64,000 bases of DNA, taken from NCBI RefSeq assembly GCF_037042905.1, contig NC_087251.1, positions 41,852,001 through 41,916,000 on the forward strand. The letters are read 5' to 3'. The DNA is from Lytechinus pictus. Taxonomy: Eukaryota. Shown one piece after another: positions 1 to 64,000 of this stretch. How positions within the stretch are numbered: the first letter of the stretch is position 1; the number at the start of each line of letters is the position of its first letter. The translations under genes were made by a program, and so were the position numbers. The notes beneath the pieces were generated by a model. The model was not told where the DNA came from. It worked only from the letters and a program-made list of their open reading frames with translations, and searched no databases.

Positions 1-14
1 CACAGAGATACATA

Positions 15-84
15 TGTTACTCTCTCGACCATACAGAAGCTGTGTAATTCTGTTCGTTTCTGACTCATAATATAACTTGAAACA
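15..84 (+). repeat. 3' part of a Gypsy-type 5' LTR
   Basis: Ends ...AACTTGAAACA immediately before a PBS. About 70 bp match the LTR at 14934-15093 with a few mismatches; bases 1-14 do not match. Confidence 0.75.
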
Positions 85-97
85 TGGTGGCAGCGGT
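85..97 (+). promoter_or_regulatory. Primer-binding site TGGTGGCAGCGGT (tRNA-Leu type)
   Basis: Directly follows the LTR-terminal CA and is complementary to the 3' end ACCGCUGCCACCA of metazoan tRNA-Leu(AAG/UAG). Confidence 0.8.
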
Positions 98-3000
98 AAA
101 AAGTTACATATTTTCGTAGAACAGTTATTATTCTTCTCCCTGAAGTCTATTATGTATCTGCAAACTGTGATTTGGCCTGGATTTCGCCAGCTTTCTGAGA
201 GTAATTCCTGCATGTGTCCCACATATGTAAGTCTGTGTACTGTTTTCTACATTATTTCAGTATCACTGTTGTTGGTTTGAATTACCATTCTGACCACCTA
301 GTATGGGTACATTACCGCCGCCGTGCACAGGATAACCGCTGGCACGGCCTTGCAATAAGTTTTTTATTCTTATGTAAAAATTTGAAATTTATCTACATTT
401 TACATGAAGTAAGCTTTGTAAGTTTGGATATGAAACTTACCAAACGATATGAAGCCAATTTCAATTCCTCTCTGTCTTTCTGGTACTTTATATCGATGAT
501 TTTACTTGATGTCGAAGCAGGCATGCGGCCAATTCGCTGGTTTTCTCTATACGCACAGAGAGGGCGCGCGATATTATTTAATAAACTTGCTTGTTTACGT
601 CAGATCAGCTGTACTGCTGGTTGCATTCTAGGCGCTCCGCATTTTTTTCGCTGTTCAGCGTTATTTTATGATGTAGCGCCATCAGCGATTATACGTGAGA
701 TGCCTGTTGATTTTTTTGGTACAATTTCCTATTATGCGCCGGCGACTTGAATCTAGACTGTTCGATAAGAAAAATTCGCATTTCGATTGTTGTTTGCGTA
801 ATTTCCACCGCAGTATTAAGGATCGGACGGAGTATCTTGGCTGAGATTTGAAGGTAAGCGTTTAAAATCCCTTTTTATGAATATTTTGGAGCATAGTTTG
901 AAAATTAATTCAATGAACAAATTAAGATGAATAAATTTAGTATATTGTGAAGATTTTGGCGTGTGTCATTCTTTCACATTCGTGTGATGAATGAAAACGT
1001 CAAAATTCATTATGAAATGACATGCGTTGTGGGAGGTTAGTACAACTAACCTCGCATGCTTGTGTGAGTGCATTCTGACCACTCACACTAGTACGAGGTT
1101 AGTATATACATGTGTATATATACTAACCTCGTACACCGAACCGTGTTTGACCCTTGATTTCGAAGTAGTCGGCAAACATCGCTTCATTGCTGAAGTAATA
1201 TTTGCCGAAACTCCTTCTCGCTACTCACCGGGGCTCTTTCCGGTAAGTAGCAATAGTAAAATTAAAAATGTAATTTGAATATAATAATCGGTCAAAAAGT
1301 GCAAATTTCGCTTACCTCGGCCTGGAAAGTAACTTCGCTTGTCTCTTCTACGGAAATTCAAGGAGGCCCGTTGGTGGCGCTAATAAATTTCACAACCTTG
1401 ATTCAGCTCCTCGGTAATTTTATAACTGTGTCTAAATTCTTTGAATGCGCAATTCTTATGATTAATTTACTAATTATGGGCACCAATAAATGAAATACCT
1501 TCAAAAACATAATTCAAGATTATTATTGGCGATGATAACACTTTTCTGCAATTAATTTAAAACGATGACTAATAAAGAAAAATTGAAAAAAATGTACGTG
1601 CCTGGAACGAAACCAGCAGTACAGGCTTTAACGAACATCAATAATACGGTATACCAAAGTCTTTACAATGAAAAGATTGGACACTTCACGGACTTTGCGT
1701 AATGACCTGCGTCAATTTGCGTGTAAAATAGTGTAGGTGCCTAGTCTTTCCCTTGTCGTGTCTTTGATATGAATATAAATCGCGCGCCCTCTTTAGGAGA
1801 AAATTGATATCCACGCTTACCAATTTTTATCTCCTTGAAATCTTCACTAAAGATCAAGAAAATATACATATTTTTTTAAAGAAACTTCAAGGAGAAGTCA
1901 CGGAAGGATCTAAATGATTCGGTAAGTGTCATAGCAGAATGTGAAATACCAGATTATGCGTGATATTTTATGTGGGCAAAAGCCCAGTATATTTTGGATG
2001 TGTCGTGTGTGTCGCGTGAATATGACTGATATTCCTTCGCACGCGAGATGATATGAACCCATGGGTGACACTATACAGACTCAAATCAGGAAAATATATG
2101 CCAACTATTAACCTAGCCTAGAGTGAATTTACTTACAATTTGCAAATTCGCCTTTTATTCCGGAGAGAAAATGTTTTTGGGGGTGACTTTGTACCACGAA
2201 ATGGGTCCGCTCTGATCTCGAAATTGAAAGCATTACGCAATTAACTCCTCTGATTGGAGCCGCAGCTCAGCGCGCGCTAGCTAGCCCAGGCTGCCCAGCA
2301 AAGATCGGCAATGTTGTTTTTCAGTCCAGGTCGGTCGACACGGCGACTCTCAACAATCATAATTACAATATTCAATTCTATGGGACCTCGTCTATAAAGT
2401 AATCAAAATTGAAATAAATACCAGGATAATGATACAGTCATTTTTTTCTTCTTGTATATCTCCACATTATTTCCTTCTGTTTTTGTATTTCTTCCAATTC
2501 TTTGTAAACTAATACAAACGTGCACGAGGGCACCCATGAACTTACATAAACAGCTCGTGTTACTAGTGCTTAGCTAGCTTAGCTAGGCTTTTATTTATTT
2601 TTCATCTCTCTCGATCGATCGGTCAAGAGAGAGGTATTTGCAAAAAACTTGCAATCCATTGCAATCCAATTTTACATCTTCAGAAATCTTAAAGACTTTC
2701 AATCAATTGTACATCGGAAAAATTAAGAGATCTGGGCATTCAGGGTGCGGGGGCTTCAGTTTTCATCAGAAAATGTATGAAATAACGAAAAGGAGGGTTA
2801 GTTAGCCACTAGACTAGACCAGCTTAGCATGTCTTCAAAAAAGGGCAGCTAACACTCTGACCTGACGGCACGCTCTATCAGGTCATGACCTAATTTGGTA
2901 ATCCAATAAGCAAACTACTGTCTCACAGCCGTGCAAATCCCTCGAGCTCAAACAGCGAGCGTTGCCATGGAAACAGGCTCGACTCGCCCCACTCCAAGTC

Positions 3001-4920
3001 ATAAAGCATTTCTTTCTCTACCACGTGGCCTATCACTCGCTCCTTGCCAGACATGATTACGCAATGTATTCTGGCTTCTGTTTACATTCTCCGAACACAT
3101 CCCCTCCCCTCTCTCTCCCCCTCTCCCAGTCGTAAAACATTCCTTTCTCTGACTGCGCTGCACTGGCGCTCCTTTGAAAGAGCAACTCGATGTATTATGT
3201 CGAACTGTCTCAGTCCTGTTCACTGTTCACAAGACAAAAATACGCCGGCATTTTAAAAGGAAATATCTACGTCTCTAAAAGAATCCGCCACGTAAGAAGC
3301 ACATGATCCTAACTCAATTTTCATTGTTAATGTTTTCATTATGCGTCGTTACTTCTCCCTTTTTTTTCGTATGACGGTCTGCGGGTTTGAGAATGAACTC
3401 GGCCCGGCCCGCAACCCGCGATTGGGGGCATACCGGCAGGTTGACCCGTACCGTAACGGGTGCGGGTTACAACATTAACTGTTACTACTGTTGATTGCAT
3501 AATGACTGATAATCATAGTGATGGGTCTCCTTCAGAGCTTCAGCATGGAGCTACATGTACTTTTGCTAAGCCTTCCATTCAAAACTTTCAAAGCTTTTTC
3601 TAATTGATCTTTTACCTTTCTGAAGACATCTAACGTTATGACTATGTGTAGAGGAGAAGTTTCTTGTTCTTTTGATACCGTTTATTTGACCATGGACCTA
3701 TGAAAGCTGGACATTCATCGGTTAGTTAATGAATTCACTAACATCTGACTGTCATTGTCATGTGAATAACATTCTCTTCATATTTATCTCCTGTGATACC
3801 ATCATGGTCGCCGTCAATTAAACCATGAGTTACAGAAGCTTTCGGTGATTAGACATTTAACATTAGACAAATTGTATGCGCAGAAGGTAATAAATTACCT
3901 GAATTTTCGGAAATTAATGTGCAGTTCATGGTTTTTATTTGGAAAAATGTATGAATATTTCAAGATAGAGGCTGAAATGAAATTGATTGATTGTAATTTA
4001 TAATCACATTTTAAAGATTTCCTCATAATATTCCAGAGAAACATGGTGGGTTTCTTGTAGGGGTCGTCCCCCTCTCGTTGTTAGAAAAGTCATTATGAGT
4101 GTGCAGAAGCGTGCAAATCGATAATAATAAATTAGATATAAAAAAATCGTCTGCTTCTCAATTTGCTGTTCCAAATCTGAAACATCTTAATTGAAAGGTA
4201 TAATCTGCTACAAGACATCAGCCAACAATTTCTGACTGACCTCTGCACTCTGATACTACTTCCGGGGCATCAAACTTGCATAATAAGGCCGTTGTCGATG
4301 GTGATTATACGCTACGAGAGATTCTAAGCTTTCATTTTATACCAAGATTGTCGAGGTTTAGAGCATTTTTCCTGGTGTTAAAAGTCAGAGAACAATCAGT
4401 CTTATTTTTTGCCATATTTTAAGGTATTTTCTTGATGAAAAACATGTAAAAAGAGTATGAAGGAGGAGGGGGAGAAACCTAGTAGAAACCCATATTTTCT
4501 GAAAGTTTGAAGTTTTCTGAATGTAATGGTATACAATGTTTATGCATTTATACAATCGCATGGAATCGCATATGCTTGAAAAAAAAGGCACACATGGAAA
4601 ATGAGGAATCTCGTCGACCTTGTTTTGACTCATTACGTAATTATATGGCATAAATTTTTTTAGTTTGTCTTTTAATTAGGAAATATGTTGCCTTGTGATA
4701 TTTATATTGTTGAATTTCATTGTAAATGTGTGTTGTGAATGTGATATTTGTTTGGGGAGTGGGGGCAATTGTTACCAAAATTATATATAAATATATATAT
4801 ATATGTATACCATAGTGTGATGATAAGTTTACTTCTACCAATAGCTGTTGAGTTGTGAATATTAAACATAATGAGATGAGGCGAGGCCAACTCAACAGAT
4901 GACGCAGGACACCATTATTT

Positions 4921-4960
4921 GCTTTAGCTTTCGTCTTTTAATTGAGACTTCGTCAGAAGC
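4921..4960 (-). ncRNA. Minimal type I hammerhead ribozyme in the PLE terminal repeat/UTR
   Basis: Minus strand reads GCUU-CUGACGA-A-GUCU-caauuaaa-AGAC-GAAA-GC-UA-AAGC. Stem I is GCUU/AAGC, the core is CUGAnGA...GAAA, stem II is GUCU/AGAC, stem III is a minimal palindrome (AGCU), followed by a UH site. Same strand as the PLE ORF. Confidence 0.8.
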
Positions 4961-5514
4961 GTCTGAAAAATATAAGGAGATACAACATCCAAGTTTGTTT
5001 TGCACATCAATGAATTACACCAAGTTGAATATATTCCATAATGACAAATTAATGAATGAACAGATAAATAAATTAATGAATAATAAATAATTAAATCAAT
5101 TAAAATAATAATGATATAAATGAAGAAGATATACCTGTAATTACAGACTATTGTGATAGTTAAGTATGACCGTATCCTATCTCGTTCTTTAGGAAAGTGG
5201 CAAAAATTGCAAAATGAAAACATTGGTTGCTAGGTGGTGAAAGCGCAAAGCGCATTGGTAATGCCCATATAATTTATGTCACAATGAATATGAATATTCA
5301 TGTTATTAGATATCGTAAGCTGGAGGATGATGACGAAAACATTGTTTCTTACAAGCATAGTAATTAAATCTCTATGAAACAGTATAAAATTTGAAATCAA
5401 ATTGAGTAAAGATTATGAATAAAATTGTTGATAATTCGCGTAATGACCAAAAGTCTCACTTCTCAAGCTTAGGTCATCTAGAAAGCACCTAACAAATACA
5501 TAACAATAAGTATA

Positions 5515-6472
5515 AACAAGTGGAATGCCTCTGGCCGTCTCACCTGCATCACGCGATTCAATATAGCAGCAGTGCTGATTTTGAAAACTACTATAACTCG
5601 CACAAGATGTTCAGTGATACTGGGTTACTCTTATTTCCACGTTTTATGAACTAGACCAATACACTTATAGAGATATGATGGCAATTCAACAAATACCCCC
5701 AACGTGGCCAAAGTTCTTTGACCTTACATGACCTTTGACCTTGATCATGTGACCTGAAACTCGCACAGGATGTTCAGTGATACTTGATTACTATTATGTC
5801 CAAGTTTTATGAACTAGACCAACACACTTTCAAATTTATGGCTGTAATTCAACAAATACCCAAATTTGGCCAAAGTTCATTGACCCTAAATGACCTTTGA
5901 CCTTGATCATGTGACCTGAAACTTGCACAGGATGTTCAGTAATACTTGATTACTATTATGTCCAAGTTTCATGAATCAGATCCATAAACTTTCAAAGTTA
6001 TGATGGTAATTCGACAGATACCCCCAATTCGGCCAAAGTTCATTGACCCTAAATGACCTTTGACCTTGGTCATGTGATGTGAAACTCATGCAGGATGTTC
6101 AGTGATACTTGATTAACCTTATGTATAAGTTTCATGAACTAGGTCCATATATTTTCTAAGTTATGATGACATTTCAAAAACTTAACCTTAGGTTAAGATT
6201 TTGATGTTGATTCCCCCAACATGGTCTAAGTTCATTGACCCTAAATGACCTTTGACCTTGGTCATGTGACATGAAACTCAGGCAGGATGTTCAGTAATAC
6301 TTGATTAACCTTATGGCCAAGTTTCATGAACTAGGTCCATATACTTTCTAAGTTATGCTGTCATTTCAAAAACTTAACCTCAGGTTAAGATTTGGTGTTG
6401 ACGCCGCCGTCGCCGCCGCCGTCGGAAAAGCGGCGCCTATAGTCTCACTCTGCTATGCAGGTGAGACAAAAA
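5515..6472 (-). mobile_element. HINE/Helentron-like non-autonomous element, family 1 copy A, inside the PLE 3' region
   Basis: SubTIR GTCTCACCTGCAT at both ends, 5' hairpin partner GCAGAGTGAGAC, (GGC)n tract, ~5 tandem 163/192-bp cores, T-rich ends and no TSD. Homologous to 16937, 35069 and 41989. Confidence 0.8.
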
Positions 6473-6795
6473 TCATTTAATCATTTAATTAGTGATACTG
6501 ATGTAACAAATGTGACACACAATTGAGGTTAATTAGAAAATATCTATTCTTCTACACTTCTACATTGATGCCGTTTGGTACAAGTGTCTAAAGTTTCAGA
6601 ATCCAATATGACTCTCGTTTGAGTATGATTGATTCATGCTGTTTTCTGATAAGTTCTATTCCTACAATTTGAATATCATCTGTGGAATGATTATCAGAAC
6701 TGAAGTGGGCAGCAATTAGGATTTCCTTGCGTCTACTTGTGTGATATTTCTTTATGTCTGATCGTGTGTTGCACATTCTTGTGTACAGTGTATTA

Positions 6796-8694
6796 TAGTG
6801 CTGCAAGTCAGGCGCCATGTTCGGGTTCGGTTCGGTTCGGCAAGGTTCGGCAGAAATTTGCCGAACATTGGTTCGGTTCGGGGTTCGGTAATGATAGACT
6901 GATAAAGCTATAGTTCATTCAGCTAGCGCGCGCTAGGCCGGCAAGGAGCTTCCTTGATTCAGGTATATACGTAGCGTACCGGTAGACAATTTGTACTTGA
7001 TTGACTGCATGTGCTCGCGTGTACCTCTGTCACATCAAACCATTTTATCTCTATCTTGTTGACATGAAACTATGAAAGTTATAGCGCTCAACGAATCAAC
7101 TGTTATCTCGAATTTGATTATCTGATGACAGATTAATTGGGTAACTCACAGTTCTAAAATGGCGACTCTTCCTAGTCGTCCATACCTGGACCACACTTTG
7201 GATACTTGCCAAATTAACTACGCTCGCACTCGTACCAGCTAGGCTAGCTAGGCAGCCAGCGCATGCAGTCCCCTTGTAGCGGGACTCTGAGCTCATGAAT
7301 ATTTATATATATATACAGTCCGGCCAAACGTGATTGGCAAGAGGCGGCCAGCGCCAGTGCACTGAACTGTAGGCATAGTAGGGCCAGGGGCGTGTCGAAG
7401 AAAGCGTGCTTATGTAATGCGCCCTTCGCTAATTGGCTCGATGGGTGAACTAAACCACCAATCGCATGTCGCTGATTGTCGCATAGGTACATACAGCCAC
7501 GTGCTTTGTCTGCTCGCGAAACTCAGCTCACTGAGCTGATTGAAGAGCAATTCCCGAGATTTCTATGATTTCATTGGTCAGATTTCATTCGACCATGAAC
7601 ATACAGACCAAGTGGGATGCAAAGTTTTACGACTGTAATGGGACAGGGGGAGTAGAGTGATCATCGAATTGTTTATGGTTAATTTGAGAAGTTGATAAGA
7701 AAGGAAAACAAAAGTAAAGATTGGGGGTCATTTTCCCCCAAGAGATGAATGTTTCCGCATGGCTTTATCTTCATTCAACTTGTCAACGAGGGGAAGGGGA
7801 TCTTTGCTAGTAGGTCCATGCTATACCGTAATCATTCATGAGTGTTTGATTTTTATTTTCATCTGATTGTTAATAATAAAAAAGATAACTTCACCTCATC
7901 TCATTTCTATATTATTTGTTTTGCGTCTCTCCTTTCCATCTCTAACAGTCACTCACTTTATTTCCCACTTTCACTTGATCTCTCGTTTTCAAAACTCTTT
8001 ACTTCTCTCTAAAATCATGAAAACTAGACAGTAGCGAGCCGACACCTCAATAATAATGTCAATCATCTCAATCAGATCTTTATTCTCCGCCACAACAATA
8101 CACGAGTTACGATCTTAATCACATCGTATCGTAATTCGTAATATTAATGGTACTTCATCTTTCACTTTCAGTTTATTGAGCTCGTTCATTCAAAATACTT
8201 TGAAGATTTTCAAACAAGAATCTTGTTCGCCACCTAAAAACAACAATATTTTAGATAATTAGATTTAACCAATGAACACTCATACAGTTTTGGTTTTCTT
8301 TACCATGCTTCGGCGATTCGGCCACAGAGCGGGAGATGATGAAAGCCAGTAAAATGATTATAGCGCAAGCTCGCGCAACATCATTCATCGGATCTCCTTT
8401 CTTAATCAGGTCCGTAAAAACCACAATGTCAACATGAAAATGAAAACAAAATCTAGTAACCGCAAAATATGCGCATACTTCCAACATAAAATTGCAAAGA
8501 AGATTCAATAGAGAATGCGCAAATATAATGATTATAAAGGGTGTAAACTTATAAATTTATTAGCTGAAAGCCGTTTTTTTTTTTTTTTGCCGAACTTCCG
8601 AACCAAGTCTTAGTGTTCGGTTCGGTTCTGTTCGGTTCGGAAGTGCCATGTTCGGCGAACTACCGTTCGGTTCGGCGGTTCGGCTACAGCACTA
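6796..8694. mobile_element. Non-autonomous hAT-like DNA transposon inserted in the PLE GIY-YIG coding region
   Basis: 8-bp TSD GTGTATTA (6788-6795 and 8695-8702), TIR TAGTGCTG...CAGCACTA, subterminal GTTCG repeats at both ends. Removing it restores the PLE frame YVGKTTNTL|YTRMCN. Confidence 0.88.
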
Positions 8695-9612
8695 GTGTAT
8701 TAGTAGTCTTCCCGACATACTGTTTGTTGCAGCGTTTGCAAGTAATGAGATATAATACCCATGAAGATTTGCAATTGATTTGCTGAGTAATTGGGAATTT
8801 CTCTCCTGTTACTGTGCTTACAAAATATTTAGTGTTCAACATGAATGGACAGATACAACATTTCTTAGCTTCGCATTTGGATGAGCCCATGTGTTCACTC
8901 TGATTGTTTTCAGAGTTTTCAGAGTTGACTGAAACACGGGACGATACTAATAAGTCTTGAAGAGAGCGGCATCGTCTAAATGCGATAAGGGGCGGTTCTG
9001 GAAATATTTCCTTTGTCACTTCAGATTGGTGAAGAATGTCCATGTGTTTGCGAGCAATTTGGGCAACTTTACGCAGGTTGGGGTGATAGGTGAGCACAAG
9101 AGGTGTTCTCTTCATTGTTTTGTCTTTCTTCTTATAATGTAAGAGGTTTTCCCGAGGGATTTCTTTAGCCTTGTTGATGGCTTTGCTCACTGAATGAGGA
9201 TTGTAATTACGTTTCTGGAGATGTTCTTGCAGATCTGCGATACTAGATTCACAGTTGGCTTCTTCGGAACAAATGCGCCTTATTCGGATTGTCTGGCTAT
9301 AAGGAATGCTATTGAAAACATGGTGTGGGTGAGATGAATCGGGAAGAAGATAAGCATGGGTGTCCGTAGGTTTGGAGTAGAGAGAGGTTTATAGAACGTT
9401 CTCTTTCATGTAAAGTAGAACATCAAGAAAGGAAACTTGAGAGTTAGACGTTTCAAACGTGAATTTGATTGTTGGATGGAATGAATTGGCAGCTTGGATA
9501 AATTGGTCAAGAGACTCCCTGTTTCCAGACCAGAGAAAATTAATATTGTCTACACCAGGATGATCTGTAAGGCTGTTGTGAGACTGAGGAGAGGAGTTTG
9601 TCTTCTAAGTCT

Positions 9613-9726
9613 GCCATAAAGATATTGGCATAAGAGGGTGCAACTGGAGTGCCATAAAGATATTGGCAAAAGAGGGTGCAACTGGAGTGCCATAAAGATA
9701 TTGGCAAAAGAGGGTGCAACTGGAGT
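9613..9726. repeat. 3 x 38-bp tandem repeat at the PLE inversion junction
   Basis: GCCATAAAGATATTGGCA(T/A)AAGAGGGTGCAACTGGAGT starts at 9613, 9651 and 9689. Confidence 0.9.
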
Positions 9727-10186
9727 GTCCCAAAAGACATCAAGCAATTACTAATCCCTATCAAATCGGAATGCCCACAAATGTACTTTTTGCCCAAAAT
9801 ACATAAATTGGGCAATCCAGGAAGACCAATTGTTTCCGGATGTTCTTGCCCTACTGTTCAAATATCTCGCTTTCTCGACACAGTATTGCGTCCATTGGTA
9901 CAACATACTAAGTCTTTCATACAAGACACAACGCACTTTCTGAAACATATCTCCAAAATAAACTCAGAGGGCCCAATTCCTAATGGGATATTCTTGGTCT
10001 CAGCCGACGTCAAATCCCTGTATACCAACATTCCCCATGCAGATGGTATCCAAGCCTGTAAGAAAGCTCTTGAAAAACGGAGATCGAGAGATCCCCCTAC
10101 TTGTGATATGGTTCGATTACTTGAACTAATTCTGAAGTTGAACAACTTTCAGTTTGCAGGGGAATTCTACATTCAGAACCAAGGAA

Positions 10187-10760
10187 CAATTTTTATCTCC
10201 GTGAAATCTTCACTAAAGATCAAGAAAATAGACATATTTTTAAAAAGAAACTTCAAGGAGAAGTCACGGAAGGATCTAAATGATGTCATAGCAGAATGTG
10301 AAATACCAGATCATGCGTGATATTTTATGTGGGCAAAAGCCCCTTATATTTTGGATGAGTCGTGTGTGTCGCGTGCATATGACTGATATTCCTTCGCACG
10401 CGAGATGATATGAACCCAGGGTGGTAGAAACCCATATTTTCTGAAAGTTTGAAGTTTTCTGAATGTAATGGTATACAATGTTTATGCATTTATACAATGG
10501 CATGGAATCGCATACGCTTGAAAAAAAAGGCACACATGGAAAATGAGGAATCTCGTCGACCTTGTTTTGACTCATTACGTAATTATATGGCATAAATTTT
10601 TTTAGTTTGTCTTTTAATTAGGAAATATGTTGCCTTGTGATATTTCTATTGTTGAAATTCATTGTAAATTTGTGTTGTGAATGTGATATTTGTCTGGGGA
10701 GTGGGGGCAATTGTTACCAAAATTATATTCAAATATAAATATATATATATGTATACCATA
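10187..10760 (+). repeat. Duplicate of the PLE left flank (1821-2067 joined to 4482-4814)
   Basis: 10187-10423 aligns with 1821-2067 and 10424-10760 aligns with 4482-4814, with scattered substitutions and small indels. Confidence 0.9.
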
Positions 10761-11425
10761 TAGATTTCTATATAATATATTATGTCATTCACTTCAATGT
10801 ATTCAAGTTAATTGTGTCAATATTTTTATTTTCTTTGTTGCTTTATTATAGAAATAATGTAGTCTATTATTAATATGATTAGGCCCTATTAATGTTATCA
10901 TTAATATCATTATTATGATAATTTTTTTTTTTATTATCATCGGTAGTATATGAGAAAAAAAATATTACTACTGTTACATTTGAAAGGGGTAGCATCTTTT
11001 AGCTCATATGCCTTATTTAGTGAGAGTTAAACTGAGCACTCTTGTTTACAAATAACCTTTATTGTACAATTATTTAATTAATATATTGTGCCCTGTTCAA
11101 TTAAATTTATTGCTTTGATAATTGTTTACATCAATTGGAGAAGATTGGAAAATAAGATATGGTTTTTGCTGTTATGGTATGACATCACACTATGTTTTGT
11201 TGATCTCTAGATTGCCAAAATGCATTAAGGATTGCATCAATGTTTTAGTTTACCACACAGTACCATATTTGGTAGCAACTAGCATTCATGAATAATTTAG
11301 CTGCAATTGATGAAAGAAGACCATGTGTGTCTAACTGCTAATATGTTTCCCCTACAATTTGGAATGACTAGAGGCAAGAGTCATAACTTGCATTTGCAAA
11401 CAAGATTTTATTTTTTGTATATATA

Positions 11426-12236
11426 CAGTGCGTCCAAGAAAAAACAAAACCGAGATTAAGCGATGATTTATCATAACTTAATCACAAATACAATAGACAA
11501 ATGACCTACCAATGCAAAGCTTAGAATCTCCTCTTTCATCTGATATTACTTAGATTATTCCTCATTCACGCATGAGTGAGCAAAAACAATTTGAAGAAAG
11601 GATACCAAAAACCCATTTGGCGTGGGGTATCTGAATTTCAAAAGGAAAATCACATGCCTAAAAAGTTCAATATCTGCTCTTTTATTTGATACCTTAATCA
11701 CAAAAAATGGTCAAGAAATAAAAAAGTTATGTTCCTTCGAAACAATACTTGTATTTCCATAATTTCATTAAATAAACGTGTTTTCACCGGTTTCCCACAG
11801 AAGCTATCTCATGGTTAACAAAAGACTTAATGCATGGCTGATCATCAACAAAATGGAGTGTCGAGTGAGTTTGAACGCTAGCCTGTAGAACCTCTTCATT
11901 TTATGAAATTATTGAAATTCAAGCCTTATTTCAAATAACCAGAACTTTGTTATTTCTTGACCATTTTCTGTAATTGAGGTATCAAATTAAAGAGCAGATA
12001 TTGAAATTTTTTAAAATTTGGTTTTCTCTTTGATACCCAGATACAGCCTGCCAAATGACTTTTTGGTATCCCCTCTTCAAATTATTTTTGCTCACACTCA
12101 TGCATGAATGAGAAATAATCTAAGTAATTTCAGATGAAAGAGGAGATTCTAAGCTTTACAATGGTAGGTCATTTGTCTATTGTATTTATGATTAAGTTAT
12201 GATGAATCTCGGTTTCGTTTTTTGTGGGACGCACTG
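11426..12236. mobile_element. Tc1/mariner-type MITE with long TIRs
   Basis: TA|CAGTGCGTCC...GGACGCACTG with roughly 300 bp of imperfect inverted arms. A shorter relative lies at 24018-24312. Confidence 0.8.
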
Positions 12237-12246
12237 AATATTTCAG

Positions 12247-12357
12247 ATGCCTGGGTTTCCAGAATGGTATAACACAAAGTATGAGGAGGATCCTGCCATC
12301 TACACATACAAATTGCTGGAGGACTACAAGGATGGGGAGTTGGAAATTGTAGTCTAA
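12247..12357 (+). pseudogene. Orphan terminal exon encoding a Spindlin (Spin/Ssty Tudor)-like segment
   Basis: TTTCAG acceptor, then MPGFPEWYNTKYEEDPAIYTYKLLEDYKDGELEIVV*. This resembles the spindlin repeat [28 protein letters not shown], recalled from memory. Confidence 0.6.
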
Positions 12358-13494
12358 TGGTGCATATTTACATACATAGCATTGGTCATAATAACCCACA
12401 TCCACCACACCCCCTCCCTCCCACACTTTAAAAAGAAGTTGAATACTAACAGCACATTTCCTCTAATCCAGTTTTTAATTTACCAACATTTTAATTTCAG
12501 CTGCCTTGATTTCATTTCAGCACCATTGGCCTGGATGAGGATCCTGCCACCAGTTTCTGCAAGAAAACCAGACAAACGTGTTAGAACAGAAGGATCGCAC
12601 AAGTACATGTATTGTCATCTGACATTGTTTAAAGGTACTTATCATTCCTTGTTTGTTGTTTTTTGTCTCATAATAACTTAGAATGTTTTTAAGTGTACTG
12701 CAATCAATTTTTTTTTGGGGGGGGGTAAATAGACTGTATTTCATGATATTTCTTACCGGGGGAATGGAAGGCGACAGACATGAAATGGAGATTCGCGAAG
12801 CTAAAATTGCCTGTAACTTCTCTAATATTCAAGGTATGGAGCTGATTTTACGACCATTCTTTTTCTCTTTTAATTATCTTTCCAATGATACCAAATTTAT
12901 GGGGGTGCTGTACAAAAATCAAAAACTCACCGAACTCCCTAATGTGGAGCCAGCAATGGGAAAATTACTCTATTCTAACAAATCTCTCTCAACATTCTGA
13001 TAGTTATCAGACTGCCCTTCTCCGTCACAGTGTTGGACCGTAATGTCTTCGCGTCTACAATGGCATGAAATTTGCCACTGGGCTGATAGCATCAAATGTT
13101 CTGTGATTATGAAAGTTTAACACACATTTCCTTGGGGAGAGCAGGGAATTCTTTGAGAGATTTAAATTCAACCAGCGAAATCAGGAGATTGATGAATCCA
13201 TTGAGCAGTATGCCACGGTTCTTGGTATGATGAGCAAAACATGTGGATTCTGTGACTGTATGAAAGACAAGCTGCTTGTTGATCGTGTCCTACTCGGTGT
13301 GCGTGATGATCGTATGAGAGAACTTCTCATTTCGAGATATGACCTTGACCTCACAACTGCTATAGACGTGTCTAAAGCTGTAGAGGCTACATCTGTCTAA
13401 ATGAAAGCTCTGAGTCAAAAGAATGAAGACATACATAAGGTTGGACAGAAACATTTAACAAAGTCTGGAAGAAAAAAATAACATGCAGAAACCA

Positions 13495-13980
13495 CATTTT
13501 AAAAAAATATTGAGTGTCAGGGGAGAAAGAGACTACTATCGCTGGATCTCGGAGCTTAGAAATAGAAGCATCACCGGAAACAGGTATCTGTGGTGAGAAC
13601 ATAGAGATGTATACTATCTCTATGGGTGAGAAGCATCTTTATACAGCTCTGTAGAGGTCAGTGGTGTAGTCGCTTCCGTTAGCTTTCTTTAATTGAGCAC
13701 AAGAGGGTGCGTTACATCCTCTACGTAGAAGTCTATGTGCTGCTGAGGATGACAAATTTCCCTAGATATAAATTCCAACAATATTTCTTGCGATAAATGA
13801 CAATATATCGTTGATTCCAAGATAAATTACAGCAGCAACGGAGACTGTAGTGGTACATGTAAGTCAAACTCTCTTTTACATTTTTAAAAGAATTTTGTCT
13901 ATGAGTATGACTACGCCTCACATACACTAGTCCCATCCCCTACCTTTTGCTGTATGGCGAATGGTCGGGGATGAGGAGTG
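13495..13980. mobile_element. Unclassified 486-bp insertion in gag with 10-bp TSD
   Basis: GCAGAAACCA at 13485-13494 and 13981-13990. The empty site reads MQKPKGKD. No clear TIRs. Confidence 0.6.
13600..13624. mobile_element. 25-bp micro-element CATAGAGAT-gtatact-ATCTCTATG with 8-bp TSD
   Basis: Perfect 9-bp TIR flanked by GGTGAGAA at 13592-13599 and 13625-13632. Confidence 0.75.
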
Positions 13981-14920
13981 GCAGAAACCAAAGGGGAAAG
14001 ATCTACAGAAAGGTAAATCAGAGGTTAAGAAGTGCAAGTTCTGTAACAGGGTTCATGAGATGAAAAAAGAGTCCTGTCCAGCATGGGGACAAAAGTGCAA
14101 AGCTTGCAGTAAGCCTAATCACTTCAAGCAATCTTCAGTGTGCAAGACCAGGAATGTTCACCATGTCGGAGATGATGACTACTCATCCTCAGCTGAAAGC
14201 ATTAGTTTTGTGCAAATTAATGCAGTGGATATGGACAAAGAGCCAATTATCTGTAACATGCTTATCAACAATCAGAGGGTACCGTTCCAGCTGGACTCAG
14301 GTGCAACAGTGAATCTTCTACCACAAAAGTATCTAAAAGAGGAGGATGTAGTTCAGAGTGCAAACATCCGTCTATCTATGTGGAATAAAGCTACAACTCA
14401 GGCTATTGGCAAGTGTAAGGTGATAACCAGAAATCCTGCTACTGGCAAGAAATACAAACTTCAATACCTCAGAAACAGAACCAACCAACCCAGCTTCCCT
14501 GAGACGATCTAGATGTCAGCGACGCGAACCGCTTAAGATGAGGGATTTTGTTACGTTTTGAACATTTAAACCAAAGAAGGAAAGAGAGTGAATGCTGAAA
14601 TAAACAAACTGAACACTAACATTTCTCAAACAACTTTTTTTTTTATATCAAGCAAATTTTGAAGTCAGAACTGAACCAACAACCAACTCTTTCATCAACT
14701 CATCTATCTGGACTTTTTATTTTGTGAAATCAACCTGGACATTTTGTTTGCAACTGGAAGAACTGTTTTGAACTCAATTATTTTTCTGCAACTACAAAAA
14801 TGTGAAAGTCTCATAAACTGGTATTTTGGTTTTATATTTTGGAAATATTTAAATACATTAATTGTTTGGTTTATCACTGATATTTTTTTTATTATCTACA
14901 TTCTCTCTAGCACAAAGCTC

Positions 14921-14933
14921 AAATAAGGGAGGA
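14921..14933 (+). promoter_or_regulatory. Polypurine tract of the Gypsy element
   Basis: AAATAAGGGAGGA abuts the TG start of the 3' LTR. Confidence 0.75.
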
Positions 14934-15093
14934 TGTTACAATATCTGCATGTTTATGAGATTTGAGGAGCATGTAATGATCCTGCCAAAAGAGGGCCCTA
15001 CAAACGTTTAGTACTTATTAACTGCTACTCTCTCGACCATACAGAAGCTGTGTAAATTTTGTTTGTTTCTGACTCATAATATAACTTGAAACA
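14934..15093 (+). repeat. Gypsy 3' LTR (160 bp)
   Basis: TGTT...AACA termini, preceded by a PPT. The 3' half matches 15-84. Confidence 0.85.
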
Positions 15094-15109
15094 AATAGTA
15101 GTCGATAGG

Positions 15110-15890
15110 ACGGGCAATCAACTTTTCATTTGTGCCGTGGCAGTTAGGACACATTATTTTCTACCAGCATGCAGTCGGAGGAGCCCGGAGATACCATCGA
15201 AATGCTGAGAGCAAGAAAGGGGGAAACTCTAGAGGACAAGCTGGTTGGTCCGTCGGTTTAGCTGAAAATGTCTCGATTCATGGACGTTGTGTCCAAGACT
15301 AAGAGTGAGACAACCCCACGTGCCAAGCACGTGATACCACGGAGATACCATCGAAATGCTGAGAGCAAGAAAGGGGGGTAACTCTGGAGGACAAGCTGGT
15401 CGGTCAGTCGGTTTAGCTGAAAATGTCTTGGTTCATGGACGTTGTGTCCAAGACTAAGAGTGAGACAACCCCACGTGCCAAGCACGGATAATAATGTTGG
15501 AGTAGCTCCATGCTACAAACGCATCCATCTGCACACCCGTCTGGACATCGCCCGGCAGGGCTGACAGTTACGACCCTGACATTGATTTAGACTCTGTCGA
15601 AAGGCCTGAAGATGCAGTGGTCCTCCCTGTTGATCGCGACCTGTACAAAGGCGCAACCGAATTCGGTGCACTGGTTTCGGATTCTCTGGTTAATCACATC
15701 GCATGTCAAAGGCGGTAAAGAGAGTCCAAAAAGTTGCTCAGCAATATCTCATTCCTTCGAAGTGCTCACCGAGGGTACCCCCAGGAACTTTGGGGTTCGA
15801 TTCCATGGAGAGTTCGTACTACTGAGGGTCGAGTACAAAAACTTAAGTCTCATACGATGAAGGGAGTCAAGGGACTACTCCCATATTTTA
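15110..15890 (-). mobile_element. Possible decayed LINE 3' remnant containing a 154-bp-period tandem duplication
   Basis: Minus-strand fragments TPKFLGV (RT-like) and MCPNCHGTNE (C-terminal knuckle-like). Direct repeat 15186-15331 / 15340-15486. Confidence 0.35.
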
Positions 15891-16325
15891 AATTACTGTG
15901 TGAAATGTTGGTTTTGTAAGTTGTCAACTGTCCTTGAAAGGAATTTGTTCCTTAAAAGGAATTTGTTCTTGAAAGGAATTTGTATGAAGATGATTGAATG
16001 CATTACAAATTTTCTTTATAAAGAAAATGAATATCTATCTTACCAAATGAAGAAGGTAAAAAACAAAAGACTGTCAGAAAGTCATTCAGAAAGATACAAA
16101 GATACAAGGAGTTCTTATGTTTAAGAGAAAGGGAAAAAAAAGAGATCAAAGAAGAAGAAGAAATGATAAATCTATCAAGATATTGTAATCATAATTAGAT
16201 ATCCTATCTTTGTTATCATGCTATCAAGTTTTTTGACATTGAGTAAACATAATTATAAACTCAGATTCTTATGTTGCATTTTTCATTAATACATGCCCTT
16301 TTGTCGTATAACTGTTTCTCTTCAG

Positions 16326-16470
16326 TTTCTGAACATGAAACGCTCTGAAGACTTGTACAAATGTTACATAATAGAATTCCTAAATTAGACAAGCTGATAG
16401 CTGTCAATAATCAACCATTAATGGGTATGACCTTGAAAGAAACCCAGTCTGTTACAAGAGTCAGTATAAA
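16326..16470 (+). pseudogene. Exon-like segment with a PDZ-like motif and an in-frame TGA
   Basis: TTTCTCTTCAG acceptor and AAA|GTAAGT donor. The frame reads SEHETL*RLVQMLHNRIPKLDKLIAVNNQPLMGMTLKETQSV. Confidence 0.45.
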
Positions 16471-16936
16471 GTAAGTGCAGTGTTGATTATTACTTATTGA
16501 ATTGATAACTTTATTATCCCCTGACGGGAAATTTGCTTTTCACTGGTGCATTACAAATACAAAATAATGCTTACAAGGATATGAAGTTTACAAATGAGAT
16601 GACAAATATGAATAAATCAACAAGTCAGCAGGAATAATAAACTTAATTTAAACATAATTCAAACGTAGGGTTTACATGGTCAAAATCTTGTAACAATAAT
16701 AACTTCTGAATAGAGATTAAAGTGTAAAGAATCAAGAATCCGGGCATACACTCATTCGGTGGCTAATTGTCAAATTGATCAGTATCTTTGTGCAGTAGCG
16801 TTTAAGAGGTGGACCGAGTTTGGGGTGAAAGATTGTCTCGTCCTTGCTCGGGCAGATCTCGGTACGCAAAGGCGAAAACCCGACCTATTTTAGTTATAGT
16901 TATAATGGAGTGGATGGGTGGGGTCATTCATGATTC

Positions 16937-18636
16937 TTTTTGTCTCGCCTGCATAGCAGAGCGAGACTATAGGCGCCGCTTTTCCGACGGCGGCGGCGGC
17001 AACATCAAATCTTTACCTAAGGTTAAGTTTTTGAAATGACATCATAACTTAGAAAGTATATGGACCTAGTTCATGAAACTTGGACATAAGGTTTATCAAG
17101 TATTACTGAACATCCTGCCTGAGTTTCAGGTCACATGACCAAGGTCAAAGGTCATTTAGGGTCAATGAACTTAGACCATGTTGGGAAAATTATTTTCAAA
17201 ATCTTAACCGAAGGTTAAGTTTTTGAAATGACATCATAACTTAGAAAGTATATGGACCTAGTTCATGAAACTTGGGCATAAGGTTAATCAAGTATAAGTG
17301 AACATCCTGCTCGAGTTTCAGGTCACGTGACCAAGGTCAAAGGTCATTTAGGGTCAATGAACTTTGGTCAAGTTGGGGGTATTTGTTGAATTACTATCAT
17401 AACTTTGAAAATTTATGGATTTAGTCCATGAAACTTGGACATAAGGTTAATCAAGTATTAGTGAACATCCTGCCTGAGTTTCAGGTCACATGACCAAGGT
17501 CAAAGGTCATTTAGGGTCAATGAACTTAGACCATGTTGGGAAAATTATTTTCAAAATCTTAACCGAAGGTTAAGTTTTTGAAATGACATCATAACTTAGA
17601 AAGTATATGGACCTAGTTCATGAAACTTGGGCATAAGGTTAATCAAGTATAAGTGAACATCCTGCTCGAGTTTCAGGTCACGTGACCAAGGTCAAAGGTC
17701 ATTTAGGGTCAATGAACTTTGGTCAAGTTGGGGGTATTTGTTGAATTACTATCATAACTTTGAAAATTTATGGATTTAGTCCATGAAACTTGGACATAAG
17801 GTTAATCAAGTATTAGTGAACATCCTGTGCGAGTTTCAGGTCACATGACCAAGGTCAAAGGTCATTTAGGGTCAATGAACTTTGGCCAAGTTGGGGGTAT
17901 TTGTTGAATTACCATCATAACTTTGAAAATTTATGGATTTAGTTCATGAAACTTGGACATTAGGTTAATCAAGTACCACTGAATATCCTGTGTGAGTTTC
18001 AGGTCACATGACTATGGTCAATGGTCATTTAAGGTCAATGAACTTTGGCCGTGTTGGGGGTATATGTTAAATTACCATCCTAACTCTGAAAGTTTATGGA
18101 TCTAGTTCATAAAACTTGGACATAAGAGTAATCAAGTATCACTGAACATCCTGTTCGAGTTTCAGGTCACATGACCATGGTCAAAGGTCGTTAAAGGTCA
18201 ATGAACTTTGGCCGTGTTGGGGGTATTTGTTGAATTTCCATCCTAACTCTGAAGTTTATGGATTTAGTTCATAAAACTTGGGATATAAGATTAATCAAGC
18301 ATCACTGAACATCCCCTGTGAGTTTCAGGTCACAAAACCAAGTCAAAGGTCAGTTAAGGTCAATAAACTTAGGCCATGTTGGGGTAATTGTTGAAGTGCC
18401 ATCATAACTTTGAAAGTTTATGGATAGAGTGAATGAAATGTGGACATGGGTGTACATGTAGTTGACAGTCTTAAGTCTCTGTTCAAATGTCATTTATGGT
18501 CAATGAACGTGGTATTATGTAATTATATGAATGATGTTTTTGTGAATGATTATTTTATAGTAGTTTTCAAAGTTAGCACTGCTGCTATATTAAATTGCGT
18601 AATGCAGGCGAGACTGCCAGAGGCGTTCCACTTGTT
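16937..18636 (+). mobile_element. HINE/Helentron-like element, family 1 copy B (~9 core repeats)
   Basis: TTTTTGTCTCGCCTGCATAGCAGAGCGAGAC...ATGCAGGCGAGACTGCCAGAGGCGTTCCACTTGTT, with 163/192-bp tandem cores including a near-identical 355-bp dimer duplication. Confidence 0.85.
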
Positions 18637-18650
18637 CTTCTTTCTTTCAT

Positions 18651-18683
<33 letters not shown>

Positions 18684-18771
18684 TGTTTGTTCTTCCGTTC
18701 GTTCTTTCTTCCTTCCTTCCTTCCTTCCTTCCTTCCTTCCTTCCTTCCTTCCTTCCTTCTTTCTTTCTTTC
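18637..18771 (+). repeat. (TTTC)n/(TTCC)n microsatellite
   Basis: Seen directly. It explains the low-complexity ORFs at 18440-19020. Confidence 0.95.
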
Positions 18772-19010
18772 CCAATTTCCCAATATGACATTTCTGAGAT
18801 TTTTAGTAATAGTGCTCCTTTAATGTTTACATCCTTCACAAAAATATACACTCAAGAGTCAAATTGCATATTTTATCCATTATTTTCATTGTCTGTTATA
18901 TTATTTGGTATTTGTGATTTGAATACAAATTTCTTTTTTTTTTCAATGTATGTCTTCACTTTAAGTTACCTAATTTTTTTTTCATTTCTTCTCTGTTTGA
19001 TTAATCTCAG

Positions 19011-19505
19011 CAGGTTTTAGATGATTCAAATTCTCAGCAAGAGCAAAAAGACACACTTAATTCAACTACTCAAAATGAAAACGTCAATGCAAATTCAAAT
19101 AGTGAAGGAGAAGGGCAACTTGATACACCGCCAGAGGAAGCGCCTCTCATCCATGATGAGATGAATCGAGTTGATTATCCACCTACTGATCCAGGAGATA
19201 CTGCTCCTGAAGCAGCAGATGCCCAAAGTCAAGAGACTGAAGCCGTTCCTTCAGATGCCACTCATAGTGTTCCTGCGCTGGCTTCAAGTACCTCTGAGAA
19301 TATTTGCCGAAATGCCAGCAAAGAACTAGACCCAAAGGCCCAGGAAGCCTTTGATCGTGCTGTCCGTGTATTCTGCCCACTTGTAGATCCTAAGCACATG
19401 CTGGATGTAGTAGCTCCTGGCATTGGCAGCTTGCATCTGGACCATGCTCCTCTCAAGGCAGATAGTTCTTTTACCCAGCTTCTCACCAAGATGACTGATG
19501 TAGAG
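19011..19505 (+). CDS. LRR gene, first recognisable exon (acidic low-complexity region; acceptor could be 19011, 19014 or 19021)
   Basis: Long pyrimidine tract plus CAG, an open frame DDSNSQQEQK...LLTKMTDVE, and donor GAG|GTATAT in phase 0 matching the next exon. Confidence 0.75.
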
Positions 19506-19889
19506 GTATATTCCTATTTTCGTATTTAGTTTTCTGTTCTGATTTATTAGTTTTACATTCAGTTTGTTATTAAATCCACATGTATGACCTTGATGCAATC
19601 ATTTCTTTCTGAGTGTTCTGAGTAAGAATTTCATAACTTATTTTTTTTTTGTGGAAAAAATGCATATACAATGAAAGCACAGAAATAGTTAAGTTCTTGT
19701 CATTACCATGGGACTATGTTTTTTTTTTTCGCAGAATTTGACAAAATATTCTTGTACATGTGTACACAATAGTATTCAATTCTCTTACTCAAAAGCTTCA
19801 ATAAAAGTCCAGAGTCTTATATCAGTATAAGTTTGCATTCTTCTATAAGTAACATGGAAATTTTATTCAAATGATTCAATACTTGACAG

Positions 19890-20015
19890 GAATTAGATTT
19901 TGGAAAGAATGAGATGGGACCTCAAGCATTCCGAGTGATCATGATGGCACTGTCAGCCAACACTTCCATCAAATCAGCTGTACTCTCCAACAACAAAACA
20001 GACACAGATACAGCA
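19890..20015 (+). CDS. LRR gene exon 2 (RNI-like LRR)
   Basis: CAG|ELDFGKNEMGPQAFRVIMMALSANTSIKSAVLSNNKTDTDTA|GTGAGT, phase 0-0. Confidence 0.88.
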
Positions 20016-20306
20016 GTGAGTAGCATTTGTTTATTCAAGCCCCCTCCTGCATATAACTTGCCATTTACGGTAATTTGTATGAAATCATTGAATTTGATTG
20101 GTTGTTTGGCAATTCCACCATTTTTATTCCCATTGGATGAAAAAATTTCCTAATAATAACAGTAATTTTAATAAAATAGGGTATTTGGCACTTTGTCCTG
20201 AATGTTGCCATTCTATGAAAATACTAGCGGATCTTTTGGTTTTGATTTGATAAATAGCCGTGCTACAATGGGAACCATCTGTGAAGATCGCTTTAATTAG
20301 CGTTGT

Positions 20307-20610
20307 GGAGCGTTGTGGCCCAGTGGATTAGTCTCCGGACTTTGAAACAGAGGGTTGTGGGTTCGAATCCCAGCCATGGCGTAATTTCCTTCGGCAAGAA
20401 ATTTATCCACATTGTGCTGCACTCAACCCAGGTGAGGTGAATGGGTACCTGGCAGGAATTTATTCCTTGAAATGCGTGTGCGCTGTAATCTTAGTAATTA
20501 CGGCTGCCAAGCTACAGCTGGGGTAATAATATCCAAGTCCTTTGGAAGCGCATAGAGACATTATTCATAATCGTGATATGCGCTATACAAGAACTGTTTA
20601 TTATTATTTA
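20307..20610 (+). mobile_element. tRNA-derived SINE with Deu/Nin-type core and L2-like tail
   Basis: Box A TGGCCCAGTGG, box B GGTTCGAATCC, core CACTCAACCCAGGTGAGGTGAATGGGTACC, and tail GCGCTATACAAGAACTGTT(TAT)n. Confidence 0.88.
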
Positions 20611-21498
20611 ATTAAAACAGTTCTCTTTTGCGTAATAATCTGTTTCAAGGGGGGTGTTTAACTCTGAAGTAATGTTTAAGCAGTAAGTACCAACATACAC
20701 ACAATTATGTATTCATATATTTGTCCATAAAATAAAAATTTGTATTGTTTACATGTTTTTGTGAAAAACCTAATTAAAGACAAGATATCATATGGAATTT
20801 ATAGACATGCAACAATAACAAAAATTATACATTTGATAATGACATTAAGCATATACATTAGATATACTGTATATTAGATAATTATTTACCCAGTCAATGT
20901 CAATGATAATATACCTACAATAATGCATCTTTATAAACAATCTCATATCAATGAGATTATATCATGTCACATATAAAATGATATGATCTGATTGATGAAT
21001 TCCATGGTTGCATATGTTCTCAGAGTGTGTTCCCACTTGTGACAGGAAATTAAAATGTAATTTTGAGTCACTTTCGGTTGTAGCCCCCACCCCCTCCACT
21101 CCCTTGTACTATTACAAACTGCTTTCTCTTTAATAAAATCAACATCATAGCCTGCAATAAGAAAAAAAATGGAAAGCCTTAAAAATAACTAAGATTACAA
21201 GGCTCTGTGCAAGCTATTGATGCTCTTAGCTGGTCAAGAAATACATTTCAAAGGACAATAGACACTGCTCTTTGAAAAATGTTCGCAGAAGGGACAGTTT
21301 TAAAATACTTCTTTGATAAAGTTCTCCCAAAGCAGCTGTATAACTAAAGTCTCTACTTTCATCTTTCAGCAGGAATCACACCGTAAAGGATCTTGTTATC
21401 TTTCACATCATGATTTCTGCATTTTGACATTTGTCAGATTAGAATTAATGGTGACATATATCTCCCCAATTTATTTCATTGATTTGTATCTCTTGCAG

Positions 21499-21635
21499 GA
21501 GAGTATAGGAGTGATGATTACGACCAACCAGACATTGAAGAGCTTGGATCTCTCAAGTAATCAATTAGGGAAGGATTATCTATCAAGATGCATTGGACCT
21601 GCTCTCAAGACAAACACTTCTCTGACAACCCTCAA
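21499..21635 (+). CDS. LRR gene exon 3
   Basis: TTGCAG|ESIGVMITTNQTLKSLDLSSNQLGKDYLSRCIGPALKTNTSLTTL aa|GTAAGT, phase 0-2. Confidence 0.9.
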
Positions 21636-22138
21636 GTAAGTCTTTGATTTGATTGCATATTGACCATGCCTAAGACAGTGATACAAAAGGAAGCTTTTGT
21701 CTCTGTCTTACACAGAGTTGTAAAATACAAATTAAATTAAATTTGAGATTGACCTACATTCTGAACTCTTACAGCATTTGAGATCAATTTCAGAAGAGTT
21801 TGATTTGATTTCTGTAAATCGGTTGACTGAGCAAACAATGATTAGTGTGACAAGCCATTGTTAACCTAACACACATTTTCTTGCCCATCCAATCTGTTGT
21901 TCCTCTGCAGCTACTTTAAATGCACCAATGTTTTTTTTTCAGGGTGAATCAAATTGTCTATTCAGAGTTTGACCTCTGTGGCTACCAACCAATGAATAAT
22001 GTAATTCTCTTATTTTCAATGTGTGCCATTAATATGAAAGAAGTTTATCATTGATTGTCAATTTATTTTTATTTTTTATTGAAAATGAAGATTTCCTTAC
22101 TCCATATTTTATCCTTTCTGGGTTTTTTTACCATAAAG

Positions 22139-22278
22139 CATGTCAAGTTGTGGAGCTACAGACCTTTCTGCTCTCATGGAGGGCCTTCAAGAAAACAATC
22201 CTTAGTAGTCTTGATGTCAGCCACAATCAGTTGTCAAATAGCAATTCATTTGTCACTTCCCTTAGTATAATATTAAAG
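22139..22278 (+). CDS. LRR gene exon 4, frameshifted near 22197-22200
   Basis: AAG|c MSSCGATDLSALMEGLQENN, then a frame change to LSSLDVSHNQLSNSNSFVTSLSIILK|GTAAGT. The phases fit both neighbours only if the indel is corrected. Confidence 0.75.
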
Positions 22279-22835
22279 GTAAGTGTAAAGAAACCTTTCA
22301 TATGCACAAGCTTATTTTGAACTGTCCTGTCATACCCATTGAATAATGGCTGATCAAATGTATTTGGAATGAGATAATTACTAGGCCTAATAATTACAGT
22401 GATTTTATATTTGTGATAAATTGTCCAATCTATGATTTTTTATATCTAAGTTTTAGAAAATATTCACTTTTGCAAACAAAATCATCCAAGAACTTCCATT
22501 TTGAACGATTGCTGGATTGTTTTGACAAAACGGCACACTTTTTTTTTTAACCTTTGTTTGTAAAAGCACGGCGGAATTCACTTAATGAAATAAATGTTTA
22601 ACCCTGAGATTGCTGTCGTCCCTTCATAATTGTAAATCAGTTTTCACTTGACTTTATATTGCTACATTTGCTTTACTTTGAATTAAAATTTCAACCATTT
22701 GAATGTCTGTTTGATGAAGATAATGAGCTCCTGTTACAGAAATAAGATTCTTGGAAAGTGTCATTTGAATTTGGAAGCTCATATTGGTACATTTATGTTG
22801 GTATTTCATGATGTCGTTTCCTTGTTCCTTCCCAG

Positions 22836-22964
22836 AATTCCTCATGTGCAATAAAGGAGCTGAATGTTCGTAACTGTGGGATCCAGGGTACAGGGCTCCA
22901 GGTCCTGGGAGAGGGAGTCAAGGAGAATTCCTCCCTCGTTATATTTCATGCAGGAGGCAATGAT
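22836..22964 (+). CDS. LRR gene exon 5 (not in the ORF track)
   Basis: TTCCCAG|NSSCAIKELNVRNCGIQGTGLQVLGEGVKENSSLVIFHAGGND|GTAAGC, phase 0-0. Confidence 0.88.
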
Positions 22965-23737
22965 GTAAGCTCCATGTGATTCTGTTTTCTTGTTCTGAAA
23001 GTGTCTGTGTTTGTCTGGAGTGGAATGATTGGGAGCGAGAAGTACATAATAAAGTGTTATTGAAGAAATTATCGGCAACGTGCGTGCAAAATATTGATAT
23101 TTGAATTTTTATGAAATATAAATGACTGTGTACAACCGAAGCATGCAAGATATACAAGGACAGTCCATGTACACGGCCATTCATCAGTTGAATACATGTG
23201 TAATATTTCTATAATCCCTGTCCATGCAGGATAATGCTGTTATTTTTAAGGTGCTAAAGACATGATTTCTAAAAAGCTTTTTCTTCTACAGATTATCATA
23301 ATTGTCATTAGAATTAACGTACATTATTGTTAGTCTTATGTAGTAGTACAACCGATCCTTGTCATGTAATATAACAGTAGTTCAAGTGGCTTAATTATAA
23401 TTGTTTCATTGGCATAATCATTTCAGGTTTCAATTCTGGTTTCTGGCTATTTATGGTTTTGAAGATGTTCATATTTAAGGAGAAGCTACATGTATTTTTG
23501 GGTGTCTGAGATACATATGTTTATGGTATTTATATTAATCAGCACTCAATTACAAATAAAGTAGATGCAAAGATAATAAAAGCACAAGAAATACTTGTTT
23601 GACATTTCAATCATTTAAAGCATAGCACGTGCTTAGGGCAAGTCATGATAGTAATATAAACACAGAATAAATTATTCTCAGTTCCTGAAGAGTAGGCCTA
23701 TATATATTGATGGTATGCAGTAATAATGATATTCTAA

Positions 23738-23890
23738 CAGTGGCGTACGCAAGGGGGGGGGGGGGTTACAGGTGGGGTTTTTTGGGGGGAGTACAAAACG
23801 ACCTAAAATATGTGGTAAAGACCTTTTTTTTTGTCAGCATTTCTTTCAGCTTGAACCCCCCCCCTTTCAAAAATCCTGCGTACACGACTG
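23738..23890. mobile_element. Small MITE with G/C tracts
   Basis: Imperfect TIR CAGTGGCGTACGCA...TGCGTACACGACTG. Confidence 0.6.
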
Positions 23891-24017
23891 TGTTACATAT
23901 CAATCTTTTACTTTTACTAGTAGAGATCTTTCCTAATCTGCTTTACTTGGTTTACTGTTTAACATTAATTCAATTAATTGAATTACCCAATGTTATCCCT
24001 CTGAGAAATGTACTATA

Positions 24018-24312
24018 CAGTGCGTTCCACAAAAAAGAAACCAAGAATTATCAATGATTTATCATAAATTAATAAAAAAAATATTAGACAATTGACCTAT
24101 CCTTGTCCTCTCTGGTATAAATTAGATGATTCTTCATTTATACATGAGTGAGTCAAAACAATTCTTGGCAGGCGGTATCTTAGTTTCAATCATCTACCGG
24201 TACATACAAGTTATATCAGATGAAAGAGGAGACTTTAAGCTTTACAATGATAGGTCATTGTCTATTTGTCATTTAGTTAGTTTTTATTTTTGTTGTTTTC
24301 TGAGAAGCACTG
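24018..24312. mobile_element. Tc1/mariner-type MITE, internally deleted relative of 11426-12236
   Basis: TA|CAGTGCGTT...GAAGCACTG|TA with shared arm sequence. Confidence 0.7.
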
Positions 24313-24380
24313 TATATCTAAGAAATCCCTGTAATACATGCGAACTTCAATAAAACAAAATTCTCTGTTTGTTTTGGCAG

Positions 24381-24495
24381 GTTTCTGATGCAAATGTTTT
24401 TTCGGAGGTATTGCTGACCTGTCTCCAGCATCCTTCCTTAGAAACTCTGAATGTGAATGATACCAGAATCAGTGAAACTGGCAATCAAGACATCG
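24381..24495 (+). CDS. LRR gene exon 6 (seed of the minisatellite)
   Basis: TTTTGGCAG|VSDANVFSEVLLTCLQHPSLETLNVNDTRISETGNQDI g|GTAGGT, phase 0-1. Confidence 0.88.
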
Positions 24496-27400
24496 GTAGG
24501 TTAAACCATTAGCATTATGAATCAGGAGAGCTTTCTATGAATGTGAATGATACCAGAGTCAATGTGACTGGCAATCAAGACATTGGTAGGTTAGCATTAT
24601 TAATCAGGGAGCTTTCTATGGATGTGAATGATACCAGAGTCAATGTGACTGGCAATCAAGACATAAGTAGGTTAGCATTATGAATCGGGAGAGCTTTCTA
24701 TGAATGTGAATGATACCAGAGTCAATGTGACTGGCATTCAAGACATTGGTAGATTAGCATTATGAATCAGGAGAGCTTTCTATGAATGTGAATGATACCA
24801 GAGTCAATGTGACTGGCAATCAAGACATTGGTAGATTACCATTATTAATCAGGAGAGCTTTCTATGAATGTGAATGATACCAGAGTCAATGTGACTGGCA
24901 TTCAAGACATTGGTAGATTAGCATTATTAATCAGGAGAGCTTTCTATGAATGTGAATGATACCAGAGTCAATGTAACTGGCAATCAAGACATTGGTAGGT
25001 TAGCATTATGAATCAGGAGAGCTTTCTATGAATGTGAATGATACCAAAGTCAATGTGACTGGCAATCAAGACATTGGTAGGTTAGCATTATGAATCAGAA
25101 GAGCTTTTCATGAATGTGAATGATACCAGAGTCAATGTGACTGGCATTCAAGACATTGGTAGATTAGCATTATGAATCAGGAGAGCTTTCTATGAATGTG
25201 AATGATACCAGAGTCAATGTGACTGGCAATCAAGACATTGGTAGGTTAGCATAATGAATCAGGAGAGCTTTCTATGAATGTGAATGATACCAGAGTCAAT
25301 GTGACTGGCAATCAAGACATTGGTAGGTTAGCATTATGAATCAGGAGAGCTTTCTATGAATGTGAATGATACCAGAGTCAATGTGACTGGCAATCAAGAC
25401 ATTGGTAGGATAGCATTATTAATCAGGACATTAGCTTTTCACGAATGTGAATGATACCAGAATTAATGTGACTGGCAATCAAGACATTGGTAGATTAGCA
25501 TTATTAATCAGGGGAGCTTTCTATGAATGTGAATGATACCAGAGTCAATGTGACTGGCAATCAAGACATAAGTAGGTTAGCATTATGAATCGGGAGAGCT
25601 TTCTATGAATGTGAATGATACCAGAGTCAATGTGACTAGCAATCAAGACATTGGTAGATTACCATTATTAATCAGGACTTGAGCTTTTCATGAATGTGAA
25701 TGTTACCAGAGTCAATGTGACTGGCAATCAAGACATTGGTAGATTAGCATAATGAATCAGATGAGCTTTCTATGAATGTGAATGATACCAGAGTCAATGT
25801 GACTAGCAATCAAGACATTGGTAGATTAGCATTATGAATCGGGAGAGCTTTCTATGAATGTGAATGATACCAGAGTCAATGTGACTGGCATTCAAGACAT
25901 TGGTAGATTAGCATTATGAATCAGGAGAGCTTTCTATGAATGTGAATGATACCAGAGTCAATGTGACTGGCAATCAAGACATTGGTAGATTAGCATAATG
26001 AATCAGGAGAGCTTTCTATGAATGTGAATGATACCAGAGTCAATGTGACTAGCAATCAAGACATTGGTAGATTACCATTATTAATCAGGACTTGAGCTTT
26101 TCATGAATGTGAATGTTACCAGAGTCAATGTGACTGGCAATCAAGACATTGGTAGATTAGCATAATGAATCAGATGAGCTTTCTATGAATGTGAATGATA
26201 CCAGAGTCAATGTGACTAGCAATCAAGACATTGGTAGATTACCATTATTAATCAGGACTTGAGCTTTTCATGAATGTGAATGATACCAGAGTCAATGTGA
26301 CTGGCAATCAAGACATTGGTAGATTAGCATTATTAATCAGGGGAGCTTCTTTTGAATGTGAATGATACCAGAGTCAATGTGACTGGCAATCAGGACATTG
26401 GTAGGTTAGCATTATTAATCAGGGAGCTTTCTATGAATGTGAATCGATGTGACTGGCAATCAAGACATAAGTAGGTTAGCATTATGAATCAGGAGAGCTT
26501 TCTATGAATGTGAATGATACCAGAGTCAATGTGACTGGCATTCAAGACATTGGTAGGTTAGCATTATGAATCGGGAGAGCTTTCTATGAATGTGAATGAT
26601 ACCAGAGTCAATGTGACTGGCATTCAAGACATTGGTAGATTAGCATTATGAATCAGGAGAGCTTTCTATGAATGTGAATGATACCAGAGTCAATGTGACT
26701 GGCAATCAAGACATTGGTAGATTATTAGCATTATGAATCAGGAGAGCTTTCTATGAATGTGAATGATACCAGAGTCAATGTGACTGGCATTCAAGACATT
26801 GGTAGGTTAGCATTATGAATCGGGAGAGCTTTCTATGAATGTGAATGATACCAGAGTCAATGTGACTGGCATTCAAGACATTGGTAGATTAGCATTATGA
26901 ATCAGGAGAGCTTTCTATGAATGTGAATGATACCAGAGTCAATGTGACTGGCAATCAAGACATTGGTAGATTAGCATTATGAATCAGGAGAGCTTTCTAT
27001 GAATGTGAATGATACCAGAGTCAATGTGACTGGCAATCAAGACATTGGTAGATTACCATTATTAATCAGGACTTGAGCTTTTCATGAATGTGAATGATAC
27101 CAGAGTCAATGTGACTGGCAATCAAGACATTGGTAGGTTAGCATTATGAATCAGGAGAGCTTTCTATGAATGTGAATGATACCAGAGTCAATGTGACTGG
27201 CATTCAAGACATTGGTAGATTAGCATTATGAATCGGGAGAGCTTTCTATGAATGTGAATGATACCAGAGTCAATGTGACTGGCATTCAAGACATTGGTAG
27301 ATTAGCATTATGAATCAGGAGAGCTTTCTATGAATGTGAATGATACCAGAGTCAATGTGACTGGCAATCAAGACATTGGTAGATTACCATTATTAATCAG

Positions 27401-28081
27401 GACTTGAGCTTTTCATGAATGTGAATGATACCAGAGTCAATGTGACTGGCAATCAAGACATTGGTAGGTTAGCATTATGAATCAGGAGAGCTTTCTATGA
27501 ATGTGAATGATACCAGAGTCAATGTGACTGGCAATCAAGACATTGGTAGGTTAGCATTATGAATCAGGAGAGCTTTCTATGAATGTGAATGATAACAGAG
27601 TCAATGTGACTGGCAATCAAGACATTGGTAGGTTAGCATTATGAATCAGGAGAGCTTTCTATGAATGTGAATGATACCAGAGTCAATGTGACTGGCATTC
27701 AAGACATTGGTAGATTAGCATTATGAATCAGGACTCTAGCTTTTCATGAATGTGAATGATACCAGAGTCAATGTGACTGGCAATCAAGACATAAGTAGGT
27801 TAGCATTATTAATCAGGACTCTAGCTTTTCATGAATGTGAATGATACCAGAGTCAATGTGACTGGCAATCAAGACATTGGCAGGTTAGCATTATTAATCA
27901 GGAGAGCTTTCTATGAATGTGAATGATACCAAAGTCAATGTGACTGGCAATCAAGACATTGGTAGGTTAGCATAATGAATCAGGAAAGCTTTCTATGAAT
28001 GTGAATGATACCAGAGTCAATGTGACTGGCAATCAAGACATTGGTAGGTTAGCATTATGAATCTGGAGAGCTTTTTATGAA
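24448..28081 (+). repeat. Minisatellite of ~44 units of mostly 82 bp (81-85), derived from exon-6 end + splice donor + MITE end
   Basis: Consensus ATGAATGTGAATGATACCAGAGTCAATGTGACTGGCAATCAAGACATTG-GTAG(G/A)TTAGCATTATGAATCAG-GAGAGCTTTCT. The first unit is the exon itself. Copy number is estimated from length. Confidence 0.95.
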
Positions 28082-28188
28082 GCAACCTGTCAGTGATTTT
28101 CAGCGACATATTTACTCTTAGCCCTTCAGAGTTTCTGTTTCTTGCATAGTTGTTTTGGAAAAAACTGCTTCTTTCATGAAACACTCAC
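28063..28188. mobile_element. Degenerate MITE whose left end forms part of the repeat unit
   Basis: GGAGAGCTTTTTATGAAGCAACCTGTCAGTGATTTTC...TTTCATGAAACACTCAC. The ends resemble the CAGGGGAGTGTTT...AAACGCTCCCCTG element at 57337-57473. Confidence 0.55.
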
Positions 28189-28190
28189 TT

Positions 28191-28320
28191 GGGGACTGTA
28201 ACACAAGGCTTGGCAATCATTGTACAATTTTTTGTATGATTGATTACATTGACTGCAATGTATAATATATCATGAAAATCACACGTATGATTAATCACCA
28301 ACTTTTGTGTTATGGGACCC
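28191..28320. mobile_element. Harbinger-type MITE
   Basis: Imperfect TIR GGGGACTGTAACACAA...TTGTGTTATGGGACCC. Confidence 0.5.
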
Positions 28321-29007
28321 AGGTTATCCCAGTATTCAAGCTTATGAGAATAAACATTTTTATAGTAAATGAGTTAAGAAATCATTGAATCTCTAAGAGA
28401 CTCAGCTTACAGCGATGATACTGCAAAAAAAAAAAAAAAAAAACAATTAATCTTCAAAATACAGTACTTAGCCAATATAATGTATAACTTGTAGGTTTCA
28501 TGTGAATTTCTTTGTTGAACTGGTAATAGTATGACTCTGTTAAACGTCAATATTTTCGTCAATAAATTTTTCTGAGTACAATTTTGTATAATTTGTATGT
28601 AAAAGAGTTATGTAAATTAATTTGATTCGTTATTGATTTGTTTATGTTATGAAATAAAGTTTTTTTTTATTCTCTGGAATAAAAAGGAAAGAAAGAAAAA
28701 AAAATGAATCTGTTAAACTATTCTTCATCAGTATGCTTGAAGAGATTAGTTGTTCTACTCAAGCTTTCAGAACCAAATCTGGCCCATTTAAAGGATTTCA
28801 GGCTTTTCACCAACTTCTTGGCAAACATGCTTCCTCAGTGTATCGTATTAACACAAGCAAAAATTAAAAATTAAGAACCTAGTATAACTATAAGACATTA
28901 TTAGTCTTTAATAGGTCAGATTTCTTGTCACAATATCCTGTATTCTCGTATTCATTTAATCAGCAAGGCCTTTCATCTCCTGTATTCTCTCACTCATAAA
29001 CACATAG

Positions 29008-29220
29008 ATTCAGCATCCATAAGTGAAAAAAGGAAAAGCAGCCTGAAAATGTTGAATTTGGCGAACTGCTCCATAACTGATGACATCATGAAAGTACTGG
29101 CCAATCAGCTTCCTGCATGCTTACCACATGTCACAGAATTGAGTTTATCAGGAAACTCTGAGATGATGACAGTCTCGCTTCAGTATGTTGCTCAGCTGAC
29201 TGCATTGACAGAGGGTTCAG
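29008..29220 (+). CDS. LRR gene exon 7
   Basis: TAG|(D)SASISEKRKSSLKMLNLANCSITDDIMKVLANQLPACLPHVTELSLSGNSEMMTVSLQYVAQLTALTEGS g|GTAGGT, phase 1-1. An alternative acceptor at 29014 is also in frame. Confidence 0.85.
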
Positions 29221-30393
29221 GTAGGTAACCAACATATTTCTACAAGATTTTACTGAAAATACTTTGTACTTTATACTTTGCACTAAAAGCAACATAATGG
29301 TTCATAGCAAATTATTTTACCCTTGTTTGAATAAATCAAACAAACAGATGAATTAATTCCATACCATCTTATATACATGTAGCTAAATATATGTAGAGGG
29401 AATAATTGTTGACATACTGTATGTTTTCATATTAGGAGGTCAAGTAAAGGGTATTACTCAAAACAATGTGAATAAAATAGATCACAGTGGATGAGCCTCT
29501 AGTCAAGAACTTGCGACTTATTCAATTAACTATTCTATTCCATCTGATTACTGGTTAGATCTCCACAGAGCCTGCATCTATTAAGTCAAAGTTATTGGCA
29601 AAGTGAAAAGAGAGCATATTGGTCATTACACAAAATATGGAAACATTAAGATAGAACGACAATTGGATTTTTTAAAATATCATACCATAATATGAATATC
29701 TGAAATTAGAATTAAACTAAGTTTTGGCTTGACGCAGTCCTCACTATAACCCTGTAACATAAAGCCGAACAAGTGATTATAGAACTGAAATAGAATTGAT
29801 AATATGATCACTGCACAATCAAGCATTAAAATCAGTTGTACATAATTGCTAAGCTTTGCTTTCATAGGGTCCTAATTGTATTAGCCAGAGCGTTGGGAAT
29901 TACACCAATTGGTTTTAGACCAAATGGTTGAAATCTTCTGCTTTGGCCTAGAGAAATTATTCTTGATAAGTAATTATTAATATTTAATCTGTGCTAATAG
30001 TGTATTCTCCAGGATACCAATACCATTAGCCTATTTGAAGGAATTACGGTCTGAAAAGGATATTTGTCAGTGCCACCTAACTTATACTGATTGATTGATC
30101 GTAGAAATTTGTATTTTCTTTGTTAATTTGGATTTTGCACGATCTTCTTTATTGTTTAACTTAGAATACAAAACTGATTTGAAGTATTTTGCACTTTGCA
30201 ATTGGCACTCCAATATGCTACACTAGTCTTGAATGAATTTTCTCACAATATCAATTCTCCAGCATAAGTGTAGTATTCAGACCACTATATAACATATTCT
30301 AATGTGTCAGGTTTTCTGTTTGCAAACTTGAATTTAACAGAGTTAAATTAATTAAACTAATTTGTTCAAATATGTCCTCTGTCTTAACTTCAG

Positions 30394-30645
30394 AATCCTC
30401 CATATCATCAGGTTTGACTCATCTTCACCTTGATCAGCAGTCTTTGGAAGATCTTCCTGATCATCTTCTCAACAATCCATCCTTCCCTAGCCTTACCATG
30501 CTGAGTATATGTAAGGCCAAGATATCACCAGCTAGTCTGGGTAGACTATCTCATCTACTACAGGGACCAGGTGGTCTCACAGAGCTCTGTTTGAGCGGAC
30601 TCAAACTGTCAGAGACAGAAGCATTGGAACAGCTCTTTGAGCCAG
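30394..30645 (+). CDS. LRR gene exon 8
   Basis: TTCAG|(E)SSISSGLTHLHLDQQSL...LTMLSICKAKI...LTELCLSGLKLSETEALEQLFEP g|GTGAGG, phase 1-1. Confidence 0.88.
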
Positions 30646-30737
30646 GTGAGGGGATTGATAGTATGACACATGCCTTGATTCGTGCATTTCATAGTACATG
30701 CGCCACCAAGTCATTATCATTAGAGTCCTACGTGTAC

Positions 30738-31197
30738 TTTTTTTTGTCTCGCCCACCGGAGGTGAAGGCGAGACTTGGGGATCCAAATGTCGTCCGTCGT
30801 CCGTCCGTCACAAACCTAATGACACAACTCCGCAACCATAAGTCACTTTTCAACCAAACTTGGATGGTAGATGGACTTGGGGGACCTGCATGTTATGCTG
30901 CAGTCGGATGTCACATGGTAAGGTCAAAGGTCATTTTCAGGACAACGTTAAAGTTTACATGCAAGACTCTTATGACACCTAACTCTGCAACCGTAAGTCA
31001 CTTTTCAACCAAACTTGGGTTGTAGGTGTACTTAGGAGACCTGCATGTTATTGTGTTTGGAGGTCACACGGTATGGTCAAAGTTCATTTTGAGGTCGACA
31101 TTAAAGTTTATGGGCAAGACTCTTATGACAAGTGTTATTCCATCCCAGTCATTTCACAATGAAGTTTTGATACAATTCTGTTGCGTGCCCTCGCAAA
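30738..31197 (+). mobile_element. HINE-like element, family 2
   Basis: T-run + GTCTCGCCCACC with hairpin partner GGTGAAGGCGAGAC, a (CGTC)n tract, two ~155-bp cores, and a terminal hairpin TTGCG..CGCAA. The same 5' end recurs inverted at 63925-63978. Confidence 0.7.
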
Positions 31198-31941
31198 GTG
31201 CAGGGAAGAATAAGGATTAATCAGTAGAACTACAAGTGAGGTCAAAGGAAAATTGTATTTTTAAATGAGGTTTGTATTTACTTTGAAAGAGATATAGTGA
31301 TTAATGCATAGTGTTGAGTATACTGTTGTTGACCAGTATTTCAGGAACAACACAAAGGAGTGACGTCACAATAAGGGCACAACTTACATAATGAAATGCA
31401 TAAATTTTGAAAGGAATATGATATTGAAAAATGTGTACTGTTCATGGGAAACATAGATATGTTGGCATTGCACATCATATGAGTAAATCCCATTTAGAAC
31501 AAAGTAACCTCATTTTCTGGTATGGCTCCATTACTTCTCATGCATAACACTAAAAATCATACAAAATATATCATTTTGTTGCATTGTTATCTTTCTCATT
31601 GCTAATCATTTTGAAAGGAAAATAATCACTTAATGTGACAGGGAACAAATGAATCACTGTTTTCTCTTGAAAATTAGCAAATATCTCAATTCTATTGGAA
31701 TTCTGGATCAAGCTCCATTTATATTTTATACATAAACATTAAAAAGGGAAATGTAGCAATGAAAGAAAAATTACATTTTTCCAATTAATAGAATTAAAAC
31801 TGATCATTGAAGATTTCACATTCCCCTTAATAACCAAGAAGATGTTAGTTCATTTGTTTTTAAAGTCAAGTTGACATAATTACATTCACAAAGATTGCAC
31901 TGAAAAGTAATGTTCAATTGTCTGCTTTGTTGTGGTTACAG

Positions 31942-32159
31942 CTGTCAATCTGAGCTTGAAGAGTCTTTCCTTAGCTGGTTGTGCCCTCAAAGACTCTGAC
32001 CTTCAACCGCTGACCTCTGCACTTTCTGCTGGATGGTGTGTGACCTCATTGACCTTAGCCAGCAACAGATTGACGGGGTCAGGGGTCAATCCCCTGCTGG
32101 AGGCCTTGACCAGTTCCGAAGAACCATGCATTGAATCTCTGAATCTCAACTCAAATCAG
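31942..32159 (+). CDS. LRR gene exon 9
   Basis: TACAG|(A)VNLSLKSLSLAGCALKDSDL...VTSLTLASNRLTGSGV...IESLNLNSNQ|GTAATT, phase 1-0. Confidence 0.9.
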
Positions 32160-32629
32160 GTAATTAAAAAAAAACAAATTGAAGGGTTTCCTCTGCTGTT
32201 TTCCATCATATCATCCTTCTGCAATAATGAAACAAAGGGAAGAAAACAGAGTTGATATCCAGTTCATATACAGCATAATAAATATTTGTTGTTGTAATTT
32301 ATTTTGTCAAAATGAGGGAAATATTATCGTAACTCTCAATTCCAGCATTCTAAATCAGCATCTTTTGAAGTAAATAATGTGAAACCAAATAAAAATCAAC
32401 TATGTAGGAAGCTGGTTATTTTGAGAGTTTACTATACTATTGAGTGAGAATGTACAAGGATTCATTGTACAGAAGTCTTTTTGATGTGGTTGTATACATG
32501 ATGTATTTGGGAATTCTAAGGGTTGAATGTCGATCGATTTTATTAAATTCTATAAGAATTGCATGCTTACAGGCTTTCAATTTGAAAAAAAATCTATATT
32601 TTTTTCTTACTTACATTTACATCATCCAG

Positions 32630-32846
32630 CTATCAGATGACTGTCAAGATGTGCTGACTAGTCTCCTTACCAAGGCCAAGAAGCTGCATACATTATCTTT
32701 CAATAGAAATAGCCTGGGTTGTCAGACTTTATCAGCAATAATGAATGCATTACACCTGGCAGAGAGTCTAAAGCTGCTTGATCTGAGAAATCCTTTAGAT
32801 GAAGAAGATATGGAAGAACTCATGAAGAATTTATCAGAGGAACTAG
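32630..32846 (+). CDS. LRR gene exon 10
   Basis: CCAG|LSDDCQDVLTSLLTKAKKLHTLSFNRNSLGCQ...LKLLDLRNPLDEEDMEELMKNLSEEL g|GTAAGA, phase 0-1. Confidence 0.9.
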
Positions 32847-33682
32847 GTAAGAATATATCCATTGACTGGTGGGGTATATCAAAGATATGATATAACATAT
32901 TCTGTTCCAGTGGTAAAGTCAAATTAACAATATTTGACAAGAAAACATGATTTCTTTCTTTAATCATCTTGTGGTAACATATAGTTTTATAAGATTCTGT
33001 TCATGCTATACAGGGGGGGGGGGGGGATACTACTTTCCCTATAAGTGAAGATTGGGAGAAAGAAAAGTTTTACAAGTTTTAACTAGTTATAGACAAAGCT
33101 TATATCTTGGTCTTCTTGGACAAAACTACAATTTAATTTTGTTTTTCTCTTTTGATTTCTCTGTTTTCTCTCTTAAGTTACTTACTTGCAATTGTCTAAA
33201 TATTGGCACCTGTTATGCATACTTTTAGCTCTTGACTGATTACATCGCTGGTTCTCCTACAACTCCTACTTGCAGGACAATTTATAAAATACTAATAATG
33301 ATAATAAAATGAACAATCCAAATGTCCCTGTATCTGTCATGTGTAGATGCTCATGACGCAGTATTGAAAGGAAATAGAAACATTGTGAAAAGGGAAGAGA
33401 GCTACTTTTACTGGAAAGCTTTCTGAATAACCAGATTTTTTGTAAGATTTTGAAGATGCTAAGAGAGGAAATTTTACAGAAATCTTGTGGAAATGATAAA
33501 AAATTATGGAGGGTCAATTGTCATAAGCATATCAGTGATTTTAATTTTCTGAATGTATCAGCAATTACAAAAGAATATTTGTGGAATTGGAAGATGAATA
33601 TCAAAATATGTAACTAATGTGACCGAAACTCAAAGCAAATTTGACTGAATAAAATTCAATTTCTTATCCTTTCTTATCCAAG

Positions 33683-33919
33683 GATACACCATACATGAAG
33701 ACGAATATGGTGGTATCGAGGCTGGACGTGGCCATCTTCCATCCAGATCATCTGACTTGTCCATCTTGTTGACTGGTCTTGGAGCTGACCTTGGACCTGT
33801 TGGTAGGTCACTGGACAGTGCAATGGTCAAGACTGACCATGGATTAAAGCATCCTCTTCCGCTTAGTCTTCAACATGCCTTACATCTTGGGGCTTGGATG
33901 ACTGCACAAGATCCCATGA
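33683..33919 (+). CDS. LRR gene exon 11 (post-LRR region; not in the ORF track)
   Basis: Pyrimidine tract + AAG|(G)YTIHEDEYGGIEAGRGHLPSRSSDLSILLTGLGADLGPVG...GAWMTAQDPM a|GTAAGT, open, phase 1-1. Confidence 0.78.
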
Positions 33920-35068
33920 GTAAGTGATAAATTTTCTTCGACAGTCCAGCTCAAATTCCCTGATAAAGCAGGCAATTTCTGATTAGATTTTTGTCTAGTA
34001 TTGTAGTTCAGAGATCATGAGTTTTAAAGTTATCGATCACACTTGAATTATTCAGATTTAATATTATTTACTTCAATTCAGCCCCACAATGCAAAAGGGA
34101 TGTGTACCTGTCCATTGATCATAATTTCTTCTCTGGTGATCCAATTCATTAGGACAAAACTTTGTTCAAAAATAATAAAATAGCAAAATGTACTTCATAG
34201 AGGTACATAGAGAAGATTTTGATTCTTAGACCAATATCCATCAAGATAATTTTTTTTAAAGAGTTGATGGTACTTGATTCAATGTACACAAATTTCTCTA
34301 ACAGATTCAAAGAATAAGAAGATGGAAAGGAATTTAAGTTTCTCAATTATAAAATTGCATACCTATGCATGATCTGTTGAAACTCAACAAAGTCTGAAAA
34401 ATAGAATCGGTTTTAAGGAAATTCTTTTACATCATTGATTGAATTTTGTACTTTGGCAGGAAATATAAGAGTTTCAATTCAAGATCAGCCAATTTAACCA
34501 AAAAAAAACATGGAATTTGAGCTTGACTTTCACGTATTCATTTATACATTGCTTGAATTTGCAAAAATGCTCCGCTGGCCTGTTATAAGGTAGATTTATC
34601 TAATGATTCTAGATTGTTTTGATTTTGAAATAAAAAGAGAAGAACTTTACAAAGTCTCTCATCGAGATTATTGCCATACTTTATTTATTCAGAAACATTT
34701 AGATGCTTGCAGATATAATTTGCTATGTAGTCTCCTATTCTGAATGTTGCTTTGATGCTAAATAGTATTTTCATTTTATTTGAAAAAGAACAATGTCTGC
34801 AATGTGGAAATTCAATAACTGTACCATTTCATGCATTTCTTATTTCATGCCCTGAAGTCGCGCATTTATTGTGATGTCATTCTACATTAACTCTGAGATA
34901 TTGGTCAAACAAAGTGTAATAAACACCATGAAATAATCCCTGTGTTTCTCAGTCAAAATAATTACAAACCTCATTTATACATAAACTACACTTCCCTGGA
35001 ATGACAATTGTAGTTCTACCAATTGTTTCCTGCACTTAGGATTCATTATTCAGTTGAATATCTCTTTG

Positions 35069-36076
35069 TTTTTGTCTCACCTGCATAGCAGAGTGAGACT
35101 ATATGCGCCGCTTCTCCGACAGCGGCAGCATCAACACCAAATCTTAATCCAAGGTTAAGTTTTTAAAATGATAGCATAACTTAAAAAGTATATGGACCTA
35201 GTTCATGAAACTTAGCCATAAGATTAATCAAGTATTACTAAACATCCTGCCTGAGTTTCGGGTCACATGACCAAGGTCAAAGGTCATTTAGGGTCAATGA
35301 ACTTAGACCATGTTGGGGAATCAACATCAAAATCTTAACCTAAGGTTAAGTTTTTGAAATGTCATCATAACTTAGAAAATATATGGACCTAGTTCATGAA
35401 ACTTGGATATAAGGTCAATCAAGTATTACTGATCATCCTGCTCGAGTTTCACGTCACATGATCAAGGTCAAAGGTCATTTAAGGTCAATTAACTTTGGCC
35501 AAGTTGGGGGTATTTGTTGAATTACCATCATAACTTTGAAAGTTTATTGGTCTAGTTCATAAAAATTGGACATAAGAGTAATCAAGTATCACTGAACATC
35601 CTGTGCGAATTTCAGGTCACATGACCAAGGTCAAGGTCAATAAACTTTGGCCATGTGGGGGAGTATCTGTTGAATTACTATCATAACTTTAAAAGTTTAT
35701 GGATCTGATTCATGAAACTTGGACAAAGAGTAATCAAGTATCTTTGAACATTTCGTCCGAGTTTCAGATCACATGACCAAAGTCAAAAGTCATTTAAGGT
35801 CATTGAACTTTGGCCATTTTAGAGGTAATTATTAGATTGTTGTCATAACTTTCAAAGTTTATAGATATAGTGTAATGTGGATATAGGGGTAATCAAGTTT
35901 TACTGACAAGTTTTAGGTCACATGATCAAGGTCAAATGTCAATGAACGTAGTATTGTATCATTATATGAATGGTGTTTTTTTTAAATAATTATTTGATAG
36001 TAGTTTTCAAAGTCAGCACTGCTACTATATTGAATCTCGTGATGCAGGTGAGACCGCCAGAGGCATTCCACTTGTT
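35069..36076 (+). mobile_element. HINE/Helentron-like element, family 1 copy C
   Basis: Same termini as copies A and D, with ~5 cores. Confidence 0.85.
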
Positions 36077-36109
36077 TACTTTAGCCACTACTCTTTCCTC
36101 ATATAGAAT

Positions 36110-36985
36110 TGTCATCGAATCTAAATCATTGCGTCCAATTATACGTTGGGCTACTCCCCTCGTTCTGTCTAGCTTTTTTTTATATCTGCCTGCGTTGCAT
36201 TACCAAAATAGCAGATGATGTTGTATGTAGCAACACTTTCAATTAGTGATCTGTAAAAGAGAATTAGTATAGTTTTATCTACATGCATTTTTCTCATCAT
36301 TCTCAGGAAATACATTCTCTGATTGCACTTTTTCCTAAAAAAAGTGACATTTGGTGACCGGTCGAGAAACTAACATACAGTTGTTCCCAGATATTTATAA
36401 GTTTGCACTCTTTCAATTTCTGACCCTTGAATAATAATCTGCTGTCTTGCTTGTGGATTTCTCCGGAAATCTATGACCATTTCCTTTGTCTTTGAGACAT
36501 TCAATTTGAGGTAGTGGCGTTCACACCACTCTACAAACCAATTTACGCAACTGACATACTCATTTTCTTTTCTGATATCTGATATATAGCCCTAAATTAC
36601 CCTATCATCGGCATACTTTGTGATGTGGCAATTTGGCAATACACTCTTACAATTACTTGTGTAGATAGAAAATAACACTGGGGAAAGAACACAGCCTTGG
36701 GGCGCTCCAATACTAATAGATCTGACATGAGAGTTTACGTTTCCCATGTGAACATATTGTTGTCTTTCGTTTAAAAAATCTTGAATCCATAAAATAAGGG
36801 TAGGATGTGCTTTCATCTCTACAAGCTTGTTAGCAAATATATGCGGTACAATTGTATTGAAAGCACTTGAAAAATCAACGAATAAGCATCTAACAGAATT
36901 ACCTGCGTAATCCAAGTGATTATATACATTATGTAGAAATGTCAAAATTGCATCGTCTACTCCTCTACCTTCTCTATAAGCAAAT
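36110..36985 (-). mobile_element. LINE reverse transcriptase remnant (Rex1/Babar-like)
   Basis: FAYR.GRGVDDAI, VRCLFVDFSSAFNTI, GAPQGCVLSPVLF, KYADD, LNVSKTKEMVIDFRR, YKYLG, with stops present. Confidence 0.88.
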
Positions 36986-37334
36986 TCAAATATTCAAATA
37001 TGATTCAGTACAGGCTGGTTTCCTGTAAACACTGATGGATTATAATTGGATCATTGTTTACACAGACCATCGTGTCCCAGAAGTTGAATGACCTCTGAAC
37101 TTCTTCGTCAAGAGTGAAGTTTTGGTCAATGTTGTTGATATAATCGGTGGATTGTTGATATGGTCACAACGATTACTAATGTGTCGTCCACGTATCTCTA
37201 CCAAATCTGACGGGGTGTGTTGCTTCCATGAACCTGTTATAGTTTATAGGTATAAAGAACTTAGTGAATGTAGTTGTTTCTTGAAAATTCCCCGAGATTG
37301 TCAGAAATTCCCAATCTTCCCACAAATTCCTGTT

Positions 37335-38565
37335 TATTCCCATGGAAAGTTTCCACCACAAAAATTCACGGGAATTTTGCAACACTTATACAGGCAAGTT
37401 GCTGGGTCCTCCTTTTGTTACCTCTCTGCCACATTGTTGATGTTACCACGTTCAACTGCTCGGCCTACCTCTCCCATCTGAGCTTATCCCTCCATGCCCC
37501 TGGAACAAGGTTGTAGACTTCATCTTCTGCATACATCTGGCCAAAATCCAAATTGGCATTCCCCATTATCGTAAGGTTGTGAAGGAAATACAAGCAGTGG
37601 CTATAGTCCTCATAATCTTTGGAGTTTGAAGTGTTCTTTCACTCAATCATTGACAGTTCTTGTCAACTCATCTCCTTTTGTGAGAGATGGTAATTGAAGA
37701 TCTGCTGATGTGTGACATTGGCATGCCTGTAAGGTCTTGTCATTGTGGTTCTCATAAGAAAGATGTCATCCTGAAGTATGACAAATGGAAAACATTTAAA
37801 AGTGTCCTGCCGTCGTTCAGGATTGGTGATAGATCTGGGAACCCAATGCTATCGTCTTTAATGCTGTCATCCCATTCGCAGTTGTTATAGATCTGCGCAT
37901 CGGATTGTTGGTCGGATTGGTCCAATCCTCTGATATCGAACCAAATGAACTTGTACTTACTGTTCACCAGTGCCATGAGGACAATGTTAGTGAAACCTTT
38001 ATAATTGTGATAGAGGCTTTTGGAGTGATCTAGTTTCTTGATGGCCATGTGCTTGCCATCTAATGCTCCCAAAGCATGGGGTATATTCCACCTTTGTTTC
38101 GAGCCATCCTACTGGGGTTAGGGGGGCAGGGTAGTACTTCTTCCTTGTATTCAGCTGCAGTGGCCCTGCAGACCTCGGGTACGAAAGGGCATATTGATTC
38201 AGATGATGTCCAGAAGTCAAATGACAATGAAGTGTAGGTATCAGCAGTTGGCATGTACCTTAACCTCATGGCCAGCTTCAGGCATGCAGTGATAGTTCTT
38301 CCGAACTATGTAAACTGCTTCTGCATTCAATGATGTACTCAATGACACGGTCAGTTGAATATTGCTGGGGTAATTCTCAGGTACCTTTTGAACGACTGTA
38401 TGTCTTCAGCTTGGAGTTCTTGCATGTGTCCAAACTGAAGCCTCCTTTCTGTTGTCACCATGACCATGGCTTCACAAACCCTGCTGTAACGTCTTCTTTT
38501 TTCCTTTTGAGAGCCAGGGCTAGTCCTAGTTGAAGTTCAGCAAGATGAACGGGTGTGATTGCCAT
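37335..38565 (-). mobile_element. Decayed PIF/Harbinger (HARBI1-like DDE) transposase
   Basis: LAMRLRYMPTADTYTSLSFDF, GALDGKHMAIKK, SLYHNYKGFTNIVLMALVNSKYKFIW, SDAQIYN, ATACISLHNL, GNFPWE*, with many frameshifts. Confidence 0.85.
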
Positions 38566-39080
38566 GACGCAAATAGGTACATGTACACATAACGCTATCT
38601 GTGTTTTAATGCCAGCACAGAGCATTCTTTTTTACACAACATTTAGCTTTTTTTAAATTGTGCTTTTATTTTCTTTCTCTCTTCATTTGATTCAAATCCA
38701 AGTTGAATACTTAATCAAGGGGTTTTTAGCTGTATACAAAGGGGTTAGGGGAATACAAGAACTTTTTAGTCAGGGTTTCATTGATAGCTCTATCTGTTAT
38801 ATTCAATATAAGAAAGTCCAAACAGAATTTATAGTTTATAATACTGTTACCTGTATCAAGAAACTTTTCTTTGCACAAGAAGCTCTTCTGTCTGCACAAG
38901 AAAGGTATTGTGAAGAGCATAAACAGTCTTGAAATCCAAAACTGTGAAATTTTGGATTGGCAGTGCATTTTAAACATCATTTCACAATCACTTTGAGAGG
39001 ATTTCTTTCATTTTTCAAATTCAATACTGAATAGTAAGAATTAAATTTTGTCTTGAATTAACATTTTCTCTCTGCAGCAG

Positions 39081-39482
39081 GCACAGACTGCTATCCAAGA
39101 GAGCAAAGTCCTTAAATCAAGGGTTTATCTGGAAGTCCTCAGAAGTCACCTAACATGAAGCAAGCAATATGGACAAGGTTAGGAAGAAGTCATTGTCATG
39201 CTGGAGGGATTCCATGACATTTGCTCCAGCAACAATTGCTCTTGTTTTAAATTCTACACACTAAACAAATGATCACCTTCAACCCTGGGTTTAACGCTAT
39301 ACCCTACCCTAAACCTAACATAGGACCCTATTGCAAACCTAACCCTAACCCTACATCTTACATAAAACGAAGTCCGGAGCAACTGTTGCAGGAGCAAATG
39401 TCTTGTCACCACTGGAAGATGGACTCGACAAACTCGGTCAAAGGTCAAGAAAATTATCAGAAATATGCTGTGAGATCCAGTG
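39081..39482 (+). pseudogene. Pseudo-exon (helical-protein-like) split by a MITE
   Basis: CAGCAG acceptor and TG|GTAAGT donor. After removing 39206-39416 it reads AQTAIQESKVLKSRVYLEVLRSHLT*SKQYGQG*EEVIVMLEDGLDKLGQRSRKLSEICCEIQ. Confidence 0.45.
39206..39411. mobile_element. MITE with telomere-like (TAACCC) internal repeats
   Basis: TIR GACATTTGCTCCAGCAACAATTGCTC / GAGCAACTGTTGCAGGAGCAAATGTC. CTGGA is duplicated at 39201-39205 and 39412-39416. Confidence 0.75.
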
Positions 39483-40595
39483 GTAAGTTGTGCAATATTT
39501 ATTATTTTTATCTCTATAGGGCATTGTAGCAGTGCATTTAAAAATACTTATTTTTTATAAATGTTTTTTTGGTGCAATATCAGGGCATATTTAACAATGG
39601 CCAAAATCTGATCAATTCCCCATAGAGGCAACCTGCTGTGCAATGTCGGGCCTCAGGTCACTTTGATAAAAGTATTCAATTTGTATCAAACATTGTAGGA
39701 AAGCGACGTTTCGTACAACGTTTGATACATCGTGAGACAACTGGTTATTTCTTCTACTCAATCCTTCACCACGATGAACCTCTTCCACATCATCTCTCAG
39801 AAGTATTCAATTTCTTTGTGTGAGATGATTTAATATTTGATATCAATAATTATATTCTGTCATGAAAGTTCACCTGAAACTTCTACTGACGATAGTAAAA
39901 GAATAGCATGTTTTCAAGTCATGGTCAAATGTTATATTAGGTCAATGAACTTTGGATTTTATTATCAAATAAAATAATTTCATTTTGAAAAATTGTTCAT
40001 TTTGATTACTTTTCATGAAGCTTCTACATGTATAAAGTGTCTCATTTTCAAACATAATTCTGAACCTAATCTTATCCTCATATTATTATAAACTTACAAG
40101 CTTTGCTTTTTGATAAGTCCCTCATTTTCATTTTCACATGCTAACTGTAATCTATAATTTGTCTAATTATCAAAATGTGTTTGGAACAAAAAGACTTATA
40201 TATACTTTGACTATTTCCTACGAATTTGTTAATTAATTATTGAAGTAATCTTATGACACTTATTCTGTTATGTACATTCATACATATGTATATATGTTTG
40301 TTATGTTTATTATAAATCAGAAAATGGAAGTGAAATAAACTAAACTGAAACTCAACTGAAATAAACCAAATCCAGTCACTGCCTTCAATCTTATGTCTTC
40401 CATGAAAGTTAGATGGGAGTGGTCTGTCACCGTAGTAACTGTTTGGTCAGCCATTGATAGGAGCTATGCATTGTATCGGGATTCAGTACAGTGAAGTTTG
40501 CTTTTGCAATCACCTTTTTTTTAATATAAACTTGATTACTTTTTCATCTTACAAGGACTGGAATAATTAAGTTGTTACTTTTCTTTGGTTCACAG

Positions 40596-40653
40596 CTTTA
40601 CCTCATGGCTGAGAGGAGGCTTACACAGCTGATGGATGACAGTGCTATGTAAA
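40596..40653 (+). other. Small exon-like segment
   Basis: Pyrimidine tract + CACAG acceptor and AAA|GTGAGT donor. The frame is uncertain and stops are present. Confidence 0.3.
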
Positions 40654-41988
40654 GTGAGTATAGGGAAATAAAGATAGTTGCAGTTCATTGAAAAAAAATC
40701 TTGATTATGGAATGCCAATAATGCAATATTGAGTGATTTCAAGTTTAGTGTTGTTTGCAAGCACGATTGCGATCACCTTCCATAACACCTAATGGGACTT
40801 CATAACAAGAATGATCCAAATCACTTTGTTAGCTCAACATAAAGTGAGATTGGTTCTTGAACCAGCTTCACTTAAACATAAATGCCCAGTTCTAGTGACA
40901 ACATGTAAATGAGTCAAAAAAGAATCCAATAAAATGACCACCCAAGTGTTTGTATGTATTTGACAGTGAACAAATATGTACCAGATGATTCTAGTAGAAA
41001 ATGTGTAATTGGTGAGAAATGGACAGAATAAACAAGGCATTCCAGGCAGGCATTGGGTCCATTTTTTTCCAAGCAATGATGATGCACTGTACCACATGTG
41101 CTTATCTGTGTTTATGATCTTGAGTGTAATCATTTTCAGCCAATATTTCATGATTTTACAGATTTAGATTGATGTACCGATAAATGAACCATGACTAGGT
41201 AGTGTGATTTCAGTTATGACACAGTGTACTTCTTCATCAAAGAGGCTCTTTTCAGAAGAAAACATTTTGGAGAAATTATTTTTCAATGCTGGAAATATAT
41301 GTGTGTAAACATCATGCCTTATGCTGCAATATGCACATATGAAAACTAGATACAATGTAATCGAGTTAATTAGCAAGATGTTTTTGATGATGTCAATGAA
41401 TTGATGCAAATCCCCAAATTAAATTTTGTTTCAGTGTAGTCTAGCGGTAGTACATTTGTCCGAAATGCAAAATTGTATTAAATCCTATGTAGATGTGTCA
41501 CAGTACAATTTTTATACAGGATATATTGTTAGAACTTCGAATAATGTTTTGTTCTTTCTCCTTATACTTGCAGTCATGTCACTCGGTGTACAACATGGAT
41601 GCACCCCCTATCTGGGAAAGTCTACCAGAGCTAAAGATGTGACACCAATCTTGACATCTTCTTCTGCACTGAATGTCTGGTGCGATCATTTGTTGGTACA
41701 TACATGGACATGATGTGTAATCCACCTGTAAAGAAAGACCAAATGTTATATCCTTTGAAACATACAACAAAGGAACCTGTTTTGTAAATACCTCTTTTTC
41801 TTATCTCTGAGAGAGACGACTACCAGGGACTGGTACTTTGACACCAGACATTATACACGCTCTGTTTTTGGTGCTCCACTTATGTACTTAATATGGAAAT
41901 TTCCACCATGTAAATCAAATTGAACGAACCAAATGCTGATTTAAAAGACTATCTGCATTCGCTACTTATGAACCAGGATGGGAAATGG

Positions 41989-42501
41989 TTTTTGTCTCAC
42001 CTGCATAGCAGAGTGAGACTATAGGCACCCGCCGCTTTTCCGACGGCGGCGGCGTCGGCGTCAACACCAAATCTTAACCTAAGGTTAAGTTTTTGAAATG
42101 TCATCATAACTTAGAAAATATATGGACCTAGTTCATGAAACTTGGACATAAGGTTTATCAAGTATTACTGAACATCCTGCTTGAGTTTCATGTCACATGA
42201 CTAAGGTCAAAGGTCATTTAGGGTCAATGAACTTTGGCCATTTTAGAGGTAATTATTAGATTGCTGTCATAACTTTCAAAGTTTATAGATATAGTGTATA
42301 AAGTGTGGATATAGGGGTAATCAAGTTTCACTGACAAGTTTTAGATCACATGATCAAGGTCAAATGTCAATGAACTTAGTATTGTATCATATGAATGGTG
42401 TTTTTTGTGAATAATTATTTGATAGTAGTTTTCAAAGTCAGCACTGCTGCTATATTGAATTGCGTGATGCAGGTGAGACCGCCAGAGGCATTCCACTTGT
42501 T
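41989..42501 (+). mobile_element. HINE/Helentron-like element, family 1 copy D (~2 cores)
   Basis: Same termini as A and C. Confidence 0.85.
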
Positions 42502-43127
42502 ATTTTTTAGGGGCTATTTTTGTCCACAATGGGGGTGATTGCTGACTTTTTGGGGCTATTTCTTTCATATTAAGAGCTACATTTTTTGCAACAAGCACTT
42601 ACGCTGCAAAAGCATTTCTCATCATTCTGCTGTATGTAGAAAATTTATTTTTAGACAATATTAGCGCCCCAAAGTGTTCAATTTTGTGAATTTTCCAACA
42701 CTGTCATGAACCCATTTTAGGTATTTTATGATGACTTTTGTGTATCTCAAAGAAGCAGGTCCAAGCTATTATCTCTGAACAGTGATTTTCAGTTTAAATT
42801 TTAAAAAAAGACCTTTTCTCTTTCTTAAAACCTTTTATTCTGTTTCAAACTTGATTGAGAATGAAATTCTGTTTTTGAGAAAACGTACACATAAAAAGCA
42901 CGAATTCCATTTTGCAGTGAGTTTTCTCCCTAAAAGTATAGAACCAAAACAGATTTTTCGTTTTGATTTACTGGTAAACAGAAAATCACTGTCCCTAATT
43001 ATTTGCTGACTTTCCAAATTATCTGAATTATCTGTTGTTTGATTAATGGATGCATAGAATGTAGAACATGATTACTAGGAGAAAATATGTGCACAAGGTT
43101 ACAAATGATTTCCAAGTATCATGAGGT

Positions 43128-45781
43128 TTATAATAAATATGGTGTGGTAATTAGGGCTTGTAGGTTTTTGTGGAGTTAACTCGGTTTACATGAAGTTAGT
43201 AATTGTGTTTATTTTGTGTTTACTATTCCGCAAAAGTGGACCCAAAGGTTTTCCAGAGTTTTCCTCGAATGAATTTTATCTCTGGTTTTTTACCCTGGAT
43301 CTACTTGTCGTAGAATAATTGTTTAAAGGGGAACGTAAAGGCTTGTTTACTTTATGCACACAATAATAATACTGTACTGGATTAATGAAATCAAAAATTG
43401 GAAAGCGCGAATTTAACCCATCCCAGGGTCATCATTTATTTGAGTTGCCGAAGTTCTCTTCAATCTTTCGCCCTAGACTCTTAACTTGCTTCTGGATGGC
43501 TCTGCGCCAATTATGTGATACCCCTTAACCCTATTAGGACTGGGAGGGGGCCATGATGGCCCCCCTCGACGCGTTGCACAATATTTCCGAAACGCAAAAG
43601 GTAGCTCCGCAAAATTTTATGACTTTTTTCTTTCAAGTCTCGCAAAACTTTTGAGACCAAATTTGCGACCTACGGGTATAGCATCGGGACGCTACGTGAC
43701 TTTTTACGAGACAATGTCATGCCGAAAATGGATCATTTTTATACTTTCTGTACAAAGTCTGTGGGAGATGAAATTCATAAAAGTGTGATTATTTTTCATT
43801 CTAATTGGTCTGCCTAATTAATATAGAGTTTAACTTAGTTGTTAAGTGGTCTGTAATAATTTCCATTGAAAAAAAAAAAGAAAAACAAAAGATGAAAAAA
43901 CAAAGAAATACATAAATTCTAAAAACAAAGAAATACATGAGGAAAAAATTGGCTTTCGCAATTTTTCTTTGTGGAAACCTTTAAATTAGTTTACAAATAT
44001 GACATCTGGAAAAAAAAAGAAAATTTGAAGTGAAATTTGGTGTTAAATATGCAAATAATGGTTTACACGAATAAATTTGCATATATTATTCATAATGAAT
44101 AAAAAATTATTTTCAGAATTCTTTTTTTTATACTGGCTTGTAGTTTATGCGGTAAAGAATGCGCAAACGGCGGCCGAGATCAGAAGGGGGGGCCATCAAG
44201 CCTATCATGCCCCCCCCCCAGTCCTCATTATGTCTCAAATAGCCCAGTCCTTTTCTCTGATTTTATTTGTAATTGCTTTTTCATGTGACCAGCCACCCAC
44301 AAAGCAACAATAAGTTGCCAGGGAAGCTTCTCTGTAAATAGCCAAAATAGCAAATTTGATCCTCAAAATGAAAAAAGAAATACGGTATCTTCTTCTTCAT
44401 ACTGTCAGAATTTTAGATTAGAAAAGTTAAATAGAAAAAAAAATAGATACAAGAGTTTCTTTGACATGAGTTTTTTGCAGGCTGCTTGAAAGTTCACTTG
44501 CGTCCACCTTGAACACAAAGATCCCCCCCCCCCCATTTGAATTTGTGCGTAATGCAGCACAATAGCTTGATATACACTTATTTTCCATGAATATCATTAC
44601 TATGTTCTGTCCAGTTTCATAATTTATTATGATACAAAAAGAGTTTATGATAATTTTTTTTATTTCATATTCTAAATAAGAGATTAAGGCTATTTCAAAT
44701 GCAGGAATAGCAGTTTGTTCTAAGCTAATTCAGTCTATTTTTTTATATTAATTTCACAAAATATTTTTTGTATCATCTGCATAGATAATGAAATGTGATA
44801 TTTCAAAGGATTCAACTTTGTCATTAACACAACAAACACCCAAGTACACTTCATTGCAGGATAACTCATGTTTCGGAGAGAATGTTTTTGGACAAAGTAT
44901 CAGATCAATAGTTATTGAAAGAAGTTAACTAAATTGGTCCTGAGATGAAAAAGGTCACAAGTCAAAAGTCGCAGAGGTCATTTTGTACCCCCACAATATC
45001 CTTTTTTCATGAAAAAATAAATAACTGTGTGAAGATTCAACTTCAAACTTACCTCTTGCGTATGGGTATGACAAAGCTCATGAATCCATCTATTTTATAT
45101 CAATTTTTGTTTCATTAGTCCCAGTAATATATAGTGCTATACTGCTAGTGATATGTTTTTCTTTTTGTTTCATAATATCCAGAGTATATAGTCATGGTGT
45201 TAGATTTATGAAAAGTTTTATAATTAATATGGTGTGGTAATTAGGGCTTGTAGGTTTTTGTGGAGTTAACTCGGTTTACATGAAGTTAGTAATTGTGTTT
45301 ATTTTGTGTTTACTATTCTGCAAAAGTGGACCTAAAGGTTTTCCAGAGTTTTCCTCGAAATAATTTTATCTCTGGTTTTTTACCCTGGATCTACTTGTCG
45401 TAGAATAATTGTTTAAAGGGGAACGTAAAGGCTTGTTTACTTTATGCACACAGTAATAATACTGTACTGGATTAATGAAATCAAAAATTGGAAAGCGCGA
45501 ATTCAACCCATCCCAGGGTCATCATTTATTTTGAGTTGCAGAAGTTCTCTTCAATATCCTTTTTTCATGAAAAAATAAATAACTGTGTGAAGATTCAACT
45601 TCAAACTTACCTCTTGCGTATGGGTGTGACAAAGCTCATGAATCCATCTATTTTATATCAATTTTTTTTTCATTAGTCCCAGTAATATATAGTGCTAGAC
45701 TGCTAGTGATATGTTTTTCTTTTTGTTTCATAATATCCAGAGTATATAGTCATGGTGTTAGATTTTTGAAAAGTTTTATAA
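43128..45781 (+). repeat. Complex local duplication A-X-B-A'-B'
   Basis: A 43128-43464 matches 45218-45555, and B 44994-45222 matches 45552-45781. Confidence 0.88.
43529..44250. mobile_element. piggyBac-type MITE, right end truncated
   Basis: TTAA|CCCTATTAGGACTGGG, with CCCAGTCC repeats at the right. The interior resembles 47597-48296 in the opposite orientation. Confidence 0.65.
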
Positions 45782-47596
45782 ATCTAGCAAAATGATTCTT
45801 CGAAATTGTTTCACGAATAGACTGAAAGTCCTGCCTAATTGTTAATGTGCATATGATATTTCATGTGCAGTCTCATTGATTCATACACAGTAGAGTGCAT
45901 CTACTGAGGGTGATCCAATCAATATGGTCATCTGTTTCTTTCCACATGCAAGTGGAAATTAAGAGCAATTTTTTTGTCACACTCAAATCTTTGTGAAACA
46001 CTCCTTTGATTTGTCTCTTATGTCACATATAATGCCAGATAGCTTGGACCTGCACAATAATGTTTGCTTGTCTGTACTATATACTTGTTTTGTATTCATG
46101 ATTTTATACTTATTTTTTTATGAAATTATGTAAGACCAGCAGCCTGGAAGATTTATTCAAGTTGCAGGACCATAGCAGTTGATCTCGATTGATGGTGGTA
46201 GGCCCTAAACCTTACAAACATGGCTTCCCGTCTGGTTTGAGCTGGGATCTTCCTGCCAGAATCACACAATTAGTGACGTCACTACCGAGAGATTTATTTT
46301 TCAGTATGCAGAGAAGGGCACTGGACACTGTTGTGCATGGTATACAACTTACCACAATGTAAGTGCGTTGATAATGATTTCAATGATTTTTTTTGTATGT
46401 AGAGTATGCAAGACAATGCAATCGGTTTTCCAGTAATTATGTCCTGAGGGCAATAACATTTGTGAAAATATTGGGTAGCAATTTTCCCCATATCAGGATT
46501 TTCTCTCTTTTCTTTTAATGATTGTAATCCCTTCTCTTGACCTTTACTGTTATTTTTTTCCATTCCTGTATCCTTTTGTTGGGTATGTGTCAATCCATTG
46601 ATTACAGTCTTTCTTTATATACCTCCCAGTGCTATCTGTTCTAGCTGTTCTAACTATATCTTTGTTTCACATTGTTGCAACATGATATTTGCCATGACTG
46701 AGTTAATAATTTGATAAAAAGATAAAGAATTTTTATAAGAAATGTTATATATGTATTCATATATACAGACTTTGATCATGTTATTTTTTAAAGCAGAGCA
46801 ATGATAGAGCAATGTAAAATATGTTGCAAAATATTTATTCTCCTTTTCTGTATGTGTTATTTTTGGGGTCAGACTAAATTTGAATTACTATTTTCAAACT
46901 TTATCGCGGTCATTTCACCATTTACCTTCATGAACCTCATGTTTGTGCTAAAGCCGATGGCACCACCAGAAACATAAGGGTTGTGCGAGTGCCGAGTGTG
47001 TATCCATCATGTAATCACAGAATGAGAAGAGGTAATGTGGACTGCACGAATGTTAAGATATGTGATGATAAGGTAGATTCTCAATATAGGTTTGTTTGTC
47101 CAAATCTTCAACTTCGGATATGAATTTTTCACCCATTTTTACGAGGATAATGCACCTGAATGGTTTTTCCACGGTGTGTAAAAAAAAATCTCCTTCAATC
47201 AAAGCAATATATGTAAGTCTGGAATCTTGTTTTAGAAGTGCAATGTCAAATTTTGATTTCTAGAGCCTTGCCAGTATAGTGTTTCAAGTTGACCCATATT
47301 GATATTTGAAATATTGATGGAGCGGTTTAGCCAATATGGCTTTGGAGCTCGGTGACATTTGTCAAGATCGATCAAAAACTGGTTTGCACTCCAAATTGAC
47401 GCAGGTAACCATTTATTTTGCACAAAGAGAAGACGGAGGAACTGGCAACGTATGTTTGAAGAGAGGGATACTGACTTCCAGAAATTTGTTTAAGTTGCAT
47501 GTGACATCTTTATATTTGGTGTTTGGAATCTGGTAATGTTGCTATAATCTTCAATCACTCTCTGACCACAAGGAATGGTGCTCCTTTCAGCTTTAA

Positions 47597-48296
47597 CCCT
47601 ATCTAGGCCGGGGTATTTTGAGAGTTCATATGGCCAGGGGGGGGGGCCTCCCAGGCCCCCCCTTTAGATCTCGGCCGTCGACCGCCGAAAATTGGCATGC
47701 GGGTTGCCTGGGACATAATCTACACAATTGTATAGTAATTTTTTTCATGCGAATTGCTATTAAGTAATTATGCTAATTTATGCGCAATTAGTATGCGAAA
47801 TCATACTATTATCTCTTACTCCCTAAAAAAAGCTCCAAATGTTCTAATTTTTGGTATAGAAACTCTTTGTGGTATTCTTAGCAAGTGTACTTGAACAAAA
47901 TTGCGATATCAAATCATTTTCTTATGTATTATATTGTTTTTTGCAATTTCTTATGTATTTCTTTGTTTTTTTAACCTTTTGTTTTTCATTGTTTTTTCTA
48001 TGAAATTTGTTGGGGACTCTTCTGAGATCATAAAAAGCATAAAATAAATACATTTAGACCAGCAAAACTAAAAATAATCATACATTTATGATTTTTGGTT
48101 GAAAACACAATTTGCATTGACTTTGTACACAAAATCACGTTTTTGAGCAATTTTTTGTCTGACATGCACTTACATAATGTTGAGTAAAAAGTCAGCAAGC
48201 GGCATGGTCAAAAAATTTCGCGCGGCAAAAATATTGCGCGAATCGTTGAGGGGGAGCCTCCGAGGCCCCCCCCCCCCCCCCCCGGCCTAGATAGGG
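47597..48296. mobile_element. piggyBac-type MITE
   Basis: TTAA|CCCTATCTAGGCCGGGG...CCCCGGCCTAGATAGGG|TTAT. Confidence 0.82.
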
Positions 48297-48858
48297 TTAT
48301 GCATGATATCCAGACCTCTTCAAAACCTCATACAAGTCGCATACTTCTTGGATTCACAAATGCCGATATCTTGTGAGAGTGTTGGCCTCTTTGTGGTGGC
48401 ATTAGAGGAATTCTCAGTGGATCTAGTTCCAGGTGGTCATTTGTGTCTTTTCCAGCCATTTGTTGATATTTTCCTGTGTTTATGAGATTTTCCCAGATTT
48501 ATTTGCATCTGATGAAATGAAAGGCAATGTGAAGTCTTGGTATTATAGAGTCAGAGTCAATAAAGACTATTTTTTCTCCTCATGCATGCTGATCTTGTCA
48601 CCAAAAGGGAAGCTTCATACATATGATACATTTTCTGGCTAAGTCTGTAACTCTATTATTAAACCACAATGCACTAGTTTGAATTCTGATAAGGCAGATT
48701 CTTAAATTGTTTGTCAACATTCATTTTCTGAGGAAACGTTCTTTATCTGGAAAGAATTTTGAATAGATTTCCTGTGTAAAGGAAACTTCATCACATTCAG
48801 AAATGTACAGAAATGTAATCCCTTAAAGTGAGGGGAAGTTACAGTGTACTGTGTTTAA

Positions 48859-49326
48859 CCCTATATAGCCAGGGCTATTTTGAAATTGCATAGCCAGGAG
48901 GGTAAGGCTTTTTAGACACCCCCCCCCCCCCCCAGATCATGGTCGTTGATTAGGGCCGGTATTCAATTTGATACTTAGGCCAGAATTTTAGGTACTAGTA
49001 TTTTACTCAGTATTTTGCCTTTAAAAAACGCACAAAAACACATCCATCTTTGGTATTCAATTGTATTTGGCTTAAATATAGGTCAGCCACACACCAAAGT
49101 CTGGCTAGCATATACCGTAGTTTACAAACGTGATATGCGCAGTCATACATTCTGCGCTCAGATGATAACATACATTGCGCGTTATTTGGCTCAAACTTTA
49201 TCATGTCAAAATGGTTGTTACTTGTTAGTATTTTGCTTAAATATGGCTGAATGAAGTAAAATACTTGGATGTGATCCAAATATGAGGTCTTTTTTTAAAA
49301 GCCCCCCCCCCCCCTGGGCTATAGGG
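48859..49326. mobile_element. piggyBac-type MITE, probably with a nested insert
   Basis: TTAA|CCCTATATAGCCAGGG...CCCTGGGCTATAGGG|TTAA. Confidence 0.75.
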
Positions 49327-49699
49327 TTAAGTGAAGCATGTACCTGCTTATCATTGCCAGTTATTTTGAGAGAAGGGCCTCCACTCAATGATTCTGAATT
49401 TCAATATCCTTTGATCTTGTGCCATCTAAAAATCTTTCATGGGGACTTGTGAGTCTTTGATTTTCTTTGCAATGATCATACAATGCATAATTTGCAGACC
49501 ATCATAAAATTATTTCCTTCTTGCTTATAGTTCCTCTGATCATGTCAGAGAAGTTTCTCAGCCAGGTCCTGAAGCTTGACATGAAGTGATGTTAGGCTGT
49601 TCATTCATCCATCTTCCTGTCTGTGTGTAGGGCAGTGATTGGTAGATTTTTCCAACACTGTCCCTGTGGCTAAAGACATGGTTTCCTATATCCAGCATG

Positions 49700-50150
49700 G
49701 AACAAATTTTGGAAATTTTGATGGGTGCTGTCTGTTAGATTTGACATTGCATATTTTGGTAGACTGTTCCAACTCTCCATGACCCTTGGACTGAAGAAGT
49801 GGTTTCGTCCATCCAGTCTGGAAAGAGTTTGGACAATTTTATTAGGTGCTGTTTGTGAGAGTTGTCGTTGGTTCTTGATGACCATTTGGCTGAATATATC
49901 CATGGAAAGATTTTTTCAAAATAATTTATTGGATGTCTTCTTTGAAATTTGACATTTTGCTTCACTACTAGGGTTCATGCATTGTATTGTAATGATTGAT
50001 GGGGGATTATAGACCATTGTGGGATATGAAGTGTACTCCCTCAGGACAAGCCTATGTTGAGGTCCTAACCCATTAGATCTATCTTTCATTGTCGGTGCCT
50101 CGCCTGATCTCTCAGAGTTCATGGTTATGTGATGGATACAGTAGGCACGC
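49700..50150 (-). mobile_element. Decayed CR1-group LINE ORF2 C-terminus
   Basis: RNHFFSPRVMESWNSLP resembles the CR1/L2 C-terminal motif FFSxRVVxxWNxLP. Confidence 0.55.
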
Positions 50151-51403
50151 AAACATTTGGTTCTTGTATGATGGTGAATGAATAAATTAGCTTGACAGGG
50201 GAAAAAATAGTATTTTCCCGATTGGTTTCTATTTTGATCAAAATGCAGTGTTCATTTAAATTCATAGAAATGCCATTGCATCATGTACGGAAAAGGGTAT
50301 ATTTATTTGCAATATATTTTTAATATATTCCATTTGCTCTTTTGAAAAGAAAAGCCCCCCCCCCCCCCATTTATTTTTTTTTATGTGATGATATAAATTG
50401 ACTTGTTTAATGAAAATTATTAGAAATAATACTAAAAAAAATTTTAATTGAAAATTAGAACTCTGTAGGGTCAGTCATGGATAGTTAATGTTGAAAGGAT
50501 GTGAAATGATTGAAAATGGGCAGATACAGGGAATTAGTGATTATCACTGATTTGCTCTAAGCCAATCAGATGCAAGGATCTTCATGAAATGCTTCCCTGG
50601 ATGGATAGTACAGGGAGGTATACAAATAGAGCACAATCAGTGGATTAAATGCTATTTGTATTGAATGGGGGAGGGGGAGATGGTTGTAAGGAAGGGTGGT
50701 GGTTTTGTTCCAGGGCGAATGAAAAGACTACAAAGGAAGGGGAGTAGTTTGGAAAGATTGAGGGGCAGGGGGGTTAAAAGAAATTGCTTCTTGAGGCAAA
50801 TTTCAGATGAATATGAATTAACTTCCCCCCCCCAAAAAAAAAAAAAAGTAGTAACTGTTGCCCCCAGGAACACAATCACTTGGAAAGTTGATCGATTGTC
50901 TTGCATACTATTGGCTACATGAAATATCATTAAAATCATTAACAAAGCCCTTTCATTGTGGCAAGTTGTATACCATGCACAACAGTATCCAGTTGCCCTT
51001 CTCTGTGCACTGAAAAATAGGTCTCTCAGTGGTGATGTCACATATTGTGTGATTTTGTCAGGAAGACCCCAGCTCGGACAAGGCTGCTGGTCATTTTGTG
51101 AGGGGTGGGGTTTGCCCCATTGAATTCAGAGGTCAGCTGCTATGGTATCCTGTATACTTGAATGAATCTTCTTGGCTGCTGGTCATTTTTTTTTGTTCAC
51201 TTTCTTTGAAAAAATGAATTAAAAATCTTATGAATTAAAACTTATTTTAGACTCATTTGTGTATCTATATACGTACTGTGCCAAATCCCCCCTCCCTTAT
51301 CAATTTGACCTGCCTGCCCTGCCCCCTATCAATTTCAACCTGCCCCTTTTTTTCATCCATTTTGACACCCCTTTTCCCTTTTTTATTGGGAATGGGGTGC
51401 CAA

Positions 51404-51906
51404 GGGCCCTGTTGCATAAAACTACTATATAGTCATTTTGCCATCTAATGTTTCCATGTTAGCTACCATTGAATGGTATGACCTTATACAATACACATCA
51501 TAGAGGGCATTAGAAAGAATCATACACAATGTAACTGGAAGTTCCAATATCCTCAGGGCAGAGCCGAGTGTTTGGAATGTTTCTAAAGTAACAAGTGTGT
51601 GCAATTATTCTAATGCCCAAGCAACATGATGTGCATTATTTGTTTAATAAGATAGTGATATGAATTCCTATTTGATAAACCATCATCTCTTCACCATGAC
51701 CGGTCAAAAGAACCGTTTTTTTTTTTCCTTAGCGCATAGAGAAAGGTTGGGATATGCGCTATATAGAAAATATGATCATTAGTAGCACCAATTTTGGCAA
51801 TTTTTCCCTGTTAGCTAAAATGTATTACTGATCATGTGATCGATTTCAGCCAATCATGTGATTAGGATCCATATCACTATTTTTTATTTTTTATGCAACA
51901 GGGCCC
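51404..51906. mobile_element. Harbinger-type MITE with internal inserts
   Basis: TIR GGGCCCTGTTGCATAAAA...TTTTATGCAACAGGGCCC. Confidence 0.72.
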
Positions 51907-51908
51907 AG

Positions 51909-52181
51909 GGCCTGTATTCTGAAAAATCGTGTCATTTTTACAACCCCGTTATTAATTTATGTAGAATGTCTTTATTTATCACATTTCTGTACTTTTCCTT
52001 AAAATGAAATATTAAGTAACCTGGACTTGTTTTCATTGTACTTCCCTTTTTTCATATCGAATAAAGGCAATATGCAAAAAAAATGTATATAAAGCAGCCA
52101 TGAATACCATTTAAAAATTTGTAATGGCATTCAATATAGAAAAGGTAATGCAAAGAAAACACGATTTTCAGAATACCGGCC
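51909..52181. mobile_element. Harbinger-type MITE abutting the previous one
   Basis: TIR GGCCTGTATTCTGAAAAATCGTG...CACGATTTTCAGAATACCGGCC. Confidence 0.7.
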
Positions 52182-53231
52182 AGCTTTTAGGTTGTACAAT
52201 GTGCAGAAGGTAAACCAAAAATTAGAAGGCTTATGCTTGATTGTATTCTTTCAGTTTTTTTTTTAAAGAAAATTTATTGGGCCTACATTTTCCATCTTTC
52301 CCAAGATTTGAGAAGAAAGGCGGAGAGTTTTAAGTTATGAATTAACTACTGAACATTTGTAATAGGCGAGTTCCGTCTCGTTTTCAATGACCCTCACAAT
52401 TCAAATTACCTTCTGCACTGTATAAGCCAAATATTCAAGTTAGTGGCAATTTTGCCGGTGATTATCTTGTAAAATTAGTGAAATGCAAAACCACAACAAT
52501 TTCAGCTTATAAGTTACAAGAATCTTGTCAGTTCGACATTTAGAAATATCTTCAGTTTTTAATATTTTAGAAGAGTGAACTTCACAAAATGAAAATAATT
52601 TTATTCAATACATTTTGATTTTGAACTATATTCTAAATTTGCTTGAATAGTATTTTATGATGTCCTGTATTTTGTCACCTATTTGGTTCATAGTTTTAAT
52701 TAATCATCAATGCATTAAGAAATGCAATTCATAAAGATTATATGGAATTTACAAAACAAAAATGACTATTATTTCAAATTGGCAATGTGAAAGGTTGTTT
52801 AGTTAGACAAATTTTAGTTTTCCAAAGTTTGTAACATCTATTATAAGATGTTTTGCTCAAGTTTTGAATATAGTTAATTCATGTGAAGATACATTTCACT
52901 ATTTTTCAAAATCCGAAAGAAAATGAGGTAGGCAGAATATACATAAAGGGGATTTCAAAATTAGTCATTCGACCATTGCGGGCATTACTATCATGGGCAA
53001 ATTTTAATGTAACCAAACGGTCGCAAAACTAAGTGTGAAAGTCCCTTCAGAGGTAGATCATCTTCTTTGCTCATGAGCAAATAAGATCTGCAGGGGGGAG
53101 AGAAAGAGTTGAGAAAGGAGAGGAGAGAGACAGGGGAAGAGATGGATGAACAGAAAGAAAGAGAGGGAGAATGGCAGAGAGGAAACCGTTTTGTATTAGA
53201 ATAAATACAAGTAGCCAAAAGGAGCTTAACC

Positions 53232-53382
53232 ATTGGCGGCGATTTCATGGGATTTTTGGTCCATATGGGGGGGGGGGGGGGGGGGGGATGGACGACAGCC
53301 CTTTCCAATAAACTTCTGTACAAAATTTTAAAAATCAAAGGGGAAGGGGGGCATGTTCCCTTCACCCGGAATCACCGCCAAT
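53232..53382. mobile_element. Small MITE with a G tract
   Basis: Imperfect TIR ATTGGCGGCGATTTC...GAATCACCGCCAAT. Confidence 0.55.
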
Positions 53383-53618
53383 AGTTGTAACACAATCATT
53401 TATTAATTAATCATCAAGGCAAAATAACAATTCTTTAAAAATTTGGCCATATTTCATTTACACAGCAACTAATAGTTCGGATTTACCAGGTGCACTTGTA
53501 AAAATAGCCCTACCGTATTTTATTCTTTTGGGAGATGAGAGCAATCAAAAACATACAACGAAACATTTTTATTTGTCGAATTCTATAAAGCTTATTTTTT
53601 GTCAGGTGATAATTACCA

Positions 53619-53824
53619 GTACTGACCGCACAGAAACGTTGTTAGGGTAACAATGCGTTCACAGAGGCCCTGTTACAGCAGGTAATGTGGCAGCGATGCC
53701 TAATGTTACAACAATACATTATTTACACATTGAAATACATGTTTTGACTTCACAATCCGGAAGATGTGACTGGGCTTACTGTTAACGTTCTGTTAGACTA
53801 ACAACGTTTCTGTGCGGTCGGTAC
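53619..53824. mobile_element. MITE with ~27-bp TIRs
   Basis: GTACTGACCGCACAGAAACGTTGTTAG...CTAACAACGTTTCTGTGCGGTCGGTAC. Confidence 0.75.
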
Positions 53825-54208
53825 AGAATGCAGATATCAGAAATATATCGTTACTTAGTCCCACCCCATCCCCCCCCCCAAAAAAAAAAAAAAGAGATAG
53901 AAATGTCCATAAAATTAATTCACTTCAAAACGGTCCATTGAAATATTTGCCTTATCACCGGCAGTCTTTTTTTTTTTTTATGTGTAATGGAATTTGCATC
54001 TGAGAGGTTGTATGGTCTACAAATTTTCTACACTTCTGCATCTAACCTGTGCACCAAGAGTGAATGAAGATAATCACCCTAAAAGAAGTAAATATACCAG
54101 GGCACTGAATAAACATAAATCAAAGAGAGGAAGTAATCAATATCAGACAACATAAAAAAATTACAATATATAAATATATTACAATTTTTTTTCATTTGAC
54201 ATTCGTAT

Positions 54209-54577
54209 ATGAATTAATGAATGGATGGATTGATAAATGAATGAATGAATGAACAAATGAGTGATTGGATGGATGGATAAATAAATAAATGAATGCATGT
54301 GGTCATACACAAATCAATGAATGGCTAAGTGAGTGAATGAATGAATGAATGGATGGATGGATGGACGGATGAATGAATGTATGCGAGCATACATGAATTA
54401 ATGAATGGATGGATGGACGGATGGATGGATGGATAGATAGATGAATGCATGTATGTGAGCATGCATGAATATTAATGAATGGATGGATGGCTGAATGGAT
54501 GGATAGATTAATGGATGGATAGATGAATGAATAAATGGGTGAATAGATAGAAGGATGGTTGAATGAATGGATGGATG
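54209..54577 (+). repeat. Degenerate (ATGG/ATGA)n tetranucleotide repeat
   Basis: Seen directly. It explains the His/Ser/Ile-rich ORFs at 54303-54679. Confidence 0.92.
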
Positions 54578-57336
54578 TATGCTCGTCCATGGACTTTCAA
54601 AATTGACCCTAAAGTAAACATTCTTCATTTCAGATCCCTTCTCAAAGGAACGATACCCGCCTAAACAAGTATTTTTCATGTTTTCTCTAGCCTTTATAAT
54701 ACCCTTTTCACGTATCCAGAGTTGGAGATTACTTCTTGGGTTTGGAAATTTTTATACCCTTTTTACTTTATGCTCTAGTACCCTCCCTTCCCTGCTCCCT
54801 CCCCAAGGTTCCTCAGGCAAGCGGAAGATCAACTTGATCTTGATCACCTCCTCAGCATGATGGACTACATCGGGAGAACTTTCCACCATGGTATTTTCAG
54901 GATACTCGTCAACAGAAGTCTACCATCCACGTCCTACTCTTCGTACTAAAATTGAGTCCTTTTGTGGATGGAGGAAGTCAGTCGACTTGCATGGCCATTC
55001 GACAGTGACATCAGACCTCATCTCACCATCAGATAGCTGCGTGCAGATGGGCGGATGCCTTTCAAGTTCCAAGCAACTTTCTCCTCTACAACTAATTCCT
55101 GCTCCATGAATTTCTTCGCTGACCAGGCCGCATGGATGGTTATGTGTAGTCTTCTCGAGTGTAACTCTATTCCACTTCCAATTCTTATTGTGGCTCAGGG
55201 TGTACTTGCAACAGATGGCAATCGATCTTATCGAAAGTCTTGGACCACTCCGGATTACTTCTTTGCTGATGGAAAAACAAAACAGAACAGAAAACAAATG
55301 AAACAATCTGATACATGTTCCGTTTTTCTTCTATGTCATCGAACATCGTTACTCTCGTATCAATCTGAAAAATCCCTGCAACCAAATTAAGTTGATTCCT
55401 GTTGACACACATAATTGCTGTTCAAGACAACTCGAATATATACAAATTTGCAATTTACATAAAATGAGCAAAATAAACAAGCACAATTAAATTTTTGTCA
55501 AAATCTAATGTAAAACAAAAAAAATATATAATAAAAATAAACTAAAGATACATTAAAATACATTGCCACGGGGCATAACAATGGATAACTCTGAATTTGA
55601 AAGAGTAGATCACTATATCTACCTTGGGCAACACATCAGAATGGATCATGAAGAACTGATGGAAGAAATTAAAAGGGGCAAGGGCTGGATGGAACGCTTT
55701 GGTGAATTCCAATGACATTATTAAGAGCAATATGCTTATTTACCTTAAAAGAACAGTTTTAATCGATGTGTTCTACCGGCAATGACCTATGGTTCCGAAA
55801 CCTGGTCTGTAACAAAGAAAATGGAACAGAAACTAAAAACCATGCACTCAACACAGTGTGGAATGTACAATGTACGGATATCAAAACGTGACAGAAAAAC
55901 CATACAATGAATTAGGAGCCAGACTAGAGTAATAGACATATTAAATCAAAGCAATTAAAACAATGAAATGGTGATGAGCTGGCCACCTTGCAAGATTTTT
56001 TGATATAGATGGACCAAACGCATCACAGAATGGAGACCATGGCTATATAGGATCACAAAATCGGGGTAGACAAAAACTGAAATGGAGTGACAAGCTCTCA
56101 AAGTTCATTGGCATAAAGTGGATTGCATCAACACAAGACAAGCACATTTTGGCACCAACTTGAGGAGGCCCTTCACCTTGCGGTGAGCTGAACATGGCTG
56201 ATATAAATAATGATGACATCAAACAATCGCTTATTTTTTTAATAAACATAACTTATGCACAGCACGGTGATATGCAATAAATGAGAGAGATGGTATCACA
56301 CGAACATTATTCATTTAATATTTCATTAAATGTATCATATAATATTTTTATTTTTTGCAAATTTGACAAAAAGGAAGCTCTTCATTTAATCACAATTACA
56401 GCAATGGAAAATGTCTATGGAGAAATAAACTTATTTTTTATGCTTTATAATGAGGAATGAATTTAAATATTTGTTATTTCATATAAAACTGAGAGTAGAA
56501 TACAAAATGTCTAGTGAGTGCATGACGTCATCTTTTTCGTCATTGGTCTACAAGAAGGATATGCATAACTATTTTGTGAAAATTCGAAAATGAAAAATGG
56601 CGTAACTTTTTTATTTCACATCCGATTTTAATCAAGTTTTCAGCGTTATGATTGTTGCATTTTTTCTGCTTATTCAAACCAATTTTGTTGAGGTGGACTT
56701 CACTACTAGAGGCAGAGCTAAGTAACTTTGATAATTTTTTTTTTAATTTACGAAACATCCTATGCACAAGGCACCAGAGCTAGAGCACCCCCCCCCCTTC
56801 CCAACAAAAAAAAAGGAGAAGAGAATAGAGAGGGGGAAGAAAAAGAAGGAGAAAGGAGGAAGAAAGAGAAGGGAATTAGGGAAAAGGAAAGGACGAAAGA
56901 GAGGGAAAGAAAACGAATGTAAAGAATAGAAGATAAGAAAAAAGTAGGGAAAGGGAGAGTAGAATTAAATGCCCTATTTCAATATACCCTTATTCATATA
57001 CTTTTAATAAATGCCCCTTTTCTTTTCTAGTTTGTTCTGTTGATGTTCTGATTGCGTTCCTTATCTTTGAGAACAAGTGTTCCTAAATGAAGGGGGAAAA
57101 ATTGTAAGAATAATCCTACGTGCCTTGAAGACCCAGACCAGACCAAAAAGTGAAATTGAAAAATCCATATAGGCGGATCCAGGGGGCGAGGGGCCTGGCC
57201 CATTCCCCCTATTGGCGGATAAAAAAGGGGGAGAAATAGGGGGGAAGAAAAAGAAGGGAAAAGAGAGGAGAAAAAAGAAGAGGAAAAAAGAAAAAGAGGA
57301 GGAAGACGAATGAATGAAATAATGTGAGGGGAATAT

Positions 57337-57473
57337 CAGGGGAGTGTTTCCGACAAAGTCCCATTTTATCAGACAGTTACCATAGTAACAGTGCTTCTTA
57401 GCCAATCAGATTCAAGGAAAGATGTCAGATCTGACAACTTGTCGGACGAAAATGTTGATAAAACGCTCCCCTG
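57337..57473. mobile_element. Small MITE (GGGGAG termini)
   Basis: CAGGGGAGTGTTT...AAACGCTCCCCTG. Confidence 0.65.
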
Positions 57474-59555
57474 GAAAATAATTTTGAAAAATCTTTATAT
57501 CACAATATTTAATTTGCGCTCGCATTGCAGATGAGAGACATATCTTGCTAAATGAATAGGCTGATATGGGCCTTAAAATGTCAAGTTTTGAAGTCAATAT
57601 ACAAAACGTATTTTAGCTCGGACATTGAGCTTTCATTATTTTGTTTGATTTACAAATTTACAAAATTACAAACAGTGATCTGTAAATGTCCGTTATATTT
57701 TCTTTTCGCGATTTGCGCTCGCATTAAATGTTAAATATATATATATATATATAAACACATGCTTCCTATTCCTAATGACAAAAGTGTTTTAAAATGTCCA
57801 GTTTTCAGGCATTAATATCATCAAACCTCGCGCTTTCATTGGGTTCATTACATTGATAAATAAATAAGATAACAATATTTTCATAAATTGCTAATAATTA
57901 AATTGTCCCTTTTTTGGGAAAGGAATATCGACAAGCATTATCTCGCGCTTATAGGAAGATAGTCATAATTTTTCATATGATGAGAAAATGTCCTTAGAAT
58001 GCCCTGGTCCTAGGTCAAAATCATTTATTAAGTGCAATCCGGATATCCACTTCACAATTTTCCTATACAGTGCTTGAATTAGTTTTTAAATGGACCCTAT
58101 TTACAATCGGAATATCAAATATTTCCAGCTCGCGCTTCGCGCTTGCATTATTGATTTTCATGATAAAAAATGTATTTAGAATGACAAGATTCTAGGTCTA
58201 AATCTGAAACATGAGCACGTGTGTTTGAGATTAGCAGCTTGTTCTTTATTTAATATGCTTAAATTTATACGCAGTTCAGAATATATAAAAAAAAAAAATC
58301 GGCTGAAAAGCAGTGAAAATGCATAAAGCTGACATTTCTGTATTAATTAGTTTATATTAATTAAGCTTTCGACTGGTATGATTTGTCAATTTTACTTTTG
58401 GGCTTGTTCTGGGTCTTCAAAGTTTCATGAGTCACGTGAGTGGATAGATAAGTCATTTTTTTCTTCTTCGTGTTAAGATATAGTGCCATGCATTTTCGAA
58501 AGAAAAGGTGCCCTTTCTCCATGTGCCCCTCCCCCCTCTATTTGTACTTGGCTCTGCCCCCTCTGCATTTTTTTGTTGTTGACTAAGAAACGTATTTGTA
58601 GGAATTTGTAAAATTGTCCAAACTGCTTTTGAGGTTGGTGTATTCCTTTATTGGAATAGATATACAAAGACCGAGTGCTAGAATATTCGTATTAAGGTCA
58701 GTACAGTATATATGCTCCACGTCTGCATGTTTTTTCGATGAGATAGTACATATATCGTATCCATGTCTATAATTAAAAAAAAATTAAATCAATATATATC
58801 AAAGTCTTTCATCTCGCGCTTTGTTTTTGCAATATTTTAAATGAGATGTGGGACGTTTACAGATCTTGATATGAAAATTGCTGTTGTTGTTGTTGTTCGT
58901 TTTGGGCCTGTTTCACGCCCTAGTAGTCTCCTCGGTAGACACTTAGTGTTGAGAACTCAAAGGTAGAAAAACTGCTAGGTAATTGTTTTGTTGGCTAGTT
59001 TGGCTAGATGCATACGCTGGTGGATGAGACAAATGCTACCACCGATGCTCTAATAATAGATTGCATTTGCTTGGTCATTGCAGGGTTGAAGCCCAGGAGG
59101 GTGACCACCGAGATCTCTCTGAGATGGTATGGAGTCTTTCATTTATCCACAATGGGTCCGATTGTACATCTTCACATGTAGACAAATTAAACTTGCATCA
59201 TTACATACATCTCAGAGCTTCTTTTTGTTTCATTTAATTTATGGAGTATCGTACAAATTTAAGTCAATTTTTACCTGAGGGGGGGGGGGGGGGTAATATT
59301 TTAATTTTTCAAGAATCACCCGATGTTCGTTTAACCCTAAATTACTAAATTAACCCTATAAAAGGCCTTCATCTCCCCGTATTGTGTCTGTATAATCATG
59401 TGTATATATTGCAACTTACATTATGTTCCCCAACCCGACCACTACTCCTTATTGTCCCACGGTGATAATGACATTCCTTCCATCCCCAGACCAAGTGTGT
59501 AAACATTGACCATACTGTATTACCCCCATCATAAACCCCTCGTTCTATCCATCTG

Positions 59556-59825
59556 GGCCCCGTCTTACAAAGAGTTGCGATTGATCCGATCAATCACAAC
59601 TATGGACGGCCAGCAATGTCAATATCTATTATGCATGTTTGTTCAAAATATTTTCTAACTATGATGTATATTCATGCATTCATTGTTTTCTTGAAAATTC
59701 ACTGTGCTTCTCTTTGTTTACAAAGGACTTTGTGTAAATTTCCTGAGGAAAAAATTATGACACTGATGGATTTCCATAGACTTACGATTGATTGGATCAA
59801 GCGTAACTCTTTGGAAGACGGGCCC
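59556..59825. mobile_element. Harbinger-type MITE with CTG TSD
   Basis: CTG|GGCCCCGTCTTACAAAGAGTTGCGATTGATCC...GGATCAAGCGTAACTCTTTGGAAGACGGGCCC|CTG. Confidence 0.8.
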
Positions 59826-60208
59826 CTGGTCTATACCCCCATTATCACCATGCCACTCAGAAAATATTATGTAACCATGTACAGTGTATAACATGTTTTA
59901 GTTTAGTGAAGAATAAAGTCACCGAGTTGTGATTGTGACTCCAAGCCAAGCAGTCATGCCCAGTTCTTGAGTAGAGATCGAGACCGAGTACAAGATCAAG
60001 TGTGTATTAGAGTCAGTTACTGCTAAAATACGTTGTCTGTACGTACGGGACTCCAAGCTCTTCAGTCTATGTATTGGTGAGTGAGCCAACGCAGTTCAGC
60101 GGAACAACCAAAATACAGTCACAGAGACTGAAGCTTTTGGTCTAGGTTAACCTTGTTAAGTTGTTCATTGAATGTATGAGTGGGTCAAGCTCTTTTTCTA
60201 ACTCTAAG

Positions 60209-62085
60209 CAAGGCTCGACATTAGCGGTGGCCCGGGGCCACCAGAAATTCACTTCGGGCAACCATTATTGATAAAATGTTAAGTTTTGGTGGCCCGAATC
60301 GGGCAACCAATAATTTTCAAAGTAGCGCAATTTTTCTCCCGATTTTGCACGCATTTATCAACATTCTACAGTTCAAATTGCAAGCCAGTTCGTCATGCGC
60401 CCTTTTTGTTGATCTACACACAAATACACACACACAAAGTTTGCATATTAGGCCTACAGCTATAGCATACAGTAGCTATTATCCAGCCAGCCGCGCCGGC
60501 CGGCCAGCTGGCGTGAGTTTGCATGAAGCCACTGCATACAGCTGTGCTCTAGATCTAGCTCAGCCTATTCAGACTCTGGGAGCTGCGATAAAAAATGTTG
60601 CTGCTAAGAAATCTTCCACAGAACTTTGAAAATCTAAGTCAAAGTCACATTTTACACCAATGAAATAACATTCTATAGTCTATATTACGAAAATTTGGTG
60701 TACCCTGATTATTTGCAAGCATTAAGAAGAGGAATTATGACCTCTCTTTTGACTACAAAAGACCGATTTCCAAATGAATTAATACACATAAAAACACATA
60801 GGCAAGTACATCACAGTCCCACATGTGCATTTGTATGTATGTTGATACTTGGTTTCTTTAGAAGCTGTGTCTTTTCTAGCCAAAAATGAACAGACAGTTC
60901 CTTTCTTTCTTGTTTATAAATGACTTCTTAAACCACTCTTGAGAAAGTAAGTACTTTGGGAAGGCATTTCATCGATATGAAATGTGAATTTTTCCAACAT
61001 TTTGGCAAATATAGGGAAGGACTTTTCCCACAGTCACACTTTTTTTCCAGATATAACTTTTGCCGTTTTCTTATTTTTTTTCTTTCATTTTGTTTACAGT
61101 GGTTAAACCATTTATACCCCTTCCCATTGAATGTGCCTGATAAAAAAATATGTTTCTACTGAAAATTAAATACTACAAACTAAAGGATATAAAAATAGAA
61201 ATGTGCCATTCCCAGAAGGTAAGTGAAAATTATTTGCTTGGCTTTTAATTATATTCCAGTCAGAATAGACTGTTGCCACAGCTGTTAAAAAACATTCGTA
61301 ATGGCTTCTTAATTTTCCCCTTTTCCCCATGTTTATATTAATTTTGTTTAATTCATTTTTCTTTCATTTTCTTTTCTTTTTTTTCTCTCTAATTTTCTTT
61401 TTCCCTGTTCTTTGTTTTTTCTTTCTTCATTTTCTTTCTTTTGTTTTATTTCACTTATTTCTTTTATTATTTTTGTTTTCTTTTTGTAATATACTTTTTG
61501 AAAATTATTTTCATTTGTTTTCCCCTTTTATGCATTATTCTAATTTTGCAGCATATTTTTCTGTGATTTTCTCCTGCTATAATATTCTGCAAAAGAGAAA
61601 ACAGAAATAAACTGGATTTGGGGCCTGCATAATCTAGGTTTCAGGATTCAAAGAGGAAGAAATGAAAAACCATTGTTTTGTACATCTATCTGAGTTTGCT
61701 ATGCACTATTTTTTTTTTTTACCATTATGAGTGTGTGTCTATACCGAGATAAAAAAAAAAGTCCACACAACCTGCGAACAATAAAATTCATTTACTCTCT
61801 TTCAATCATTTCATTTTTACAACGATAGAAACAATTTATATTTTACCACAAACCAATTAGCAAAGTAAAAAACAAAAATAACAGCAAACAAGGTTTACAT
61901 ACAAGATGATAAAGTGAAAGTAACTTAGTGGTATTGGCTGCAGAATTAATATTTCAGAAGTTTGTTTTATTAATTTTTAATGTTTTTCTTTATATTTTTC
62001 GGGCCACCAAAAAGAATTATTTGATGGTTTTGGTGGCCCGAACGGGCCACCACCAAAAAAAGTTAATGTGGTCTGTGGAGCCTTG
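60209..62085. mobile_element. Non-autonomous DNA transposon (hAT/P-like) with 7-bp TSD
   Basis: CTCTAAG at 60202-60208 and 62086-62092, TIR CAAGGCTC...GAGCCTTG, and subterminal GGTGGCCCG/CGGGCCACC repeats at both ends. Confidence 0.8.
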
Positions 62086-62709
62086 CTCTAAGTCTAAGTA
62101 ATGATGCGGACTGTGAAGACAAACATCGATAGAATAGAGGAGGTGCATGATTTGCTTTTTTAAAATAATTTGGGTGTTTTGAAGATTTTCGTGACGATGA
62201 CGCAGAGTGCCACAAATTGTAGCTCAGCATCATCGTCACGAAAATCAGCATGCTCGCATCCGAGGCTCCCGGCCCGCCGGGCGCCAGCGTGATACCGAGG
62301 CGATAGCCTGCTGGCTGCCTCCGATAACTAGCTCCGGTATAATCGGGCTTGGAAAGTCAGTTCACAAATACCGGTAAGTGGCTAAAACAGGGGCAATATA
62401 CTTACGCACACCGACAGTCCATGACAATTTAGAAACAAATACTTCAAATCCTTTCCTTGATGCCATTTCGGGGATTTTGTAGTCAAGTATTATAACTAGC
62501 CATGCCAGAGTCTTAGAGAAGCGCGTTCGCAGTGGTAATTGAGAAATCGCACGAAACTATGGTGTTAGCACTAAGGCGAATAAAAAAAGGGAAAAATTAA
62601 TGTGGGCATGGGATACAACACAACAACATGCTCAGCTCAGCAAGTTCACTGAATGTGTTCAGAGTAAGGGTCTGTTGAACGAGAAAATATTTTGAGCAGT
62701 TATGTTATA

Positions 62710-62832
62710 CCAAGGTTTTTTACCTGGCTGCTAAGAAAGCACGAATGCCTGTGAGCAAGCAACCAGGGGACCAACCGCTTTAGGTCCTCTCCGAGGGACC
62801 TGGTAATGAGAATGCCTTACTAAAGGGCACTA
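62710..62832 (-). mobile_element. SINE fragment (core and 3' part)
   Basis: Minus strand GTGCCCTTTAGTAAGGCA...GGTCCCTCGGAGAGGACC resembles a SINE core. The tRNA head is missing. Confidence 0.4.
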
Positions 62833-62902
62833 TCTTGTATGATGTATCTGAAAAAAAGAGTTGTTTAGTCAATTCGTATCAATCTACAATGTTTCTTGTT
62901 AA

Positions 62903-63497
62903 GGGAAAAGTTCACCCCAACGAGAAGTTGATTTGAATATAAAAAGAGAAAAATCCAACAAGCATATAACGCTGAAAATTTCACTAAAATTTGATGTAAA
63001 ATAAAAAGTTATGACATTTTAAAGTTTTGCTTAATTTCACAAAACAGTTATATGCACATGCTGGTCGGTATGCAAATGAGGAGAATGATGACGTTATCCA
63101 CTCACTATTTTTTTTATAAATTATATGAAATATTCTAATTTTCTCCTCATTGTCAAGTGAAACAATGATTAATTCCTCACTGAACTTGTGGAACTAGCAT
63201 TGTTTAATACTATATGGTTCAGTCAAGTTGGTCCTTATTTTCAAATATGTAAAAATTAAATATTGTATAATTCAAACAATAAAAAACAAAAAATACAGTG
63301 AGTGATGGACATCATCGACTGTCTCATTTGCATGTCACTGAATTGTGCATATCACTGTTTTGAGAAAAATAGGCGAAATTTTAAAGTGTCATAACTTTCT
63401 TATTTTACATCCGATTTTGATGAAATATTCAGTGTAATGCTAGTTTAATATTTCTCTATTTATTCAAATCAACATTTTTCTGAGGTGGACTTGACCT
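62903..63497. mobile_element. Kolobok-type MITE
   Basis: TTAA|GGGAAAAGTTCACC...GGTGGACTTGACCT|TTAA with long imperfect arms. A decayed relative lies at about 56230-56705. Confidence 0.72.
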
Positions 63498-63924
63498 TTA
63501 AACATTGGGGTTACCATGGGAACAATATCTATCTTTTCCATCTTGGCTAATTGCATTGTAAAAATGATCTCCCAGCAGTTTTCTGTTCTCTGATATATTT
63601 ATTCATTTATTCACACACAAACAGTTCACACAAACCGGTTCACAAGATCAGAGATAAAATTACTGTTTTGCATCTTGGTCCTGGTAAAAAAACCTGAAGC
63701 GGGGGTTGCAAATGACAATATCCAAGCACCACTTACCGACTTTAGGCATGTAGAGAAATCTGAGTAGAAATCCTCCAATATATATTAAAATTGTTCCAAT
63801 TATTGCACGATCCCAATATTCGACACAATACACACAAAATCACACAGATATTATAACAAATCTAACTTGGCTAGCACAAGCGGTATTTTGGATTTTTCTC
63901 TTGGTGAAATAAAGGAGAAAAAGG

Positions 63925-63978
63925 GACGACACTTGGATCCCTAAGTCTCGCCTTCACCTCTGGTGGGTGAGACAAAAA
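63925..63978 (-). mobile_element. 5' fragment of a HINE-like family 2 element
   Basis: Reverse complement TTTTTGTCTCACCCACCAGAGGTGAAGGCGAGACTTAGGGATCCAA matches 30741-30786. Confidence 0.7.
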
Positions 63979-64000
63979 TGGCAATGGGCTAGTTCATGGT

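What the first reader, a model, noticed from the sequence alone, without database searches (positions are those of the whole stretch)
24448..28081. A coding exon end plus its 5' splice site amplified ~44 times as an intronic minisatellite
Seen: the 82-bp unit is the last ~48 nt of LRR exon 6 (LNVNDTRISETGNQDI in the exon, MNVNDTRVNVTGNQDI in the copies), its donor G|GTAGGT, about 20 nt of intron, and the left end of the MITE that follows the array. A TGAA microhomology (exon CTCTGAA|TGTG versus MITE TTTATGAA|GCAA) marks the unit boundary. The pre-mRNA would therefore carry dozens of near-copies of the real donor, some GTAGGT and many mutated to GTAGAT. Inference: these could compete for U1, use of any distal donor would add stop codons and trigger NMD, and copy number could act as a heritable dial on expression.
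Basis: partly seen in the sequence, partly recalled or inferred. Interest (0 to 1): 0.75.

Follow-up and report, generated by a model that had tools for sequence, protein, structure and literature searches.

The report
Repeated splice donor in urchin gene
A sea urchin gene carries 43 tandem copies of an exon end plus its splice signal inside the next intron, but the RNA seen uses the first signal, as in several known human genes, and the gene copy in this window is broken upstream anyway, so it is an ordinary example of a known oddity.

Summary
The array is real: 24448-28081, 82-bp unit, 43 copies after the exon's own. It repeats the last 47 nt of a coding exon of a Lytechinus leucine-rich-repeat gene, plus its donor. 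Of the 43 copies, 18 keep GTAGGT and 23 read GTAGAT. Any distal donor would add a stop at 24510. The MITE is unproven.

The dial idea is not supported. In two RNA runs of one study, 18 and 28 reads splice at 24495, and no loose end at a copy donor is listed. Depth over the copy unit was 2.47 and 0. NMD could hide distal use.

First, a related species has the same exon-to-copy junction and a high-depth unit, so the array is old. Second, this window's gene copy has a frameshift with a stop at 22203, upstream of the array, plus 10 private amino-acid changes. Its exon letters were absent from the reads.

This is the known class of human F7 intron 7, where 1-12 repeats did not change donor choice (PMC1557585). 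Verdict: new member of a known kind, low interest.

The parts
24448..28081 (+). 82-bp minisatellite: the exon's own unit plus 43 copies (30 distinct sequences)
24381..24495 (+). coding exon (115 nt, residues 631-668 of P0001) whose last 47 nt seed the unit
   Evidence: tblastn; spliced reads
24496..24501 (+). real donor TCG|GTAGGT, the one used by the listed spliced reads
   Evidence: 18 and 28 loose-end reads at 24495 that continue with the next exon
24510..24512 (+). in-frame TAG that any distal donor would bring into the mRNA
   Evidence: 43 of 43 distal donors
24586..28049 (+). 43 copy donors: 18 GTAGGT, 23 GTAGAT, 1 GTAGGA, 1 GCAGGT; the two nearest the exon keep GTAGGT
   Evidence: weak inverted ends, 201 of 2000 shuffles as good; no second copy in the window
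29008..29220 (+). next exon and its acceptor
   Evidence: loose-end consensus
22139..22278 (+). upstream exon, 2 nt short near 22194 relative to relatives; frameshift with stop TAG at 22203
19014..33919 (+). host gene copy: 11 exons of an uncharacterised LRR gene (residues 289-1050 of L. pictus P0001), with a frameshift, a 3-residue deletion in exon 32630-32846 and 10 private amino-acid changes

Best explanation
A tolerated, old exon-boundary minisatellite of the F7 intron 7 kind. A piece of about 90 bp spanning the exon end and intron start was duplicated, probably at the TGAA microhomology (inferred). One copy gained 5 substitutions and lost 8 nt, and that unit was amplified and mixed by unequal exchange or slippage (inferred from fixed differences and repeated unit pairs). 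The spliceosome takes the most upstream donor, which closes a 115-nt exon; the copies stay silent and are removed with the intron (first-donor use shown in reads; the mechanism is borrowed from F7). The array is older than the split from a related species (junction shown, age inferred). The gene copy in this window has since been frameshifted upstream, so here the array cannot tune full-length protein.
For: Reads: 18 (X21) and 28 (X22) leave the stretch at 24495 and continue with the next exon; the spliced contig of X1 also ends its piece at 24495; depth on the copy unit is 2.47 and 0. No copy matches the consensus better than the real donor: 18 tie at 6 of 9 and 25 score 5 of 9. All 10 Lytechinus and Strongylocentrotus protein models aligned have the plain junction. 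Age: in X5 (organism B, whose exon letter at 21511 matches L. variegatus P0006) a 99-nt contig at single-copy depth 43.3 spans 24477-24575, and a unit variant has depth 383.5 against 30-49 for unique contigs. Turnover: 3 repeated unit pairs, reached by 2% of shuffles. Decay: stop at 22203; 10 private changes in 753 residues, against 0 for P0001 and 3 for P0007. Precedent: PMC1557585.
Against: The RNA is steady-state, from one study, and about 6% of each run was read; NMD could erase distal products. Only the best-supported loose ends were shown (295 hidden; 3 reads needed to list one). X21 has a few sense reads on the copy unit whose nature is unresolved. The reads carry non-window exon letters, so they report on another allele or copy whose array length is unknown. 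The two extra letters at 22194 appear in only 3 of 9 and 2 of 17 reads, and the output does not say what the other 21 read. The frameshift could be an assembly error. Scanning was shown in mammalian cells, not urchins.
Confidence: 0.8

Rival explanations
1. Copy-number dial: the copies compete for U1, distal splicing feeds NMD, and array length sets expression.
For: 18 of 43 copies keep GTAGGT and tie the real donor on consensus match; all distal products carry a stop. X21 shows depth 2.47 on the copy unit. In human 6-16 and CBS two proximal pseudo-sites are used (introduction of PMC1557585). The array appears in two species.
Against: No copy-donor loose end is listed against 46 real-donor reads, and X22 has zero depth on the copy unit. 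In F7, 1-12 repeats did not alter donor choice. Where pseudo-sites are used it is the nearest ones, so adding distal units should do little (inference). The window's copy is frameshifted upstream.
Confidence: 0.05
2. The array grew only because the gene copy was already dead, so nothing selected against decoy donors. This was my first reading.
For: The window's copy has a frameshift, a 3-residue deletion and 10 private changes. Both L. pictus gene models stop at residue 1052 and lack the C-terminal part of L. variegatus and S. purpuratus.
Against: Organism B carries the exon-to-copy junction at single-copy depth together with the unshifted upstream exon, and the L. variegatus protein is full length. 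So the array appears older than the damage.
Confidence: 0.08
3. Selection disarmed the copies: GTAGAT spread because it weakens the decoy donors.
For: 25 of 43 copies have a poorer consensus match. 9 of the gene's 11 real donors have G at +5.
Against: The two copies nearest the exon, which should matter most, keep GTAGGT. GTAGAT is confined to copies 3-39, as a variant spreading by turnover would be; the runs test gives P 0.06.
Confidence: 0.05
4. The array or its length is an assembly artefact.
For: No read or contig spanning the whole array was seen; only the first two units were laid.
Against: There are 30 distinct unit sequences with shared variant patterns, and high-depth unit contigs in X1 (47.5 against 2 for introns) and X5.
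Confidence: 0.02

Closest known systems
Human F7 intron 7 37-bp VNTR (Borensztajn et al. 2006, PMC1557585; abstract, introduction and part 3 of 6 of the text read)
   Same: The first unit spans the exon-intron boundary, the donor is reiterated in the intron, and only the most upstream donor is seen in use.
   Different: F7 has 5-9 units with 4 exonic nt and identical donors. Here there are 44 units with 47 exonic nt, no copy is identical to the real 9-mer, and the host copy is frameshifted.
Human PDGF intron 4 (81 bp, 16-18 repeats) and LAMIN B2 (100 bp, 10-15 repeats), as described in the introduction of PMC1557585; original papers not seen
   Same: Similar unit size; only the authentic donor is used.
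   Different: More copies here; an invertebrate; shared with a related species.
Human 6-16 (25 pseudo-sites) and CBS intron 13 (15-20 repeats), as described in the introduction of PMC1557585; original papers not seen
   Same: Same anatomy.
   Different: There two pseudo-sites are also used; no such use was listed here.
Splicing-associated tandem repeats in GTEx (PMC10078293; start of abstract and 12 passages seen)
   Same: Repeat length can correlate with splicing, which is the general idea behind the dial.
   Different: Motifs up to 20 bp in humans; no such association was tested or seen here.

Membership tests
Exon-boundary donor minisatellite (F7 IVS7 kind) | First unit spans a real exon-intron boundary | tested here: met
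Exon-boundary donor minisatellite (F7 IVS7 kind) | Donor sequence reiterated head to tail in the intron | tested here: met
   42 of 43 copies keep GT and 18 keep GTAGGT; none has the exact 9-mer
Exon-boundary donor minisatellite (F7 IVS7 kind) | Most upstream donor used in mRNA | tested here: met
   46 listed reads and one contig at 24495; none listed at the copy donor; the reads come from a non-window allele or copy
Exon-boundary donor minisatellite (F7 IVS7 kind) | Copy number varies between individuals | not testable with these tools
   No spanning long reads; contig depth is not a copy number
Exon-boundary donor minisatellite (F7 IVS7 kind) | Copies work as donors when the first is mutated | not testable with these tools
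   Needs a minigene
Unproductive splicing coupled to NMD as a regulator | Alternative product carries a premature stop | tested here: met
   TAG 24510 in 43 of 43 distal products
Unproductive splicing coupled to NMD as a regulator | Alternative product is actually made | tested here: inconclusive
   None listed in steady-state RNA; depth 2.47 and 0 on the copy unit; no NMD block
MITE | Terminal inverted repeats | tested here: inconclusive
   201 of 2000 shuffles score as high
MITE | Many dispersed copies | tested here: inconclusive
   No second copy in 64 kb; the genome is not held
Decayed gene copy or null allele (host) | Frame disruption and excess of private changes | tested here: met
   Stop 22203, 3-residue deletion, 10 private changes against 0 and 3; assembly error not excluded for the 2-nt gap
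Decayed gene copy or null allele (host) | Not expressed | tested here: inconclusive
   Window letters in 0 of 54, 0 of 31 and 0 of 39 reads at 21521, 22267 and 24403 (2 of 54 not read as G at 21517); the animals may not carry this copy

The most novel reading that the evidence does not exclude
The array has been kept in two Lytechinus species with GT donors intact because it drains a hidden share of transcripts into NMD, or holds U1 on the intron, so that its length tunes this LRR gene; steady-state RNA would not show it.
Probability: 0.05. Interest if true: 0.6.

Novelty: new member of a known kind. Interest (0 to 1): 0.17.

Why it matters
It matters little on its own. It is a clean invertebrate example that 43 downstream donor copies, 18 as good as the real one by consensus match, are apparently ignored, and that such an array can persist across a species split. 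It could serve as a substrate to ask whether the first-donor rule found for human F7 holds in echinoderms. If a hidden NMD drain scaled with copy number, it would be a heritable expression dial built from a gene's own splice signal, but nothing here points to that.

Tried and rejected
- No whole genome is held, so paralogue versus allele, the missing 5' and 3' exons and MITE copy number could not be checked.
- The run search listed no holder on record as RNA among indexed runs; the raw RNA runs were added by species label and then laid.
- MITE tests were inconclusive. That it resembles a common urchin element is my recall only.
- A search for shorter proteins with the C-terminal 179 residues of P0006 gave 3 hits among 676 candidates, none named L. 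pictus; this is weak evidence.
- Identity among copies does not fall with distance (0.915-0.930 for distances 1-12), and no repeated run of 3 identical units exists, so I rejected a regular higher-order repeat.
- Paper searches: (VNTR, UPF3A, splice terms) found nothing, so recalled human cases where VNTR length shifts donor use are not cited. One search (Lytechinus, minisatellite, splice) listed 2 papers, neither about this locus by title and abstract start. No supplements were read.
- Look-ups of earlier notes by place and by sequence were empty.
- My first idea, that the array arose in an already dead copy, was weakened by run X5.

Full report
1. Observation. Tandem Repeats Finder gives an 82-bp array at 24508-28081 (43.4 copies, 92% matches, score 5967), with an overlapping row from 24448. 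Cutting at the exon's own word gives 44 units: the exon's and 43 copies, 30 of them distinct, mean pairwise identity 92.5%. Each copy holds a version of the last 47 nt of exon 24381-24495, a donor-like site and about 35 further nt. The copies differ from the exon at 5 of 47 positions, nearly all fixed, and lack an 8-nt piece found only after the real donor. The donors are TTG|GTAGAT 23, TTG|GTAGGT 14, TAA|GTAGGT 4, TTG|GTAGGA 1 and TTG|GCAGGT 1; the real one is TCG|GTAGGT. TGAA stands at both ends and at the unit junction printed. The MITE is not established: 201 of 2000 shuffles give as good an inverted match and the window holds no second copy.

2. Host gene. One exon found three proteins among 92 candidates: L. 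pictus LOC129257075 (P0001, 99%) and two 94% hits, one of them S. purpuratus LOC581313. They carry LRR_6 repeats and have no informative name. Eleven exons from 19014 to 33919 match residues 289-1050 of P0001. Residues 1-286, and the C-terminal part present in L. variegatus and S. purpuratus, have no match in the window. Both L. pictus models also lack that C-terminal part.

The window's copy is damaged. Exon 22139-22278 is 2 nt short, giving TAG at 22203. Exon 32630-32846 lacks 3 residues. Ten of 753 aligned residues are private to it, against 0 for P0001 and 3 for P0007. It shares V289 and V825 with L. variegatus where both L. pictus references differ, which hints at a duplicate or an old allele. 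It also shares S670 with P0001 alone, so the history is not clean. Without the genome I cannot tell allele from paralogue, or exclude an assembly error for the 2-nt gap.

3. Which donor is used. I laid 4 of the 23 listed runs on 21400-24625, a stretch that holds the real donor and one copy, so reads from any copy should fall on that one. In the raw RNA runs X21 and X22 (one study, about 6% of each read), three upstream introns are spliced as predicted. At the array exon, 18 and 28 reads leave at 24495 and continue with the next exon. No loose end is listed at the copy donor 24585, though 295 weaker loose ends were not shown and 3 reads are needed to list one. Mean depth over 24532-24625 is 2.47 in X21 and 0 in X22, so copy-donor products are a few reads at most. 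The spliced contig of X1 also ends its piece at 24495. All 10 protein models aligned have the plain junction.

Two limits apply. All 43 distal donors would carry TAG 24510, so NMD could remove such products. And the reads are not of the window's type: window letters appear in 0 of 54, 0 of 31 and 0 of 39 reads at 21521, 22267 and 24403. The two letters missing at 22194 are listed in only 3 of 9 and 2 of 17 reads, and in the X1 and X5 contigs; the output does not say what the other 21 reads show. If they lack the letters, the frameshift is common in this species, which would weaken the dial further.

4. Age and reality. X1 has a unit contig at depth 47.5 against 2 for intron contigs that match the window at 578 of 579 letters. 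X5 is a DNA-type run of organism B, whose letter at 21511 gives the Leu of L. variegatus P0006. It has a 99-nt contig spanning 24477-24575 at depth 43.3, like its unique contigs (30-49). It also has a unit variant, 7 nt shorter but still reading GTAGGT, at depth 383.5. Depth is no copy number, but this indicates a multi-copy array at the same exon in a related species whose protein is full length. This goes against my first reading that the array grew in an already dead gene. Three repeated unit pairs (2% of shuffles) suggest unequal exchange. The two nearest copies keep GTAGGT and the runs test on the +5 letter gives P 0.06, so there is no sign of selective disarming.

5. Mechanism. Shown: the anatomy, first-donor use in the reads seen, stops in all distal products, and damage to the window's copy. 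Inferred: origin by duplication at TGAA, amplification of a drifted unit, and first-donor choice by upstream priority or exon definition of a 115-nt exon (205 nt or more for any copy). No copy beats the real donor on consensus match: 18 tie at 6 of 9 and 25 score 5 of 9. This count is crude; no splice-strength model was available.

6. Known kind. PMC1557585 (abstract, introduction and part 3 of 6 read) describes this class: F7 intron 7, CBS intron 13, 6-16, LAMIN B2 and PDGF intron 4 (81 bp, 16-18 repeats). In F7 minigenes 1-12 repeats did not change donor choice, a TGG/gtaggt pseudo-site did not compete, and only perfect sites did. In 6-16 and CBS two pseudo-sites are also used, so slight proximal use here is possible. 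Earlier notes of this scan list 6 findings holding all my search words, among them a larger array in RCE1 of this same genome. These are unchecked leads, used only to judge how common the pattern is. My search for Lytechinus, minisatellite and splice listed two papers, neither about this locus by title and abstract start; no supplements were read.

7. Verdict. It is a new member of a known kind, interest 0.17. The bold reading, a conserved hidden NMD drain, has probability about 0.05.

Noticed in passing
   Followed up: partly
window 33683-33925; P0001, P0007: Both L. pictus gene models end at MSK just past this exon, lacking about 175 C-terminal residues present in L. variegatus and S. purpuratus and 54% identical in Patiria. 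The gene may be truncated in the whole species.
   Followed up: partly
P0001 and P0007: Two L. pictus locus ids (LOC129257075, LOC129255531) encode 1052-aa proteins differing at 7 residues; the window's copy is a third version.
   Followed up: partly
window 29218-29226: The next exon's donor is also GTAGGT (CAG|GTAGGT); isoforms X3 lack 6 residues at this junction.
   Followed up: no
window 5595-6401, 17007-18447, 35130-35871: Dispersed tandem family with 152-192 bp periods; a further copy is visible near 42000-42460.
   Followed up: no
window 13113-14512, 36592-36993, 37752-38108: Mobile-element remnants: aspartyl-protease-like frame (E 0.001), reverse transcriptase fragment (E 4e-16) and DDE_Tnp_4 fragment (E 0.004).
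   Followed up: partly
window 4385-10617: Similar frames at 4385-4675 and 10276-10617 flank long frames at 8684-10320 that look like a retroelement by recall; Pfam gave no useful hit.
   Followed up: partly
window 20300-20600: Looks like a tRNA-derived SINE by recall; ARAGORN found no tRNA in the window.
   Followed up: partly
window 23740-23890 and 24014-24275: Two very high-copy short repeats in the intron before the array exon (summed depth up to 113,868 in X5); the second has copies at 11422-12188.
   Followed up: no
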